This document shows, piece after piece, positions 1-64,000 of a stretch of 64,000 nucleotides of DNA (the stretch's first letter is position 1; every line of letters begins with the position of its first letter). Location: the IMG/VR virus record IMGVR_UViG_3300020468_000005, positions 24,573-88,572 of that record, one strand, 5' to 3'. Both the position numbers and the translations under genes were made by a program. This stretch comes from a virus. Below the pieces are notes generated by a model, which was given only the letters and a program-made list of their open reading frames with translations, did no database searches and was not told the DNA's origin.

Positions 1-1
1 T

Positions 2-823
2 GAATTTGGTAAGGTATTTTTAGCGATTAAACCTAAAAATGCAGATAAATTATCACTTTCCGAAAAAAATGTTGTATTAAAGAAGCTCAGAGAGTATTCT
101 GTAGCAGCAGTTCAACCTTCAATCATTGATCCGTCCATTTTATACATTGATATTGATAGTTTTGTGTACTATAACCCCAATATTACACGGAAAGAATCAG
201 ATGTAATCAAAAATTCCGTACTTGCCACCTTAGTTGCACTCAATACTGGATCTGAATTTAATAAATTTGGTGGAAAGTTCAAATATTCTAAGCTTCAGGG
301 TATAATTGATAGTGCAGATACTTCAATTACTTCAAATATCACTCGTCTCAAGATGAGAAAGAACGTTATAGTGACTCTGAACGCACGAGTGAACTATAAA
401 ATATGTTACGGTAACCGCATTAACCAAGGAACGTCCACACAACCTACTGTTTCCTCTTCAGGATTTGCTATTTCTGGTGATACAGTTAATACTTATTTCC
501 TCAATGATGATGGTGCAGGTTTGTTGAGACTTTACTACATTAAGGGAAGTGGTGAAAAAGAATACATTGGAGGTTCTTGGGGTACTGTTGATTATTCTAT
601 GGGAGAGATCGTGATTAACGATTTGGTGATTACATCAACAATTGCTTCTGGTAATATACTACAACTTAGTGCAATTCCAGAATCTAATGACCTTGTTTCT
701 TTGCGTGAAACCTATTTGACATTAGGTATAGATAATACAACTGTTAATGTTGTAGAAGACACTATCAGTAGTGGTTCAAATCTTTCTGGTACGGGAGTTA
801 TACCAGAGTCCAGTTATAGTTAA
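2..823 (+). CDS. gp6: Baseplate wedge subunit, T4 gp6-like; C-terminal part, 5'-truncated by the window edge
   Basis: The frame is open from position 2 (EFGKVFLAIKPKN...IIDPSILYIDIDSFVYYNPN), so the track start at 164 is internal. GKVFxAIKP, FxYSKLxxxID and GTVDYxxGEI are gp6-like, and the gene lies directly upstream of gp7/gp8. Confidence 0.9.
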   Translation, partial: EFGKVFLAIKPKNADKLSLSEKNVVLKKLREYSVAAVQPSIIDPSILYIDIDSFVYYNPNITRKESDVIKNSVLATLVALNTGSEFNKFGGKFKYSKLQGIIDSADTSITSNITRLKMRKNVIVTLNARVNYKICYGNRINQGTSTQPTVSSSGFAISGDTVNTYFLNDDGAGLLRLYYIKGSGEKEYIGGSWGTVDYSMGEIVINDLVITSTIASGNILQLSAIPESNDLVSLRETYLTLGIDNTTVNVVEDTISSGSNLSGTGVIPESSYS

Positions 824-828
824 CAAGA

Positions 829-3800
829 ATGGCAACTAATCAATCATCTTGGAAGGTCGGTCAGTGGACTACACCAACCACGACGGTTACAACTCAACCT
901 GTACCGTCTGAGGTTACCGCTGAATCGAGATCCCAAATATCCCATAATATTCCTGGACAGTTTGCGTCATTCATTCAGGATGAATATCCTACGTTTATAG
1001 AATTTGTTAAAGCATATTATAAATCACAAGAATTAAGAGGATATTGTTTTGATGTTATTAATAACTGGGGTGATTATTACAATATTGACAATTATGGAAG
1101 TTTAATTGTTGAAACGGACTTAATTTCTTCAATGTCAACTACTTCTACAACAGTTGACGTTACTACAACTCGTGATTTCCCCGATGAAGGTCTTTTGATG
1201 ATAGATGATGAGATCATTTATTACAAAAACAAAGGACAGACTATTTTTAATGACTGTTCAAGAGGATTTGATGCAGTAAAAGCGGTTGGAACTGCTAGTC
1301 AGTATGTTTTTGCTGAAACAACTGCTGCTGAACATGCTCTAGGAGCAAAAGTTGTTAATTTGAACAATATTTTCCCACTTTTCATGTTGGGACAGTTCAA
1401 AGATCAGTATTTGTCCACTTATCCAAAGAATTTTTCAGATGGAGTTACTGAATCTACTGTAATTAAGCGAATTAAAGATTTTTATGCGTCAAAAGGCACA
1501 ACTAGGTCTTTTCAGTTCGTTTTAAGAACACTTTTTGGCGTAGAATCAGAAGTTTCATACCCAAGAGACAGAATCTTCAAACCATCGGATGCATTCTTCA
1601 CTAATAGAGAGGTAATTCGTGCTACAGCAGTTAGTGGAGACCCTACAGAGTTAGTTGGCGAAGTTTTGTACCAAGAAAACGATCCAAGTGACCCATATGT
1701 CAATGAAGCACGTATTTACGTTAAGGGTGTTCAAAAAGTTTTCACTGCTTCAGGGGAAATCTATGAAATTGACGTAGATACCAATAACTCTTCAGGAACC
1801 TTTGTAACACCTTACAAAACTACTATTGCATCAGATGTACCTTCAAGATTAGACTTTACAACGATCACAGTTGATAGTACTTTGGGATGGCCAGAGTTAA
1901 ATGGTAGATTTAGAGTTCAAGATGAAATAATAACATATACAAACAAAACAGTTAACCAATTTATAGGATGTACTCGTGCTAGAGAGGGTACAACCTCTGA
2001 TGAGCATATTGCAGGTCAAGAAGCGTTTGCTGCATTCCGAATTTACGGTAAAAGTAACCTAGATGGGTCTGATATTCAGATTAAAGTATATGGTGGAACG
2101 AGAGGAGTTAATTTAACTAATGGTGGTAAATATTACCTTCCTAAGAGTAAAGTTACAACGCCTGCAGCACCTGGTTTTGACAGTCTTGATCCAATATGGA
2201 GTTCCTTCCAATATAACGTTAGAAAGGCACTTAGAGGGGTTACAGCAGAGTTAGCAACACCTGCTGCTGATGGTTCTGTTCGTGTTACAGTTACCACTAG
2301 AGAAAAACATCGTTTAAGAAGAGATGACAAGGTTAGAATCCTAAATGCTGCTGAAGACATCTATAATAACGAACATGATGTTGTTGGTATTATAGATGAG
2401 TTCAAATTTGAATTTATTCTTGGTAGTGCACCTTCTCAACCTATATTGGAAACAGATGGTTTATTTTTTATCTCTAGAGAATTTGCATTTGGTACAAGTG
2501 TCTACACATCTATCAATAACTTAGTTTCCCAGTACACTGCTGATGTACAAAACGTATATAAGTCAACTGACAATGCAATAGTCGCTAGTACAGGTATACC
2601 ATCACATAAAATAGGTCCTTTCTCTGTAAATGATCCAGATCCAGGAAATCAACGATATTTAAAGAGAATACCATTAGTACCATCAACAAAAAGTACAAAA
2701 ACACCAACTCCTGTTGGGCAAGTTGGGATTGGTGTAAATGGAGTTCCATTTTTCTCATATAAGGGAACTTCGACGAAAAAGTTTGGTGGAATTGCTTCTA
2801 TCACAAAAAATGATGGTGGAGATGGATATGATATTGAAAACCCCCCTACAGTTGAGTTTGAACCCGACTATAAGTTAAATACAACTTATGCAAGTGGCAA
2901 TGTTATAAAATATGATGATAATGGTACTGTAAGAAGATATAGAGCACAGAATCCTGGCACAAGTGATAAAATTACATATCCAACACATACAAGTGGTGCT
3001 GTTAGACATGGAACTATTGATTGGGAATATTTGGGTTTAGGTGCATCAGCAGAAGCTATTATTGATGGTAGAATTATTGCTATCAACGTAACTAACGGTG
3101 GGGGAGGATATACCCGTCAACCTATTGTTTCTATTAGTGGTGGTGGTGCACCTAACAGTACACAGGCAACTGCAGTCGCACAAATTACTGATGGTAGGGT
3201 AACTGGTATTGCGGTAACATATTCAGGTGCTGGTTATACAAAAGTTGCAGGATTACCTAACATATCAATTAGTGGTGGTGGCGGTGTAGGTGCTGCTGCT
3301 AGTGCTGTTGTACGTGGACCTATCAATACAATAAACATCACAAATACAGGATCTGAGTATACTTACGAACCAAATATTACTTTAAAATCTGGTGATGGTG
3401 CTGTGGGTTATGCATCTATTCTTAGTGGAAAGATTGAGAGTATTATTGTTACATTTGGTGGTGCAGATTACTTTGGTGCTCCAGACGTTGTTATTACTGG
3501 AGATGGAGTTGGTGCTACTGCGTTTGCTGTTGTAGATCCAACTAGTAGACAAGTTACATCGGTTACTGTAACAAATAAAGGACTTGGGTATACAACAGGT
3601 AATACTCAAATTAGTATTGTGTATCCTGGTGATGGTGCTAGATTTACAACTAATTTAACTCAGTTAACTTATAACGAAGCAGCAACTGCAGATGAAATTA
3701 AGAAGAATAATCCTAGTGCTATTTTCTCAGATAGAAAAGTTGTAGACGATGCTAATGGTACAGTTGTAAGAGGAGAAAACATTGGAATCTATGATGGTGA

Positions 3801-6800
3801 ATATGGATACTTCTACACTCCAGATAATCTTAGGTATTACCTAGGAGATAGTATTGAATCTAGAATTCCTACAGTAGCAGATCCTTCACCATGGATAGAA
3901 CAGACTCCAATAGGACATTCTCCAATTATAGGTTGGGCATATGACGGACATCCCATATATGGACCTTATGGATTTGAAGATCGACAAAATCAGAACCCAT
4001 ATAACTCGTATATTCAACCAGCTAGTAGTTATAGAATAAAAACATCTAGAGCGTCCATTCTAAGCGGTCTGACAGACCCTATGGGAACGTTTATTGAAGA
4101 TTATGAGTATGTGGAAGGTCTAGGTGATTTAGACCGTTATAATGGTAGATATTGCGTAACTCCAGAATATCCAGATGGAGTATATGCTTATTTTACAACA
4201 ATTGATGGTGTCAGTGGTGCACCTAAATTTCCATACTTTGTAGGACCTGATTTTTACTCAGAAGCAGATGAAATTAACTGGAATGGTAATGGACTACAAA
4301 GAAACTTTACTGAAGACGCTATCCGTTTTAGAGCACCATATATCGGAACTGATCAGGTTACTGCAAAGAGAAAAGCGTTAGATTCAAGAATTGATTTTGT
4401 ACTAGCACTAGAAGATAGTACAACATTAATAACATTAGAAAGTGGAGAAGTTCTTCAATATATTGAAGATGGTATTGGTTACTTTAGTTACTACCCAACA
4501 ATTCGTGGTGGTAGTGCACAATCCTTAACAGTTGCAGCTACTAACAGATATTCATCAACTAATATTAATGACTTCCTTGTAGAAGGTGGTGGGCAAGGAT
4601 ATAAGGTTAATGATAGATTATTATTTGACAATACTGATACTGGTGGTGATGGAGTAAGTGCCACTATCTCAACTATCACAGGTGAACCTGTTTCTACACT
4701 TAATTACGTTGTAAATGATGAAGATGTAACAATTGCTACATTAACCACGACTAATAATCACTATTTGGTTGGTGGTGATCAAATAACTGTTTCTATAGGT
4801 GACAATACTTATGAAAGAGAACTTAAGTCATACCTATACAATTCAAAATTCTATTTTAAGTATTTTGATTTAGTAAGTTATGATTTTATTACAGAATGGA
4901 CAAACAGCACTGCATATAATAAATTTGATTTAGTTTTTGTTGCAAATAGAGTATATCAAGCAACTGAAACCGCAACATCAGATTCTGATGCTAATAACGC
5001 TCCAACACATGTATCTGGCACAGTCAGTGATGGTACAATGTTATGGAAGTATATACGGAAACGTACAGATGGTGCACTTATTGCTACTACTACAAATTCC
5101 CAAGGATCTGGATATTTACCTGGCGTATACACTGACGTTCCAATGCTCACTAATGGGAATGGTAAAAATCTTATATTAGATCTTACTGTTGCTGCTAATG
5201 GAACTATATCAGTTGGTTCTATACCAACGACTGCAGATAGAGGAACTGCATTTAAGATTGGCGATACTATTACAGTTGATGATGATAATGTTGGTAGTAA
5301 CGGTGGATCTGGATTTCAACTTACTGTAACTCAAATATCATTAGAAGCTGTAGTTAGAACTGATGCTGCACATCAATTAGGAGTTGGTGATATAGTTGAT
5401 TTTAAAGGTATGAATGTTGGAACTTATAATGGTGATTTTACAGTAGTAAGAACTGAAACTCTTAGAAGATTTACTATTTCAGTTAATCAATTAGGTACAA
5501 ATGCTGCTCCTAATATTACAAGTTCGGTAGTTAGTGTAAGGGAACCTAAATTCCAATTTATTAATGGACATTCATATAAATTTGATACTTCAGATTCTAC
5601 TCTCAATAATGTTACATTAGCATTTACTCTTGACCCATTAAACACTGATATATTCACATATAAAAACATCACAGATGAGGTTGTTGATACTCAAACTCTT
5701 CAACAAACTTCTATAACTCTTAAGGTTGTAGATTTACCAGGTATTTTCTATTATTTTGATTTAGCAGGTCAATATTCAATAACTGGAAGTTATTTCACTA
5801 TTATGAACGAACCTCTAGCTGGTACAAATATACTATTATCTAAGACTGATACTACTGCTTCATATGCAACTGCATTAGAACCAGAAGTAAATTATGATGC
5901 TTCAAATACTATAACTTATAGTACAAACTCAATATATCCAACTGGAGGAGTCTCAACAATCTCAATTGGAGACAGTGGACGTAATTATGAATCTTTACCA
6001 CAATTATCAGGATCCACCAGAGCTGGTGCAGGTGCAACTGCTGTAGCAACAATTTCTGGAGTATTATCTGGAGTCTCTGTTACAAATAAGGGTTCTGGTT
6101 ATAATCCTGCGTCTTTACCTACAGGGGTTGTTACATTACCTGATTTTGTAGATTTAACACTAACAAACGTTCTTGGTTCTGGTTCATTTGCAGTAAATGA
6201 AATTATTATATCTCAAAGTGCTCAAGGAACTCAAACTGCTAGAGGTAAAGTTATTTCTTGGGATCCATTGAGTTCAACATTGAGAATACAACCTCTTCAA
6301 AATGGAAGGACTGGTGCTGCAAATAAAGGGTATATTATGTTTACCACATTTGCTGCTAATAATGATAGAGGTAAAGTTTTTAGTTCAGATTCTCAGGCAA
6401 CTATTAGTGCAGTGAGTGGTGCTCAAGCAACTGTGCTTTGTAGTATTCCTAGTTCAGGTCCTGATGTAGGTAGATTGTCAGAAGTCACTGTTAATGGTCC
6501 TGGTTCTAACTATAGAGCAGCACCAAATATTATTCTTGACGATCCTGATTTTGGATTAGTTAATACTGTAACAATTACTACAAATACAACTGGATTAACG
6601 CCTGGTCAGTATACTGGTGTTACACAATCTGCTGTAAATCCTACTGGTGGTACTAATGTAGAATTTACGGTTACTTCTGGTGCTGGTGGAACTGTTGAAC
6701 AGGTTGTAGTTACTAATGGTGGTGGTACATATAGACTAGGTGATATCATTACTATTCCTGGTAATCAGATAGGTGGTGCTACAACTGCTAATGATATTAC

Positions 6801-9800
6801 TGTGACAGTTACAGTACTGACACATATTGATCCTGCATCCACATTATGTTCTTTAAATGCAACAGTAGATAGTATAACCATTACTAATACTGGATCTGGT
6901 TATTTGTCTGCTCCAGATGTTCTTGTTAGTGGTGGTAGTGGAATCAATGCAAAATTCAATGCATCTATTCAGAATCAAGGAATATCTGCAATTAATATAG
7001 AAGCTGGTGGAGAATTGTTCCAAAATGCTCCTGTAGTTAACATTACACAAAAAACAGGAACGGGTGCTTCTGTATTATTGAAATCTACCGATTTGGGTAA
7101 AATATTAAAAATTGGTGGAGATAATATTACATTTAATTATAGTCATGATAGAACTCTAAAACCAGAGTTAAATACTACCTTTAATTTACAATTAACAAGA
7201 ACTCAAGTTATTGACTATCTTGAGGTGACAGATGGTGGTGCAAACTTTGTTGCAATTCCAGAAATTGTTCTTACTGGTGGAAGTGGGTCACTTTTTGATT
7301 TAAGAGCCGTTATTGAGAATGAGGTTATACAAAGTGTTGAAGTTCGTAATCCAGGTAGAGGTTTCTTATCAGCTCCATCTGTAAGTGCAAGAATAACTCA
7401 TAATTGGGTTGGATTGAGATCTAACAGTACTTTAAACTTCCCATATAATGCAAAAATACCTACAGGTACGAAAGTTACATTAAATGAAAATATAGGAACA
7501 TTTCCAACTCCATTAGTAACTAATACAACATATTATGCCATTGCAGCGACTCTTGCAAATGGATTAGCAAATAATCAAATTAGATTAGCAACAACTCAAG
7601 CAAATGCAATAGCTGGAACTTATATTAACTTTACAGGTGATCCGATTGGAGATGCTAATGGATTAACAGAATTTACTCTTTCTAGTACTGATCTTGGTGA
7701 TATTATTACTGCATATATGAAACCTGCTAATTTCTTAGTTGGAGAAAGAGTTTATCAAGGTACATCCACTACAACATATACTGCGTTTGGAATTATTAAA
7801 GATTGGGATAGTCGTGGACGTATTCTTAGTGTGGAAATTATAGAAGGTGATTTTCTATCTGGCGAACCTGTCTTTGGTGAAGAATCAGCAGCATTTGGTG
7901 AAATCCATGCATTTGATAGAGCAGATGCAACATTTAACGTATCTCCTATTAGTACTTCTGCTGAAGGTTGGGAACGTACCACTGGTTTCTTAGATGTCAA
8001 TGAGCAGAGAATATATGATAGTGATAGGTTCCAAGAATACTCATATGAAATTTCTTCACCTATCAATATTAATAAATGGAAAAACCCATTAAAATTTGCA
8101 GCACATCCTGCAGGATTTAAGGTACTTGGTACACAAGTTGTTTTAGAATCTAGTGCTAAAATTTATAGATCCAAATCTACAATAAATTCAAACTATTCTT
8201 CAAATGAACCATGGGCATGGTGGGTAGAATCACCTCAACCAAATTTACAAACATTTAATGGCACTACCTATGTTTTCCCCAAACCTTCTGCTAGGTCAAC
8301 TGGTAAATTAGCAACTATTAAGAACTTTGCACTAGGTGACCCAGACTACTCAGCAGCAGTTCCTACTGAGGTACAAATTTTTGGTAGACAACTATTAGAT
8401 ATTCAGAAAATCTTAAGTTGCATCTCATATAAGATTGATGATATTAGTTCTTCTTTTGATGGATCTACGACTGTTTTTAATTTAACAATTAGTGGTGCTA
8501 CTGTAACTACTAAAATTGGAAAAACTTCTATTAAAGAACAATTCTTAGTTACAATAAATGGAATTGTTCAGAATCCTAATAATTACACTTTTGCAAACGA
8601 TGCCATAACATTCTCAGTTGCACCTAAGGCAAATTCTGTTGCTTTGATAATGTATTATGATCGTGCATCATATACTTCTAGTTTCCAGTTAGATCAAATT
8701 GGAGATGAGATAAAAGCATTTGATATTACTAATGGATTGACAGGTGGTACAGGATATGCAGATGGTACATATACTGCAATTCCATTAAGAAATAAAATTG
8801 GTAGTGGTGTTGGTGCAACTGCTGATATTACAGTTAGTAATGGTTATGTTTCTAACGTTGTATTGAATAACTCAGGTGATGGATTTAGAGATGATGGTAT
8901 TGTTGGAATTAGTGAAATTGGAAAACCATTAACTAACAGTTATACCCCCTCTACAGCAACTTACGCTCCTAGTACAGGTGTACTAGAATTAACAGTAGGA
9001 TCACATACTTTAAGTGCTCCTACAACAGCAACTGCCACAGATATTGACTATAATCCTAATACAGGTATTATGACAGTTACACTAGTGTCACACGGATTGG
9101 AAGCGGGTGATCAAGTTAAGTTTGCTGATAATTCAATAACTCTTAGTTGTGCTTTTGGTGGTGCTTCAGGAGCAGCTGCTCAGAAGACCTATCCACGTAG
9201 TACTGACTATGCAAGTGATAGATGGTTAGAAGTATCAAACATAACAGTTAATACATTTGATGTTCAGGTATTAGATAGTATTCCTTCTACAAACGTAGAT
9301 CCACATTCATTTGTATCTGCTGTTGCTGGTGGAATTAGTATTGCACAATCTACTGTTAGATTCTCAAACAATGCAATAACATTCAGTTGTGGATTTGGTG
9401 GTGGAGGTAATAGAAGTTACCCAAGGTCAACAGATCCTATTGCTGGTAAAAACGTTCCTGTTGATGCTATTACATCTACTACGTTTACGATCAATGCATT
9501 AAATGGAACCACACCTACAAACACTGATGCACACACTTATGTTGGTAATGCCACTGCTGCTTTGAGTCCAACCTTTGTTGATTATGATGCTTCTCTTGGT
9601 ATCATGAAACTAGAGTTAGCTAATCATGGACTTTCTAATGGTAACTTTATCCAATTTACTTCAGATTCACTAAACTTTATTTGTTCTCGTGATAACTATG
9701 CAACTACAACTGCATATCCTAGAGGATCAGATCCAGCTGCTGTAAACTGGTTAAATGTATTTGATGTAGAAACTAATAGTTTCAAGGTTCAGGTTGGAGC

Positions 9801-12800
9801 AAATATAGAAAAAGCATTTACACCAACTGGTGCGACATATACTGCGTCAACAGGTTCATTAACTTTAGATATAGAGAACCATGGATTTACGGCTGCTACT
9901 GAGCATACTGCAACTGATGCTACTTTTAATACTACTACTGGTATTGTCACAATAACTTCTGCAAGTCATGGATTTGCAGCAGGTGATAGAGTTAAAATAA
10001 AAGACAGTTCTATAACCATGAGTTGTGGTTATAATGGAGGTGGGCAAGAATCATATCCTAAACCAGGTCAACCAATTAGCGGTAAGTGGATAACAGTTAG
10101 AGCAATTACCCAAGATACTTTTGATATCCAATGTCTTAAAGATGCTCCTTGTAGTAATAGTGATGCACACACATTTGTTTCTGCTACTGCAAATGGAATC
10201 CTCCACGCTAAGAGTGTAATCAGTATTGATGATGAAGCATTAACATTTACATGCACACAAGATGATGACTTCTCTAGAAAATCATATCCTCGTACAACAG
10301 ATCCTGCATCAAGAGAATTACTTGGTATTGAAGCAGTTACCACTGACACTCTAACAGTTAACGTAGGTGCATCACCTCAGGTTACATTCACACCAACTAA
10401 TGCAGTTTATACTCCTAGTACAGGTGTACTAGTATTGACAATAGGTAATCATACTCTTCCTGTTGGTACAGGTATTAGTATTGATGTAAACTCCTTGAAG
10501 TTTAGATGTGACATGGAAAATGATGGTACTCTCATTGCAGGAAACTTATCAAATCTAGGTGCTAGTCTTCACAATTATCCAAGACCAACAGATCCAGCTG
10601 CTAAGAGCAATCTTTATATTACTGAAACGACAGGTACTACAATCACAGTTAATGTTAAACCATCTGTCACTGTAAATTACCAACCAACAGACGCTGCCTT
10701 GAATCTTGCTAATGGAGATCTTTCATTAACTATCGGTGCACATCAATTCCGTGGAGAAAAGACATTTACACCAACAGCTGTTGACTATACTCCCAACACT
10801 GGTCTTGCAACATTAACAATTAAAGGTCATACTATTCAAGCAGGTGACTTTGTTCAGGTTGCTAAAGAATCACTTACATTTACATGTGCACAAGATAGTC
10901 ATCAGACTAATCATTCTTATCCAAGAACTACTGATCCTGTCTATAGAGAGTGGATTCAGGTTATTTCTGTAACAAATGATACAATACTGCTTAACTTCTA
11001 CTCAACTGTTGCAGGTAATTCAGCACACCTATTTGTATCTGCTGCAGATGACTGTATTGCATTAAAAGGAGATACTATCAAGTTAACAGATGGTAGCATC
11101 GTAATGAGTTGTGATAATGGTGGTGTTAGCAACCAGTCTTATCCTAGAACTGATACTATTTCATATACTCCAACAGGTGCAGATTATGATCCTTCTACTG
11201 GAGTCATGACTGTTACTCATGGAGGGGGTGCAGGTGCCTTTGTGAACGGTGATCAAGTTAAGTTTGATGATAATGCTATTGTATTCACTTGTGCTGCTGG
11301 TGGTGGCACACACGCTTATCCTAGACCAGGCGATCCTGCTAGTGGTAGATGGTTAACTATTTGGAATGCTGACGATACAACCTTCAAGGTTCAGGTATTA
11401 GATACAATTCCTTCTACAAATACTAGTGTACATGTATTCTCTAGTGCTGTTAATAATGGCACGAAGAAAAAGAAAGACTGGGCGTATGATAGACCGATTC
11501 CGATCAAGAGTGTTGGATATACATCTCATGCTGTAACAAATGCTACATATGATCCTAGTACAGGTGTACTAGTAGCAACAGTTGCAGGTCATGGATTCTC
11601 AAATGGCGAATATGTTAAAGTAAATCAAAGTGCATTGAAGTTTACATGTAATAAAGATAGTAATGCAACAGTTAAGAGTTACCCAACACTAGAAGATCCT
11701 TATTATGATGAGTGGGTAAAAGTAAGAAATGTTACAACTGATACATTTGAGATTAATGTTGGAGTTGCAGGTCCTAATGGACAGCACACCCATACATTTG
11801 TACCAGAGGGTAAATTGACACCAACCTTAGGAGCATACAATCCAACAACAGGTGTTATGACTATAACTATTCCTGATCATGGATTTGTTGCTGGTGATGA
11901 GATCAAAGTTGATGACAATGCGTTTAGATTCACATGTCTTGAGGACTTTGATACTTCATACCATGATTATCCTCGTAACACAGACCCAATCAGCGGTCAG
12001 TGGGTTAAGATATACAATGTCACAACTAATACTTTTGATATACAGGTTCTAAACAGTGTACCGTCTACTAATACCACTACTCATACGTTTATTTCCGCAG
12101 TTGCTAATTCGATTACTCGCTCTGCCATCAAGAAGCAAACTGGCGTTATTACGTTCAATACTAATAATAGAGATGCTGCTATTACTCATCAGTACGCTCA
12201 TAGTTTTGTATCAGCAAGTGCTACAGCCGTCATAGCAGGTGGCAATTATACTCACACCTTCATACAGTCAACATCTGGTGCTGTTAAGACTGGTGGTGAT
12301 TATGTACATACATTCGTCAATGCTAAACCTACTTCTGTAAAATATGGATATACTCACTTGTACACAGGAAATGCAATTGCTAATCCTGTAACAAGAGGTC
12401 TAGTAACATCTGGTGGTCATGCATACGATAGATTAGCTGATGCGGGTAGATTAATACGAGCAAACTTAGATTTCATTGCAACTACTGCATATGGTAGAAT
12501 GCTTGCATTGAATCCTACTTTTGATGGTGATCTCTATAAGAGAAAATGTATTCGTGATACTAAGTTAATTTCTGAAGCAGTAGCAAACAATATTGAGTTT
12601 GGTGGAAATGATGGTGTTTATGATGCAGCAAATTTCTATGTTGGAACTGTACACCTAACTGGTGAAGAAGATCAATCTGTACAGGTGTTCAATGCTGCTA
12701 GAGATATCTGTCGTGAGGTAATGCGTAATATCACTGTTACAACTAATTACGTTACTGAAGGATCACAAGTTAAGGATCTTACTATTACCAATGATAGTGG

Positions 12801-14382
12801 AGACAATACCTATACTACAGCAGACTGTAGCGATATTGCATCTGCTATTAGCACACTATGGGGAATAGTAACACAGGCAGTAGGAACAACTGCAGGTGGT
12901 TCAGGTAACTTGAATAACGTTACTAGAACTGCTTCTGAATCTCCTGAGTTCCAAGTTGAGATTGATACAGTAACATTTGATGGAGTTGATACAACATTTA
13001 ACGCACAGGTTAATGGTTCAAACTATTCATTACCTGCAAGTGATAACTTCTTAATATTCTTGAATAGTATTCTTCAACTTAAAGGTAGTACTGAATCATA
13101 TACTTACACAGGTAGTGCAATTACATTTAATGAAGCACCTGTTAGTGGTATGGACTTCTATGGATTCTACTTTGGTAAATTAGTTCTTTTAGATGATCTT
13201 TCTCCATTCTTTGACAATAGTAAGGAAACCTTTACTATGACACTAAACAATGAACCATTCTCATTAGAGAGTGATAATGAGAATGTAGAACCATCAAATA
13301 ACTTGATGATATTCATTAATGGAGTATTCCAAGAACCTGGTGTCGCATACTCTCTTAATGGATCAATTATAAAATTCAGTGAAGCTCCAAGAGCAAATTC
13401 TCAAGCATCCTTGTACATCTATACTGGATCTGATGAAGATATATTTGTTTCCAATACATTTAACTCAATTGATCCTACAGACAGAATGCAGGTTGCTAGT
13501 GAAGGATCTGATCGTTTAATCGCAACAGTCTCAAGTGCTACTTCAGTTGATACTTACGAATATGTTGGACTTAGACCAACCACTGCTACATTTACAGCAG
13601 TATTGACTAATGGTGTTGTTACTAATATTATTATTGACAATCCTGGTGAAAATTATGAAGATCCTCCAGTCCTTCTATTCCAAGGAGGTAGTGGAGTTGG
13701 TGCTAGTGGAACTACCACTATTGAACCAGGTAGCGGTAAAGTACTTACTGCTACTATTGCAAATGGTGGTACTGGATATTTAACCGTACCAACAATAGTT
13801 CCTGTTCATGCTGTTGATATAGAGAGAAAATCTAGAGATAGAATCATTTCCAATTCACTTGCTTTGGGATGTACATATCTTACTTCTTCCATAACTGACA
13901 GTAGTACAACTCTCAACTGCAAGAATATATACTATGATACTAGTCAAAGAATTGGTTTCCCCGATGAAGGCGAAGTATTGATACCATTCTATGATACAAC
14001 TGTTACTCCAAACAGATGGAATGTAGAAAGAATTCTATACGGATCTAGAAATACATCTGCGAATACAATAACCGTAGCAACAGGTGGTAGAGGATATAGA
14101 GGAACCACTGCAGCTGCACACACTGTTTTAACAGGAACATACAGTGCGTCTGGAATAACTTGTACCGTGACTACATCCGCAACTCATAATTATGTGACTG
14201 GTATGAAAGTTTTCTTGGACTTTACAAGTGGACCTACAGCAGAACCAATAAACTGGGGTTTTGATGGAGAGTATGCGGTTACAGTTACATCTGGGAACAC
14301 ATTTACGGTAGAATTCCCATTCAGTCAAACATCAAGCGGAAACGTCTCGATTCTGCCAGAAGTTCGTCTGAGATCATTATAA
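829..14382 (+). CDS. gp7: Giant baseplate wedge initiator, gp7-like (4517 aa), multi-domain
   Basis: N-terminal FIQDEYPTFIEFVKAYY...IKDFYASKGT..SF.F..R.LFG and later DSDRFQEYSYEI...HPAGFK motifs are typical of cyanophage gp7. Lies between gp6 and gp8. Contains a YHYH-like region, GxGY beta repeats, CBM-like modules and 11 YPR modules. Confidence 0.88.
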   Translation: MATNQSSWKVGQWTTPTTTVTTQPVPSEVTAESRSQISHNIPGQFASFIQDEYPTFIEFVKAYYKSQELRGYCFDVINNWGDYYNIDNYGSLIVETDLISSMSTTSTTVDVTTTRDFPDEGLLMIDDEIIYYKNKGQTIFNDCSRGFDAVKAVGTASQYVFAETTAAEHALGAKVVNLNNIFPLFMLGQFKDQYLSTYPKNFSDGVTESTVIKRIKDFYASKGTTRSFQFVLRTLFGVESEVSYPRDRIFKPSDAFFTNREVIRATAVSGDPTELVGEVLYQENDPSDPYVNEARIYVKGVQKVFTASGEIYEIDVDTNNSSGTFVTPYKTTIASDVPSRLDFTTITVDSTLGWPELNGRFRVQDEIITYTNKTVNQFIGCTRAREGTTSDEHIAGQEAFAAFRIYGKSNLDGSDIQIKVYGGTRGVNLTNGGKYYLPKSKVTTPAAPGFDSLDPIWSSFQYNVRKALRGVTAELATPAADGSVRVTVTTREKHRLRRDDKVRILNAAEDIYNNEHDVVGIIDEFKFEFILGSAPSQPILETDGLFFISREFAFGTSVYTSINNLVSQYTADVQNVYKSTDNAIVASTGIPSHKIGPFSVNDPDPGNQRYLKRIPLVPSTKSTKTPTPVGQVGIGVNGVPFFSYKGTSTKKFGGIASITKNDGGDGYDIENPPTVEFEPDYKLNTTYASGNVIKYDDNGTVRRYRAQNPGTSDKITYPTHTSGAVRHGTIDWEYLGLGASAEAIIDGRIIAINVTNGGGGYTRQPIVSISGGGAPNSTQATAVAQITDGRVTGIAVTYSGAGYTKVAGLPNISISGGGGVGAAASAVVRGPINTINITNTGSEYTYEPNITLKSGDGAVGYASILSGKIESIIVTFGGADYFGAPDVVITGDGVGATAFAVVDPTSRQVTSVTVTNKGLGYTTGNTQISIVYPGDGARFTTNLTQLTYNEAATADEIKKNNPSAIFSDRKVVDDANGTVVRGENIGIYDGEYGYFYTPDNLRYYLGDSIESRIPTVADPSPWIEQTPIGHSPIIGWAYDGHPIYGPYGFEDRQNQNPYNSYIQPASSYRIKTSRASILSGLTDPMGTFIEDYEYVEGLGDLDRYNGRYCVTPEYPDGVYAYFTTIDGVSGAPKFPYFVGPDFYSEADEINWNGNGLQRNFTEDAIRFRAPYIGTDQVTAKRKALDSRIDFVLALEDSTTLITLESGEVLQYIEDGIGYFSYYPTIRGGSAQSLTVAATNRYSSTNINDFLVEGGGQGYKVNDRLLFDNTDTGGDGVSATISTITGEPVSTLNYVVNDEDVTIATLTTTNNHYLVGGDQITVSIGDNTYERELKSYLYNSKFYFKYFDLVSYDFITEWTNSTAYNKFDLVFVANRVYQATETATSDSDANNAPTHVSGTVSDGTMLWKYIRKRTDGALIATTTNSQGSGYLPGVYTDVPMLTNGNGKNLILDLTVAANGTISVGSIPTTADRGTAFKIGDTITVDDDNVGSNGGSGFQLTVTQISLEAVVRTDAAHQLGVGDIVDFKGMNVGTYNGDFTVVRTETLRRFTISVNQLGTNAAPNITSSVVSVREPKFQFINGHSYKFDTSDSTLNNVTLAFTLDPLNTDIFTYKNITDEVVDTQTLQQTSITLKVVDLPGIFYYFDLAGQYSITGSYFTIMNEPLAGTNILLSKTDTTASYATALEPEVNYDASNTITYSTNSIYPTGGVSTISIGDSGRNYESLPQLSGSTRAGAGATAVATISGVLSGVSVTNKGSGYNPASLPTGVVTLPDFVDLTLTNVLGSGSFAVNEIIISQSAQGTQTARGKVISWDPLSSTLRIQPLQNGRTGAANKGYIMFTTFAANNDRGKVFSSDSQATISAVSGAQATVLCSIPSSGPDVGRLSEVTVNGPGSNYRAAPNIILDDPDFGLVNTVTITTNTTGLTPGQYTGVTQSAVNPTGGTNVEFTVTSGAGGTVEQVVVTNGGGTYRLGDIITIPGNQIGGATTANDITVTVTVLTHIDPASTLCSLNATVDSITITNTGSGYLSAPDVLVSGGSGINAKFNASIQNQGISAINIEAGGELFQNAPVVNITQKTGTGASVLLKSTDLGKILKIGGDNITFNYSHDRTLKPELNTTFNLQLTRTQVIDYLEVTDGGANFVAIPEIVLTGGSGSLFDLRAVIENEVIQSVEVRNPGRGFLSAPSVSARITHNWVGLRSNSTLNFPYNAKIPTGTKVTLNENIGTFPTPLVTNTTYYAIAATLANGLANNQIRLATTQANAIAGTYINFTGDPIGDANGLTEFTLSSTDLGDIITAYMKPANFLVGERVYQGTSTTTYTAFGIIKDWDSRGRILSVEIIEGDFLSGEPVFGEESAAFGEIHAFDRADATFNVSPISTSAEGWERTTGFLDVNEQRIYDSDRFQEYSYEISSPININKWKNPLKFAAHPAGFKVLGTQVVLESSAKIYRSKSTINSNYSSNEPWAWWVESPQPNLQTFNGTTYVFPKPSARSTGKLATIKNFALGDPDYSAAVPTEVQIFGRQLLDIQKILSCISYKIDDISSSFDGSTTVFNLTISGATVTTKIGKTSIKEQFLVTINGIVQNPNNYTFANDAITFSVAPKANSVALIMYYDRASYTSSFQLDQIGDEIKAFDITNGLTGGTGYADGTYTAIPLRNKIGSGVGATADITVSNGYVSNVVLNNSGDGFRDDGIVGISEIGKPLTNSYTPSTATYAPSTGVLELTVGSHTLSAPTTATATDIDYNPNTGIMTVTLVSHGLEAGDQVKFADNSITLSCAFGGASGAAAQKTYPRSTDYASDRWLEVSNITVNTFDVQVLDSIPSTNVDPHSFVSAVAGGISIAQSTVRFSNNAITFSCGFGGGGNRSYPRSTDPIAGKNVPVDAITSTTFTINALNGTTPTNTDAHTYVGNATAALSPTFVDYDASLGIMKLELANHGLSNGNFIQFTSDSLNFICSRDNYATTTAYPRGSDPAAVNWLNVFDVETNSFKVQVGANIEKAFTPTGATYTASTGSLTLDIENHGFTAATEHTATDATFNTTTGIVTITSASHGFAAGDRVKIKDSSITMSCGYNGGGQESYPKPGQPISGKWITVRAITQDTFDIQCLKDAPCSNSDAHTFVSATANGILHAKSVISIDDEALTFTCTQDDDFSRKSYPRTTDPASRELLGIEAVTTDTLTVNVGASPQVTFTPTNAVYTPSTGVLVLTIGNHTLPVGTGISIDVNSLKFRCDMENDGTLIAGNLSNLGASLHNYPRPTDPAAKSNLYITETTGTTITVNVKPSVTVNYQPTDAALNLANGDLSLTIGAHQFRGEKTFTPTAVDYTPNTGLATLTIKGHTIQAGDFVQVAKESLTFTCAQDSHQTNHSYPRTTDPVYREWIQVISVTNDTILLNFYSTVAGNSAHLFVSAADDCIALKGDTIKLTDGSIVMSCDNGGVSNQSYPRTDTISYTPTGADYDPSTGVMTVTHGGGAGAFVNGDQVKFDDNAIVFTCAAGGGTHAYPRPGDPASGRWLTIWNADDTTFKVQVLDTIPSTNTSVHVFSSAVNNGTKKKKDWAYDRPIPIKSVGYTSHAVTNATYDPSTGVLVATVAGHGFSNGEYVKVNQSALKFTCNKDSNATVKSYPTLEDPYYDEWVKVRNVTTDTFEINVGVAGPNGQHTHTFVPEGKLTPTLGAYNPTTGVMTITIPDHGFVAGDEIKVDDNAFRFTCLEDFDTSYHDYPRNTDPISGQWVKIYNVTTNTFDIQVLNSVPSTNTTTHTFISAVANSITRSAIKKQTGVITFNTNNRDAAITHQYAHSFVSASATAVIAGGNYTHTFIQSTSGAVKTGGDYVHTFVNAKPTSVKYGYTHLYTGNAIANPVTRGLVTSGGHAYDRLADAGRLIRANLDFIATTAYGRMLALNPTFDGDLYKRKCIRDTKLISEAVANNIEFGGNDGVYDAANFYVGTVHLTGEEDQSVQVFNAARDICREVMRNITVTTNYVTEGSQVKDLTITNDSGDNTYTTADCSDIASAISTLWGIVTQAVGTTAGGSGNLNNVTRTASESPEFQVEIDTVTFDGVDTTFNAQVNGSNYSLPASDNFLIFLNSILQLKGSTESYTYTGSAITFNEAPVSGMDFYGFYFGKLVLLDDLSPFFDNSKETFTMTLNNEPFSLESDNENVEPSNNLMIFINGVFQEPGVAYSLNGSIIKFSEAPRANSQASLYIYTGSDEDIFVSNTFNSIDPTDRMQVASEGSDRLIATVSSATSVDTYEYVGLRPTTATFTAVLTNGVVTNIIIDNPGENYEDPPVLLFQGGSGVGASGTTTIEPGSGKVLTATIANGGTGYLTVPTIVPVHAVDIERKSRDRIISNSLALGCTYLTSSITDSSTTLNCKNIYYDTSQRIGFPDEGEVLIPFYDTTVTPNRWNVERILYGSRNTSANTITVATGGRGYRGTTAAAHTVLTGTYSASGITCTVTTSATHNYVTGMKVFLDFTSGPTAEPINWGFDGEYAVTVTSGNTFTVEFPFSQTSSGNVSILPEVRLRSL
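8941..12400 (+). repeat. Array of 11 nested Cys/YPRxxDP protein modules within gp7
   Basis: Counted in the translation: 11 opening motifs (YxPxTG..H-like), 11 cores (F/M/LxC...YP[RKT]) and 11 closing HxF/Y strands. Confidence 0.85.
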
Positions 14383-14385
14383 ATA
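14378..14385 (+). promoter_or_regulatory. T4-type late promoter TATAAATA upstream of gp8
   Basis: Exact T4 gp55 late consensus, overlapping the gp7 stop codon and ending about 20 nt before the gp8 ATG. Confidence 0.8.
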
Positions 14386-14405
14386 ACAACAAAAGCTTAT
14401 AAGCA

Positions 14406-15920
14406 ATGGCATTAGTTACTGATAAATTTAGAATATACGCTGCGGAAAGTTTTAGAGATACACTGCTGACTCAAAATAAAGTCTTTATGTTTGTTGGTAG
14501 AGCTAAGTCTTGGGGTAGTACAGATGTACCACCCGCAGGTGAGCCGATTGATAGTTTTACCTATCAGTCAGGCACTTATGCTGATTCTGTTGCCTTTAAG
14601 CGTGTAGATATTTCAGATACTGCTCTTGTAGTACCAAGAGTTGATTGGATTGATCCTACACAAACTACAGGTGGTGTGGGACGTACATACTCAATGTATA
14701 AACCAGATTATGCACCCGCAAAAACTACTGCAAATGGATCTTCCAGATTGTATGATAGTAATTTCTATGTAATGAATTCAGACTTTAACGTCTACAAGTG
14801 TCTTTATAATGGACAAACCCCTGAGTATCCAAGAGGAAGACCCTCTTTGGTAGAACCAACTGGTACTTCAACCACTATTATCGAAACTGGTGATAGTCCT
14901 GGTAGTTACTCCTATCGTTGGAAGTACATGTATACTATTGATGCGGATAATATTCTAAAGTTTGTTACTTCTGAATTTGTTCCCGTATTATCAAACTCTC
15001 TTGTTAAGTCTGCTGCAGGTGATGGTGCTATTGATAGTGTAGTTATTGAAAATGCAGGCACTGGTTACAACAACAAAGAATATACTGATGTTCCTATTCG
15101 CGGAGATTATGACATCAATGGTGGAACTCAAGCAAAGTGCACTGTAAAGGTGACTTCTGGTTCTGTTGAATCTGTTACTATCACAACTGCAGGTTCTAAG
15201 TATACGTTTGGTACTATTGATGTTGCACTCATTCCTAATATCGGAAATGGTGTAAATGCATCTTTAGATGTTGTTATTCCTCCTAATAATGGACATGGTT
15301 CTGATGCTGTTAGAGAATTGGGTGCATATCGTTTAATGTTTACTAGTAAATTAGAAACTAGTAGTGCATTTGTAGATTTTCCAAATGATTTGACATATAG
15401 AAGAGTTGGATTAGTTTTAAATCCTTTTGATTTCAACACAACAACTGTTTGTAGTCAAAATACTAGATCTGCTGTTAAAGCAATGATTTTCCCTCAGTCA
15501 GGCACTGGTACACCCACTGGTGCATTCGCTCCTGGCGAAACTATTGTTCAAACTACTACGAATGCGAAAGGATTTGTAGTATCATATGATTCCACAACTA
15601 AAGTATTGAAATATTATCAAGATTCAGTTGATGGCACACAAAATGGAAATGTAATTGCGTTCTCTGGTGCTAATCAGATTACATCATCTCAAAATGCTTA
15701 TACTGCAACTCCAGACACAACGTTTGGAACTTCAGCTAATCAACAAACACAGATACAAATTGGTGTCTCTGTGTATGAATTAGGTCTTTCCTTTGTTGGT
15801 GGATATGCTAATCAAGAAATCCAAACTAACTCTGGAGAAATCCTCTACATAGATAACAGAAACCCAATAACAAGATCTGCGGATCAAAACGAAGAGCTCA
15901 AAGTAGTAATTGAATTCTAA
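14406..15920 (+). CDS. gp8: Baseplate wedge subunit, gp8-like (504 aa)
   Basis: YVMNSDFNVYKCLYN, YRWKYMYTI and C-terminal SGEILYIDNR.PITRS.DQ.E..K...EF match the T4 gp8 family; synteny with gp6/gp7. Confidence 0.93.
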   Translation: MALVTDKFRIYAAESFRDTLLTQNKVFMFVGRAKSWGSTDVPPAGEPIDSFTYQSGTYADSVAFKRVDISDTALVVPRVDWIDPTQTTGGVGRTYSMYKPDYAPAKTTANGSSRLYDSNFYVMNSDFNVYKCLYNGQTPEYPRGRPSLVEPTGTSTTIIETGDSPGSYSYRWKYMYTIDADNILKFVTSEFVPVLSNSLVKSAAGDGAIDSVVIENAGTGYNNKEYTDVPIRGDYDINGGTQAKCTVKVTSGSVESVTITTAGSKYTFGTIDVALIPNIGNGVNASLDVVIPPNNGHGSDAVRELGAYRLMFTSKLETSSAFVDFPNDLTYRRVGLVLNPFDFNTTTVCSQNTRSAVKAMIFPQSGTGTPTGAFAPGETIVQTTTNAKGFVVSYDSTTKVLKYYQDSVDGTQNGNVIAFSGANQITSSQNAYTATPDTTFGTSANQQTQIQIGVSVYELGLSFVGGYANQEIQTNSGEILYIDNRNPITRSADQNEELKVVIEF

Positions 15921-18900
15921 ATGGCACAGAATACCAACCTTAATATAGCTCCTTACTTCGACGACTTCGATGATAGTAAGGGCTTCCTAAAAGTACTTTT
16001 CAAACCTGGCTATCCAGTACAGGCTAGGGAACTTACTACGCTGCAAAGTTTATTGCAGAATCAGATTGACTCCTTTGGACAAGGTGTTTATAAAGAAGGT
16101 GCTCAGGTAATTCCTGGTGGTATTACTTTGAATAAAGATGTTGCATGTGTAATTATTCAAAACAACTATCTCAATCTTGACGTTGAATTATATCGTACTC
16201 AACTTGATAACTTAGTTCTTAAAGGTTCTACCTCTGGTGTTCGTGCTCGTGTTTTATTTTCTATTAGTTCTACTACATCGACTAGAAATAATATAACTTT
16301 TTATATAAATTACTTACAAAAAGCAGACGATAACGTCACAACTACCTTTACAGATGGAGAAACACTCACCTGCGAAAGCGACATTACTTACGCAGCTACA
16401 ACTATTGCTGCTAATACACCTCTTGCTCAACTCTTAAACTCAAATGCAAATTCTAAGGGTTCTACTGCTAACGTTGGTGCAGGTGTTTATTATACTAGAG
16501 GATATTTTGCACCTGTACATGAGCAAACTCTAATATTAGATCAGTATGGAACTGATCCAACATATAAAGTAGGTTTAAAGGTAGAAGAAAAAATTATAAC
16601 TGCTGATGAGGATGAAAGTCTATATGATAACGCAATAGGAAGCACAAACTTCTCAGCACCTGGTGCAGATAGGTTTAAAATTAACCTAACATTAATTAAG
16701 AAAAATCTTGCGGATCCTAACTCTGCTGACTTTATAGAACTACTTAGAACTAATGTTGGAGAAATTGAGAAGAAGGTAGAGAGAAGTGACCTTGGATTTA
16801 TTCAAGATGTACTTGCCACTAGAACTAAAGAAGAATCTGGTGACTATTATGTCAAGAAATTTGAGATAGATGCTAGAGAAAATCTTAATGATGGATTTAA
16901 TAATGGTGTATATGACGCAGGTGCTACGACTGGAGATGGCAATACAGCTGATGAAGCAAACATAGCAATACAATTATCCAGTGGTCAAGCTTATATTTCT
17001 GGATATAGAACAGAGCGTTTATCTACAACATATAAGGATGTAGCTAAACCAAGAACCTTTGTCGGAGAAAATAACAAATATATTGCTACTGATATTGGAA
17101 ATTATGTCTTTATGACAAATGGCCACAAAGCACCTGCCATATATGAAATTATTAACTTAAGAGATGAAATAACTGGAACTCCTGGTACTGCAGCTGGTAA
17201 TATTATTGGTCAAACAAGAGTTCTCAACTTTTCTTATGAATCAGGTACGGTTAACAACCAAAGTACGGTTTACCGTACAAACTTAGTTGATACCAAGTTT
17301 TTTACTAGACTTGATTGCCAATCAAATGTTAACTGGCAGTTAGGCGACTTTGTTGTGGGTAGAACTTCTGGTGCTACTGGATTCGTAGCAATTACTAATT
17401 CATCTAGTCAAGTAGGATATCTTAGTGATGTAATAGGAACATTTACACAAAACGAACAATTAGATTTAAACGCAGCAAGTAGCGGTACTAATATTGGACA
17501 GTTAGATAATAATACTTCTGCTGTTAAATCTTATAACTTTAGTGATGTAAAGTCATATAGTTTTGGAAGTAATGGAACTGCTGATGCGGTATTGGATGTC
17601 AAGGTAGCATTACCTGGTTCAGGTCCTATTATCTCGTCTCAAAGTGGGTCTGGTACGTCTCAAACTGCGACTGTAACTGCAACTCTTTCTAACTTTAATG
17701 TTCAGTTAAAAGTGGGTGATATCGTTGAGTTTACAAATGCTAATATAGCACATAAAGTCAAAGTTACTGCTGTTACTGATGCATTCTCCTTTACTATACA
17801 GAAGATTGAAGCTGGTGCTGGTAATATGACCGATAGTGCCATTACTGGTCAGATAGTTAGATCACGTCCTGAAGTTAAAGATGCACAAAAGAATAAATTA
17901 GTTACTGCTCTTGGATATGATGCAGTAAAGAATACTAATAAGAATAATACTCAGAATCCAACAGGATCATTTAGAAAGTATTTTGCTGGTGGGGCAGCAT
18001 CTGGAGGGCAACTTGGTTTTAATGCAGGTTCTGGTCTTGTATTTACCAATACTAATAATAATGATACATTCTTGCTTATTAATAATACTAATGGTGATTT
18101 GTTACAAGCACCTTCTACTGACGTAGCTACTGGGCAAAATGTTCAAGTTAGTGGATTGTCAGGTACTAATAATTACTCTCTAATTGCTACAGTTAGTGCT
18201 TCCGATAGATCTGCTAAGGGAAAAACCACGGAAAGGATGAAAATCCTTAAAATAGATAAGAGTTTTGCTGCTGGTGTTAATGGTCTAACACAGGAAAACG
18301 CTACAGGAGATGGGTATGGATATAGAGTAGATGATGCTAGAATCTCACTTGGAAGTGGAGATGTATTTAAGATAAAAGCAATATACGAAGCTAATGGTAG
18401 CACTGCAACTGCGGACAATACAATACCTAATATGCAGTTTACCAACTTAGTTGGTACTCTTTCTACTGATGAAGTAATAACTGGAGATACATCTGGTGCA
18501 AGAGGAAGAATAGTTGCTGTTGGTGGTAATAGTAATCAAATCTATTTTATTCCAGTAGAAGATGATAAGTTTACCGATGGTGAGACTGTAACTGCACCTA
18601 ATGCTACTTTAAAACTTATTGCTGGAACTGTTCAGTCGGGTGGAAAGAATATAACAGATAGTTATGATCTAGATGATGGGCAGAGAGATCAGTTTTATGA
18701 TTATTCATCTATCGTTAGAAAATCTGGTTATGCAGCACCTACACATCAAGTGTTAGTAATATATGATCGTTTTCTTACCACTGCAGGTATCAATCCATAT
18801 ACCGTAGATTCTTATGATACTGCGGATTATAAGATTATTCCAAATTATGATGGTGAGGAATTAAGAGATAGTGTTGATTTTAGACCGATTGTTCCTGAGA

Positions 18901-21900
18901 AATTGGCAAATACAGGATCTGTAACTAGTCCCTTTACTTTAAATGGTACAGAATTCTTTGATTTTGGTAGTAGAGCATTCACTGGTAACGAGACTGGTGT
19001 ACCAGGTCCTGGTGAGACTACTATTATAAGTTTGGAACATTATCTTGCTAGAGTTGATAAAGTCTTTATGAATAAAGACAATGAAATTCAAGTAGTAAAA
19101 GGAGCTCCTAGCACTAACCCTGTTGAACCAGAAGACATTGAAGATGCAATGTTACTGGCAACAATCAACTACAATCCATACGTATTTGATGTTGACAAAG
19201 ATGTTAGTATCAGAGAAACTAACTTCAAGAGATATACTTTTAGAGATATACAACAGTTAGAAGATAGAATTAAGACACTCGAATATTATACACAATTATC
19301 ACTACTTGAAAGTGAGACTGCAAGTATGGAAATTAGAGACACTAGTGGTCTTAGCAGATTTAAAAATGGATTTGTAGTAGATAACTTTGCAAGTCTTTCA
19401 ACTAGTGATACTTTACATCGAGACTATAGAGTATCTCTTGATTTTGATGAAGGTCAATGTCGCCCATCTCATTATACTACTCAAGTACCTCTTACATTTT
19501 CTACAGCATCTACTAATGTACAGCAAACTGGAGATCTTGTAACACTTCCATATACAAGCACAGTTCTTTTAGATCAACCATATTCTTCAGGTGTTGAGAA
19601 TGTTAACCCATTTAACGTATTCACATATGTTGGAGATATTCAGTTGCATCCAGAGTCTGATAACTGGGTAGATACTAAAACTCTTAATCCTGTTAAAGGT
19701 CCTGTTGTAGAAGGTAACTTCCTTACTACTGTTAGAGAGTATAATGCTGACCAGAATGGTTTTTCTCCAACTCAATGGAACTCATGGAAAACTACATGGA
19801 CTGGGAAAACTAAATCAGTAGATGTTGGTAGTTGGAGAAGAAGAACAAAAAGATCTAGAGTTAGAACTATTACTACTACTAGAACAACTACTAGAAAACA
19901 AACAAGAACAGGTATCAGGTATAGAGTTACTCCTGTTATTGAGCAGAAGTCACTAGGTAACAAGGTTGTTTCTGTAGACCATATTCAGTTTATGCGTTCT
20001 AGAAACATTGAGTTTAATTGTAAGAAATTAAAACCAAGAACTAAGTTCTTTGGATTTTTTGATGGTATTGCTCTACCTACTAAATTAGTTACACCTAAAA
20101 TTATTGGTTTGACTAAGGATTCATCTAGTGATTCTAAAACAAACAATATTCCTTTCCAAGTTGGTGAGACAGTATATGTCAACTCAGCTGGATCTCCTGG
20201 TTTTACACCTAAGAAAGGATTTAGATTTAAGGCAAGAGTTGCAGCACCTAATGAAGGATTTGAAATAAATCCATTAGACGGAACTGATATCCAATCTACT
20301 AATGACTATACATCTAACTTAGGTTTCCTTAACATTGATACTAAGTCTCTTGCTGATCAGGCAAAGGGAACTTATTATGGTTCACCTAAAATTAATGATT
20401 ATATTATTGGAGAAACTTCTGGTGCAATTGCTAAAGTAACAAGTAAAGACTTGATCAGTGACAAGAGAGGTAAACTTAGAGGATCATTCTTTATAGATTC
20501 ACCTAAGGGTACAGGTAATCTTAAATTCAAGACTGGTAATAAATTATTCAGACTTACTGATGATGCATCCGATAGTAAGGTTATTGGTGTATCTGATTCT
20601 AGTGCTGAGGTAGAATTTACTTCTTCTGGTATCTTACAGACAGTGCAAGATCAAATTATATCTGTAAGAAATGCTAAGGTTACATCTGAAGAAATGTTCG
20701 ACTCTAGAACTGTTAAAGATACTAAGCAATCTAAAAAGAATGAAGTTAGATTCTGTGACCCACTTGCACAAACCTTCCTTATTGAAGATTCATCATTAGA
20801 AGGTGGGGTATTCTTAACTAAGATTGATATATTCTTCTTTACTAAGGATGAGGAAATTCCAGTATCATTAGATATTAGAACTGTAGTTAATGGTAATCCA
20901 ACTCAAATAATTGTACCTCTTTCTAAAGTTATTAAAGATCCTGAGGATGTATTCATATCTGCAGATGCTTCTAAACCAACTTCATTTGAGTTTGAATCTC
21001 CAGTATACCTACCATTCAGACAGGAACATGCTATTGTATTGACTTCTGACTCTAACCAGTATAAGGTATTCATCTCTATTCTTGGTGAAGATGCTATAGA
21101 TGCTGCACATGCAGGAGAAAAAATTTCTGAGCAACCATACATCGGTGTATTGTTCAAGTCACAGAACGCATCTACATGGACACCATCACAGTATGAAGAC
21201 TTGATGTTTAAGATCTATAGAGCAGAATTTGCATTACCAAGCACATCATCTAATAGTAAACTTGTACTAGAAAATGCACAACTTGGTGAATCTAATGGTG
21301 GTTTCTTAAATCTTGCAGCTAACTCCATGCAAATGACTGCAGGTCAAGATGAGATTAGAGTATTCCATGGTAATCACGGTATGCAGTCACCACTTAACTA
21401 TGTACAGATAAGCGGTGTAACATCTGAAGTTCCAGATACTGCACTTACATCTACTATTAGTACAACGGGTACCTCCACATTTACAGTTACTAACGCAGCA
21501 TTATTCCATACCACTATGGGTGGATCTGCGATAAGTAATTCAAATCCAGGTTTTGTAAGAATTCTTGGAGAAGCAGAAGATGGCAGTGGAGATGAGATTA
21601 TTGCATATAGTGGTATAAATTCAAACACTATAACAATTGCTTCCAATGGACGTAACCATAGTGGTAGTGCAGGTGGATCAACTGGTTTATCACATTCATC
21701 TGGTGCTATTGTACAATGTTACAATCTAAATGGAATTCCACTTACATCAATCAATGCTACTCATACTGCACCTGGTGGAATTATATCTATCAACAGTCCT
21801 CATAGTTACAATCTAAAAGTAACTGGTAAGACAGCAAATACTTCTATGATGGGTGGTGGTGTCTTTATAACTGCTTCTCAAAATATTCCATGGGACGTAT

Positions 21901-22628
21901 TAACACCACAAATTCAAAATCAAACTCAACCAAAAACAAGTATCATTCCAAGAGTATTGGGTACAAGTGGTACTTCATGTGGTCCTGATAGCGATGGGGG
22001 TAATTCTGGTTTAGAGACTTCTTTCGTTAAAGATACTACTTATCTTGATGTGGTTATTGGAGAAGAGAATTACTTCCCTGCTACTAAGATTATTGCTAAC
22101 CAACTCAATGAGATTAACCGTATGAATAATGTGAAGTCGTTTACTATGGAGTTGGATTTAGAATCTGAGGTATCTCACCTATCTCCTGTGATTGATCTAT
22201 CTGCTGTATCAATTATTACAACAGCAAATATCATTAATAACCTTGAACCTACTGCTAATATTGGTAGCGAATGTGCAGCAAATTACATTACTAAGGTTGC
22301 TCGAATGGATAAGAGTGCCACTGGATTGAAGGTTATGCTTACTGCTAACACATGGACACAATCCACTATTAGAGTGATGTACAAGTTAGTACCTGTTGGT
22401 TATGCTGGTGCTCTTGATGATTTACCTTTCCAATTCTTTAATACTACAGGTATTCCAGACAGCGGTATTATTACACCACAGAATGATCTCTTTACATTTA
22501 CTGATTATGAGTATACAATAGATGATACTGAGGACTTCGATGGATTCCAAATCAAAGTAAGTTTCATTGCTTATTCTGAACCATATATACCGAGGATAAA
22601 AGACTTCAGAGCAATCGCTTTAGCATAA
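15921..22628 (+). CDS. Large virion structural protein, VrlC-like / DUF4815 (2235 aa)
   Basis: N-terminal NLNIAPYFDDFD...LFKPGYPVQARELTTLQS, APGADRFKI, LEYYTQLSLLE, RFKNGFVVDNF, DPLAQTF and LFKSQNASTW; this family typically follows gp8 in T4-like cyanophages. Confidence 0.85.
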   Translation: MAQNTNLNIAPYFDDFDDSKGFLKVLFKPGYPVQARELTTLQSLLQNQIDSFGQGVYKEGAQVIPGGITLNKDVACVIIQNNYLNLDVELYRTQLDNLVLKGSTSGVRARVLFSISSTTSTRNNITFYINYLQKADDNVTTTFTDGETLTCESDITYAATTIAANTPLAQLLNSNANSKGSTANVGAGVYYTRGYFAPVHEQTLILDQYGTDPTYKVGLKVEEKIITADEDESLYDNAIGSTNFSAPGADRFKINLTLIKKNLADPNSADFIELLRTNVGEIEKKVERSDLGFIQDVLATRTKEESGDYYVKKFEIDARENLNDGFNNGVYDAGATTGDGNTADEANIAIQLSSGQAYISGYRTERLSTTYKDVAKPRTFVGENNKYIATDIGNYVFMTNGHKAPAIYEIINLRDEITGTPGTAAGNIIGQTRVLNFSYESGTVNNQSTVYRTNLVDTKFFTRLDCQSNVNWQLGDFVVGRTSGATGFVAITNSSSQVGYLSDVIGTFTQNEQLDLNAASSGTNIGQLDNNTSAVKSYNFSDVKSYSFGSNGTADAVLDVKVALPGSGPIISSQSGSGTSQTATVTATLSNFNVQLKVGDIVEFTNANIAHKVKVTAVTDAFSFTIQKIEAGAGNMTDSAITGQIVRSRPEVKDAQKNKLVTALGYDAVKNTNKNNTQNPTGSFRKYFAGGAASGGQLGFNAGSGLVFTNTNNNDTFLLINNTNGDLLQAPSTDVATGQNVQVSGLSGTNNYSLIATVSASDRSAKGKTTERMKILKIDKSFAAGVNGLTQENATGDGYGYRVDDARISLGSGDVFKIKAIYEANGSTATADNTIPNMQFTNLVGTLSTDEVITGDTSGARGRIVAVGGNSNQIYFIPVEDDKFTDGETVTAPNATLKLIAGTVQSGGKNITDSYDLDDGQRDQFYDYSSIVRKSGYAAPTHQVLVIYDRFLTTAGINPYTVDSYDTADYKIIPNYDGEELRDSVDFRPIVPEKLANTGSVTSPFTLNGTEFFDFGSRAFTGNETGVPGPGETTIISLEHYLARVDKVFMNKDNEIQVVKGAPSTNPVEPEDIEDAMLLATINYNPYVFDVDKDVSIRETNFKRYTFRDIQQLEDRIKTLEYYTQLSLLESETASMEIRDTSGLSRFKNGFVVDNFASLSTSDTLHRDYRVSLDFDEGQCRPSHYTTQVPLTFSTASTNVQQTGDLVTLPYTSTVLLDQPYSSGVENVNPFNVFTYVGDIQLHPESDNWVDTKTLNPVKGPVVEGNFLTTVREYNADQNGFSPTQWNSWKTTWTGKTKSVDVGSWRRRTKRSRVRTITTTRTTTRKQTRTGIRYRVTPVIEQKSLGNKVVSVDHIQFMRSRNIEFNCKKLKPRTKFFGFFDGIALPTKLVTPKIIGLTKDSSSDSKTNNIPFQVGETVYVNSAGSPGFTPKKGFRFKARVAAPNEGFEINPLDGTDIQSTNDYTSNLGFLNIDTKSLADQAKGTYYGSPKINDYIIGETSGAIAKVTSKDLISDKRGKLRGSFFIDSPKGTGNLKFKTGNKLFRLTDDASDSKVIGVSDSSAEVEFTSSGILQTVQDQIISVRNAKVTSEEMFDSRTVKDTKQSKKNEVRFCDPLAQTFLIEDSSLEGGVFLTKIDIFFFTKDEEIPVSLDIRTVVNGNPTQIIVPLSKVIKDPEDVFISADASKPTSFEFESPVYLPFRQEHAIVLTSDSNQYKVFISILGEDAIDAAHAGEKISEQPYIGVLFKSQNASTWTPSQYEDLMFKIYRAEFALPSTSSNSKLVLENAQLGESNGGFLNLAANSMQMTAGQDEIRVFHGNHGMQSPLNYVQISGVTSEVPDTALTSTISTTGTSTFTVTNAALFHTTMGGSAISNSNPGFVRILGEAEDGSGDEIIAYSGINSNTITIASNGRNHSGSAGGSTGLSHSSGAIVQCYNLNGIPLTSINATHTAPGGIISINSPHSYNLKVTGKTANTSMMGGGVFITASQNIPWDVLTPQIQNQTQPKTSIIPRVLGTSGTSCGPDSDGGNSGLETSFVKDTTYLDVVIGEENYFPATKIIANQLNEINRMNNVKSFTMELDLESEVSHLSPVIDLSAVSIITTANIINNLEPTANIGSECAANYITKVARMDKSATGLKVMLTANTWTQSTIRVMYKLVPVGYAGALDDLPFQFFNTTGIPDSGIITPQNDLFTFTDYEYTIDDTEDFDGFQIKVSFIAYSEPYIPRIKDFRAIALA

Positions 22629-22852
22629 TGGAAGATAAAATACTTGATCTAATCCCTGTCGAAGGACATAACTCCCTCGGCAGGGATGCTGATTCTAATG
22701 CAATCGTCAATACAGACGATAGTGCATATGACGCTTATATAAAAGCAAGAGAAAATGCACGCAACAAAGATCGCACTTTAGATGACTTGAAGAGAGAAGT
22801 TGACGAACTTAAAGACCTTATAAACGACTTAATACAGAAAGAGGATAAATAA
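22628..22852 (+). CDS. Small hypothetical protein with C-terminal coiled coil (74 aa)
   Basis: 1-nt overlap with the upstream stop; VEGHxxLxRDxxSNAIVN followed by heptads. Confidence 0.75.
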   Translation: MEDKILDLIPVEGHNSLGRDADSNAIVNTDDSAYDAYIKARENARNKDRTLDDLKREVDELKDLINDLIQKEDK

Positions 22853-22866
22853 AGTTAAGCTAAATA
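22844..22866 (+). promoter_or_regulatory. Late-promoter-like motifs GATAAATA (22844) and CTAAATA (22860)
   Basis: Two TAAATA cores just upstream of the ATG at 22887. Confidence 0.55.
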
Positions 22867-22886
22867 TTATATGGAATTCTTAGAGA

Positions 22887-23225
22887 ATGGCAAGTGCTGT
22901 ATCCAACCTACTAATATATCAAGGTTCTGACTTTATCATCGACTTCACAGTTGAGAATGATAATGGCACAGAATTTAACCTTACAGGATATACAGTAGCA
23001 AGTTTGATAAAGAAACACTACACAAGTAGTACTTCTCAAACTGTAACGTCTGCAGTCCTGACTCCTACAACGAGTGGAAGAATACAATTATCTCTAACTA
23101 ATTCCCAGACCGCTGCTATGAAAAGTGGACGGTATGTGTATGATGTCGTCATAACTTCAGCATCTGGTATCAAGTCCAGAGTGTTAGAGGGTTCAGTAAG
23201 CGTACTTGAGGGGGTAACACTTTAA
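22887..23225 (+). CDS. Small virion structural protein (112 aa), beta-sandwich / BppU-N-like
   Basis: NLxIxQGSDF...FNLTGYT...GRIxLSLT..QT...GRYVYDV...RVLEG pattern common in myovirus tail regions. Confidence 0.7.
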   Translation: MASAVSNLLIYQGSDFIIDFTVENDNGTEFNLTGYTVASLIKKHYTSSTSQTVTSAVLTPTTSGRIQLSLTNSQTAAMKSGRYVYDVVITSASGIKSRVLEGSVSVLEGVTL

Positions 23226-23447
23226 ATGGCAAGATTAAGATTTGGGGACCAATCAGTCCCAAGAGTAACTCGTGTCGCCACTGGTGGTGGCGGTGGCACG
23301 ATTGGTGCTATGTCAGACGTAGATTTGACAGATGTATCACAAGGTGGACTAGCAGAAGGTTCAGTGCTTGTGTATGATTCAGCAGCAACAAGATTTGTCG
23401 CCACGAATGTTTTAAATCACGTAACAGTAAACGGGGGTAGCTTCTAA
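23226..23447 (+). CDS. Small hypothetical tail-associated protein (73 aa)
   Basis: Abuts both neighbours; MSDVDLT..GSVLVYD and a C-terminal NGGSF resembling the DGGTF end of the next gene. Confidence 0.7.
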   Translation: MARLRFGDQSVPRVTRVATGGGGGTIGAMSDVDLTDVSQGGLAEGSVLVYDSAATRFVATNVLNHVTVNGGSF

Positions 23448-25132
23448 TGGCATCCAATATTCTAATTAAAAGGAGTACTGGTTCAACCGCACCTGGTAGT
23501 ATTACATTTGGTGAACTCGCCATTACTACAGGAGCAAACGGAACTCAGGCAAACGCAGGAGACAGACTATTCATTGGAGACAATAATGGTGCTGCACAGA
23601 TTGTCGGTGGTAGATATTTTATGGACATGTTGGATCATGTTCATGGTACATTAACTGCTAGTTCATCTGTAATAGTCGATAGTAATTCAAAAATTGATCA
23701 GTGGAATGTTGACGACATCACCCTTGATGCAAATGTCATTACAACATCTACTACTGATGCTGACCTTATCTTCCGTGCAAATGGTACAGGTAAACTGGTT
23801 ATTGAAGATGGTCAGGAACTAGAGTTTGGAACTACAGGAGATGTAGAACTCTCATATAATGACTCAGATGCAGTTTTAGACATCAAGCGTGTAGCAGGTA
23901 CCCCCGACTTGCGTATTGCTGATGATATGAAACTAAACTTTGGTAATACAAAGGATGCTTCTATCAGATATGACGAGACAACTTCTGACAAGATTCAAGT
24001 AGAAGGTGCAGACTGGAACTATAGTACAGGTGTACTAGTCAACTATGCTGATACTACAGATGCTTCTAACGTTGCCACAGCAGGTGTTACATTTGCGGGT
24101 GGTATTGGTGTAGGAGCTACTGCATGGATCAAAGACCTTAAGGTTGATGATAATACAGTTCTTGGTACTGCTGATACAGATACACTGGAAGTTAATGCAA
24201 CAACTACCTTCCAGAATGGTGTAACCTTTAATGGAACCACAAACATTTCTGGTAATACATCTCAGACTGGTTCTATTGAAATTGATAACCTTAAGTTAGA
24301 CGGAAACGTACTTTCTACTATTAATAGTATACAAGAATTGATTATTGACCCATTTCCTGCAGGTGGAGACGCTGATGGTTTGGTCATAATTAAAGGTGAC
24401 CTTCAAATTGATGGTACAACAACTACTGTTAATAGTGCTTCAATGTCTGTTAACGATCCTACTATTGAATTAGGAGATCCCACTACACCGATCACAGTTA
24501 AAACTCTTGCTACCTTTGCGGGTAACGCAACAGTTGCTGTTGTAGTTGATGCAGTGGAGCAATTATCAGTCGGTGATTCAATCACTGGTACTGGTATTCC
24601 TGGTGGCACAACAATCTCTGCTATCAACACAGGTACAAAAACTATTACATTAAGTGCAGCAATTACTGCTGACCAAGTTGTAGGTGCTACCTTAGTTACA
24701 GTTAGAGGTGCTGATGATGCAATGGATCGTGGTGTTAAAATTCACTACAATCTATCTGGAACCAATAAATTTGGTTTCTTTGGTTATGACCGCACTGGTG
24801 GTGGTGACGGTGCAGGTGCTTGGACATTTATTGAAGAAGCAACTGACACAGGTACTGTTTTTGGTGTAACTGGAAACCGTGGTACTGTTCTTATCGGTGA
24901 TCTTGAACTAGACACTGACCTTGAAGTTCAGTTTGGTGGTACTGGTGCAGGTACATTTACCTCAAATGGTATCGTATATGGTAATGGCACAAGTCCTCTA
25001 CAGGTAACTGCAGAGGCTAACATGGCATCACCTGGTACTGGAAATGATGCTACTACATCATATCAAGTATTGACTGTTACTTCAGCTGGAGTCCCAGTCT
25101 GGACAAACACCCTCGATGGAGGAACTTTTTAA
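23447..25132 (+). CDS. Tail fibre-like structural protein (561 aa) with Mtd-N-like N-terminus
   Basis: N-terminal ILIKRSTG..P..I..GELA...LFIG; internal GDLQIDGTTTTVNS..SVNDP.IELG and DRGV; C-terminal LDGGTF. Confidence 0.75.
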   Translation: MASNILIKRSTGSTAPGSITFGELAITTGANGTQANAGDRLFIGDNNGAAQIVGGRYFMDMLDHVHGTLTASSSVIVDSNSKIDQWNVDDITLDANVITTSTTDADLIFRANGTGKLVIEDGQELEFGTTGDVELSYNDSDAVLDIKRVAGTPDLRIADDMKLNFGNTKDASIRYDETTSDKIQVEGADWNYSTGVLVNYADTTDASNVATAGVTFAGGIGVGATAWIKDLKVDDNTVLGTADTDTLEVNATTTFQNGVTFNGTTNISGNTSQTGSIEIDNLKLDGNVLSTINSIQELIIDPFPAGGDADGLVIIKGDLQIDGTTTTVNSASMSVNDPTIELGDPTTPITVKTLATFAGNATVAVVVDAVEQLSVGDSITGTGIPGGTTISAINTGTKTITLSAAITADQVVGATLVTVRGADDAMDRGVKIHYNLSGTNKFGFFGYDRTGGGDGAGAWTFIEEATDTGTVFGVTGNRGTVLIGDLELDTDLEVQFGGTGAGTFTSNGIVYGNGTSPLQVTAEANMASPGTGNDATTSYQVLTVTSAGVPVWTNTLDGGTF

Positions 25133-25142
25133 AATTTGAATT

Positions 25143-25349
25143 ATGAATGCACAAATTGTTATTAACACATTACAAAAGAAAATTTCTGAATTGACATTAG
25201 TAAATGTGATGTTAGAAGCACAAATAGCTGACTTACAAAATCAGTTAAATAGTATGAATCAAGACCAAATTCCTGAGAATGCTCTAGATGGCAACGAGAA
25301 TCAAGCTAAAGAGATCGACGACAGCAGCAGTCGTCCCGACAACTTCTAA
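25143..25349 (+). CDS. Small coiled-coil hypothetical protein (68 aa)
   Basis: Heptad pattern LQKKISELTLVNVMLEAQIADLQNQL; 3' end overlaps the next gene by 62 nt. Confidence 0.65.
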   Translation: MNAQIVINTLQKKISELTLVNVMLEAQIADLQNQLNSMNQDQIPENALDGNENQAKEIDDSSSRPDNF

Positions 25350-28300
25350 TTTAGAAGATGGCGAAATAGCTCTTAATATAGCGGATAGAAAACTATACGC
25401 TAGAAACGGATCAAATATAATAGAGGTTGCTAACCAGAAACCCAATACGGGTGAGGTGGTTACATCCATGCTTTCCACTGACATCACGAATGGTCAGGGG
25501 AATACTTATTATGTCGCGTCAGTAGGTTCAGATAATAATACTCTTGCTAATGGTGGTAATGCAGGTCTACATCCAGATACACCATTCCTTACTATTACAA
25601 AGGCACTTGGAACTGCCACAGCAGGTGATACAATCATAGTTGCACCAGGTGAGTATCAAGAAACATTCCCAATGACTGTACCTGACGGAGTCACTCTTCG
25701 TGGTACTAATTTACGTTCTACATCTGTAAAACCAACAGGTGTTACTAATGCTAACACTGCATTTAAACTTTCAGGAGACTGTCACGTTTCCGATTTAACA
25801 ATCAAAGATTTCTATTATGATAGTTCAAATGATGACGGATATGCGTTTGAACTTATCACTTCATTAAATTCTACACAGAGTCCATATATCGAGAGATGTA
25901 CAGTTAATACAAAAGGTAGTGTAACTAGTGCATCAGACCCTTATGGGTATGCACAGGGAGATGCAGGACGTGGTGCTAAGTTAGATGGTGCAAATATTGC
26001 AGCTGCATCACAGCATAGTTCTGTTTTATTCAATGAATGTACATTCATTACACCGAATCAGATTGGTGTAATTGCAACTAATGGTATAAGAGTTGAGTGG
26101 TTAAATTGCTTTAACTATTTCGCATCCATAGGTATTCAAGGTATTCAAGGTGCTACTGGTAAGTCTGGAACAGGTAATACAAGATTAAAACTAGGTGGAG
26201 TCAGTGGAACATACTCTACATCTGAGGTTACATATCAATTAGAGGACAGTTTCCAGTCAGGAACCTATGCTAGATCAAGTTCTACTGTTACATTGACAAG
26301 AACAGGACATGGTTTAGTAACAGGTGATTACATCTACGCAGATCATATCAGTGGTTCTGCTACAGATAATTTTTATCAAGTTACAAAGGTAGACAATAAT
26401 ACAGTCACATATGCAGATGGTGCATCTGGAACAACATCTGGTAATGTTACTTACAAGAAGGCAGTTGCACGAGGTGTAGTTTCTAGTAATGATGGAACTT
26501 ATATATTCATTACTGGTAAAGGAACTGGAGCATTTACTACAGTCAATAAATCCGCAAAAACTTTAAGTAGATTTGGTGACTCACAGTTAGATACAGCACA
26601 AAAGAAATTTGGAACATCATCTATATTATTAGACGGAACTGAAGATAACGTAAAAGTTCCAACTTCAGAAGACTTTGGATTTGGTACATCAAACTGGTGT
26701 TTAGAAGCATTCATAAGACCAAACAGTGTAACAGGCATACAGCATATATTTGATTTAAGAGATGCATCTGGTACAGATACTGCACCAAAATTATACTTAA
26801 ATGGCACAACCCTTCATTATGGAGTAGGTAATGCATCAACTCGTAGTGGTGGTACTTTATCAACTGGTACATGGTATCACGTTGCAGTAGCAAGACAGGG
26901 AGGAACCACAAAATTATTCTTAGATGGAGTAGAGTTAGGAACTGGTGCAGATACTAATGACTATGGTTCTACTAAACCAGTTATCATAGGTTCAGACTAT
27001 CAAGCATCTCCTACTGAAGCATTTAACGGACATATTGACGAGGTAAGAATTAGTAAAGGTGCTGCTAGATTCACTGCAGGATTTACCCCTACAACAGGCG
27101 AATACTCATCAGATCTTAATACAGTACTATTGCTTCATGCTAACGGTGATGACGCTTCTACGACCTTTACAGACGGGTCTGGTGGCACATCTGATATTAG
27201 ATCAAGTGGTGGTGATTCTGCTACATCTGTTATCACTGCTGACTATTCTGCATTCGGTGCTGAGATGCGTTCAGTTGCATCTGCATGTGTATATGGAAGT
27301 AAAGGTGTACAGGCAGACGGTTCTGGTGTAAAACTTATATTGACTGCACATAACTTTGGTTATGTTGGATCTGGTTCAGACTATACTAATGACCCATCTC
27401 TTGCTGTACAGGCAAATGAGGTAGAAGAACTTAACAATGGTAAGGTTCTATATTCTTCCACAGACCAAGACGGTGACTTCCGTGTTGGTGAAGCATTTTC
27501 TGTAGACCAAGAGACTGGTAACGTTCAATTCCAAGCAACCTCTACTGCTCAGTCTGCTGCAAATATTACGTTAAGTGATGGAACTGGTACTACTAACATT
27601 TTCCCTGCATACATTGAGACAGGTAACTTACGTTTAGCAGGTAACAGTATTACTTCAACGACAGGTCAGGTAATCGTTGACCCTTCTGGTCAGGAAGACT
27701 TTGTTGTTAACGCTGAAACAATCGTTAAAGAAGCAGTTTACTTTGATGTTAATAAGTCAATATCATTTGGTAGTGTAATCCAAGGTGCTCTTAATATTGC
27801 AGGATTCCAAGACAGTACATTATTTGGTTCATCTGAAGCATCTTGCTTCTCTACAAGATCATTTGTTGTTCTTAAGAATGGTTTAGGTACAGTTACAGTT
27901 ACTTCTGCAGGTACTGGATATGAGGGTGGACAACAATCCGTATCTGTAACATCAGATCCTTTCCAAAAAGGAACTGCCACAGCAGCATTAGCAACAACTG
28001 GTGCTATAAAATCAATTACGTTAAGTAATAGAGGAAGTGGTTATAGTGCTTCTCCAGACATCACATTTTCATCTGGAGCTGCTGCAGCGACTGCTAATTT
28101 AGGTCAAGCAGGTAATGTTGTAGCCGCAGCAGTTGATTTTGGTGGTACTAACTATTCAGGACCTACTGCAGTCGTAGATCCACCTCCTCAAAATACATTT
28201 TCACCTAGTGGTACTGTTGTTGATACAACTGCGAATACTATTACAATTTCTAGTCACAGTTTTGAAACTGGTGATCAAGTAACATATGATTCTCAAACTC

Positions 28301-31300
28301 TTGATGCTGGTGCAACATCTGTTGGTGGTCTTACTCATAACAGCACCTATTATATCATTTGGGTAGATACAGATACTATTAAAGTAGCAGCATCACTATC
28401 AGATGCAAACGCAGGAACTGAAATATCATTGGGACCTGCTACAGGTTCTAACGATCAGTTCTTCATTGGAACATCTGCAACTCTTAATTTAGGACAAACA
28501 GGTGGTGTCATTGATAGTGTCACAATAACTTCTGCAGGATCTGGATACCAATCAAACCCATCAGTTACTATTGCTGATTCAGGAACTGGTTCTGGTGCTG
28601 TATTAACTACAACTCTTGGATATACTGTTCAAAGTATAACTGTATCAGATGGTGGTCAATACACATCTGCAACTTTACCAACTATAACATTTGCTAATGC
28701 TGCTGGTGATACTACAGGATCTGGAGTTGCAGGTTCACCTGATATAGGTTTCCCTGTTGAAACTCTAACTGTAACTGGTAACGGTCTGGGTTATAGAAAT
28801 ACTCCTGGTGTTACATTTACTGGTGGTACTCCCTCTCAGGAAGCAAATGCTACTGCAGTTCTTGATGAAAAGACTGGTAGACTTTCCTCAATTACTCTTG
28901 ATAGTGGTGGTATTGGATATTCATCTGCTCCTACTGTTGAAGTAACTGGAGGTGGTGGTAAAGATGGTGTTGTTAATATTGATATTCAATCAATATCTGG
29001 TACTATTACATCTTCTGGTTCTGGATACTTAGCAGGTTCATATCCAAACGTACAGTTTACTGGTGGAGCTCCAACTACAACTACAACTGCCACATTCGTA
29101 ATTCCTGGTTTTAGTGGAAGTATCACAAATGGTGGTTCTGGATATACTGATGGTACATACCAAACAAACTTTAGAAACGTACCAACTGCAACTTATACAG
29201 TTACTGTTGTTCAAAGAGATAAATTAAATCTTTCTAATATTACTGGTGGAACATTTGCTGTAGGTAATACTGTTACTGGTTCTGTTTCTGGTGCAACTGG
29301 AACAGTTACTAAGGTTCTTACTGATGCTGTTTTTGTTAACAACGTAACTGGTTCATTCTTAGATGCTCAACAAGAAAATATAGCTACTGGTGGTGTTAGT
29401 GCTCAACTTGATTCATTGAACCTTGCTACTAATAGGTACTTGATTGACACAGGATCAGGACCTGTTGAAGCTCCATCCATTACACTAGTTGATAATAATA
29501 CATATCGTTTTGATCAGAGTGACTCTAGTAATGCTACTCATGAATTAGCAATACAGTCAGTAACTAACGTTACTACAAGAAATGCAGGTACTGCAGGTAC
29601 TGCGGGTGCATATTTTGAAATGATAGTTGGTTCTGTGTCTGGAACTACTACTGACGGTACATATCAATGTGTTCAACATGGTGTTGCCATGAGTGAACCA
29701 ACTCCTAACTTAACATTTACATCTGGTTCTTCAGGTAACTCTGGTGATCAGATGACTGGTGATTTCACAGTTAGTGGTGGAGCAATAACTTCACTTTCTA
29801 TATTGACACAAGGTTTAGGATATGCATTAAATAACCAGTTAACTGTAGATCCTGGTGATGTTGGTGGTACTGGTTCTGGATTTATATACACTTTGAATAG
29901 TGAACAGACTGGAGTTACAGCAGTTAATGATATATCCCTAACAGGTGCAGGTTATAATATTGGTGATGTTCTTTCAGTAGATGATGCTACAGTTGGTGGT
30001 GGAGGTGGAGCTGGATTCCAGTTCACAGTTAATAACGTAGGTTTTGCAACTGGAGCTACAGTAACCACACCAGGTACTGCATTTGAAGCAGCTGACGCTC
30101 CGATAATAGGTAACGTTGGTGGTGACCAAGCAGTTCAAGGAACAGGTTTAGTTTTAGACATTGCTACTATTAGTAGTGAGAAAAATATTGAGTTAACTCA
30201 AGAAGGTCTACTTACTTTAGGACCTACTGGTGGTGCTCAGGTAATAATGAATCCAGATGGAACTACAACTGCAGCAAACTGGAATATATCAGCAGCTGGT
30301 GGTTCTACATTTACAACTATAGCTGGTACAACTGGAACGTTTAGTTCCACGCTAACTGTTCAGAGTACATCTACCTTTACTGGATTGGGAACATTCAATG
30401 GTGGTATAACTGTAAGTGGTGCTTCAAGTAGCATAGACCAAGCAACAATTAAACTTGATGATGGTGCAGAAGCAACTCCAACGCTAACATTTACTAATTC
30501 TAATACTAGTGGATTCTATAGATCTGCAAGTAACACAATTGGAATTACTCTTGGTGGAACTCAATTTGGTGAGATTGGTGCTTCTAGAGGTATAGATGCA
30601 AAACTATTCCAAGCAGATGCTACAGTTGGTAGTCTAACTCCATTCTTCAAAGTAGATACTGCTAACACTAAGGTACAGATAGGACCTGCTGCAGCACAAA
30701 TAGAAATTGACAATACTAATACTATTTTTGGTAATGGTTCAGATATTAATGTACCACTAAACTTTGATACCAAAGGTGAAGGTAATTTTGTATTTAAAGG
30801 TGGCACAAATGTTGACTTCTCTATAACTGATGGTACTGATGAAAAATTAAAAATTGATACTGGAACTGGTGATTTAACTGTTAGTGGTAACTTAGATGCT
30901 GGTCTTTTACGTATTCTTGATAATGTAGTTCAAAACAATAGTTCAACAGCAACAAGATCATTTGGTCAAATTCTTGCAGTATCAGTTACAGGAACTGGAT
31001 CTGGATATACTGACGGAACATACACAGCAACTGCAACAACTTCATCTGGAATTGGAACTGGATTGACTCTAACAGTCACAGTCGCTAGTGGAGACTTCTC
31101 AGCAGTAACTGTAGTTGCGAAGGGTCAAAATTATGCAGTAGGAGATACCATTCTTATAACAGCAGCAGGTGGTGGATCTGGTAGAACAATTACCGTTAGT
31201 GATGTTGATGGTACTGGTGTTGCGATCAAACCTTCTTCAGGATTTGATATTCTTTGTGATACTACTGGTTCACTTATAGTTCCATCAGGAACTACAAACG

Positions 31301-32532
31301 AACGTCCTAATGCATTAGATCGTAGATCAGGTGCTATCAGATATAATACTACACAGTTGCAATTTGAAGGTTTTAACGGAACTGACTTTGTATCTCTTGG
31401 TGGTGTTAGAGACGTTGACCAAGATACTTACATATTAACTGAAGCATCACCTGGTTCTGACGAAGATACATTTGAATACTTTGCAGCAGGGCAAAATAAC
31501 CTTTCAATAAGCAATACCACTATGACCTTTAAGGGTAATATGACAGGTGTTGTTTATCCAAACATTGCATTTACTCACAGCATTCCTAACTCTCTTATCA
31601 TTGATGGTACAAATTTTGGTATTAACCCATTAAATGTTCAGGCTTCTGGTTCTAATATTGTATCTGTAAGAAATAAGAAAGATTTTGAAGTTACTGGTGG
31701 TTTAAGACTCAGAAATGTTCCTGCACAAGGTGTTGTTGCTACATTTGATAATGCTACATTAACACAAGTTGCAACATCATATACAGCATCCACTACTGTT
31801 ACTAGCGTCACAACATCCGCACAGATTGAAGGTACTGGATTGACTGTAGATATAACTACAGATAGTAATGGAACTGTAACATCTGTTACTGTTAACTCTG
31901 GCGGTACTGGTTATGAAATTGGTGAAGTTATAACTATCGCTGGTACTGCTGTTGGTGGAACGACTCCAGCTCAAGACATAACAATCAAAGTTGATACTAT
32001 TTCTAGTCCAACATCTCCTATAACAAGAAAAGATGTATTAAGACAGAATTACACAACTAGAATGGATGATAAACCATTCATTGATTTAGATGCCAACGGT
32101 GCTGAAGCGGGATGGAAAATCAATAGAGGATGGAATGGTGGAACCACATCATACTTAACTATATTTGATACCACTGCTGACTTTGTGGAACTTGATGACT
32201 GTCGTGTTGAGGGTGGTCAGATTAGTTCTTTCACAAGCACCGCAACTGTCGTATCATTTGATAAGACACAATACAAAGGTGGTAAGACTCTTATCACCAT
32301 TGAAAGTGATGATGGTAAGGTTCACATGTTTGAGGTCACTGCTATATGTGCAGCTGCAGGTACTGCTGCTCACGCAACAGTTACCAACTCCATTACATCA
32401 GATAATGACTTGATGGATGCAACCATAGCAGTCGCTGCTAACAGTGTTAATATCCAATTAACTAAATCAACAGCTGCAACATCATCTACTAGTTTTACTG
32501 GTAGATTCACAACCACTAAAGTTAAGGTATAA
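25288..32532 (+). CDS. Large virion/fibre protein (2414 aa): Mtd-N-like, pectin-lyase-like beta-helix, LamG, GxGY repeats, cupredoxin-like domain
   Basis: MATRIKLKRSTT..P...LEDGEIALN; YYVA..GSD.N...PFLTITKAL...GDTIIVAPGEYQE (beta-helix start); WYHVAVAR...FNGHIDEVRISKG (LamG); TYRFDQSDSSNATH...YQCVQHGVAM. Confidence 0.8.
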   Translation: MATRIKLKRSTTAAVVPTTSNLEDGEIALNIADRKLYARNGSNIIEVANQKPNTGEVVTSMLSTDITNGQGNTYYVASVGSDNNTLANGGNAGLHPDTPFLTITKALGTATAGDTIIVAPGEYQETFPMTVPDGVTLRGTNLRSTSVKPTGVTNANTAFKLSGDCHVSDLTIKDFYYDSSNDDGYAFELITSLNSTQSPYIERCTVNTKGSVTSASDPYGYAQGDAGRGAKLDGANIAAASQHSSVLFNECTFITPNQIGVIATNGIRVEWLNCFNYFASIGIQGIQGATGKSGTGNTRLKLGGVSGTYSTSEVTYQLEDSFQSGTYARSSSTVTLTRTGHGLVTGDYIYADHISGSATDNFYQVTKVDNNTVTYADGASGTTSGNVTYKKAVARGVVSSNDGTYIFITGKGTGAFTTVNKSAKTLSRFGDSQLDTAQKKFGTSSILLDGTEDNVKVPTSEDFGFGTSNWCLEAFIRPNSVTGIQHIFDLRDASGTDTAPKLYLNGTTLHYGVGNASTRSGGTLSTGTWYHVAVARQGGTTKLFLDGVELGTGADTNDYGSTKPVIIGSDYQASPTEAFNGHIDEVRISKGAARFTAGFTPTTGEYSSDLNTVLLLHANGDDASTTFTDGSGGTSDIRSSGGDSATSVITADYSAFGAEMRSVASACVYGSKGVQADGSGVKLILTAHNFGYVGSGSDYTNDPSLAVQANEVEELNNGKVLYSSTDQDGDFRVGEAFSVDQETGNVQFQATSTAQSAANITLSDGTGTTNIFPAYIETGNLRLAGNSITSTTGQVIVDPSGQEDFVVNAETIVKEAVYFDVNKSISFGSVIQGALNIAGFQDSTLFGSSEASCFSTRSFVVLKNGLGTVTVTSAGTGYEGGQQSVSVTSDPFQKGTATAALATTGAIKSITLSNRGSGYSASPDITFSSGAAAATANLGQAGNVVAAAVDFGGTNYSGPTAVVDPPPQNTFSPSGTVVDTTANTITISSHSFETGDQVTYDSQTLDAGATSVGGLTHNSTYYIIWVDTDTIKVAASLSDANAGTEISLGPATGSNDQFFIGTSATLNLGQTGGVIDSVTITSAGSGYQSNPSVTIADSGTGSGAVLTTTLGYTVQSITVSDGGQYTSATLPTITFANAAGDTTGSGVAGSPDIGFPVETLTVTGNGLGYRNTPGVTFTGGTPSQEANATAVLDEKTGRLSSITLDSGGIGYSSAPTVEVTGGGGKDGVVNIDIQSISGTITSSGSGYLAGSYPNVQFTGGAPTTTTTATFVIPGFSGSITNGGSGYTDGTYQTNFRNVPTATYTVTVVQRDKLNLSNITGGTFAVGNTVTGSVSGATGTVTKVLTDAVFVNNVTGSFLDAQQENIATGGVSAQLDSLNLATNRYLIDTGSGPVEAPSITLVDNNTYRFDQSDSSNATHELAIQSVTNVTTRNAGTAGTAGAYFEMIVGSVSGTTTDGTYQCVQHGVAMSEPTPNLTFTSGSSGNSGDQMTGDFTVSGGAITSLSILTQGLGYALNNQLTVDPGDVGGTGSGFIYTLNSEQTGVTAVNDISLTGAGYNIGDVLSVDDATVGGGGGAGFQFTVNNVGFATGATVTTPGTAFEAADAPIIGNVGGDQAVQGTGLVLDIATISSEKNIELTQEGLLTLGPTGGAQVIMNPDGTTTAANWNISAAGGSTFTTIAGTTGTFSSTLTVQSTSTFTGLGTFNGGITVSGASSSIDQATIKLDDGAEATPTLTFTNSNTSGFYRSASNTIGITLGGTQFGEIGASRGIDAKLFQADATVGSLTPFFKVDTANTKVQIGPAAAQIEIDNTNTIFGNGSDINVPLNFDTKGEGNFVFKGGTNVDFSITDGTDEKLKIDTGTGDLTVSGNLDAGLLRILDNVVQNNSSTATRSFGQILAVSVTGTGSGYTDGTYTATATTSSGIGTGLTLTVTVASGDFSAVTVVAKGQNYAVGDTILITAAGGGSGRTITVSDVDGTGVAIKPSSGFDILCDTTGSLIVPSGTTNERPNALDRRSGAIRYNTTQLQFEGFNGTDFVSLGGVRDVDQDTYILTEASPGSDEDTFEYFAAGQNNLSISNTTMTFKGNMTGVVYPNIAFTHSIPNSLIIDGTNFGINPLNVQASGSNIVSVRNKKDFEVTGGLRLRNVPAQGVVATFDNATLTQVATSYTASTTVTSVTTSAQIEGTGLTVDITTDSNGTVTSVTVNSGGTGYEIGEVITIAGTAVGGTTPAQDITIKVDTISSPTSPITRKDVLRQNYTTRMDDKPFIDLDANGAEAGWKINRGWNGGTTSYLTIFDTTADFVELDDCRVEGGQISSFTSTATVVSFDKTQYKGGKTLITIESDDGKVHMFEVTAICAAAGTAAHATVTNSITSDNDLMDATIAVAANSVNIQLTKSTAATSSTSFTGRFTTTKVKV

Positions 32533-32535
32533 ATA
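32528..32535 (+). promoter_or_regulatory. T4-type late promoter TATAAATA
   Basis: Exact consensus overlapping the stop at 32530-32532; GAGG Shine-Dalgarno and the ATG at 32557 follow. Confidence 0.8.
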
Positions 32536-32556
32536 AACCTGAGGTAATATAACGTC

Positions 32557-33090
32557 ATGCCAACCAAGAATTTTTCATCAATTGGAGGTTTTGCAGTAGG
32601 TTCTACTGAAGTCGTCAACACACAGTTCGAGCTCAAGAACATATCTGCAATTCACATGGTCAGCGATAATTTCGCTGATGCGAGCCATGACAAGTATCTA
32701 GTTAAAAGAGTAACAGATTCTGCCAACAATACCTTACAATTGACATTAGATGGAACTACTGCTCTAGCAACAAACACACCTGCACTTGCTGCAGATAGAG
32801 TTTGTTTTATAAAAGCAAGAGTTTTTGGTCAAGAGACTACTAGCAATCAATATGTTTATGCAACAACATTTGATATTGTAGTTACTACTGCTAATGATGG
32901 TACTCCAACAGTAGCAGCTACCTATGAGAATATTATTAGGAACAATCCACCAGGACAAGAACTCTGGAATGTAACTCCAGATGCTTTCCAAATTGGAGGA
33001 GCTCCTTATTTCACTTTTGAAGTGAAGTCAGTGACTACCAATTCTACAGTTAAGTGGATTGGTGTTTTGGATATTACCGTCGTATCATAA
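32557..33090 (+). CDS. Hypothetical virion protein (177 aa)
   Basis: Late promoter and SD upstream; beta-rich; starts with KNFSSIGGFAVG. Confidence 0.7.
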   Translation: MPTKNFSSIGGFAVGSTEVVNTQFELKNISAIHMVSDNFADASHDKYLVKRVTDSANNTLQLTLDGTTALATNTPALAADRVCFIKARVFGQETTSNQYVYATTFDIVVTTANDGTPTVAATYENIIRNNPPGQELWNVTPDAFQIGGAPYFTFEVKSVTTNSTVKWIGVLDITVVS

Positions 33091-33105
33091 CCGTTTGGAA
33101 AACTA

Positions 33106-36100
33106 ATGGCTCTTAAGATTAATTCTGACCAACAGAGAATATCAGCATCGGGTGCTACCCCTACAGGAAATTGGGTTGGTGCTACGTATAGTAGGACTGT
33201 GGGAGGACTTGTAAATATCCTTTCAGTTGGACACGGGTTTATAGGGAACGAAAAGTTATATATTGACTTCACATCTGGTGGTGAAACAGATGGAACATAT
33301 ATTGTATCAAAAGTAGATGATGATAATTTACAATTTCAGAGTACTAACTTAGGTGTAATCACTGCAGGTAACACTGCAGCATATAGAAGAGTAAGATCTT
33401 TAAGTGTACAAGGTGATGAATCTGTAGAATTTTCAGTGGGTGTAGATGCCAACGAAAAGGATGCTATAACTTTAAACTTAAATGCACAGAATAATATTAG
33501 AGTTGGTGTTAATACTACCGATCCACAGTATGAACTAGACGTTGAGGGACAGATTAGAACAACTCGTTCTATCATTTCTGATACTGCACAGGTTACAAAC
33601 CTTGATATCAATACGATTATCAACCCTGCATTAGATCTTCGTGGTCCTAATTTAATTAACTATGAAGATACAGATGTAACAAGTCCTACATTTGGCACAA
33701 TATTTTTCCCTACTGCTGACACACCTCCCCTAAGTGATCAGTCAAGAAGGGTTGCAACCACTGACTTTGTATATAAAGTTGCTACTAATGACACTGGTGG
33801 TCGTGTATACGTGTCACAAACTATTGGTAGTGATCTAAATGATGGTCGTTCAGCTGCAAGACCAGTTAAAACTATTAAGAAAGCAGCACAGATTGCTTAT
33901 ACTTTACAAAAAGCACAACCAGATCCTAGTGATGAATACGTTTCACTAATCGTATCTGGTGGTGAATACTTTGAAGATAACCCAATTACACTTCCTAGGA
34001 ACTGTTCACTTATTGGTGACAACTTAAGACGAGTAATTGTTAGACCTCAAAACCAAGATCGTCATATGCTCAAAGCGTCTAACGAGACGTATGTGTTCGG
34101 TGTTGTATTCAGAGATGCATTACAAAATCAGTCAGATCCACAAAGTACTGTTATTCATACTTGGAAGTATGCGTTTGTGTTTGATGACAAACAAAGATTA
34201 TATTACGAACCAGAGTTAGGACAGATTCCATCAATACCTGGTGATAAGTTCCGTGGTGATAACCTTTTCAACATTACCTTTACCAACCATACAGGTAACA
34301 ATACAACTCTCGTAGTTGGTTATTTTCTACAAGGTGGATCTTCTGGTACATTAGGTACAATTCAAGAAATTACATTTACAGGTCCTGTTGCATCACCATA
34401 CTCCACTGGTTCTGTTAAAGTCTTAATTACATCAGGTGTTAATGATGTATTCCAAGACGCTGAAAAAGTATTCTATGATTCTGTAGCAGCAAATATTATT
34501 ACTGACATTAATAATGCAGGTGTGTCTGATAGATTTGACGTATCTGATGCTGAATCATTAAGACCAGAATTAGAGACAATCTCTAACCAGATTTATCAGC
34601 ATACAATCAACTCAGAAAGAGAAACTATTGCTTTTGCTGCTGATGGTACTAAAGTAAATACAACTACAGATCGTATTACAATCACTGGTCACGGACTTAA
34701 AACTGGTGATCAAGTTTATTATGAAAAAGATGAAAACGCTGCGGCTCTTGGTGGTCTTGCTGACAGCACACTTTATTATATAAGAAACGTTGATGCTAAT
34801 ACTATAGAACTTTATGATCTTTGGGTAGATGCTACAGCAACTACAGCAACTACAGGTATTAGAAATTTAAGTTCGGTTTCCCCAGATACTAAACTTCACT
34901 TATTTACTACTGGTAAGATGATGCCAGAGGGTAATCATATCTTTGTTGATACCCATCAATTTGCAAGTGGTGATGGTGTAGTATACCGTGAGAGTAAAAT
35001 GGGCAAGATAGACGGTCTTGTCTCTGGTACAACATATTATGTTTATAAGGAAAATGTAAATTGGTTTAGACTTGCATCATCTGCTGCTAACGCATTAAAC
35101 AAAGATGCTCAAGGTAATGATGCTCCTGTAACTCTTCCTCTTAATAGTACAGGTTTAGGATATCAAAGATTTGAAATAGCAGATAGAATATACTCAATCG
35201 CAACTCTTGACACATCATTAGCTACACAGCAGACCTACAATGGTCCTATATTCAATATTTCTGGTACTACTTATCATGACTATGAGGTAGGACAAGAAAT
35301 TCAGTTATATGGATTCACAAGTACTGCAATTGATTTTGGTGGATCTGTAAACTCATCTTGGAGTTTAGCTTCTGGTGAAGTTACAGTTACTTTAAGCACT
35401 GTAGATAATACACTTGTTACTAATCTATTCTCCAACTGGATGTCACTTGGAGAATGTGGTCTGAAGTTTAGTTTTGGTGGTACAGGATCTGAAGCATTAA
35501 GCAAGACATATCATATTGATAACTTCTCTCTAGGATCTGGAACTCCATCATTACCTGGCAACACTGCACTAGGTATGGGTTATGCCAGATATAATAGTTC
35601 TTCTTTAACTGTTACTTTTGTACTTAAGACAGCAAATATTCAATCAACAACTAATACTGCAACTGCTACTGGTTCTACAGTCAGTGTTTTAGATAACGTT
35701 GAAGATCTTAATGGTAGAAAATATATTACACATCGTATAGAACGTGCTGATGGTTACTCACTACAGTTTGTAGTAAGATCTTCTATCAGTGTATTTAATA
35801 CAACATTTAATCCAACTGGTAACCAGTCAGTTATTTCAACTAGCAACTATGTTCTAGCATCTCTAAGGAACTCTCCTTATGGATTTAAAAAGATAGATCA
35901 GACAGACAGATATAGAGATGGTGCAGAATCTATCAGAGCAAACCAAGAATTTATTGCACAGGAAGCATATGGATATGTTAAATCTCATTATGAAAACTCT
36001 GCTACTAGAAATAGCACTTTAACAATAGGACCTACTACATTCGTTGCATTAGGAGATACATTTGATCATCCTATTACCGAGTGGTCTACTAGTTTCAATA

Positions 36101-39100
36101 AGTTAACAGTTAAAGTTAATACTGGACATAACTTATTCCAAGGATTCCAAAATCATAATCACATTTACAATGGTGGCACAGCAACTAATGCTATTACCAT
36201 TACACAGGGTAGTGTTCAGAAAGACGTAACTGATGCAACATACAATCCCGTTACAGGTGATCTTGTATTAACAATAGGTGCACACAGTTATACTACTGCT
36301 AATACATTAACCATTGCAAATGGTGCTATTAGTTTCACATGTTCTAGAGATAATCACGCAACATCTCATACCTACCCAAGAGCAACAGATCCTGCATACG
36401 GTGCGACTCTAGCAATTAAAGAAGTAGATGCTTCTGGTACAGTTACTGTTAACGTTGGTGTATCTGCTGGTGTTCAGATTAAAGGTAGTTCCACTGCTGC
36501 TATTAATGGTACATGGGCTATTGATGAGGTATATGATCACAGAACATTTGTATTAGATCTAGGTATCACTTCTCTTACAACTGATACTACTGGAACTGAC
36601 GGTACATTCCAAGATATAAGAAAACCATTTAGAACTCCAAATAGTTTCCCAGTAAATAACAAACAAGGTGATGCTGCTGATTTGATAGCTGCTAACGCTG
36701 AAATGATCGCTGAGGTAGCTGTTGAGAGAATGGTTGCTAATACTGGTTATAGCGTACCTACAGGTAATACAGCGTGTACTGATGACATTAAAGACTTCTT
36801 ACAGAAATCACTTTATCACAACCTCAAGTGGGGTGGTAATGATAGAGTATATGATGCTGCTAATTACTATCTAAAACAAGTAACTACAAGTAATCAAAGT
36901 AAGTATATTGAAGCATTCAATTATGCAAAAGATTATGCTGCTAAGGTAGTTCGTAACTTGCCTATGCTAAGGCATCCACATACACTTCATACTCAGTTCT
37001 TTAATACTACAATTACTTTAGATAGAGCAGTGTATGGACAGGTTCCTAATAAGACACAGGATGCTTCAAACTTAATTAATCTTAACAACACATTTATATC
37101 TAACGAAGCAGTAGAACGTTTTGTTTCTAGTATGACTGAGACTCCAGTTGAGGCAGTCAATGGAAATGATATTACAATTAATGCACTTAATGGTACTACT
37201 CCAACAAATACTAGTCCACATACATTCCAAGGTTTAAGCACATATCAGTGGCAACCTTCAAACGTTGCTTATGATCCACTCACAGGTGAGATGATCATTA
37301 CTATTAATGCTCACCCATTTGTTGATGGAGACAGAATTTTAATAGCACCTAATTCATTAACATTTACATGTGCTTCAGATAGCAACAGTGCTCAGAAAAC
37401 ATATCCTCGCACAACAGATCCATACTACAACAAATATATTGGTGTACGTAAAGTAGATGCCAACAATATTAAAGTTAATGTTGGTGCTGCTAAAACTGAT
37501 GTTACTGCACATACATTTGTAACTGCTACATCAACTGCTATTAGTAGAGCAGTCGTTTACAACGATACTGGATTTACAAATCATACAGTAACCAATGCAT
37601 CCTATGAACCAATTACAGGTGTATTACAATTAACAATTCCTAATCATGGATTTACCGTAGGTGAAAAGGTACAAGTTGCACAGGATTCATTGACCTTTAC
37701 TTGTGCTATGGATGACAACTATTCTAAGCACACATATCCAAGAGCAACAGATCCTGCACTTAATGTTTGGAAGAGTGTTTCTAATGTTACACAGGACACT
37801 TTTGACATTAACGTAGGTACTACACCTCCTATCACATTTACTCCTACAAACGCTGTATATACCCCTACAACAGGTCTTGTTGAAGTTACCATAGGAAACC
37901 ATACACTTGAAGCTCCTACCACTCACACTGTAGAAGGTGCAACATTAGATGTTGCCACTGGTGTGATGACTGTTACTATTAACGATCATGGATTCCAAGA
38001 AGGAAACAAGATCAATATTGCTCAAAGTTCTATAACTATGAGTTGCCCTTATGGTGGCGGTGGTCAAGAATCTTATCCAAAAGCTGGTCAATATATTGAT
38101 GGTAAGTGGATCAATATATGGAACGTAACTCAAAATACATTTAGTTTTGACACTACTGGTGGTGTACCATTATCAGTTAATGATGCTCATACATTTGTAT
38201 CTGCAACTCCTAATGGATTAAGTCGTGTTAAAGAACATATCAAACTTACAACAGGTGCATTAACATTTAAGTGTGCTGAAGATAATTTCTCAACTGAACA
38301 TTCTTATCCAAGAGCACTTGTAGATACACATACAGCAACTAATGGTACAACTTATGATCCTAATACAGGTATCATGAAAGTTACCACCACTGCTGCTCAT
38401 GGAATGAGAAATGGTGATTGGGTTAAGATATCAGAAAATTCCATGACATTCAGTTGTGGATACAATGGTGCTTCTGGTGCAGCTGCACAAAAAACATATC
38501 CAAGATCAACAGACCATATTGCTAATAAATGGCAGAAGATTCTCAATGTAACTGCAACAACATTTGAAATTCAAGTTTTATCTACAATTCCATCTACTAA
38601 CCTTGATGTACATACATTTGTATCTGCTACTTCAAATGGAATTCAACAGAAACGTGACAAGTCTTACAATACTTCAGTTCCTATCGTAGCAAAAACTGGA
38701 ACTACAATTACTATTGACGTTGGTATTTCTTCTAATTCAACTGCACACACTTTCCAGTCTGCACTTAACAACTCAGTTATTACTGGTGGTAACTATGCAC
38801 ACACATTCGTAAGTTCTGTTACTAACGGTGTTAAGAGAGCAACTTCTTCCACAATCTTAAATTACGTTCCATCTGGTTCAACATATAATCCTTCAACAGG
38901 AGATATGGTCATAACGATTGGATCTAATCAATTGTTAGCTCCAACTACACATACTTCTACTGATGGTGCTTATAATCCCACTACAGGTATTATGACTGTC
39001 ACCGTTGCTAATCACGGATTCAATGTTGGTGACAAAGTTAAATTTGCTGTCGGTGCTATAAGCTTTAGTTGTACTCATGGTAGTGGTGGTACAACTGCAT

Positions 39101-42100
39101 ATCCTCGTTCTTCCGATCCAATTGCGAATAAGTGGGTTATCATTTCTAATGTGACTCAGAATACATTTGATGTTCAAACATTAGATTCAGTTCCTTCTAC
39201 TAATACTACAACTCACACTTATGTAAGTTCTGCTGCTAATGCTATTAGTCATGCTAGATCTACAGTTAAAGTTGCAACAAACTCTATAATCTTTAGTTGT
39301 ACTCATGGTAGTGGAGGAAATAAAACATACCCTCGTGTAACTGATCCTATTGCATCTGCTAGATTCTCAATTCCTAATCATAATAAAGATTGTAAGGATG
39401 ATGTTTCTGATGTATTGAGAGCTGTTGCTTACAACCTTACTAATGGTGGTAACGATGCTGTTTACGATCATGCAGGTTACTTTGTAGGAACTCCTCACGT
39501 AGATGGAGAAGAGTTCTATGCTCGTGCAGTCATGGAGATTGCAAGTAATATTACTCAACAGGTTATTGCAAATGAAACTGTAAATATCAGAGGTTGGCAT
39601 GGTAAGATTCAAGACAAAGATCTTACTATTACAGTTGATCCTGACGGTTGTGCAAATGAAAAAGCTGCAGTTGATACATTATTCTCTATTGTAGAACAAG
39701 CAATTGCTACAGATAGTCTTGCTCATGCTACAGATACTGTTGCTACAACACCTACATGTACTGATGCAATATCTGCAGTTGATACATTTTTTGGTATTCT
39801 TACAACTGCACTTGGTTCAGATGGTTCTTATGGAAACTTAAATGCTGTAACTAGAACATTCTCACCTGGCGATCAGCAATGTTTAGATGATGTTCTTCAT
39901 ATAATTAGAGCGTTCCAATATGACCTTAGATACACTGGTAACTCTTCTATAGTTGAAGCTGCTAACAAGTATATCTTAGGTGGTGCTATCAACCATGTTA
40001 CACAAGAGGTAGATTATACTCGTGCAATATTTGCTTATGCTAAAGAACTTTCTATTCTAGCAATTAGAAATAATCTTGAACCAGGTTTCTTCTCACCAAT
40101 TGCTCCTGTTTCTAATAGTACAATTACTGTAGATTCTAGTGCACCTGAATGTGCTAACGTTGTATCTGCATTAACTACAAACTGGGGTATATTAGATAAC
40201 GTACTTTCCAGTGCATCTCTATACAGTGGTACTATTACAAATCCAGATCCTATGATTGAAGAACAGGATGCTGCTAAGTATAGGTTCCCACTACTTAATA
40301 TATTCCTAGATCTTCCAGTTATTGAAGCATCACCTTATATCCAGAACTCTTCACTTATATCATTCCTTGGTGGTTCTGGTTGTGATATTGACGGTGCTAA
40401 AGTTGCTACACCTAACGTACCTAGACCTGGTCTTAAATTAGATGGACAAGGTAATAGTATTGCACAGTTCGACCCACAAGGTAAGTCGATGGTTGCAAAC
40501 GCATTCACTATCATTTGTTTTGGTGGTACTGCGTATAATGTTACTAACGATGGTTACACCCAGTTGGTTTCTGTGTTCGCTATCTTCTGTCAAGATGGTA
40601 TCGTATGTCAGTCTGGTGGTTATGCATCTGTTACTAACTCAGCATCTAACTTTGGTACTTACTCTCTAAGAGCAACAGGATTTAGAGCAGATCCATACAG
40701 CTTTGACGTTGGTGTTATTGATAGTATTACTAATGACGTTGATGGAAATGGAACTGAATCTGGTAGACAAGTTATTCAAGTATCTGGTACAACATTAACT
40801 GCTATTCCTATTGAAGATTACATCATTAGAATTGGTGGTACTAATCCTACTGATCCTGCAGTCGAGCATATTATTCTTGAAACTGAAGTTGTTAGTGGTG
40901 CTCCTGGTACTCAAGTTGTTGCTAAGATTACAACTAACCGTGCGATGGACTTTACTGATACTACTACAAGTACAGTATACAGTTATGCTAATGGTAATTT
41001 AAGTAGTCTTGTTAATAAATCAATTCAATTCCACAGACCTTCTGTTGTTAACTCATCTTCACACACTTGGGAATATGCAGGATCAGGTAACACTTATGCT
41101 GCTCTACCTCAGAACGGTGGATTTGGTTTAGGTACTGCGTTTGAAGCATCTGAAGAAACCTTTGGTCAGGTTTATACATCAGGTACTAACGAGTTTGGTG
41201 ATTTCAAAGTTGGTAACTTTGTTACTATCTTTAACAGAACTGGTGCTATTAGTTTCGTTGGTACTGTTAGTATCTCTGAACTATCATCTATTAAGATTGT
41301 TGGTGGTGACATCACAATTACAGGTTTCTCTAAAGATGATAACTTAGGTGGAACATTCGCATCTGATGCTTTACTACCCACACAGGCATCTGTTAGAGAT
41401 TATATTTCAAACAACCTAGGACCATATCTAAACCAACCATATTCTACAAACGCAGTTCCATCTGCTCTTGTTCAGTTAACATCTTCTGGTAAGATTAACA
41501 TTGACCAGATTCCTGCATTACGTCCATTCAATATTACATCTGTTGCATCACAGGCAGACAGACTTGCGATTGAAGACGCAAGTGCAGGTGACATTGCAAT
41601 TGAAACAACAGCAACATCATTTAGTGTTGCACCTGCTGCAGTTAATACTGGTACAGACAGAATTACAATCACAGGTCACGGTACATCAACAGGTGATGGA
41701 TTAACATACACTGAGGGAACTACTGCAATTGGTGGTCTATCTACTAACACCAAGTACTTTGTTATCAAGATTGATGATGATACAGTTAAACTTGCTGCTA
41801 CTAAATCTAACGCTGATTCTGGTAATGCTTTAACATTATCAGGTCAAGGTTCAGGTACACATACATTCACAACTGATGGTACTGCAATTTCCTATATCTT
41901 GGAAAATGATTTAGAATCTCAATTCTTATCATTTATTCCTAATCAGAATTACTCATTCAGTAATGGTGCTATATTAAGTGGTAGTTCTACAACTGCTCGT
42001 GGTACTATACAATCCTATAACGATGGTCAAATATTCAACTTCGTTATCAGTGATGGTGGTGCAGATTATACTGGTAGTTTCGCACTAACAATTTCTGCTC

Positions 42101-45100
42101 CTGATGATACTGTAAATGGTGTTCAAGCAGCTGCGACAGCGAACGTTGTAAGTGGTACAGTAACTAGTGTTACGATTACTAATGGTGGTCAAGGTTACTA
42201 CACTCAACCAACTGTAGCACCACAAGCATCACCTTCCAATAATAATGCAGTTATTGCTGCACAGATTGAAGGTAGAATTAACATCAACATTGCTAACAAC
42301 ATCAAGTTTGATGCAGGTGATTTCATTCTTGATGGATCTGGTGCTAATGAAGGAACTGGTACTTATTCTCAGAGTACTAATACTATTACTATTACGGAGA
42401 GTTCACACAATCTTTCTAACGCTGATCTTGTTTACTTAGACTTTACAAGTGGTCAAGGTGCTGATGGTTTCTATACAATTTCTCTTATCAATGCTAATGA
42501 ATTTTCTGTAACTTCTGCAACTAGTGCAAGTACAACAGGTAATGTTTCTCGTAAGAGAATTATTGACCTCACCAGAGTTATCAATACATCTGCACAAAAT
42601 GCTGCAAACTGGACACAGTTAACATCAACAAACATTGATGCTTCTAATATTGTTGCAGGTACAATTGACCCAGAGAGATTAGCAAATAAAGGAACTGCAA
42701 ACTCATTCACATTCTTACGTGGTGATTCATCATGGGAGTATGCACTACAATCTATTAGACCTACTACTCAAGATTGTGTAGTTATTGGTGGATCTTTAAC
42801 AGACAGTACTTATATTGATACTATTACAATTACAAATGGTGGTACTTCATACACAGACGGAACTTACCAGAATATTCCACTTGAAGGTGGTAACGTCAGT
42901 ATTAGTGACAATGGTGTTGCAAGAGGTACTTACATCATTAGTGGTGGAGTAATTACATCTGCTAGTGTTACTGATTCTGGTACTGGATATAATGCTGGAT
43001 TTAGTATCACAATTCCTGCAGAATTTGGTGGTGGTAATGGAGCAATTCTAACTGCTGTTAAGGGAACAATCAACCGTGCATACGGTAACATTGAAGTTGA
43101 TATTAGAAAGGGTGATAACTTAACTCCAGCTGCTACTGTCTATGGTAACTACGGTGTATTCAGATTTAGAAAAGACGTTGCTAACCAAGCACTTGGTAAC
43201 CAAACAGAAGGTGGTTTCTTAATTGATAATAATGGTCAGGTATCAATTGACCAAGGTCCTGGTTCAGAACTTAATGCTGACAAACTAGATGGTAACGACG
43301 CTGGTTTCTTTACGAATGCAAGTAACCTAACATCTGGTTCATTAGATCCAGCAAGACTGATAAATCAAACATATGCAATCTCCATATCTGGTACTGCTGA
43401 CAAAGCAAACAGAGTCTTCAACGAGACTGCATCACTGACATCAAACCCATCTCCCGCACAAGCAGGTGGTGGTATATCTGCTGCACTTAGAAATAATGCT
43501 GCTACTGGTCTTAATGATGGTGGTACTACACACGGTATCGTAACTTACAGAAGAGAGGAAACTGGTACTGCTGCTATTCAAATTGGTTTCACTGATAATG
43601 ATAATCTCTACCTAAGAGGTAACAGTGGTGGTAATACTGTATATGGAAACTGGGCTGAGATATGGTCAGGTGCTAACGATGGTCCTGGCAGTGGATTAGA
43701 TGCTGACAAATTAGATGCACATCAAGGTTTATGGTATCAGTCTGGTTATAACTTCGGTGCTTCTCAAGGTGGTATCAACAAACCTATGGGTGACATCTTC
43801 TTACCTGAGGTTCTTGGTCAAGATAAGATGGTATTTGAGAACTTCTATCTTAATGATAGTGGTCTGAAGTACACATTATACATTCCAGATTTCCATTGTA
43901 GAACTGGTACTAATGGTAACATCAATCCAAATGGTACATACACTATCTACTCTGATGTTGGAGCAACAAATAACATCGGTTCAATCGTAGTTGATTCTAA
44001 CGGTGTTCAAGAACTTACTCATACATCTGGTGAGATATATTCATTAGTTACAGGTTCGATAGCATTTGTTGGTGCTAATACTAACGCTAACATTTACGTC
44101 TTCGGTCCTAACCCAGGTACTAAGTGGACTGTAACATCATCTAACTTAATTTCTAGTGGTTCATCCACAGTGATTGGATTACGTGATGCTGCTGCAGGTG
44201 CTAAATTACAACTTGGTAAAGCAGCAACCTCTACTACACCAACAGTAGACTTTAGATCATCTGGTCAAGCACCAAACTATGATGTACAGTTTGTTATCTC
44301 TGGTGGTAATACTAATGATGGAAATGGTACTATCAGAATTAACACTGGTGACATTACTGTCAATGGTAACACCATGTGGCATGCAGGAAACGATGGTTCA
44401 TCATCTCAGCTAGACGCTCATTACTTAGATGGATTCACTCAGTCAACTGCAGCAGGTGGTAATACAATTGCACGTAGAGATGCTTCTGGAAACTTAACAA
44501 TTAATGACTTAACTGCAGATCAAGGTACATATAATAATACTGGTACTTCCATATTACAACTTGGTGGTAGTTCTGGTGTTGACTTAGGTAAATCAACAAC
44601 CAACACTCTTTCACTTAAGGGTAGAAACAGTGGTACTGTTGGTTACATTAAATTTGGTAATGACACCAATGCCTTTGGTTATAATGGAACACACCTATCT
44701 TACAATAACGTTTACTTCCGTAGCGGTTACATCGGTATTGGAGAGAGTAATCCTGGTGCACCATTAGAAATTAAGAGAGATGGGTCTGCACTTAACTTAT
44801 GGGCAGAGTTCACAACAGGTGGAACTAATGATGGTCGTATAATGTTTGGAACCGATGGTGGTTCTCCACATATGATCTTTGACGACATCGCTAATGATAG
44901 TGGATGGATACTCGGTGCTGATGATGCTAACTTATCATGGTTCTGTATTAAAGGATTTGCAACACCTGGCGATGTTAGTTACATATCATCTCAAGGTTCT
45001 ACTGGATCTTGTAACTTAGCAATTTACCAAGGTACAGGTAGATGGTTCATTAACAAGGCGGGTACTACTGGAGCTGGTTCTAGATTGAACGTTGGTGGTG

Positions 45101-45693
45101 CTATTGAAACTGACAATCAACTTAAATCTACTGTTGCAACTGGTACTGCTCCTCTTGCAGTTACATCTACAACTGAGGTTAATAATCTAAATGCTAACCA
45201 ACTTCAAGGTTATACTGCTAATAACCTTCCATACTTGAGAGCACTTATTAACACATGGAACAATAGTTCTGAGGGTCAACCAAGATTCTACTTTGCTAAT
45301 AATGCTGCTACATACTTTAGAACTGGTACTGATTACTACTTTAGAAATGATTCCAACAATGGCATAGGTTCACTGAACGATAATGGTTGTTGGACATTCT
45401 ACTCAGGTAATGACACAGTACAATCAACATATGGTTTACAAGTTAACCAGTTAAATGGTATTAACCTTAATGCATCTGAAGGATTATCTTCTGGGCAGAA
45501 GAGTACAGTTCTAAGAGCATCAGGTGACAAACAATGGATTGATACATATGGTGTTATGAAACGTAATAGAAATACTATTGCAGAAAACATCAATGTAAAC
45601 AATGGTGATAACTGTATGTCTGCAGGACCTCTTGAAATAAGTAACGGTACAACAATCACTATAAATAATGGTGGATCATGGAGTGTAGTGTAA
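33106..45693 (+). CDS. Giant tail fibre protein (4195 aa)
   Basis: ATTDFV fibre motif; split beta-helix (VYVSQTIGSDLNDGRS..PVKTIKKA / SPYIQNSS); repeated L[DN]AxxL[DQ][GA] shaft motifs; WHAGNDG; C-terminal NxxSAGPxxIxNGxTITIxxGGSWSVV. Confidence 0.85.
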   Translation: MALKINSDQQRISASGATPTGNWVGATYSRTVGGLVNILSVGHGFIGNEKLYIDFTSGGETDGTYIVSKVDDDNLQFQSTNLGVITAGNTAAYRRVRSLSVQGDESVEFSVGVDANEKDAITLNLNAQNNIRVGVNTTDPQYELDVEGQIRTTRSIISDTAQVTNLDINTIINPALDLRGPNLINYEDTDVTSPTFGTIFFPTADTPPLSDQSRRVATTDFVYKVATNDTGGRVYVSQTIGSDLNDGRSAARPVKTIKKAAQIAYTLQKAQPDPSDEYVSLIVSGGEYFEDNPITLPRNCSLIGDNLRRVIVRPQNQDRHMLKASNETYVFGVVFRDALQNQSDPQSTVIHTWKYAFVFDDKQRLYYEPELGQIPSIPGDKFRGDNLFNITFTNHTGNNTTLVVGYFLQGGSSGTLGTIQEITFTGPVASPYSTGSVKVLITSGVNDVFQDAEKVFYDSVAANIITDINNAGVSDRFDVSDAESLRPELETISNQIYQHTINSERETIAFAADGTKVNTTTDRITITGHGLKTGDQVYYEKDENAAALGGLADSTLYYIRNVDANTIELYDLWVDATATTATTGIRNLSSVSPDTKLHLFTTGKMMPEGNHIFVDTHQFASGDGVVYRESKMGKIDGLVSGTTYYVYKENVNWFRLASSAANALNKDAQGNDAPVTLPLNSTGLGYQRFEIADRIYSIATLDTSLATQQTYNGPIFNISGTTYHDYEVGQEIQLYGFTSTAIDFGGSVNSSWSLASGEVTVTLSTVDNTLVTNLFSNWMSLGECGLKFSFGGTGSEALSKTYHIDNFSLGSGTPSLPGNTALGMGYARYNSSSLTVTFVLKTANIQSTTNTATATGSTVSVLDNVEDLNGRKYITHRIERADGYSLQFVVRSSISVFNTTFNPTGNQSVISTSNYVLASLRNSPYGFKKIDQTDRYRDGAESIRANQEFIAQEAYGYVKSHYENSATRNSTLTIGPTTFVALGDTFDHPITEWSTSFNKLTVKVNTGHNLFQGFQNHNHIYNGGTATNAITITQGSVQKDVTDATYNPVTGDLVLTIGAHSYTTANTLTIANGAISFTCSRDNHATSHTYPRATDPAYGATLAIKEVDASGTVTVNVGVSAGVQIKGSSTAAINGTWAIDEVYDHRTFVLDLGITSLTTDTTGTDGTFQDIRKPFRTPNSFPVNNKQGDAADLIAANAEMIAEVAVERMVANTGYSVPTGNTACTDDIKDFLQKSLYHNLKWGGNDRVYDAANYYLKQVTTSNQSKYIEAFNYAKDYAAKVVRNLPMLRHPHTLHTQFFNTTITLDRAVYGQVPNKTQDASNLINLNNTFISNEAVERFVSSMTETPVEAVNGNDITINALNGTTPTNTSPHTFQGLSTYQWQPSNVAYDPLTGEMIITINAHPFVDGDRILIAPNSLTFTCASDSNSAQKTYPRTTDPYYNKYIGVRKVDANNIKVNVGAAKTDVTAHTFVTATSTAISRAVVYNDTGFTNHTVTNASYEPITGVLQLTIPNHGFTVGEKVQVAQDSLTFTCAMDDNYSKHTYPRATDPALNVWKSVSNVTQDTFDINVGTTPPITFTPTNAVYTPTTGLVEVTIGNHTLEAPTTHTVEGATLDVATGVMTVTINDHGFQEGNKINIAQSSITMSCPYGGGGQESYPKAGQYIDGKWINIWNVTQNTFSFDTTGGVPLSVNDAHTFVSATPNGLSRVKEHIKLTTGALTFKCAEDNFSTEHSYPRALVDTHTATNGTTYDPNTGIMKVTTTAAHGMRNGDWVKISENSMTFSCGYNGASGAAAQKTYPRSTDHIANKWQKILNVTATTFEIQVLSTIPSTNLDVHTFVSATSNGIQQKRDKSYNTSVPIVAKTGTTITIDVGISSNSTAHTFQSALNNSVITGGNYAHTFVSSVTNGVKRATSSTILNYVPSGSTYNPSTGDMVITIGSNQLLAPTTHTSTDGAYNPTTGIMTVTVANHGFNVGDKVKFAVGAISFSCTHGSGGTTAYPRSSDPIANKWVIISNVTQNTFDVQTLDSVPSTNTTTHTYVSSAANAISHARSTVKVATNSIIFSCTHGSGGNKTYPRVTDPIASARFSIPNHNKDCKDDVSDVLRAVAYNLTNGGNDAVYDHAGYFVGTPHVDGEEFYARAVMEIASNITQQVIANETVNIRGWHGKIQDKDLTITVDPDGCANEKAAVDTLFSIVEQAIATDSLAHATDTVATTPTCTDAISAVDTFFGILTTALGSDGSYGNLNAVTRTFSPGDQQCLDDVLHIIRAFQYDLRYTGNSSIVEAANKYILGGAINHVTQEVDYTRAIFAYAKELSILAIRNNLEPGFFSPIAPVSNSTITVDSSAPECANVVSALTTNWGILDNVLSSASLYSGTITNPDPMIEEQDAAKYRFPLLNIFLDLPVIEASPYIQNSSLISFLGGSGCDIDGAKVATPNVPRPGLKLDGQGNSIAQFDPQGKSMVANAFTIICFGGTAYNVTNDGYTQLVSVFAIFCQDGIVCQSGGYASVTNSASNFGTYSLRATGFRADPYSFDVGVIDSITNDVDGNGTESGRQVIQVSGTTLTAIPIEDYIIRIGGTNPTDPAVEHIILETEVVSGAPGTQVVAKITTNRAMDFTDTTTSTVYSYANGNLSSLVNKSIQFHRPSVVNSSSHTWEYAGSGNTYAALPQNGGFGLGTAFEASEETFGQVYTSGTNEFGDFKVGNFVTIFNRTGAISFVGTVSISELSSIKIVGGDITITGFSKDDNLGGTFASDALLPTQASVRDYISNNLGPYLNQPYSTNAVPSALVQLTSSGKINIDQIPALRPFNITSVASQADRLAIEDASAGDIAIETTATSFSVAPAAVNTGTDRITITGHGTSTGDGLTYTEGTTAIGGLSTNTKYFVIKIDDDTVKLAATKSNADSGNALTLSGQGSGTHTFTTDGTAISYILENDLESQFLSFIPNQNYSFSNGAILSGSSTTARGTIQSYNDGQIFNFVISDGGADYTGSFALTISAPDDTVNGVQAAATANVVSGTVTSVTITNGGQGYYTQPTVAPQASPSNNNAVIAAQIEGRININIANNIKFDAGDFILDGSGANEGTGTYSQSTNTITITESSHNLSNADLVYLDFTSGQGADGFYTISLINANEFSVTSATSASTTGNVSRKRIIDLTRVINTSAQNAANWTQLTSTNIDASNIVAGTIDPERLANKGTANSFTFLRGDSSWEYALQSIRPTTQDCVVIGGSLTDSTYIDTITITNGGTSYTDGTYQNIPLEGGNVSISDNGVARGTYIISGGVITSASVTDSGTGYNAGFSITIPAEFGGGNGAILTAVKGTINRAYGNIEVDIRKGDNLTPAATVYGNYGVFRFRKDVANQALGNQTEGGFLIDNNGQVSIDQGPGSELNADKLDGNDAGFFTNASNLTSGSLDPARLINQTYAISISGTADKANRVFNETASLTSNPSPAQAGGGISAALRNNAATGLNDGGTTHGIVTYRREETGTAAIQIGFTDNDNLYLRGNSGGNTVYGNWAEIWSGANDGPGSGLDADKLDAHQGLWYQSGYNFGASQGGINKPMGDIFLPEVLGQDKMVFENFYLNDSGLKYTLYIPDFHCRTGTNGNINPNGTYTIYSDVGATNNIGSIVVDSNGVQELTHTSGEIYSLVTGSIAFVGANTNANIYVFGPNPGTKWTVTSSNLISSGSSTVIGLRDAAAGAKLQLGKAATSTTPTVDFRSSGQAPNYDVQFVISGGNTNDGNGTIRINTGDITVNGNTMWHAGNDGSSSQLDAHYLDGFTQSTAAGGNTIARRDASGNLTINDLTADQGTYNNTGTSILQLGGSSGVDLGKSTTNTLSLKGRNSGTVGYIKFGNDTNAFGYNGTHLSYNNVYFRSGYIGIGESNPGAPLEIKRDGSALNLWAEFTTGGTNDGRIMFGTDGGSPHMIFDDIANDSGWILGADDANLSWFCIKGFATPGDVSYISSQGSTGSCNLAIYQGTGRWFINKAGTTGAGSRLNVGGAIETDNQLKSTVATGTAPLAVTSTTEVNNLNANQLQGYTANNLPYLRALINTWNNSSEGQPRFYFANNAATYFRTGTDYYFRNDSNNGIGSLNDNGCWTFYSGNDTVQSTYGLQVNQLNGINLNASEGLSSGQKSTVLRASGDKQWIDTYGVMKRNRNTIAENINVNNGDNCMSAGPLEISNGTTITINNGGSWSVV
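36151..39354 (+). repeat. Eight Cys/YPRxxDP modules (nested, two circularly permuted) in the giant fibre
   Basis: Eight cores and eight closing HxF/Y strands; segments closely match those in gp7 (e.g. GASGAAAQKTYPRSTD, GGGQESYPK, TINALNGTTPTNT). Confidence 0.82.
45660..45667 (+). promoter_or_regulatory. T4-type late promoter TATAAATA upstream of the accessory cassette
   Basis: Exact consensus inside the last codons of the fibre gene, about 30 nt before the ATG at 45697. Confidence 0.7.
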
Positions 45694-45696
45694 AAG

Positions 45697-46686
45697 ATGA
45701 GTAGTTTATCAGTACATAATTTACAAGGCATCAGTACGTATGCTAATACGGTAGAAGTTCCTATAGGACATAGACTATCAATTGGTGCTGGTGCTAAATT
45801 TACTTTGCCAACATATACTCTGGCACAAAGACCAAGTTCTAATCAAGTTATTGGTGAATTAATTTTTATTAGTGATACACTTGCTGTTCAAGTCTGGAGT
45901 GGATCTCAATGGTTGACTGTTGGTGGTGGTCTTGGATTGTCATCTACTGCACCTGCACAAAGCACTACAGAACTTAGCAACGCAGGTATATCTACAAACG
46001 GATTATATTGGATCAAACCAAATGGTTATAGTGGATCTGCTGAACAAGTTTACGTTGACTTTAGTGGTAGTGCATCTGGTATATCTGATCCAGGTCCTTG
46101 GGTTAGAGTCAGATATGCTCAAAGTTACTACTCAAGAAGTGATGCTTGGAGAGGTCAAGGTGGTTTAAGTAATCCAGCAAACCAAAGTTCTACAGCATAT
46201 TCTGGTGATTTTGCATATGATGTTTCTGATGCTTGGTTAATAGCATTGATGCAGAACTCTAGTGAGTGTAGACAGTACTTTGAATCTTGGGGTTATGGAT
46301 CTGTTGGTTGGACATATGGTTCTGGTTACATGGAATCAAAAGGTTTAGACGGAGTTAACTATACTAGATGGAACGGTAGTAGAAATATTGTTGGTAAAGA
46401 TTATACTAGAGTACCTGGTATGTCACACAATACTAGCAGTATAAACGGTCCTTATAGTAATCCAACTGGAAGAAACACTGACGATACTGACAGAAACGAT
46501 AGTAACTGGAGAAATACAAAATTCTTCTTCAAGTACGTCATACCTGGCGGTAGTAGTGCATTCCCATTACCTATTAAAGGTATCTGGAACGCTGACGTTG
46601 ACGGAGGATCCGAGCAAAGGTACTTCCCATTTAGAGATCCAGAACGTGATACGTCCATGGAATCTAACATCTGGATTAAAATGTAA
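45697..46686 (+). CDS. Putative fibre-tip adhesin with fibrinogen-N-like segment (329 aa)
   Basis: MSxLxV start, LPTYTLAQRP...GELIF..D....VWSG..W module, then NGLYWIKP.....QVYVDF.....W as in fibrinogen-like/lectin domains. Confidence 0.6.
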   Translation: MSSLSVHNLQGISTYANTVEVPIGHRLSIGAGAKFTLPTYTLAQRPSSNQVIGELIFISDTLAVQVWSGSQWLTVGGGLGLSSTAPAQSTTELSNAGISTNGLYWIKPNGYSGSAEQVYVDFSGSASGISDPGPWVRVRYAQSYYSRSDAWRGQGGLSNPANQSSTAYSGDFAYDVSDAWLIALMQNSSECRQYFESWGYGSVGWTYGSGYMESKGLDGVNYTRWNGSRNIVGKDYTRVPGMSHNTSSINGPYSNPTGRNTDDTDRNDSNWRNTKFFFKYVIPGGSSAFPLPIKGIWNADVDGGSEQRYFPFRDPERDTSMESNIWIKM

Positions 46687-46696
46687 TTGAGGAACC

Positions 46697-47860
46697 ATGG
46701 CATCTAGAATTAAAGTTGATGAAGTTACTAATTTAGCACAGTCGGGAGCTGTTTCATTTCCCACTGGTGGTGCGACTTTTAGTGGAAATGTAAACGTAAC
46801 AGGTAATATAGATTTTACTGGAAATTTATTACAGAATGGATCTCCCTTCGTAACCCTACCAGAGCAGAATGTAAACAATATAGGTTATACTTTAAGATCT
46901 GGTGGTAGTACAGGTGTTGCCTATTGGGACTCAAGTGGTGAGGGCGATAGTGGTGGCGGGAGTCAAGCCATGTATAAAGCAGGGTTTGACATTACTAGAG
47001 GTTTTGCTTGTGCAGGATATAGAGGAGGAAGTTCTTGGAAGAACGTTAATAGACTTGTAATGTCTACCTATACCAACACAAACCTAGGAGACTTACTAAC
47101 ATACTCTGGAGCATATCTTGACTGTGCACAGAATACTTCATTTAAGAATTACGTATTTGCTACTTGTGATAGTTGGAACGGAACTTGTAACTATGTTTCT
47201 TCAATTAGCATGGTAACTGAAACAAATACTGGATTGGCAACAGCAATGTCTTCTAACAGAAACAGATGTACATGTTTGAAAAAAGATTTCACATATGCAT
47301 ATGTACATGGAGGTAATAGTTCACAGATAACGAAATATAATTTATCAACTGCAGCAAGTAGTCAAAGCACAACTCACCCTAACGGTGACCAGAACAACCC
47401 TGCAGGTGGACAAGGTGCTACAGTAGGATGGATCAAACAAGGTTCTGGACAATCATTTAATTTCTCAACTGAAGTATTCCACTCTTGGACAGACAATCCT
47501 GGTACTGATGGTACTAACAAAACACTTTCAAGTAGAAATGGTTTCATGTACTGGAATACTGGTGGTGGTTATCGTACCTCTAGTGATTGGCATGTAAGAG
47601 ACTCTTACAATGGTGGACGTAGAGCAAGTGTAAGTAAGAATGGTATAACAACTGGTGAGGAAACAATGTTTACTGGTAATGAGTATGGTTTCATTGTAGG
47701 ACAATATGATGGAAACCAGAATAATAATGGTTACTTATTCACTTATGCAAGTCATAGTTTCCAAAGAGATTCTAGAATGGATAGTCTAGGAACAAGTGGA
47801 AGGGCATCTGCTGCTGGTGGAGAGTATGGTGTTCTCATGTACGGATACACAGGGATGTAA
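46697..47860 (+). CDS. Putative fibre-tip protein with predicted beta-propeller-like C-terminal domain (387 aa)
   Basis: MASRIKVDEV start and short fibre shaft (GNVNVTGNIDFTGNLLQNG); then roughly 40-aa blade-like units (RGFACAGY, YAYVHGG, YGFIVGQY). Confidence 0.55.
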   Translation: MASRIKVDEVTNLAQSGAVSFPTGGATFSGNVNVTGNIDFTGNLLQNGSPFVTLPEQNVNNIGYTLRSGGSTGVAYWDSSGEGDSGGGSQAMYKAGFDITRGFACAGYRGGSSWKNVNRLVMSTYTNTNLGDLLTYSGAYLDCAQNTSFKNYVFATCDSWNGTCNYVSSISMVTETNTGLATAMSSNRNRCTCLKKDFTYAYVHGGNSSQITKYNLSTAASSQSTTHPNGDQNNPAGGQGATVGWIKQGSGQSFNFSTEVFHSWTDNPGTDGTNKTLSSRNGFMYWNTGGGYRTSSDWHVRDSYNGGRRASVSKNGITTGEETMFTGNEYGFIVGQYDGNQNNNGYLFTYASHSFQRDSRMDSLGTSGRASAAGGEYGVLMYGYTGM

Positions 47861-47862
47861 CA

Positions 47863-48657
47863 ATGTCAGAAACAGTGAAACTAAAGTATTACATAGGCAG
47901 AAGATGCGATGAGATTGACTGGATCAGTACGTCCAATATAATTTGGAACATGTATGGTATCTGTGTATTCTCAGTAGAAGAACAATGGGCAAGAGATCTC
48001 TATACTTTACCTCGCTCTTTTGAAGAGATTAGTGAAGAGATGGGTAGATGGGGAACCAAACATTTTGGTGAGACTCGTACCGAAGTTAAAATTACATCTG
48101 AAGATCCACTATCATCTGAAAGTTTAATGGATGAGGAAGATGGAATTGAAATGCCTGATCCTTTAATCAATAAAGGTAAGACAGTAATTACATTACCTCA
48201 AGAAAGAATTGATGCTGCAATTGCGTTTATGAAATTGTCAGCAAAATTAATCATTGAAGATCAATATGATCGCAAATTCTTATCATTGAAATGTGAGGTA
48301 TCTAAACTTGAGCAATTTTTATGGGATGCACAGGTACGGGAATCCAACAATCAAGAGGGGGAAACTCCTGTGCTAGATAGTATAGCAGCTGCAAAAGGTG
48401 AAAAAGTTGCAGACGTTGCTACTTCAGTTCTAGCAAATCAAACAGCATTTAAAGATAAAGTTATTCTACTTAACTCAGAAATGGTTAAGGTGAAGACAGA
48501 ATTTAAAAACTGTGCTACAATAAAAGAACTAAACCTTCTTTGGCAGAAATACATGGGTATACCTATGCCTAATGATCAAATGCTTGAACTTGGACTAGTC
48601 CATGAAGAAGAAGCAGCACTAACAACTGACACTGTAGAAGCTGGTTTACATTTATAA
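47863..48657 (+). CDS. Tail fibre assembly chaperone-like protein (264 aa)
   Basis: C-terminal EQFLWDAQVRE...ETPVLDSIAAAKG...VATSVL...CATIKEL resembles the ExxxWxxQxxEA..TPxLxxIAxxRG pattern of proteins encoded next to phage fibres. Confidence 0.5.
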   Translation: MSETVKLKYYIGRRCDEIDWISTSNIIWNMYGICVFSVEEQWARDLYTLPRSFEEISEEMGRWGTKHFGETRTEVKITSEDPLSSESLMDEEDGIEMPDPLINKGKTVITLPQERIDAAIAFMKLSAKLIIEDQYDRKFLSLKCEVSKLEQFLWDAQVRESNNQEGETPVLDSIAAAKGEKVADVATSVLANQTAFKDKVILLNSEMVKVKTEFKNCATIKELNLLWQKYMGIPMPNDQMLELGLVHEEEAALTTDTVEAGLHL

Positions 48658-48669
48658 TTTAATTATACT

Positions 48670-49458
48670 ATGTCAAAAATTATGAAGGGTGGAATGACAC
48701 CTGAGCAAGTCGAGGACTGGGTAGAGAACTCGATGCATTATGGAATGACGCATGAGCAAATTAAGAACTTCGTCATTAACTCTAATGTAACTGATTTTCG
48801 TCAACTAAGACAAGTTCTAGTTGAAGTTGAAACTAGGAGTCATGAGAGAAAGAAACTCTGGATGGATCATCAGAGAAAAGAAATTAAGATAAATCAATTA
48901 AAAGCAAGGTTAGAAAAAGAAGAAGATGAATTTGAAAGGCAACTAATTCAAATTGATATAGATGAATACGAATTAGACTTAGGTAAATTCAAGGTTAATA
49001 TTAGACAGTATGACCATGAACTAGAACCTTTCATGGAATACATCAATAAGAACTTTGCAAATATAGATGAGTTAGCTGACGTTGCTAATTACTCTGAAGA
49101 GGATGAAAGAAAATATTGGATTGCTAGAATGGGTAAACAAGCAGCTATTGACATATATGCCAATGGCAGAATAGGTATTGGTAATATGGATTCTATCGCT
49201 ATGATGCGAGAAGAAGATCAGATATATGCAGTCAATATTGCCATGCAATATGCAGGTTTATTGAACACAGGTATATCTAAAATTCAAAATGAATTAAAAC
49301 CTCATATAGATAAATTACTAGGAGATGGAACCGAAGTAAGGTTCCCAACATTCGATGGGATTGAGAAAAATCTCAACCTTGACTTATTCAACAAATTGAC
49401 AGGATCCAGTGGTGAACAAAAAAGTCTTCAGTCTACCAATAAACCCGAAACTGAGTGA
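48670..49458 (+). CDS. Helical coiled-coil hypothetical protein (262 aa)
   Basis: Charged heptad-rich centre; motifs GMTHEQIKNFV..S.VT..RQLRQ and YWIARMGKQAAID...GRIG.GN. Confidence 0.75.
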   Translation: MSKIMKGGMTPEQVEDWVENSMHYGMTHEQIKNFVINSNVTDFRQLRQVLVEVETRSHERKKLWMDHQRKEIKINQLKARLEKEEDEFERQLIQIDIDEYELDLGKFKVNIRQYDHELEPFMEYINKNFANIDELADVANYSEEDERKYWIARMGKQAAIDIYANGRIGIGNMDSIAMMREEDQIYAVNIAMQYAGLLNTGISKIQNELKPHIDKLLGDGTEVRFPTFDGIEKNLNLDLFNKLTGSSGEQKSLQSTNKPETE

Positions 49459-51145
49459 AGAGTTTGTAACTAATACATTCCTTCCCTTTTTAAAGAAACA
49501 TCGAGATTATATACTAGATCTATATTTTACATGTAGAATCCCTCCGTTCAATCAGGACGCTATGGGGGATTGTTTTACTGCAGATCAAGCATTGATTGAT
49601 GCTGCATGTTATATCTCAAATAAATCTGACATACCCTTATCAGCAACATTTAATAATATATGGGTTAGACCCGACCAAAAGAATTTAGATTTGTGGATAG
49701 AAAACTTTGCACCCATATATGATATGGGAGTTAGAGTGGTTACTTTACCACATACAACATGGGTATCTACAGGACAAATACAATCTGCCTTTCCAGAATT
49801 GTTCATAAAGAATACTATACTTAGAGAAGTAACAAGACCTAATGAAATAGTAGCACTAGCAGAAGCAGGTTTTCATTATATAAATCTTGATCGTGATCTT
49901 ATGCGAGATAGAGATCAGTTAGTTCGTATACAAAAAGCAAAAGATTATTGTGCATTTATAAAAAAACCTGTTATGCTCTCAATGCTTGTCAATGAAACAT
50001 GTTGGGGTGGTTGCCCTATCATGCCAGAGCATTATCAATATAACAGCACTAGAACAAAAGACGATCCCATATTTTTTGCTAGTCCTATTAGTAGAGTCTC
50101 ATGTTCTACATGGGATGTTGAGCATCCAGAGTATGATTTGAAACAAGCAAACCTACCTCCATGGAGAGAGGATTGGTTAGAAATGTTAGACCTTGGAATT
50201 GATACATTCAAATTACATGGAAGAGAACATGGTATGCGTCTCTTAGAAAGTATGGAACTTATTAAAAGATGGGCAGATGAAGAAGAGTATATGTTTCCAG
50301 AGTATAAAAAATATCAAGCAGAGATGCAGATGAAAGATGCTCCCATTAATGCATGGAGACAAAAAATCAAGACATGTAAGTTTGACTGTTGGGACTGTAA
50401 CTACTGTGAGAATGTGATTGAATACCACATGAAAAAAGCAGATATAGTAGTTCACTCACAAGTAGAAACATGCATAGAAGCATTTACCAATTCAGGTAAG
50501 TACCTATCTAATCATAAAACATATGACCCTAACGATCCTGATGCATACTTTAATATACCTGGTTTGTCATCAGCTAGAGTCAGACATTTCTTAAACAATC
50601 TCTGCTCTCAAGAAGGTGCAGTGTATCTTGAGGTTGGAGTATATGCAGGTTCAACATTCTGTGCTGCTATACAAAATAATGACATGGTTGCTGCGTATGC
50701 TAATGATAACTGGTCACAACCTAATCTACAACCAGCAAGAGAGGATATAGAATTACCAATAAATGATGTGACTGTCAATACTTTTGTAGATAATTTACAA
50801 CATAACGTAGCTACTGATAGTTTGGATTTCGATATTCAAGTACTCAAAGGTGATTCGTCACAACTAGGAAAAAAGGATTTCAAACATGATGTCAATATTA
50901 TTTTCTATGATGGAGATAATGCAGAACATAAAATGATAGAATTTTTTAACCAGATGTTGACATTTACTGATAAGGTGTTTACTTTGGTTATTGATGATGC
51001 CAATGTAGAACAAAACGTTGCTATAACAAAAGGTTGGGTAGAGAAACAGCAACTAAGAGTTTTATATGAAAGAGAGTTATTGAATGATCAAGAGGATGAT
51101 AAGATGTGGTGGAACGGATTGTATGTTCTTGTAATAGCTAAATAG
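49409..51145 (+). CDS. U32-family ('peptidase U32') Fe-S protein fused to a class I SAM-dependent methyltransferase (578 aa)
   Basis: INLDRDLMRD, LVNETCWGGCP..H, SRVSC, GIDTFKLHGRE (the U32 xKxxGR motif) and CKFDCWDCNYC; C-terminal YLEVGVYAGST (motif I), IIFYDG and LVIDD (Methyltransf_24-like). GTG start at 49409 or 49412 after AGGA. Confidence 0.78.
   Translation: MVNKKVFSLPINPKLSEEFVTNTFLPFLKKHRDYILDLYFTCRIPPFNQDAMGDCFTADQALIDAACYISNKSDIPLSATFNNIWVRPDQKNLDLWIENFAPIYDMGVRVVTLPHTTWVSTGQIQSAFPELFIKNTILREVTRPNEIVALAEAGFHYINLDRDLMRDRDQLVRIQKAKDYCAFIKKPVMLSMLVNETCWGGCPIMPEHYQYNSTRTKDDPIFFASPISRVSCSTWDVEHPEYDLKQANLPPWREDWLEMLDLGIDTFKLHGREHGMRLLESMELIKRWADEEEYMFPEYKKYQAEMQMKDAPINAWRQKIKTCKFDCWDCNYCENVIEYHMKKADIVVHSQVETCIEAFTNSGKYLSNHKTYDPNDPDAYFNIPGLSSARVRHFLNNLCSQEGAVYLEVGVYAGSTFCAAIQNNDMVAAYANDNWSQPNLQPAREDIELPINDVTVNTFVDNLQHNVATDSLDFDIQVLKGDSSQLGKKDFKHDVNIIFYDGDNAEHKMIEFFNQMLTFTDKVFTLVIDDANVEQNVAITKGWVEKQQLRVLYERELLNDQEDDKMWWNGLYVLVIAK
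51138..51144 (+). promoter_or_regulatory. Late-promoter-like CTAAATA
   Basis: TAAATA core overlapping the stop codon; GAGG and the ATG at 51172 follow. Confidence 0.55.
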
Positions 51146-51171
51146 ATTTGAGGAAATTATAAGTAAGCCTG

Positions 51172-52245
51172 ATGTCTCAATTAAATGTAGGAAAGGTAGT
51201 TGCTGGTGTAGGGGTAGAATTACCAACTCTAGCTGAATCTAATAGACCAACAGCATCCAGTGGTCTAATGTTTTTCAATAGTGATAAGAACCGTGTTGAA
51301 ATTCATAGTGGTGCTGACTGGTATGTACTTAACACATTATCTTCTCAAACGTTTGGAACTGTCAGAAGTTTTGCATATACTGGTTCCGATCAACAATTCA
51401 CAGTTCCTAATGATTCAGGAAATATAACAGAACTGAGAGTCTTTATGTGGGGTGCAGGTGGAGGACCTGATGAAAGTGCTACTGCTGCTGCAGGTGCAGG
51501 TGGATATTGTAGAGGTACTATAAAAAGAAGTGATAACGGAACTATGAATGGAACTACATTTACTGTAGTTGTTGGATCAGGTGGAGTCAGAGGAACAGGA
51601 AGTTCTGACATGCCAGCTGTATATGGCGGTGGTGGAAGAGGTTCTCGTGATAGTGGTGGTGGACACGTTTCTGGAACTGGCGGTGGTCTTTCTGGTATCT
51701 TTGAAGGATCAAACCAAATATATGGTAGTAGTGCAGACCCAGTTTCTGACGTTCATACAAGAATTATTATATGTGCAGGTGGTGGCGGTGGTGCCAACGA
51801 CCAATCTAGTGGATACGCTTACGGTGGAGCTGGCGGTGGATTAGAAGGTGGTCGTGGTGGATCTCAACCATCTAACAATAACAAAGGTGGTTACGGTGGT
51901 CGTCAACAGTCTGGTTATGCAGGAAGTACATCTGGAAACCGTGTATCTGGAGGTAGATGTAGAGGTGGTGATGGAAACACTGGACAAGATAACCCAGGTG
52001 GAGGTTCAGGATTTTACGGAGGAGAATCAGGAAGTGATGATAACTCTGGAGCAGGAGGTGGATCTTCTTACTATGGAGGAAACTCTAGTTACAATGTAAC
52101 TGATGCATCTACTGAAATTGGTGGATATGGAAGTGGACAGACATATAGTACTGGTGGATCGGCTTCCCAATATTGGTCAGCTGATGTAGGAAATTCATCT
52201 CGTTCAAGTAGAGGTGGAGACGGAAAAGTAGTCATCGTTTACTAG
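51172..52245 (+). CDS. Glycine-rich putative adhesin (357 aa; Gly-rich domain of ALK/LTK or gp38 polyglycine style)
   Basis: MSQLNV start with LP....RP...G..FFNSD....E...G..W module; FAYTGSDQQFTVP, MWGAGGG, VVVGSGG, IICAGGGGG, GAGGGSSY and terminal GGDGKVVI. Confidence 0.75.
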   Translation: MSQLNVGKVVAGVGVELPTLAESNRPTASSGLMFFNSDKNRVEIHSGADWYVLNTLSSQTFGTVRSFAYTGSDQQFTVPNDSGNITELRVFMWGAGGGPDESATAAAGAGGYCRGTIKRSDNGTMNGTTFTVVVGSGGVRGTGSSDMPAVYGGGGRGSRDSGGGHVSGTGGGLSGIFEGSNQIYGSSADPVSDVHTRIIICAGGGGGANDQSSGYAYGGAGGGLEGGRGGSQPSNNNKGGYGGRQQSGYAGSTSGNRVSGGRCRGGDGNTGQDNPGGGSGFYGGESGSDDNSGAGGGSSYYGGNSSYNVTDASTEIGGYGSGQTYSTGGSASQYWSADVGNSSRSSRGGDGKVVIVY

Positions 52246-52275
52246 ACTATATAATATACATTATTATTCTAAAGC

Positions 52276-52461
52276 ATGGACATTGAAGGCATGGTCAAGG
52301 AATTCACTGACCAATTAAAAGAACAAAAGGCAACAGTTGTTGAACTAGAAAAACAACTCAAGACTCGTAATGAACAAGTATTGAGATTGGAAGGTGCAAT
52401 CGAAGCACTTAATATGACACTCAAGAAACCAGAGGAAGAAGGTGGTACGGAAGTCAAGTGA
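52276..52461 (+). CDS. Small coiled-coil protein (61 aa)
   Basis: Heptads ending in LRLEGAIEAL. Confidence 0.65.
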   Translation: MDIEGMVKEFTDQLKEQKATVVELEKQLKTRNEQVLRLEGAIEALNMTLKKPEEEGGTEVK

Positions 52462-52786
52462 GTTTAGACAAAAGGAGCATGTAGACTCTAGGCAGATATA
52501 TCTACCTTTCAAGGGAACTATCGAAACATGCCCCTATAAAGTTGGAGACTTATACGATGGTCGAGAGGTAATAGCACTGGGATTTACCGAGAATGTCTAC
52601 GGACATTACTATCATATTATTGTGGAAAGAGATAGAACTCATCTGAGAACTAAATTTCAATTTGATTCAAAGCATGATTTAAAATTCTCAAAACCATGTG
52701 AAAGGATGGGTGGTAAACCTCAGGACATGGAAAAACAATTGAGGAAATATTTACCAGATGGTCTCGCACAAGACACAGCCAACTGA
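52442..52786 (+). CDS. Hypothetical protein (114 aa)
   Basis: Overlaps both neighbours in an operon-like arrangement; no recognisable family. Confidence 0.55.
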   Translation: MVRKSSEFRQKEHVDSRQIYLPFKGTIETCPYKVGDLYDGREVIALGFTENVYGHYYHIIVERDRTHLRTKFQFDSKHDLKFSKPCERMGGKPQDMEKQLRKYLPDGLAQDTAN

Positions 52787-54005
52787 GTTAACATGCATTA
52801 GTACTAAATCTGAACTTAGAGCATGGACATCAGGTGAACTTGATAAAATTGTAACTAAGACCGATAGGTATTGGATTGAATATTCTGATGGTAATCGGTT
52901 ATTAGATTTACAGTCTGGAAACTCTGCGTATACTCTAGGGTATGGCAATAGAGAAGTCATGGATGCATTGGCATCTGAAGTTAATTTTATAAGAGGAAAT
53001 AAAGGAGAGACATGTGAACTCTCTAAGAAAATGGTCAACCTAGTTTGCTCTACAGGCAACTGGGATGTTTTGTCGTGGGCAATATCTGGATCATCAGCAG
53101 TTGAATCTGCTATCAAGATGAACGATCAGTACTGGGGTAATCAAGAAAACTTTATAGTTACGTTTGCACCTGGTTTTCATGGCACTACATATTTGACAAG
53201 AAATATGGGGGATACGTCTGATGGGATAAAAAGAATTAAGAAAGTACCAACACCTTTATGGAGAAAAGAAAAGGATCAAGAGAAGGAAGAAGATAAAGCA
53301 ATCAAGTATTTAAAACTTCTTATCAAAACATACAATTGTTGTGGTAGAAAGATAGGGTGTATTGTCATGGAAACACTACCATGGTTGAAAGGTGGTATCC
53401 CATGGTCACCACGTTGGTGGAGAACAGTACGTGATCTATGTAACGAGAATGATATATTAATGATCACTGATGACGTTTGTACGTGTTGGGGTAAAGGTGG
53501 TGGTTATCATGGTTGGCAAAAGTATGGAGTACAACCAGATATATCTGCACTCGGTAAATCTTTAACAGCTGGTTACACACCACTTGGATGTTCAGTTGCC
53601 AATAAGAAGGTAGGAGATGTATTGAAGGAACAAGATTGGGAGTTTGGACATACTTGGCAACCTACTATGACAGGTATATCTGCTATGAATGCAGTTAATA
53701 ATATAATAATTAGAGATAATTTGTTTGAATTATGCAAACCAATAGAGGACAGTCTAAGGTTTTTTGCTGAGGATTGTCTCGATAGGGGATATATTACTGG
53801 GTATAGAGTGAGTGATTTATTCCTATCACTTGATGTAAAAGAGGAGTTAGACCCAGAAGCATTAATTCAATCTGGACTAGCATTGAGTAAGACAAGAGAC
53901 AAATCAGTAAGAATAGTTGCTAACTTCTTAGCTGATCAAGAATTCTTTGACGAAATGCAAAAAAGACTATTCGGTTTCTTTAGTATAAATACATCTGAAG
54001 GATAA
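52758..54005 (+). CDS. Class III PLP-dependent aminotransferase (BioA / omega-transaminase-like, 415 aa)
   Basis: DGNRLLDLQSG...LGY, SGSSAVESAIK, FHGTT, ILMITDDVCTCWGK, QPDISALGKSLTAGYTPLG (PLP lysine codon at about 53556) and FGHTW. Confidence 0.88.
   Translation: MVSHKTQPTELTCISTKSELRAWTSGELDKIVTKTDRYWIEYSDGNRLLDLQSGNSAYTLGYGNREVMDALASEVNFIRGNKGETCELSKKMVNLVCSTGNWDVLSWAISGSSAVESAIKMNDQYWGNQENFIVTFAPGFHGTTYLTRNMGDTSDGIKRIKKVPTPLWRKEKDQEKEEDKAIKYLKLLIKTYNCCGRKIGCIVMETLPWLKGGIPWSPRWWRTVRDLCNENDILMITDDVCTCWGKGGGYHGWQKYGVQPDISALGKSLTAGYTPLGCSVANKKVGDVLKEQDWEFGHTWQPTMTGISAMNAVNNIIIRDNLFELCKPIEDSLRFFAEDCLDRGYITGYRVSDLFLSLDVKEELDPEALIQSGLALSKTRDKSVRIVANFLADQEFFDEMQKRLFGFFSINTSEG
53984..53991 (+). 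promoter_or_regulatory. T4-type late promoter TATAAATA upstream of the subtilisin gene
   Basis: Exact consensus about 28 nt before the ATG at 54019. Confidence 0.75.
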
Positions 54006-54018
54006 TAGTGCCAACCTA

Positions 54019-57000
54019 ATGAAGAGGGTAGTCGTCAGGGTATCCGATAACTATAGTATAGATTCAGCAGCAGCTGCAATTCTAAAATTATATGGTTATC
54101 TGACCTTTGTAGAATCATTTAGAAGTTTTTCCATAATCACATTTGATTGTCCAGAAAAGTATTCAAGCGGATTGCTTGATAAATTAAATGCTTTAGGACC
54201 TATTAAGAAGTGTACGTGGGATGGTGAGAAATTTGAAGTTGCTCCCGTGGATACTGGTGCAACATTAAGTGTAGATAATTCAAGTAGTTTAGAAATTAAT
54301 ACTAGTGGAGAATCAAATACAACTGCAAACACTAGAAATTTAGTTACCAGTGGTTCTGGTACAATATATGTAAAAGTACAAAATATTGGTGGACAAAATC
54401 TATATGTATTTTCCAGTAGTATTAGCGGAACATATTCTGTCTTTGCAAACCAAACTGGATTTGTGCAAGGTGGTACATATACATTTGACCAATCAGATTC
54501 TTCAAACGCTACACATCCACTTAGATTCTCTACTACGCCAGATGGAATACACATAACAGGTGGGTCAGAAATGACCACAGGTGTATCAACAACTGGAACA
54601 CCAGGTACTAATGGTACAACAGTATTGACTGTAAGTTCTGCAACACCATCAATATTATATTTCTATTGTGTTGCTCATCCTGGCATGGGTAGATATCAAG
54701 TTTCACCTATCAATAGGTATGGAACTGTTAACATCCATGACTACTGGCACTTAGATAGAATTACAAAACAAGACAGGCAATATTTAAACGGACAGTATAG
54801 TTACACTCAAGCAGGTGATGGAGTAGACATATATGTAATTGATACTGGTGTTCGTGGTGCAAGTAGACCAACAGGTAACAACGCAGCATTACATCCAGAG
54901 TTATACGATCCAGATTTTGTCAGTGACCTGAATGGTACTTCTGAACAACAGAACTACAGAGTATTTCAGTTGAGTCATTATGCGGGTGCATATGGAACTA
55001 ACAATGAGGATGATAACGGGCACGGTACATATTGTGCAATTCTTTCAGCTGGTAGAACAGCTGGCGTAGCAAAAGATGCAAAGATATATGCATTGAAAGC
55101 ATTTAGCTCAAGTAACCAAGGATCTTATACTGCAATACTTGGAGCATATCAAGCAGTTATAGATCATAATGATAATACTAGTGGAGATTATAAAAACAAT
55201 ACTAGACCAGCAATTATCAATGCTTCATTCGGACCTACCATTCCTAGTGAAGGATATCCTTATGTAGAACTAAACGATGCAGGTTCTGATAGCGGTGTTG
55301 ATGAAGAAATGTTAGATGACATTGAAGGAACAATATCATCAAGTTATAACATATTAGTGGTAAGATCTGCAGGTAATGGATTTAAAAATGCCAGTGATCA
55401 GTTTGTAGGACCAATGCAAACAAAAGCAATTGCAGGTAGTAGAACTGCTGGTTATGCAGATAACACAGATGGTGGTATTAATAACGTAGATGCTGATCAG
55501 AAAAAGATATGTGTTGGTGCATCAGAATATAATGACAGGTGGGCAGACTTTTCAAACTATGGTGCAGGTGTAACAACTGTTGCTCCTGGTGCTAGAATAT
55601 TGAGTCCTGCATATGATTGGACTGCTAATACACCATATACAAGTCCATCAAATTACAATACTATAAACGGTACATCATTCTCTTGCCCCATAGTAGTTGG
55701 TATTATGGCTTGTTACTTTAGTAAGAATGGATATACATCTAACACAAATAATTTAGCAGGTACCTCAAAGGTTTACCACAGAATTTATGCTGCAGCTGGA
55801 AATTTAACTGTTCTGGGAACTAATAACTATCCCACTAACAGTATAGAAGATAAAAAACTTATTGATAATCCATATGAAACTTCCAATGGATCAAATCAGT
55901 TGCTTGTTAAATTTAATCCTTCTGATTCAGCTCACTTCATTGGTAATGTTGGTAAGAAATGTCAATTAAGAACTACAGGTTCAACAGCAGGTGCTGGTGG
56001 TGCTACACCTACTGCATTTAATGTAACTACAACTTCACCTTCGTTCTCATACTATACTTTAAATGGAACTGACAGAAATGGTGCGGTAAGTGGAAACAAT
56101 GCAGGTGTTGCTGTATATGTTGGAGACACCATTAATTTTAATCTATCAGGTGTTAGTGGTTCTCACCCATTTTATATTAAAACTGTACAGGGAACTGGAA
56201 CTGGTAATCAGGTAAGTACACCAGCTGCTACTGGACAAGGATCTACAGGAACTACAACTGTGTCATGGACACCAAACACAGCAGGTACATATTATTATCA
56301 GTGTTCTGCACATAATGCAATGAATGGAACTATTACTGTCAGCAATGCACCTGGTAGTGGTACTGGAGTTACTGTTGGTGGTATCAATGTTTCTGAATTA
56401 TCACAAAGTGGTTGGTTAACTATACAGGCAGAGAACGCTGTTGACAATACAATAACTTTATTCGCTTCTAGTAATGCTACTGGAAGTACTACTGGTGGTG
56501 GATCAAATAATTACTTAGCACTTATAAAGTCAGAAGACTTACTACACGAGAGTTATGATGGTGTTGTATCTACATCAACAACTTTAAGATCTCAAACTGA
56601 TACACAAGAAGCTGCTGGTACTGGTACATATACTGATGTAATTTATTACCCAGTAGATAGCGGTGTTGATTTTAATTATTCTTTATCTACACAATCACTT
56701 ACCAGTAAACGTGGTGCGTTTTTCCCATACATAGACACCAATGTCACTTGGACTACTTCATCTGGATCTATAGCAACATATTCAAATGGTGATAGTGTTA
56801 ATATTGATCTAGGTTTAGATGGAACAACTTTTGCAAGTGAACCAACCTTTGAATTTTACACTCTCAGTGGTGATTCAATTGGATCATCAGGTCTTTCATT
56901 AGATCAGTCAACAGGTATATTGAGTGGAACTGTAACTGCAGATTATATTGATACGACATTTAACTTTACTATTACTGAGAATATAACAGCAAATGCAAGA

Positions 57001-59508
57001 TCATATTCCTTCACCACAACTGGAACTGGTGTTTTAGTTAACATCACACAACAACCAAGTGCTGCAAGTGTTGAAGCAGGTTCTGGTAATACTGCTACCT
57101 TCGGACCTGTAGCAGGTATTAGTTCTGATGGATCTACAATTATATTCCGATGGGAGTTCTCAAGTAATGGTGGTGTAGGTTGGTCTAGTGTTGTTGATGG
57201 TGGTGGATATAGTGGATCAAGTACAAATACACTTACCGTAGATGACGATTTTGCCAAGAACACTTATCAGTATCGTTGTAAGATGGAAACTAATACTTCG
57301 GTACAACCATCTTATACAAATGCAGCTACGTTAACAGTATTCAGAGTCATTACTATAAGCAATCAACCAACTGATCAGAATCCAATGGCACCCGCAGCTG
57401 CTACATTTACAGTTGCTGCATCAACATTAGATACTGCTACAATCGCATATCAATGGGAAAAATCTGAAAATAATGATGGTATCAACTACGCAACTATAGG
57501 TGGTGCAACAGGAGCAAGTTATGTTACTGCTGCTACAACATATGATGCTGATTACGGAGATTATTATAGATGTGTTCTCTCAGCTCAAGGTGCATCTAAT
57601 GTAACAACTACCTCTGCCAGAAATTTAGTTCAAAGAACTATAAACATTACATCACAACCAACTAATGATACTGGTGCTGTTGGTGGGACAAGATCATTTG
57701 GTGTTGCTGCTACTACATCAGATTCTGATCCTGGCGACATCACATTCCAGTGGCAAGTATCTATCACTAACGGAGCGTCTTGGTCTAATGTATCTGAAGG
57801 AACTGGTGGAACTACAGCTACATATACAACTCCTACATTAACTACAACATATGATGAGTATCAATATCGTTGTTTACTTTCAGCACCTGGTGCAACAACT
57901 ATACCTTCTAATGCTGCTACATTACAAGTAGAAACAGTAACTGTTGTTGTTACAAACCAACCAACTCCTCAGAGTGTAAACGAAAATTCTACTGCAACAT
58001 TTACTACACTTGGTGATACTACAATGTCACCTGTAGGTGGTAACGCTGCATCTTCTTCATTTGATACAGAACAATTTGATACACCAACTGGCGGTGGTGG
58101 AGGAGGATTTGAAGGGCAATCATCCCATGAACCTAATGTTACATACCAATGGGAAAAATCTGATAACGCAGGTGCTAACTGGAATCCAATTGGAGGTGCT
58201 ACTAGTGCATCATATACAACTGCAGCTACAGTATATGCTACTGATCATGATGACCAGTATCGTTGTGTTATTAGTGCAGTCGGTGCAGCATCTGATACAA
58301 CAACAAATGCTGTTACACTAACAGTCTTAAGAACATTTTCTATTACAGCACAACCTTCTAACCCAACTGCAAATGAAGGTGCTACTGCATCATTCTCTGT
58401 TAGTACATCTTCTAGTAGTGGAACTCCAACATACCAGTGGGAAAGATCTGATGATAATGGATCTAACTACTCTCCTGTTGGTGGAGCAACAAATGCAGCA
58501 TACACTACACCAACATTAGTACATGCTAATGATGACGATGATCGTTATCGTTGCGTAGTATCTCTTGTTGGATCTGCTGCTGACATAACTTCTGATCATG
58601 GACTATTGACTGTTCTAAGAGTTATTTCTATTAGTCAACAACCAGTAGATACATCTGTAATTGAAGGGCAGACCGCAACCTTTAGTATTACTGCTGCGAT
58701 CACTAGTGATTCTATAGCATATCAATGGCAGAAATCTACAGACAGTGGTGGTAATTGGACTAATATCAATGGTGCAAACGCAGCATCATACACTACACCT
58801 GCAACAACATTCCCAACAAGTCCATCAGAACAGTTCCGTTGTGTTTTATCTAACGCAGAAGCAACCACTGTAACTTCTAATTCTATAACTTTAACTGTTA
58901 ATGAATCTGAATTTGTATCTGGTCCTACTACAGTAACACCATTTGTTGATCCAGACACTACCAAAACATTATCGAGAAGACCAGTTATTACTACTTCTGC
59001 ATTCGTTTCTGAATATGCAGGATCAACTCATGCTTCTACATTCTGGAGAATTAGAAGAGTAAGTGATAACGTAACTGTATATGATACTGCAGGTACATAT
59101 GCTAATGGTGATACAGGTAACTTAACCTCATTTACTGTGCCATCTGCTGTTCTAGATTTTGACACTACCTATCAGGTACAGGTTAAATTTAGAGATAATG
59201 CTAACTTGGAAAGTGCTTATACATCTGCGGTTAATTTCACAACACCATTTGTAGATCAACCAGATATCCAAACAATAGTACCAGCATTTAACCCAACAAT
59301 TAATGTTGATCCTATTGCACTGAAGACTGGTTATCAGCATACCTCTAGTGATTGGCAGTTTGCTGCAACAACAGCTTTCTCACCTCCTGTTCACCAATCA
59401 CTTGGTAACCCAACTAACTTAACACAGTATTCTTTACCTGTTAACGTTACTTTGAACGCAAACACTACATATTATGTAAGAATTAGATTCAACGTTAATC
59501 CTACCTAA
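54019..59508 (+). CDS. Multi-domain S8 (subtilisin-like) serine protease with cupredoxin-like and tandem Ig-like domains (1829 aa)
   Basis: Catalytic Asp (YVIDTG, 54841), His (DNGHGT, 55021), oxyanion Asn (SAGN) and Ser (NGTSFSCP, about 55675); FSNYG and APG motifs; six Ig-like repeats (QP...YQW...YRC); two HP..CxxHxxM modules. Confidence 0.9.
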   Translation: MKRVVVRVSDNYSIDSAAAAILKLYGYLTFVESFRSFSIITFDCPEKYSSGLLDKLNALGPIKKCTWDGEKFEVAPVDTGATLSVDNSSSLEINTSGESNTTANTRNLVTSGSGTIYVKVQNIGGQNLYVFSSSISGTYSVFANQTGFVQGGTYTFDQSDSSNATHPLRFSTTPDGIHITGGSEMTTGVSTTGTPGTNGTTVLTVSSATPSILYFYCVAHPGMGRYQVSPINRYGTVNIHDYWHLDRITKQDRQYLNGQYSYTQAGDGVDIYVIDTGVRGASRPTGNNAALHPELYDPDFVSDLNGTSEQQNYRVFQLSHYAGAYGTNNEDDNGHGTYCAILSAGRTAGVAKDAKIYALKAFSSSNQGSYTAILGAYQAVIDHNDNTSGDYKNNTRPAIINASFGPTIPSEGYPYVELNDAGSDSGVDEEMLDDIEGTISSSYNILVVRSAGNGFKNASDQFVGPMQTKAIAGSRTAGYADNTDGGINNVDADQKKICVGASEYNDRWADFSNYGAGVTTVAPGARILSPAYDWTANTPYTSPSNYNTINGTSFSCPIVVGIMACYFSKNGYTSNTNNLAGTSKVYHRIYAAAGNLTVLGTNNYPTNSIEDKKLIDNPYETSNGSNQLLVKFNPSDSAHFIGNVGKKCQLRTTGSTAGAGGATPTAFNVTTTSPSFSYYTLNGTDRNGAVSGNNAGVAVYVGDTINFNLSGVSGSHPFYIKTVQGTGTGNQVSTPAATGQGSTGTTTVSWTPNTAGTYYYQCSAHNAMNGTITVSNAPGSGTGVTVGGINVSELSQSGWLTIQAENAVDNTITLFASSNATGSTTGGGSNNYLALIKSEDLLHESYDGVVSTSTTLRSQTDTQEAAGTGTYTDVIYYPVDSGVDFNYSLSTQSLTSKRGAFFPYIDTNVTWTTSSGSIATYSNGDSVNIDLGLDGTTFASEPTFEFYTLSGDSIGSSGLSLDQSTGILSGTVTADYIDTTFNFTITENITANARSYSFTTTGTGVLVNITQQPSAASVEAGSGNTATFGPVAGISSDGSTIIFRWEFSSNGGVGWSSVVDGGGYSGSSTNTLTVDDDFAKNTYQYRCKMETNTSVQPSYTNAATLTVFRVITISNQPTDQNPMAPAAATFTVAASTLDTATIAYQWEKSENNDGINYATIGGATGASYVTAATTYDADYGDYYRCVLSAQGASNVTTTSARNLVQRTINITSQPTNDTGAVGGTRSFGVAATTSDSDPGDITFQWQVSITNGASWSNVSEGTGGTTATYTTPTLTTTYDEYQYRCLLSAPGATTIPSNAATLQVETVTVVVTNQPTPQSVNENSTATFTTLGDTTMSPVGGNAASSSFDTEQFDTPTGGGGGGFEGQSSHEPNVTYQWEKSDNAGANWNPIGGATSASYTTAATVYATDHDDQYRCVISAVGAASDTTTNAVTLTVLRTFSITAQPSNPTANEGATASFSVSTSSSSGTPTYQWERSDDNGSNYSPVGGATNAAYTTPTLVHANDDDDRYRCVVSLVGSAADITSDHGLLTVLRVISISQQPVDTSVIEGQTATFSITAAITSDSIAYQWQKSTDSGGNWTNINGANAASYTTPATTFPTSPSEQFRCVLSNAEATTVTSNSITLTVNESEFVSGPTTVTPFVDPDTTKTLSRRPVITTSAFVSEYAGSTHASTFWRIRRVSDNVTVYDTAGTYANGDTGNLTSFTVPSAVLDFDTTYQVQVKFRDNANLESAYTSAVNFTTPFVDQPDIQTIVPAFNPTINVDPIALKTGYQHTSSDWQFAATTAFSPPVHQSLGNPTNLTQYSLPVNVTLNANTTYYVRIRFNVNPT

Positions 59509-59509
59509 C

Positions 59510-60325
59510 ATGTCAATCCCATCAACCAGACAGGGACTTATAGATTATGCACTACGTCAAAATGGTGCTCCCGTCCTAGAAATAAACATAGAAGATGATC
59601 AGATAAGTGATATAGTAGATGATGCTGTCCAGTTTTATAATGAGAGACATATGGATGGATACATCAGAACTCATTTAAAAGTGAAGTTTACTCAGGATAT
59701 GATTGATGCCATGACAACTGATAATACTACGCAAGTAACAGGTGCAACATCATCAGCATTGGCAGTTGATTGGTTTGAACAAAACAACTATCTTAAAGTT
59801 CCTGAGCATGTTACTAGTGTTATAAAGGTATTTGATTTTGTATCCAAGAATGTTACAAACTTATTTGACGTTAGGTATCAGTGGAGATTGAATGACCTTT
59901 GGGATCTTACACAGACAGAGATCCTTACATATGAAATGGTCAATAGAAGATTAGAAGATATCTACTATCTGTTGGAAGGACAGAAACAAACTAGATTCCA
60001 AGTAAGAGGTGATAGGTTATATCTAGATTTAGATTTTAAAACTGATGTTAAGGAAAATGATTTCTTAGTTATTGAATGCTATCGTGCAATAGATCCTAGT
60101 ACTACAACTGCTGTATATAATGACTTGTGGTTAAAGAGATATGTGACTGCATTGATACAGAGACAGTGGGGTGCTAATTTAATTAAGTTCCAAGGAGCAC
60201 AGTTGCCAGGTGGAATTACAATGAACGGTGAGTTTATATACAACGAAGGTAAGGCAAAGGTAGAGAAATTAGAAGAGGAAATGCTTACTCAGTATGAGAC
60301 ACCTCCACTTGACATGATCGGATAA
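59510..60325 (+). CDS. gp13: Neck protein gp13
   Basis: LIDYALRQNGAPVLEINIEDDQI...WLKRYVTALI.RQWG.NL.KF.G.QLPGGITMNG; synteny with gp14-gp16. Confidence 0.93.
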   Translation: MSIPSTRQGLIDYALRQNGAPVLEINIEDDQISDIVDDAVQFYNERHMDGYIRTHLKVKFTQDMIDAMTTDNTTQVTGATSSALAVDWFEQNNYLKVPEHVTSVIKVFDFVSKNVTNLFDVRYQWRLNDLWDLTQTEILTYEMVNRRLEDIYYLLEGQKQTRFQVRGDRLYLDLDFKTDVKENDFLVIECYRAIDPSTTTAVYNDLWLKRYVTALIQRQWGANLIKFQGAQLPGGITMNGEFIYNEGKAKVEKLEEEMLTQYETPPLDMIG

Positions 60326-61662
60326 TGGCAAGAACCACTTACTTTACACATGGCACTAGGAACGAACAGTTCTTACAGCAGAATCTAGTAGAAGAATATC
60401 TCAAGATGTTTGGGATGGATGTTCTCTACTGCCCTAGAGAGATCATGCAAACTGATGGTGTGTTTAATGAAGAGGTGATTGGTGAGTTTAATGATGCATA
60501 TATTATAGAAGCATATCTAGAAAATTTTGAAGGGTTCCAAGGTGGTGGAGATCTATTAACAAAGTTTGGTGTAGCACAGACTGATGAGATAACTATGATT
60601 ATATCTCAGCAAAGATTTTCAGATCTTATATCACAATTCCTTTTACTTGACCCAGATTACAAAGCACCTGAGAGACCACAAGAAGGAGATCTGATATATT
60701 TTCCATTAACAAGTAATTACTTTGAGATAAAATTTGTAGAGCATGAAGAACCATATTACCAATTAGGTAAAGGTTACGTATACAAACTCAAGGCAGAACT
60801 ATTCGAGTACAGTGACGAGCAAGGAGATCTATTTGATAGTGATGAGGATCTAGTAGATTACGGTTATACTGTTAAGCACTACTATCTTCCTGTCAATGGA
60901 ATCACTGCAGCAGCTACCGCAACTGTATCAAGTGGATCTATTGATCAAATCTTTATAAGCACTAATGGATCTAAGTATAATGAAACACCTACAGTTACAA
61001 TATCTGGTGATGGGCAAGATGCAACTGCAGAAGCATTCTTAGTAAACATAACTCTAAGTGGTGGTTCTCCAGTATCATCTGCAGTCATACGAGGAGTTGT
61101 AAAAGAAGGTGAGATTAGAGATGTACAAATAGTTGATGGTGGTAGTGGATATGATGAAGATAGGGTATCAGTTGTTGTTAGTGCTCCTGACAATCCTGGT
61201 AGAATGGCACAACTAACTCCTACTTTTACCAATGGAACATTGACTGCTCTTAATATAGTCAATGGTGGTTCTGGATATAGGAGCGTTAAGTTAGTTGATA
61301 TTACAAATGCTGGTACTGGATATACATCTGCAACTGTAGGTTTCACATCTGCCCCTGTAGGTATTTCAGGATCATTTACTGTACCTGAAACAGTCACTGG
61401 TAGTACTAGTGGTACTACTGCAAACCTTGTAGAGTGGGATGCAGGTGAAGCTTGGGTCAAACTTAAATCACCTACTGGATCATTTATAATAGGTGAATCT
61501 ATAGTAGGATCAGAGTCTGGAGCTACAATTGTGCTAGATAGTAGGGATGAGCAAGCAACTGCTGACCCTAAATACTCTGAAAGTGTCACCTTTGAGAGTT
61601 TTGGAGATGACATTCTTGACTTCAGTGAAGGCAACCCATTTGGAATAGCAGGTAACTTATAA
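60325..61662 (+). CDS. gp14: Neck protein gp14, with internal GxGY-repeat expansion
   Basis: EQ.L.Q.LVEE...FG.DV.Y.PRE, FQGGGDLLTKFG, RPQEGDLIYFP, FEIKFVEHEEP.YQLG and terminal DFSEGNPFG. Confidence 0.93.
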   Translation: MARTTYFTHGTRNEQFLQQNLVEEYLKMFGMDVLYCPREIMQTDGVFNEEVIGEFNDAYIIEAYLENFEGFQGGGDLLTKFGVAQTDEITMIISQQRFSDLISQFLLLDPDYKAPERPQEGDLIYFPLTSNYFEIKFVEHEEPYYQLGKGYVYKLKAELFEYSDEQGDLFDSDEDLVDYGYTVKHYYLPVNGITAAATATVSSGSIDQIFISTNGSKYNETPTVTISGDGQDATAEAFLVNITLSGGSPVSSAVIRGVVKEGEIRDVQIVDGGSGYDEDRVSVVVSAPDNPGRMAQLTPTFTNGTLTALNIVNGGSGYRSVKLVDITNAGTGYTSATVGFTSAPVGISGSFTVPETVTGSTSGTTANLVEWDAGEAWVKLKSPTGSFIIGESIVGSESGATIVLDSRDEQATADPKYSESVTFESFGDDILDFSEGNPFGIAGNL

Positions 61663-62666
61663 TGTTAGGTGCATACACATACAACAAGATTATTAGAAAG
61701 TGCGTCATAGGATTTGGAACACTCTTCAATAATATAGAATGTAGAAAAGAAAACAAAGACGGATCAATTTATAGTAGGATGAAAGTTCCTCTAGCATACG
61801 GTCCTCGACAGAAATTTTTAGCAAGACTAGAACAACAGGCAGATCTTAACCAGAAGGTTGCGATCACAGTTCCCCGTTTATCTTTTGAGATGACGGGTAT
61901 TTCATATGATAGTGCTAGGAAACTTGCTCCAACAACATTAACTGTAAAAGCAAAAGATGCTACTAGTGTGAATAAACAATTTACACCAGTTCCCTATAAT
62001 ATTGATTTTGAACTTAATGTTATATCAAAAACTAATGATGAAGCGTTAGAAATATTAGAACAGATTCTACCAGTCTTTCAACCTTCTTATCAAATTACAA
62101 TCAAGATGGTTGATGATATGAATGACTATAGAGATCTTCCAATAATTCTTAATAGTATTAACTATAGTGATGACTATGAAGGAACTTTTGATGATAAGAA
62201 AATTACTTTAGTGAGTCTCAGTTTTACTGTAAAAGCATACATCTTCGGACCTGTAGGAACTCAAGGACCTATCAAGAAAGCAAAAGCAGATATCTATACT
62301 ACTATGCCTTCTGCTACAGCTACCAGACAAGTTGCTTATACTGTGGAACCAAGAGCACTTACGGACAAAAATAAGGATGGAACTGCAGAACTTTCAGGTG
62401 CTATTACTGCAAGAAACCTTGTAATAGAGTTAGTAGACTACAGCAATATTCCTACCCAATCTTATATTGAAGTTGGAAATGAAGTGATGTATGTTAAAGC
62501 TAAGACTTCTCCAAACAAATTACAGGTTCGTAGAGCACAGAATGGAACCACAGCAGCTGCAGCTGCTTCTGGTACTCCAATAGATCTAGTTGATGCAACA
62601 GATGATGCATTACTAACTGGTGATGATGACTTTGGATTTAGCGAGACAATATCTTATTATGAATAA
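61662..62666 (+). CDS. gp15: Tail sheath stabiliser / tail completion protein gp15
   Basis: IRK.VI.FGTLFNNI, KVPLAYGP.QKFL.RL, PRLSFE, PVPYNI.FEL and QILP.FQP. Confidence 0.93.
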   Translation: MLGAYTYNKIIRKCVIGFGTLFNNIECRKENKDGSIYSRMKVPLAYGPRQKFLARLEQQADLNQKVAITVPRLSFEMTGISYDSARKLAPTTLTVKAKDATSVNKQFTPVPYNIDFELNVISKTNDEALEILEQILPVFQPSYQITIKMVDDMNDYRDLPIILNSINYSDDYEGTFDDKKITLVSLSFTVKAYIFGPVGTQGPIKKAKADIYTTMPSATATRQVAYTVEPRALTDKNKDGTAELSGAITARNLVIELVDYSNIPTQSYIEVGNEVMYVKAKTSPNKLQVRRAQNGTTAAAAASGTPIDLVDATDDALLTGDDDFGFSETISYYE

Positions 62667-63084
62667 CGAAGACATGTCAGGATTAGATAAAGCGTTCGAG
62701 ACTGTGGAAGCAGTCTCAGCGGAGGTGACTCCTGAGAAACCACAACCTGTAAAAAAGGTAGAAGGAAAAGACGAGGTACAAGACGACTATGAATATGCAC
62801 GAGGAAACCTTTATGCCTTGGTGGATAAAGGACAAGAAGCTGTCAACGGTGCTCTTGATTTGGCTATGTCTTCTGATCACCCTAGAGCATACGAAGTTGC
62901 TGGACAACTCATCAAACACGTAGGTGATGTAGCAGACAAACTGATGGCACTACAGAAAGACAAGAAAAATGTCAAAGAAGAGAGTGCTAAGAAAGTGGTA
63001 ACTAACAACTCATTATTTGTTGGTAGCACTGCTGATCTTCAAAAGATGCTAAAGAATGCATCTAAAAAATCAAAGGATAAATAG
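62659..63084 (+). CDS. gp16: Terminase small subunit gp16
   Basis: DDYEYARGNLY.L..KGQEA, SDHPRAYEVAGQLIK and NNSLFVGSTADLQKML. Probable start is the ATG at 62659 (MNNEDMS), overlapping the gp15 stop, rather than 62620. Confidence 0.93.
   Translation: MNNEDMSGLDKAFETVEAVSAEVTPEKPQPVKKVEGKDEVQDDYEYARGNLYALVDKGQEAVNGALDLAMSSDHPRAYEVAGQLIKHVGDVADKLMALQKDKKNVKEESAKKVVTNNSLFVGSTADLQKMLKNASKKSKDK
63077..63083 (+). promoter_or_regulatory. Late-promoter-like ATAAATA
   Basis: TAAATA core overlapping the gp16 stop, 5 nt before the ATG at 63089. Confidence 0.55.
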
Positions 63085-63088
63085 TCAC

Positions 63089-63349
63089 ATGGCATACCAA
63101 AGAAACGACGAAAACTGCGACCCCGTAAGTCCTCAACCAGGCAAGACTACAGTACAGCAGTTCTCAAATCCTTATGACGGTTGGAGTACAGTAACGTACG
63201 AAAACTTCAACGCTGACTATCAAGCTCGCAATACTGATAATACTGCGAGAACACCTGGTACATACCAAGCAAGGAATACTAACAATACTGCTAGGACTCC
63301 TGCATCGTATCAGCGTCACGATGAAAATTGCGACGCAGTATCAGGATGA
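63089..63349 (+). CDS. Small repeat-containing protein (86 aa)
   Basis: ATG at 63089 (MAYQRNDENC...); internal 15-aa tandem repeat and matching termini; ATGA overlap with the next ORF. Confidence 0.7.
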   Translation: MAYQRNDENCDPVSPQPGKTTVQQFSNPYDGWSTVTYENFNADYQARNTDNTARTPGTYQARNTNNTARTPASYQRHDENCDAVSG

Positions 63350-64000
63350 CTACTAGAATCCCTACAATGTATGGAAGGTACTATGTTCTTACTCTCGTAT
63401 GGAGAGGTAGAGAATATACTATCACTGTGTTTAGATCTAAGTTACAAAAACTTCAGAGACCACAAGCACAGAAGATAGCAGACAAGGTATATCCTGGCAG
63501 TAGGGTTATTAAGTATCATGAGTCTGATCCTACAGATTCCCCTGTTGTATTATCAACTGAAGGTTATAGACCTAAAGGATATAAGAAAAAGAAAAAAGAA
63601 CCAAGTAAAGCTGGTTCAGAAGAATTAGCAACTCCATCAACAGATACTGGAACTGCATCAATGGGTGCATTCAATAGTTATGGAGAAGAAACTAAATGTG
63701 GTAAGGGAGAATACTTCTGTAATGATGATCAGAAATGTAAACCTATTCCAAAGGGTCATCATGTTATGCCAGATGGTATGCTCATGAAAGGTGAGACTCA
63801 TAAAGAGCAGATAACATCATACAATCAATTAGATAAGAAAAAAAATTGTGGTTGTGGTCAAACTCCATGTATAACATATGGTAAGAAAGATTTAACTAAA
63901 GAAGGTGCTGCATGGACAAAGAAGTCTGGTAAGAATAAAGAAGGTGGTTTAAATGAGAAAGGGAGAAAGTCTTATGAGAGAGACAATCCTGGTTCTGACT
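63346..64000 (+). CDS. Conserved cyanophage hypothetical protein (DUF6321-like segment), 3'-truncated; absent from the ORF track
   Basis: Translated by hand: MTTRIPTMYGRYYVLTLVWRG...KVYPGSRV...CGKGEYFCNDDQKCKPIP...CGCGQTPC...EGAAWTKKSGKNKEGGLNEKGRKSYERDNPGSD, open to the window end. Confidence 0.8.
   Translation, partial: MTTRIPTMYGRYYVLTLVWRGREYTITVFRSKLQKLQRPQAQKIADKVYPGSRVIKYHESDPTDSPVVLSTEGYRPKGYKKKKKEPSKAGSEELATPSTDTGTASMGAFNSYGEETKCGKGEYFCNDDQKCKPIPKGHHVMPDGMLMKGETHKEQITSYNQLDKKKNCGCGQTPCITYGKKDLTKEGAAWTKKSGKNKEGGLNEKGRKSYERDNPGSD

What the first reader, a model, noticed from the sequence alone, without database searches (positions are those of the whole stretch)
8941..12400. Matryoshka architecture in gp7: 11 modules nested like balanced brackets
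Seen: each module of about 100 aa has an opener (YxPxTGxxxxTxxxH), a core (TFxC...YPRxxDP) and a closer (HTFVSA). The modules are not simply tandem. For example, opener ATYAPSTG..SHTLSA is followed by a complete second module, and only then by its own core (ITFSCGFGGGGNRSYPRSTDP). Another core is cut between SYPRTD and DWAY by a whole module. The block ends with four stacked orphan closers (HSFVSA, HTFIQS, HTFVNA, HLYTG, about 12190-12370) that match the four modules still open. Totals are 11 openers, 11 cores and 11 closers. Inference: recursive domain-in-domain insertion builds a branched stalk in which the chain runs out and back.
Basis: partly seen in the sequence, partly recalled or inferred. 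Interest (0 to 1): 0.75.

Follow-up and report, generated by a model that had tools for sequence, protein, structure and literature searches.

The report
Nested beta-barrel modules in cyanophage gp7
A giant baseplate protein of a marine cyanobacterial virus is built from about 100-residue beta-barrel modules that are inserted into the loops of one another, several levels deep, a rare way of building a protein that was known before mainly from the RNA polymerase of cyanobacteria.

Summary
The ORF 829..14382 (4517 aa) sits in the gp7 position (gp6-gp7-gp8) of a T4-like cyanomyovirus. Residues 2704-3856 hold 11 copies of a 102-104-position module. A profile built from the six uninterrupted copies maps the others as split hits with exact complementary break points.

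The nesting tree is m1(m2), then m3(m4(m5, m6(m7(m8, m9, m10, m11)))). Four consecutive closers complete m7, m6, m4 and m3.

The same grammar runs through the family. In 112 distinct token strings the stack-parse cost is 1060, against 1834 or more in 200 fragment shuffles. Couplings learned from contiguous modules prefer last-in-first-out closer pairing in 32 of 43 non-redundant stacks.

One module folds at pLDDT 97.7 as a small beta-barrel with no Pfam family and no PDB relative by sequence. No model coordinates were available, so docking of the closers is not shown directly.

The closest precedent is the recursively inserted HABAS domains of cyanobacterial RNA polymerase Si3 (passages read). 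I rate it a new variant of a known kind. This scan noted the same stretch before in another window.

The parts
829..14382 (+). gp7-position giant baseplate wedge protein, 4517 aa
   Evidence: ORF. phrog_2885 baseplate wedge subunit matches aa 27-594, and the YHYH domain matches aa 990-1126. It is flanked by gp6-like (2-823) and gp8-like (14406-15920) genes.
8938..9018 (+). m1 segment A (opener, aa 2704-2730)
   Evidence: HMM positions 1-27; A token at 31.2 bits
9025..9348 (+). m2, whole module inserted in the A|B loop of m1 (aa 2733-2840)
   Evidence: HMM positions 2-103, 147.6 bits
9349..9555 (+). m1 segments B, C, D (aa 2841-2909)
   Evidence: HMM positions 29-98
9565..9810 (+). m3 segments A, B, C, left open (aa 2913-2994)
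   Evidence: HMM positions 3-83
9817..9894 (+). m4 segment A (aa 2997-3022)
   Evidence: HMM positions 2-27
9901..10209 (+). m5, whole module inserted in the A|B loop of m4 (aa 3025-3127)
   Evidence: HMM positions 1-103, 147.0 bits
10213..10377 (+). m4 segments B, C, left open (aa 3129-3183)
   Evidence: HMM positions 29-81
10384..10671 (+). m6 segments A, B, C, left open, with a long loop inside B (aa 3186-3281)
   Evidence: HMM positions 1-84; tokens
10678..10755 (+). m7 segment A, degenerate opener (aa 3284-3309)
   Evidence: A token at 12.3 bits
10762..11067 (+). m8, whole module in the A|B loop of m7 (aa 3312-3413)
   Evidence: HMM positions 1-103, 139.1 bits
11068..11157 (+). m7 segment B (aa 3414-3443)
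   Evidence: HMM positions 27-57; B token at 29.3 bits
11161..11472 (+). m9, whole module in the B|C loop of m7 (aa 3445-3548)
   Evidence: HMM positions 1-104, 137.1 bits
11473..11523 (+). m7 first half of segment C (aa 3549-3565), degenerate
   Evidence: Read from the sequence; aligns to the first part of the C columns. Below the sub-profile threshold.
11524..11814 (+). m10, whole module (aa 3566-3662), weak closer
   Evidence: HMM positions 1-98, 135.6 bits
11815..12126 (+). m11, whole module (aa 3663-3766); folded alone
   Evidence: HMM positions 2-103, 157.6 bits; AlphaFold2 pLDDT 97.7
12127..12237 (+). m7 second half of segment C plus stacked closer 1 (aa 3767-3803)
   Evidence: HMM positions 74-101 at aa 3775-3801; D token at 11.9 bits; the coupling energy with m7 is the best in its row and its column
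12238..12291 (+). stacked closer 2, assigned to m6 (aa 3804-3821)
   Evidence: D token at 7.3 bits; pLDDT about 86 in the large model
12292..12345 (+). stacked closer 3, assigned to m4 (aa 3822-3839)
   Evidence: D token at 6.6 bits; the coupling energy with m4 is the best in its row and its column
12346..12396 (+). stacked closer 4, degenerate here (HLY), assigned to m3 (aa 3840-3856)
   Evidence: Below threshold here; canonical H-x-F-V-S-A in the 74% relatives
36226..39345 (+). second nested block of the same module, in the 4195-aa ORF 33106..45693 (aa 1041-2080)
   Evidence: The tokens include a fully balanced stretch, ABC A ABCD B ABCD C D D

Best explanation
Residues 2704-3856 of the gp7-position baseplate protein are built by repeated insertion of a roughly 100-residue beta-barrel module into surface loops of other copies of the same module.

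The module has strands b0 to b9, and I divide it into four segments:
- A: b0-b2
- B: b3-b5
- C: b6-b7
- D: b8-b9

Its first and last strands lie side by side, so a whole module can be spliced into a loop of a host module without breaking the host. Four loops are used here: b2/b3, b5/b6, b6/b7 and b7/b8.

When the insertion sits in the b7/b8 loop, the host is left open. Its last hairpin (segment D, the closer, which carries an invariant His) returns only after everything nested inside it.

The chain therefore runs out through m3, m4, m6 and m7, carries the side modules m5, m8, m9, m10 and m11, and comes back through four consecutive closers. These complete m7, m6, m4 and m3 in that order.

What is shown: the split hits, the family-wide grammar, the covariation in favour of last-in-first-out pairing, and a confident fold for a single module.

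What is inferred:
- The closers physically dock on the open modules.
- The four host modules stack into a doubly connected, stiff, branched rod on the periphery of the baseplate.
- The four nearly invariant residues His, Cys, Asp and His, one from each segment, form a metal site or an equivalent clamp that holds the distant pieces together.
For: **1. Split hits.** The break points are exact and complementary.

**2. Conservation of the pattern.** The same split pattern is present in P0003 (96% identity) and P0004-P0006 (73-74%), and in independent viral contigs.

**3. Family-wide grammar.**
- In 112 distinct token strings (6788 tokens), a stack parser costs 1060. Shuffling the order of the fragments gives a mean cost of 1970 and a minimum of 1834 over 200 shuffles.
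- Pieces ending in A number 294 and pieces starting with B number 288. The two counts are equal in 79 of 112 proteins (r = 0.84), while control cross-pairs give r = -0.13.
- In 135 of 266 A...B intervals the interior is exactly one whole module.

**4. Covariation.**
- Mean-field DCA on 944 contiguous modules (Meff 454) pairs strand b8 with b4/b5 (columns 40-91, 40-93, 49-93, 43-88). It also pairs the N end with the C end (columns 3-99 and 3-100).
- With these couplings the last-in-first-out assignment beats the reversed one in 32 of 43 non-redundant stacks (binomial p = 0.002), and in 67 of all 91 stacks.
- In held-out tandem modules the module's own closer beat the swapped one in 14 of 14 pairs.
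- For this protein LIFO ranks 3 of 24 permutations and FIFO ranks 14, with closer 4 uninformative. For the relatives P0005 and P0006, LIFO ranks 3 and 1 of 24 and FIFO ranks 20 and 21.

**5. Invariant residues.** H22 is present in 918 of 944 contiguous modules, C41 in 942, D57 in 916 and H90 in 942. The open modules keep His, Cys and Asp, and the stacked closers keep the His.

**6. Structure.**
- A single module folds at pLDDT 97.7 and pTM 0.88.
- In the 1171-residue model (mean pLDDT 72.9), closers 2 and 3 reach 81-86 and form strands of the same lengths as b8 and b9 of whole modules.
- In the search with the large model, 3 of 50 rows have ranges running from an inserted module to a closer: 611..1108 and 606..1113 (m8 to the end of closer 1), and 324..1144 (m5 to the end of closer 3). 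Only the first and last aligned residues are known for these rows.
Against: - No coordinates were available, so no closer-to-opener contact was observed.
- The pLDDT pattern of the closers (about 55-62, 86, 81, 37) mirrors that of the open modules equally well under LIFO and FIFO pairing.
- A typed-token test was noisy: 270 completions were LIFO-consistent, 177 FIFO-consistent and 114 neither. Shuffles gave 86/173/134.
- Of 109 informative A...B intervals only 29 were balanced. Shuffles gave a mean fraction of 0.18 and a maximum of 0.31.
- Totals for the less well detected pieces do not match: pieces ending in B number 422 against 186 starting with C, and pieces ending in C number 732 against 622 orphan D. 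This is partly explained by degenerate closers that the profile misses.
- LIFO lost in 11 of 43 non-redundant stacks.
- For this protein the best permutation was not LIFO.
- m3 and m7 are modelled with low confidence.
- The metal site rests on conservation alone.
Confidence: 0.8

Rival explanations
1. The modules that lack a closer are simply truncated seven-strand versions. The four H-x-F repeats at the end form a small independent beta-meander or cap domain of their own.
For: - The closers are consecutive beta-hairpins with a period of 16-18 residues, and they could pair with each other.
- No contact with the open modules was observed, because no coordinates were available.
- Counts of open-C pieces and orphan D pieces do not match exactly across the family, 732 against 622.
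Against: - The closers match the D profile above every reversed-sequence decoy (11.9, 7.3 and 6.6 bits against 5.5) and keep the invariant His.
- Their number equals the number of open modules here and in the relatives.
- Coupling energies learned from whole modules single out particular open modules for particular closers.
- The open modules keep the His, Cys and Asp that in whole modules accompany the closer His.
Confidence: 0.1
2. The pieces do complete one another, but not in nested order. Closers pair first-in-first-out, or strands are exchanged between neighbouring modules (domain swapping), as reported for some recursively inserted HABAS domains of Si3.
For: - The pLDDT pattern is symmetric and fits FIFO as well as LIFO.
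- 177 typed completions were FIFO-consistent.
- 11 of 43 stacks preferred the reversed order.
- Passages of PMC11515920 say that recursively inserted HABAS domains sometimes exchange secondary-structure elements.
Against: - LIFO wins in 32 of 43 non-redundant stacks.
- FIFO ranks 14, 20 and 21 of 24 for this protein and two relatives.
- The LIFO fraction of typed completions, 0.48, exceeds every one of 100 shuffles (maximum 0.28).
- The three wide ranges end at the closer expected under LIFO.
- Insertion of whole modules can only produce nested order.
Confidence: 0.07
3. The pattern is an artefact of metagenome assembly, or chance similarity among low-complexity beta repeats.
For: The protein is repetitive and comes from an uncultured source.
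Against: - DNA copies are only 20-81 nt long and 60-85% alike.
- The identical architecture occurs in independent contigs at 96-98% and 73-75% identity.
- Split hits have i-Evalues of 5e-6 to 6e-23.
- Reversed-sequence decoys give almost no tokens.
Confidence: 0.01

Closest known systems
Si3 insertion of cyanobacterial RNA polymerase beta' (recursively inserted HABAS / sandwich-barrel hybrid motif domains)
   Same: In both, copies of one small beta domain are inserted into other copies of the same domain, several levels deep, and a single host can carry more than one insert. Passages of PMC11515920 describe nine additional HABAS domains 'inserted into other HABAS domains'. Passages of PMC13114784 describe eight domains in a six-level recursive architecture in Prochlorococcus rpoC2.
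   Different: - The domain is different. No RNA polymerase or HABAS chain is among the 50 rows shown for the single module, so relatedness is inconclusive.
- The setting is different: a virion baseplate protein rather than an enzyme.
- Here the trait is family-wide and variable. 587 giant homologues were found, and 766 representative proteins carry the module.
- Four loops are used, and the host's last hairpins return as a stack of consecutive closers.
T4 gp7 baseplate wedge protein and the cyanophage 'gp7 baseplate wedge initiator'
   Same: The gene sits between gp6-like and gp8-like genes. The N-terminal 570 residues match phrog_2885, baseplate wedge subunit. The matching genes in P-SSM4, P-HM1 and S-SSM7 are annotated as gp7 or baseplate wedge initiator.
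   Different: The protein is about four times longer than T4 gp7 (a length I recall, not from a call). The nested block has no counterpart outside cyanophage records in the collections searched. Pfam Baseplate_wedge scores below its cut-off, 19.2 against 27 bits.
Inserted beta-barrels: the barrel domain of phage endosialidases and the FCCH domain of ubiquitin-activating enzyme E1 (PF16190)
   Same: These are the best structural matches of the single module: 4hiz_A (Z 7.5, rmsd 2.4, 80 aligned), 4p22_B (Z 7.1) and 9mc4_A (Z 7.0). The nearest ESM Atlas cluster that carries a Pfam family is E1_FCCH, at score 0.91. From recall, both of these domains are themselves inserted into a host domain.
   Different: Z below 8 is in the range the tool calls common. 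Foldseek finds nothing at E <= 0.001. Only 2 of 146 modules match PF16190 at E <= 0.01. The signature H / C / YPR / D / H is particular to the phage module.

Membership tests
Recursive same-domain insertion architecture (as in RNA polymerase Si3) | A domain's sequence is interrupted by a whole copy of the same domain family, with the host's two parts complementary (A1-B-A2) | tested here: met
   m1 matches HMM positions 1-27 and 29-98 around m2. m4 matches positions 2-27 and 29-81 around m5.
Recursive same-domain insertion architecture (as in RNA polymerase Si3) | Inserted domains are themselves hosts, giving more than two levels | tested here: met
   m3 > m4 > m6 > m7 > m8-m11 makes five levels by token parse. 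Greedy-parse depths of 4 to 12 were seen in 112 strings; these may be overestimates.
Recursive same-domain insertion architecture (as in RNA polymerase Si3) | The split host folds as one domain in three dimensions | tested here: inconclusive
   Covariation favours LIFO pairing and closers 2 and 3 are confident strands, but the tools return no coordinates.
HABAS / sandwich-barrel hybrid motif domain (CATH 2.40.50.100) | [quoted passage not shown] | tested here: inconclusive
   No HABAS-bearing chain is among the 50 rows shown for the single module. The module has a G-H-G-x-x-x-G-D stretch that resembles the motif quoted in PMC11515920. No profile comparison was run.
E1_FCCH (PF16190) | Match to the Pfam model above its threshold | tested here: not met
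   0 families for the window's m11. 2 of 146 modules match at E <= 0.01, best 0.0017. There is no hit for the whole protein at E <= 0.1.
E1_FCCH (PF16190) | Same fold | tested here: inconclusive
   Z 7.0-7.1 against 4p22_B and 9mc4_A, with 75-76 residues aligned. Z 8.5 with the large model. This is in the tool's 'common arrangement' range.
T4-type gp7 baseplate wedge protein | Position between gp6 and gp8 homologues | tested here: met
   Gp6_C-I is weak (21.1 bits against a cut-off of 27) on ORF 2-823. Phage-Gp8 matches ORF 14406-15920 at 5.6e-15.
T4-type gp7 baseplate wedge protein | Sequence match to the wedge-subunit family | tested here: met
   phrog_2885 'baseplate wedge subunit', E = 0, aa 27-594 against profile positions 2-571. 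Pfam PF23786 is below its cut-off.
T4-type gp7 baseplate wedge protein | Presence in the virion baseplate | not testable with these tools
   This needs proteomics or cryo-EM of a cultured relative.

The most novel reading that the evidence does not exclude
The module is a self-inserting building block held together by a His-Cys-Asp-His metal clamp, with one ligand from each of the four segments, so that pieces hundreds of residues apart lock into one barrel. Marine cyanomyoviruses use it as a grammar: whole modules are spliced into any of four loops, and are sometimes circularly permuted. This grows stiff, doubly connected, branched fibres whose nesting tree changes quickly between relatives and tunes the geometry of the baseplate periphery and of host contact. 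If so, this would be the most extensive natural case of recursive domain insertion, and a ready-made scaffold for protein design.
Probability: 0.3. Interest if true: 0.8.

Novelty: new variant of a known kind. Interest (0 to 1): 0.62.

Why it matters
Tandem 'beads on a string' is the usual way to make long viral fibres. Here the same bead is threaded through itself, so neighbouring modules are joined by two chain crossings instead of one, and the chain returns to where it started. That should give stiffness and branching, and it keeps downstream domains near the baseplate.

The family is large and varied: 587 giant homologues and 766 representative proteins. This gives many natural variants of one nesting grammar, which is useful for three purposes:
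- studying how domain insertion evolves;
- testing structure predictors on discontinuous domains;
- designing insertion-tolerant scaffolds.

It also puts a name and a fold on an unannotated domain that fills a large part of the structural genes of abundant marine cyanophages. Ordinary domain scanners will mis-count this domain because of the splits.

Tried and rejected
1. **Complex prediction.** I folded the open module m6 (alignment A5) with a 32-residue peptide centred on closer 2 (alignment A6). The result was no verdict: scores 0.30 and 0.24 against a mark of 0.32, and controls were not run. It counts neither for nor against.

2. **Foldseek of the whole 1171-residue model against the PDB.** It returned only generic multi-domain beta arrays with TM 0.04-0.10. 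Uninformative.

3. **Typed-token LIFO/FIFO test and the A...B interval balance test.** Both are blurred by missed degenerate C and D pieces. I report them as weak or inconclusive.

4. **Search for whole-module insertions or deletions between related token strings.** The result was dominated by truncated contig ORFs and single-token detection noise. Only 3 of 19 multi-token differences were balanced. Uninformative.

5. **Known families.**
- Pfam finds no family on the block.
- PDB searches by sequence give a best E of 0.7 for the block and 0.27 for the module profile.
- Megablast against the phage collection gives no match.

6. **Literature.** Searches for nested or recursive domain insertion in phages found nothing on phage proteins: 0 papers, 3 irrelevant, 0. 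Searches listed cyanophage papers, which I did not open; none mentions these repeats in its title or the start of its abstract. I read only passages of PMC13114784 and PMC11515920. My examples of other inserted or split domains are recalled, not checked.

Full report
**What and where.** All large ORFs of the window lie on the + strand. The finding lies inside ORF 829..14382, 4517 aa.
- The N-terminal 570 residues match phrog_2885, baseplate wedge subunit. Residues 990-1126 are a YHYH domain.
- The upstream ORF ends like gp6 (weakly) and the downstream ORF ends like T4 gp8.
- A translated search of the block against 50,697 phage records hits 261 records, all labelled Synechococcus (207), Cyanophage (25), Prochlorococcus (20) or Marine virus (9). 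The genes under the hits are often annotated as gp7 baseplate wedge initiator, structural protein or tail fibre.
- The window therefore comes from a T4-like cyanomyovirus, and the protein is its gp7-position baseplate protein. No near-identical phage record is in that collection.

**The observation.**
- I built an HMM from the six uninterrupted modules (m2, m5, m8, m9, m10, m11; 104 positions) and searched the protein with it. Besides the six whole hits (136-158 bits), it gave partial hits whose HMM ranges fit together across a whole module:
  - m1: positions 1-27 and 29-98 around m2.
  - m4: positions 2-27 and 29-81 around m5.
  - m7: positions 27-57 between m8 and m9.
  - m3 and m6: positions 3-83 and 1-84, with no closer.
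- I then built sub-profiles from 445 whole modules of homologues, for segments A (strands b0-b2), B (b3-b5), C (b6-b7) and D (b8-b9). They were calibrated on 121 reversed proteins.
- In this protein they give 11 A, 11 B, 10 C and 9 D. Three stacked orphan D pieces score 11.9, 7.3 and 6.6 bits, against a best decoy D score of 5.5.
- Two closers are too degenerate for the profile. One is the closer of m10. The other is the fourth stacked one, which is canonical in the 74% relatives.
- m7 is cut three times. Its missing b7 strand reappears at aa 3767-3782, directly before closer 1 (stretch 17).
- The tree is m1(m2), then m3(m4(m5, m6(m7(m8, m9, m10, m11)))), which is five levels.

**Not an artefact.** DNA-level repeats in the block are short (20-81 nt) and 60-85% alike. 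The same token string is found in contigs at 96-98% identity and, with two extra upstream modules, at 73-75% identity.

**Family-wide grammar.**
- A word-indexed search found 587 giant homologues at E <= 0.001 among 1338 scored candidates. An exhaustive profile search found 766 representative proteins among 1.84 billion.
- Token strings of 112 distinct proteins (6788 tokens) break into these fragments: ABCD 624, D 622, ABC 591, AB 338, A 294, CD 145, BCD 104, BC 100, B 84 and C 41.
- A greedy stack parser has cost 1060 on the real order. With the same fragments shuffled, the mean cost is 1970 and the minimum 1834 over 200 shuffles.
- The best-detected break, A|B, balances almost exactly: 294 against 288, equal in 79 of 112 proteins, r = 0.84, with unrelated pairs of categories at r = -0.13. 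In 135 of 266 A...B intervals the interior is exactly one whole module.
- The less well detected breaks balance poorly: 422 against 186 for B|C and 732 against 622 for C|D. Two order tests that depend on them were weak or inconclusive.
- Inspection shows that the profile misses degenerate closers and degenerate C halves.
- The other giant ORF of the window, 33106..45693, carries the same module with a fully balanced stretch, ABC A ABCD B ABCD C D D.

**Which closer belongs to which opener.**
- No coordinates could be had, so I used covariation. Mean-field DCA on 944 distinct contiguous modules (Meff 454) gives a sensible strand map. It pairs b8 antiparallel with b4 and with b5 (column pairs 40-91, 40-93, 49-93, 43-88 and 42-88). 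It pairs b3 with b6 and b2 with b7. It also couples the first strand with the last (3-99, 3-100).
- The last coupling means that the two ends of a module touch. This is the condition for inserting a module into a loop.
- I used only the couplings between segment D and the rest as a score. In held-out tandem modules, a module's own closer beat its neighbour's in 14 of 14 pairs. This control is small.
- Applied to stacks of two or more adjacent orphan closers, the LIFO assignment beat the reversed one in 67 of 91 stacks, and in 32 of 43 after removing near-duplicates (binomial p = 0.002, Wilcoxon p = 0.0005).
- For this protein, m7 with closer 1 and m4 with closer 3 are each the best in both their row and their column. 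m6 with closer 2 is marginally the best in its row. Closer 4 could not be aligned. LIFO ranks 3 of 24 and FIFO ranks 14.
- In two 74% relatives with a canonical fourth closer, LIFO ranks 3 and 1 of 24 and FIFO ranks 20 and 21. A third relative was dropped because its token pattern was split. These relatives are orthologues, not independent tests.

**Structure.**
- The whole block (aa 2700-3870) was folded with an alignment of 41 sequences. Mean pLDDT was 72.9.
- Whole modules mostly score 75-90. m4 and m6 are high, m3 is about 63 and m7 is low.
- Closers 2 and 3 reach 81-86 and closer 1 reaches 55-62. Closer 4 is about 37.
- Strand lengths in the closers equal those of b8 and b9 in whole modules.
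- This fits docking of the closers on the open modules, but it cannot separate LIFO from FIFO.
- A search of 48,161 PDB representatives with this model placed most rows on m5, m8, m9 or m11. Three of the 50 rows had ranges reaching from an inserted module to the closer that LIFO gives to its host: 611..1108, 606..1113 and 324..1144. This is weak evidence, since only the first and last aligned residues are known.
- A single module (m11) folded with 146 sequences gives pLDDT 97.7 and pTM 0.88, with nine to ten strands.
- Foldseek finds no PDB match at E <= 0.001.
- The exhaustive aligner gives these best matches:
  - the barrel domain of phage phi92 endosialidase (Z 7.5, rmsd 2.4, 80 residues aligned);
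  - the FCCH domain of E1 enzymes (Z 7.0-7.1);
  - a phage head-to-tail protein (Z 6.9);
  - many FAD-binding and elongation-factor-type barrels (Z 5-6).

  The tool warns that these values are common.
- Among predicted viral structures, close matches are all cyanophage structural proteins or unnamed entries.
- Pfam has no model for the module: 0 hits for m11, and at most 4 of 146 modules match any family at E <= 0.01.

**Invariant residues.** In 944 contiguous modules, His22 is present in 918, Cys41 in 942, Asp57 in 916 and His90 in 942, beside the YPR motif. They sit one in each of segments A, B, C and D. By the strand register above, Cys41 and His90 face each other. Open modules keep the first three residues and orphan closers keep the fourth. 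A metal site or similar clamp that ties the four segments together is an attractive reading. It rests on conservation only.

**How it most likely works.** Whole modules are spliced into one of four loops of a host module. The host still folds because the insert's ends touch. Insertions in the b7/b8 loop postpone the host's last hairpin. Repeated insertion there gives a run of open hosts followed, after the innermost cargo, by a run of closers in reverse order. The closers follow one another without linkers, every 16-18 residues. For that reason m7, m6, m4 and m3 must lie next to each other, joined by both the outgoing and the returning chain, with m5 and m8-m11 as side or tip modules. I infer a stiff, branched rod on the outside of the baseplate. 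This last step is inference.

**Comparison with what is known.** Passages of two papers describe the same principle in the Si3 insertion of cyanobacterial RNA polymerase beta'. [quoted passage not shown] This gives a six-level recursive architecture in Prochlorococcus rpoC2, sometimes with exchanged strands (PMC11515920; PMC13114784). The kind is therefore known. The differences here are:
- an unannotated module;
- a virion protein as the setting;
- four insertion loops;
- the stacks of closers;
- the spread and variability across hundreds of giant cyanophage proteins.

My searches found no description of this in phages (and the listings).

**Verdict.**
- Recursive self-insertion is very likely (about 0.9).
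- LIFO docking of the closers is likely (about 0.8).
- The stalk geometry and the metal clamp are plausible but untested.
- Novelty: a new variant of a known kind. Interest 0.62.

The scan had already noted this stretch in another window.

Noticed in passing
P0003 aa 4021-4125 (a 96%-identical relative); the corresponding point in the window is aa 4021, nt about 12889: The relative carries a 100-residue insertion that the window's protein lacks. Its segments run D-A-B-C, so it is a circularly permuted copy of the module, spliced in just after the helical region that follows the closers. This fits a module whose two ends touch, and it shows recent gain or loss of a module.
   Followed up: partly
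window 33106-45693, aa 1041-2080 (nt about 36226-39345): The 4195-aa ORF carries the same module, also nested. It includes a perfectly balanced stretch, ABC A ABCD B ABCD C D D.
   Followed up: partly
Pfam gives no PF00502 hit for this protein at E <= 0.1. Several homologues carry a precomputed PF00502 mark, for example P0009, P0017 and P0032.
   Followed up: partly
window 3796-4206 (aa 990-1126 of the same protein): A YHYH domain (PF14240, E = 4.1e-25) is embedded in the giant baseplate protein. Many homologues share it.
   Followed up: no
window 15921-22628 and 25288-32532: Two further giant ORFs. The 2235-aa ORF has DUF4815 (E = 2.2e-63). The 2414-aa ORF has a Laminin_G_3 / concanavalin-like domain (E = 3.7e-21). 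Neither carries the module.
   Followed up: no
module columns 21-30 (for example aa 3683-3692 in m11): The stretch G-H-G-x-x-x-G-D-x-hydrophobic resembles the GD-box-like motif quoted for HABAS domains in PMC11515920. It may hint at a distant link between the two recursively inserting domains. Not tested.
   Followed up: no
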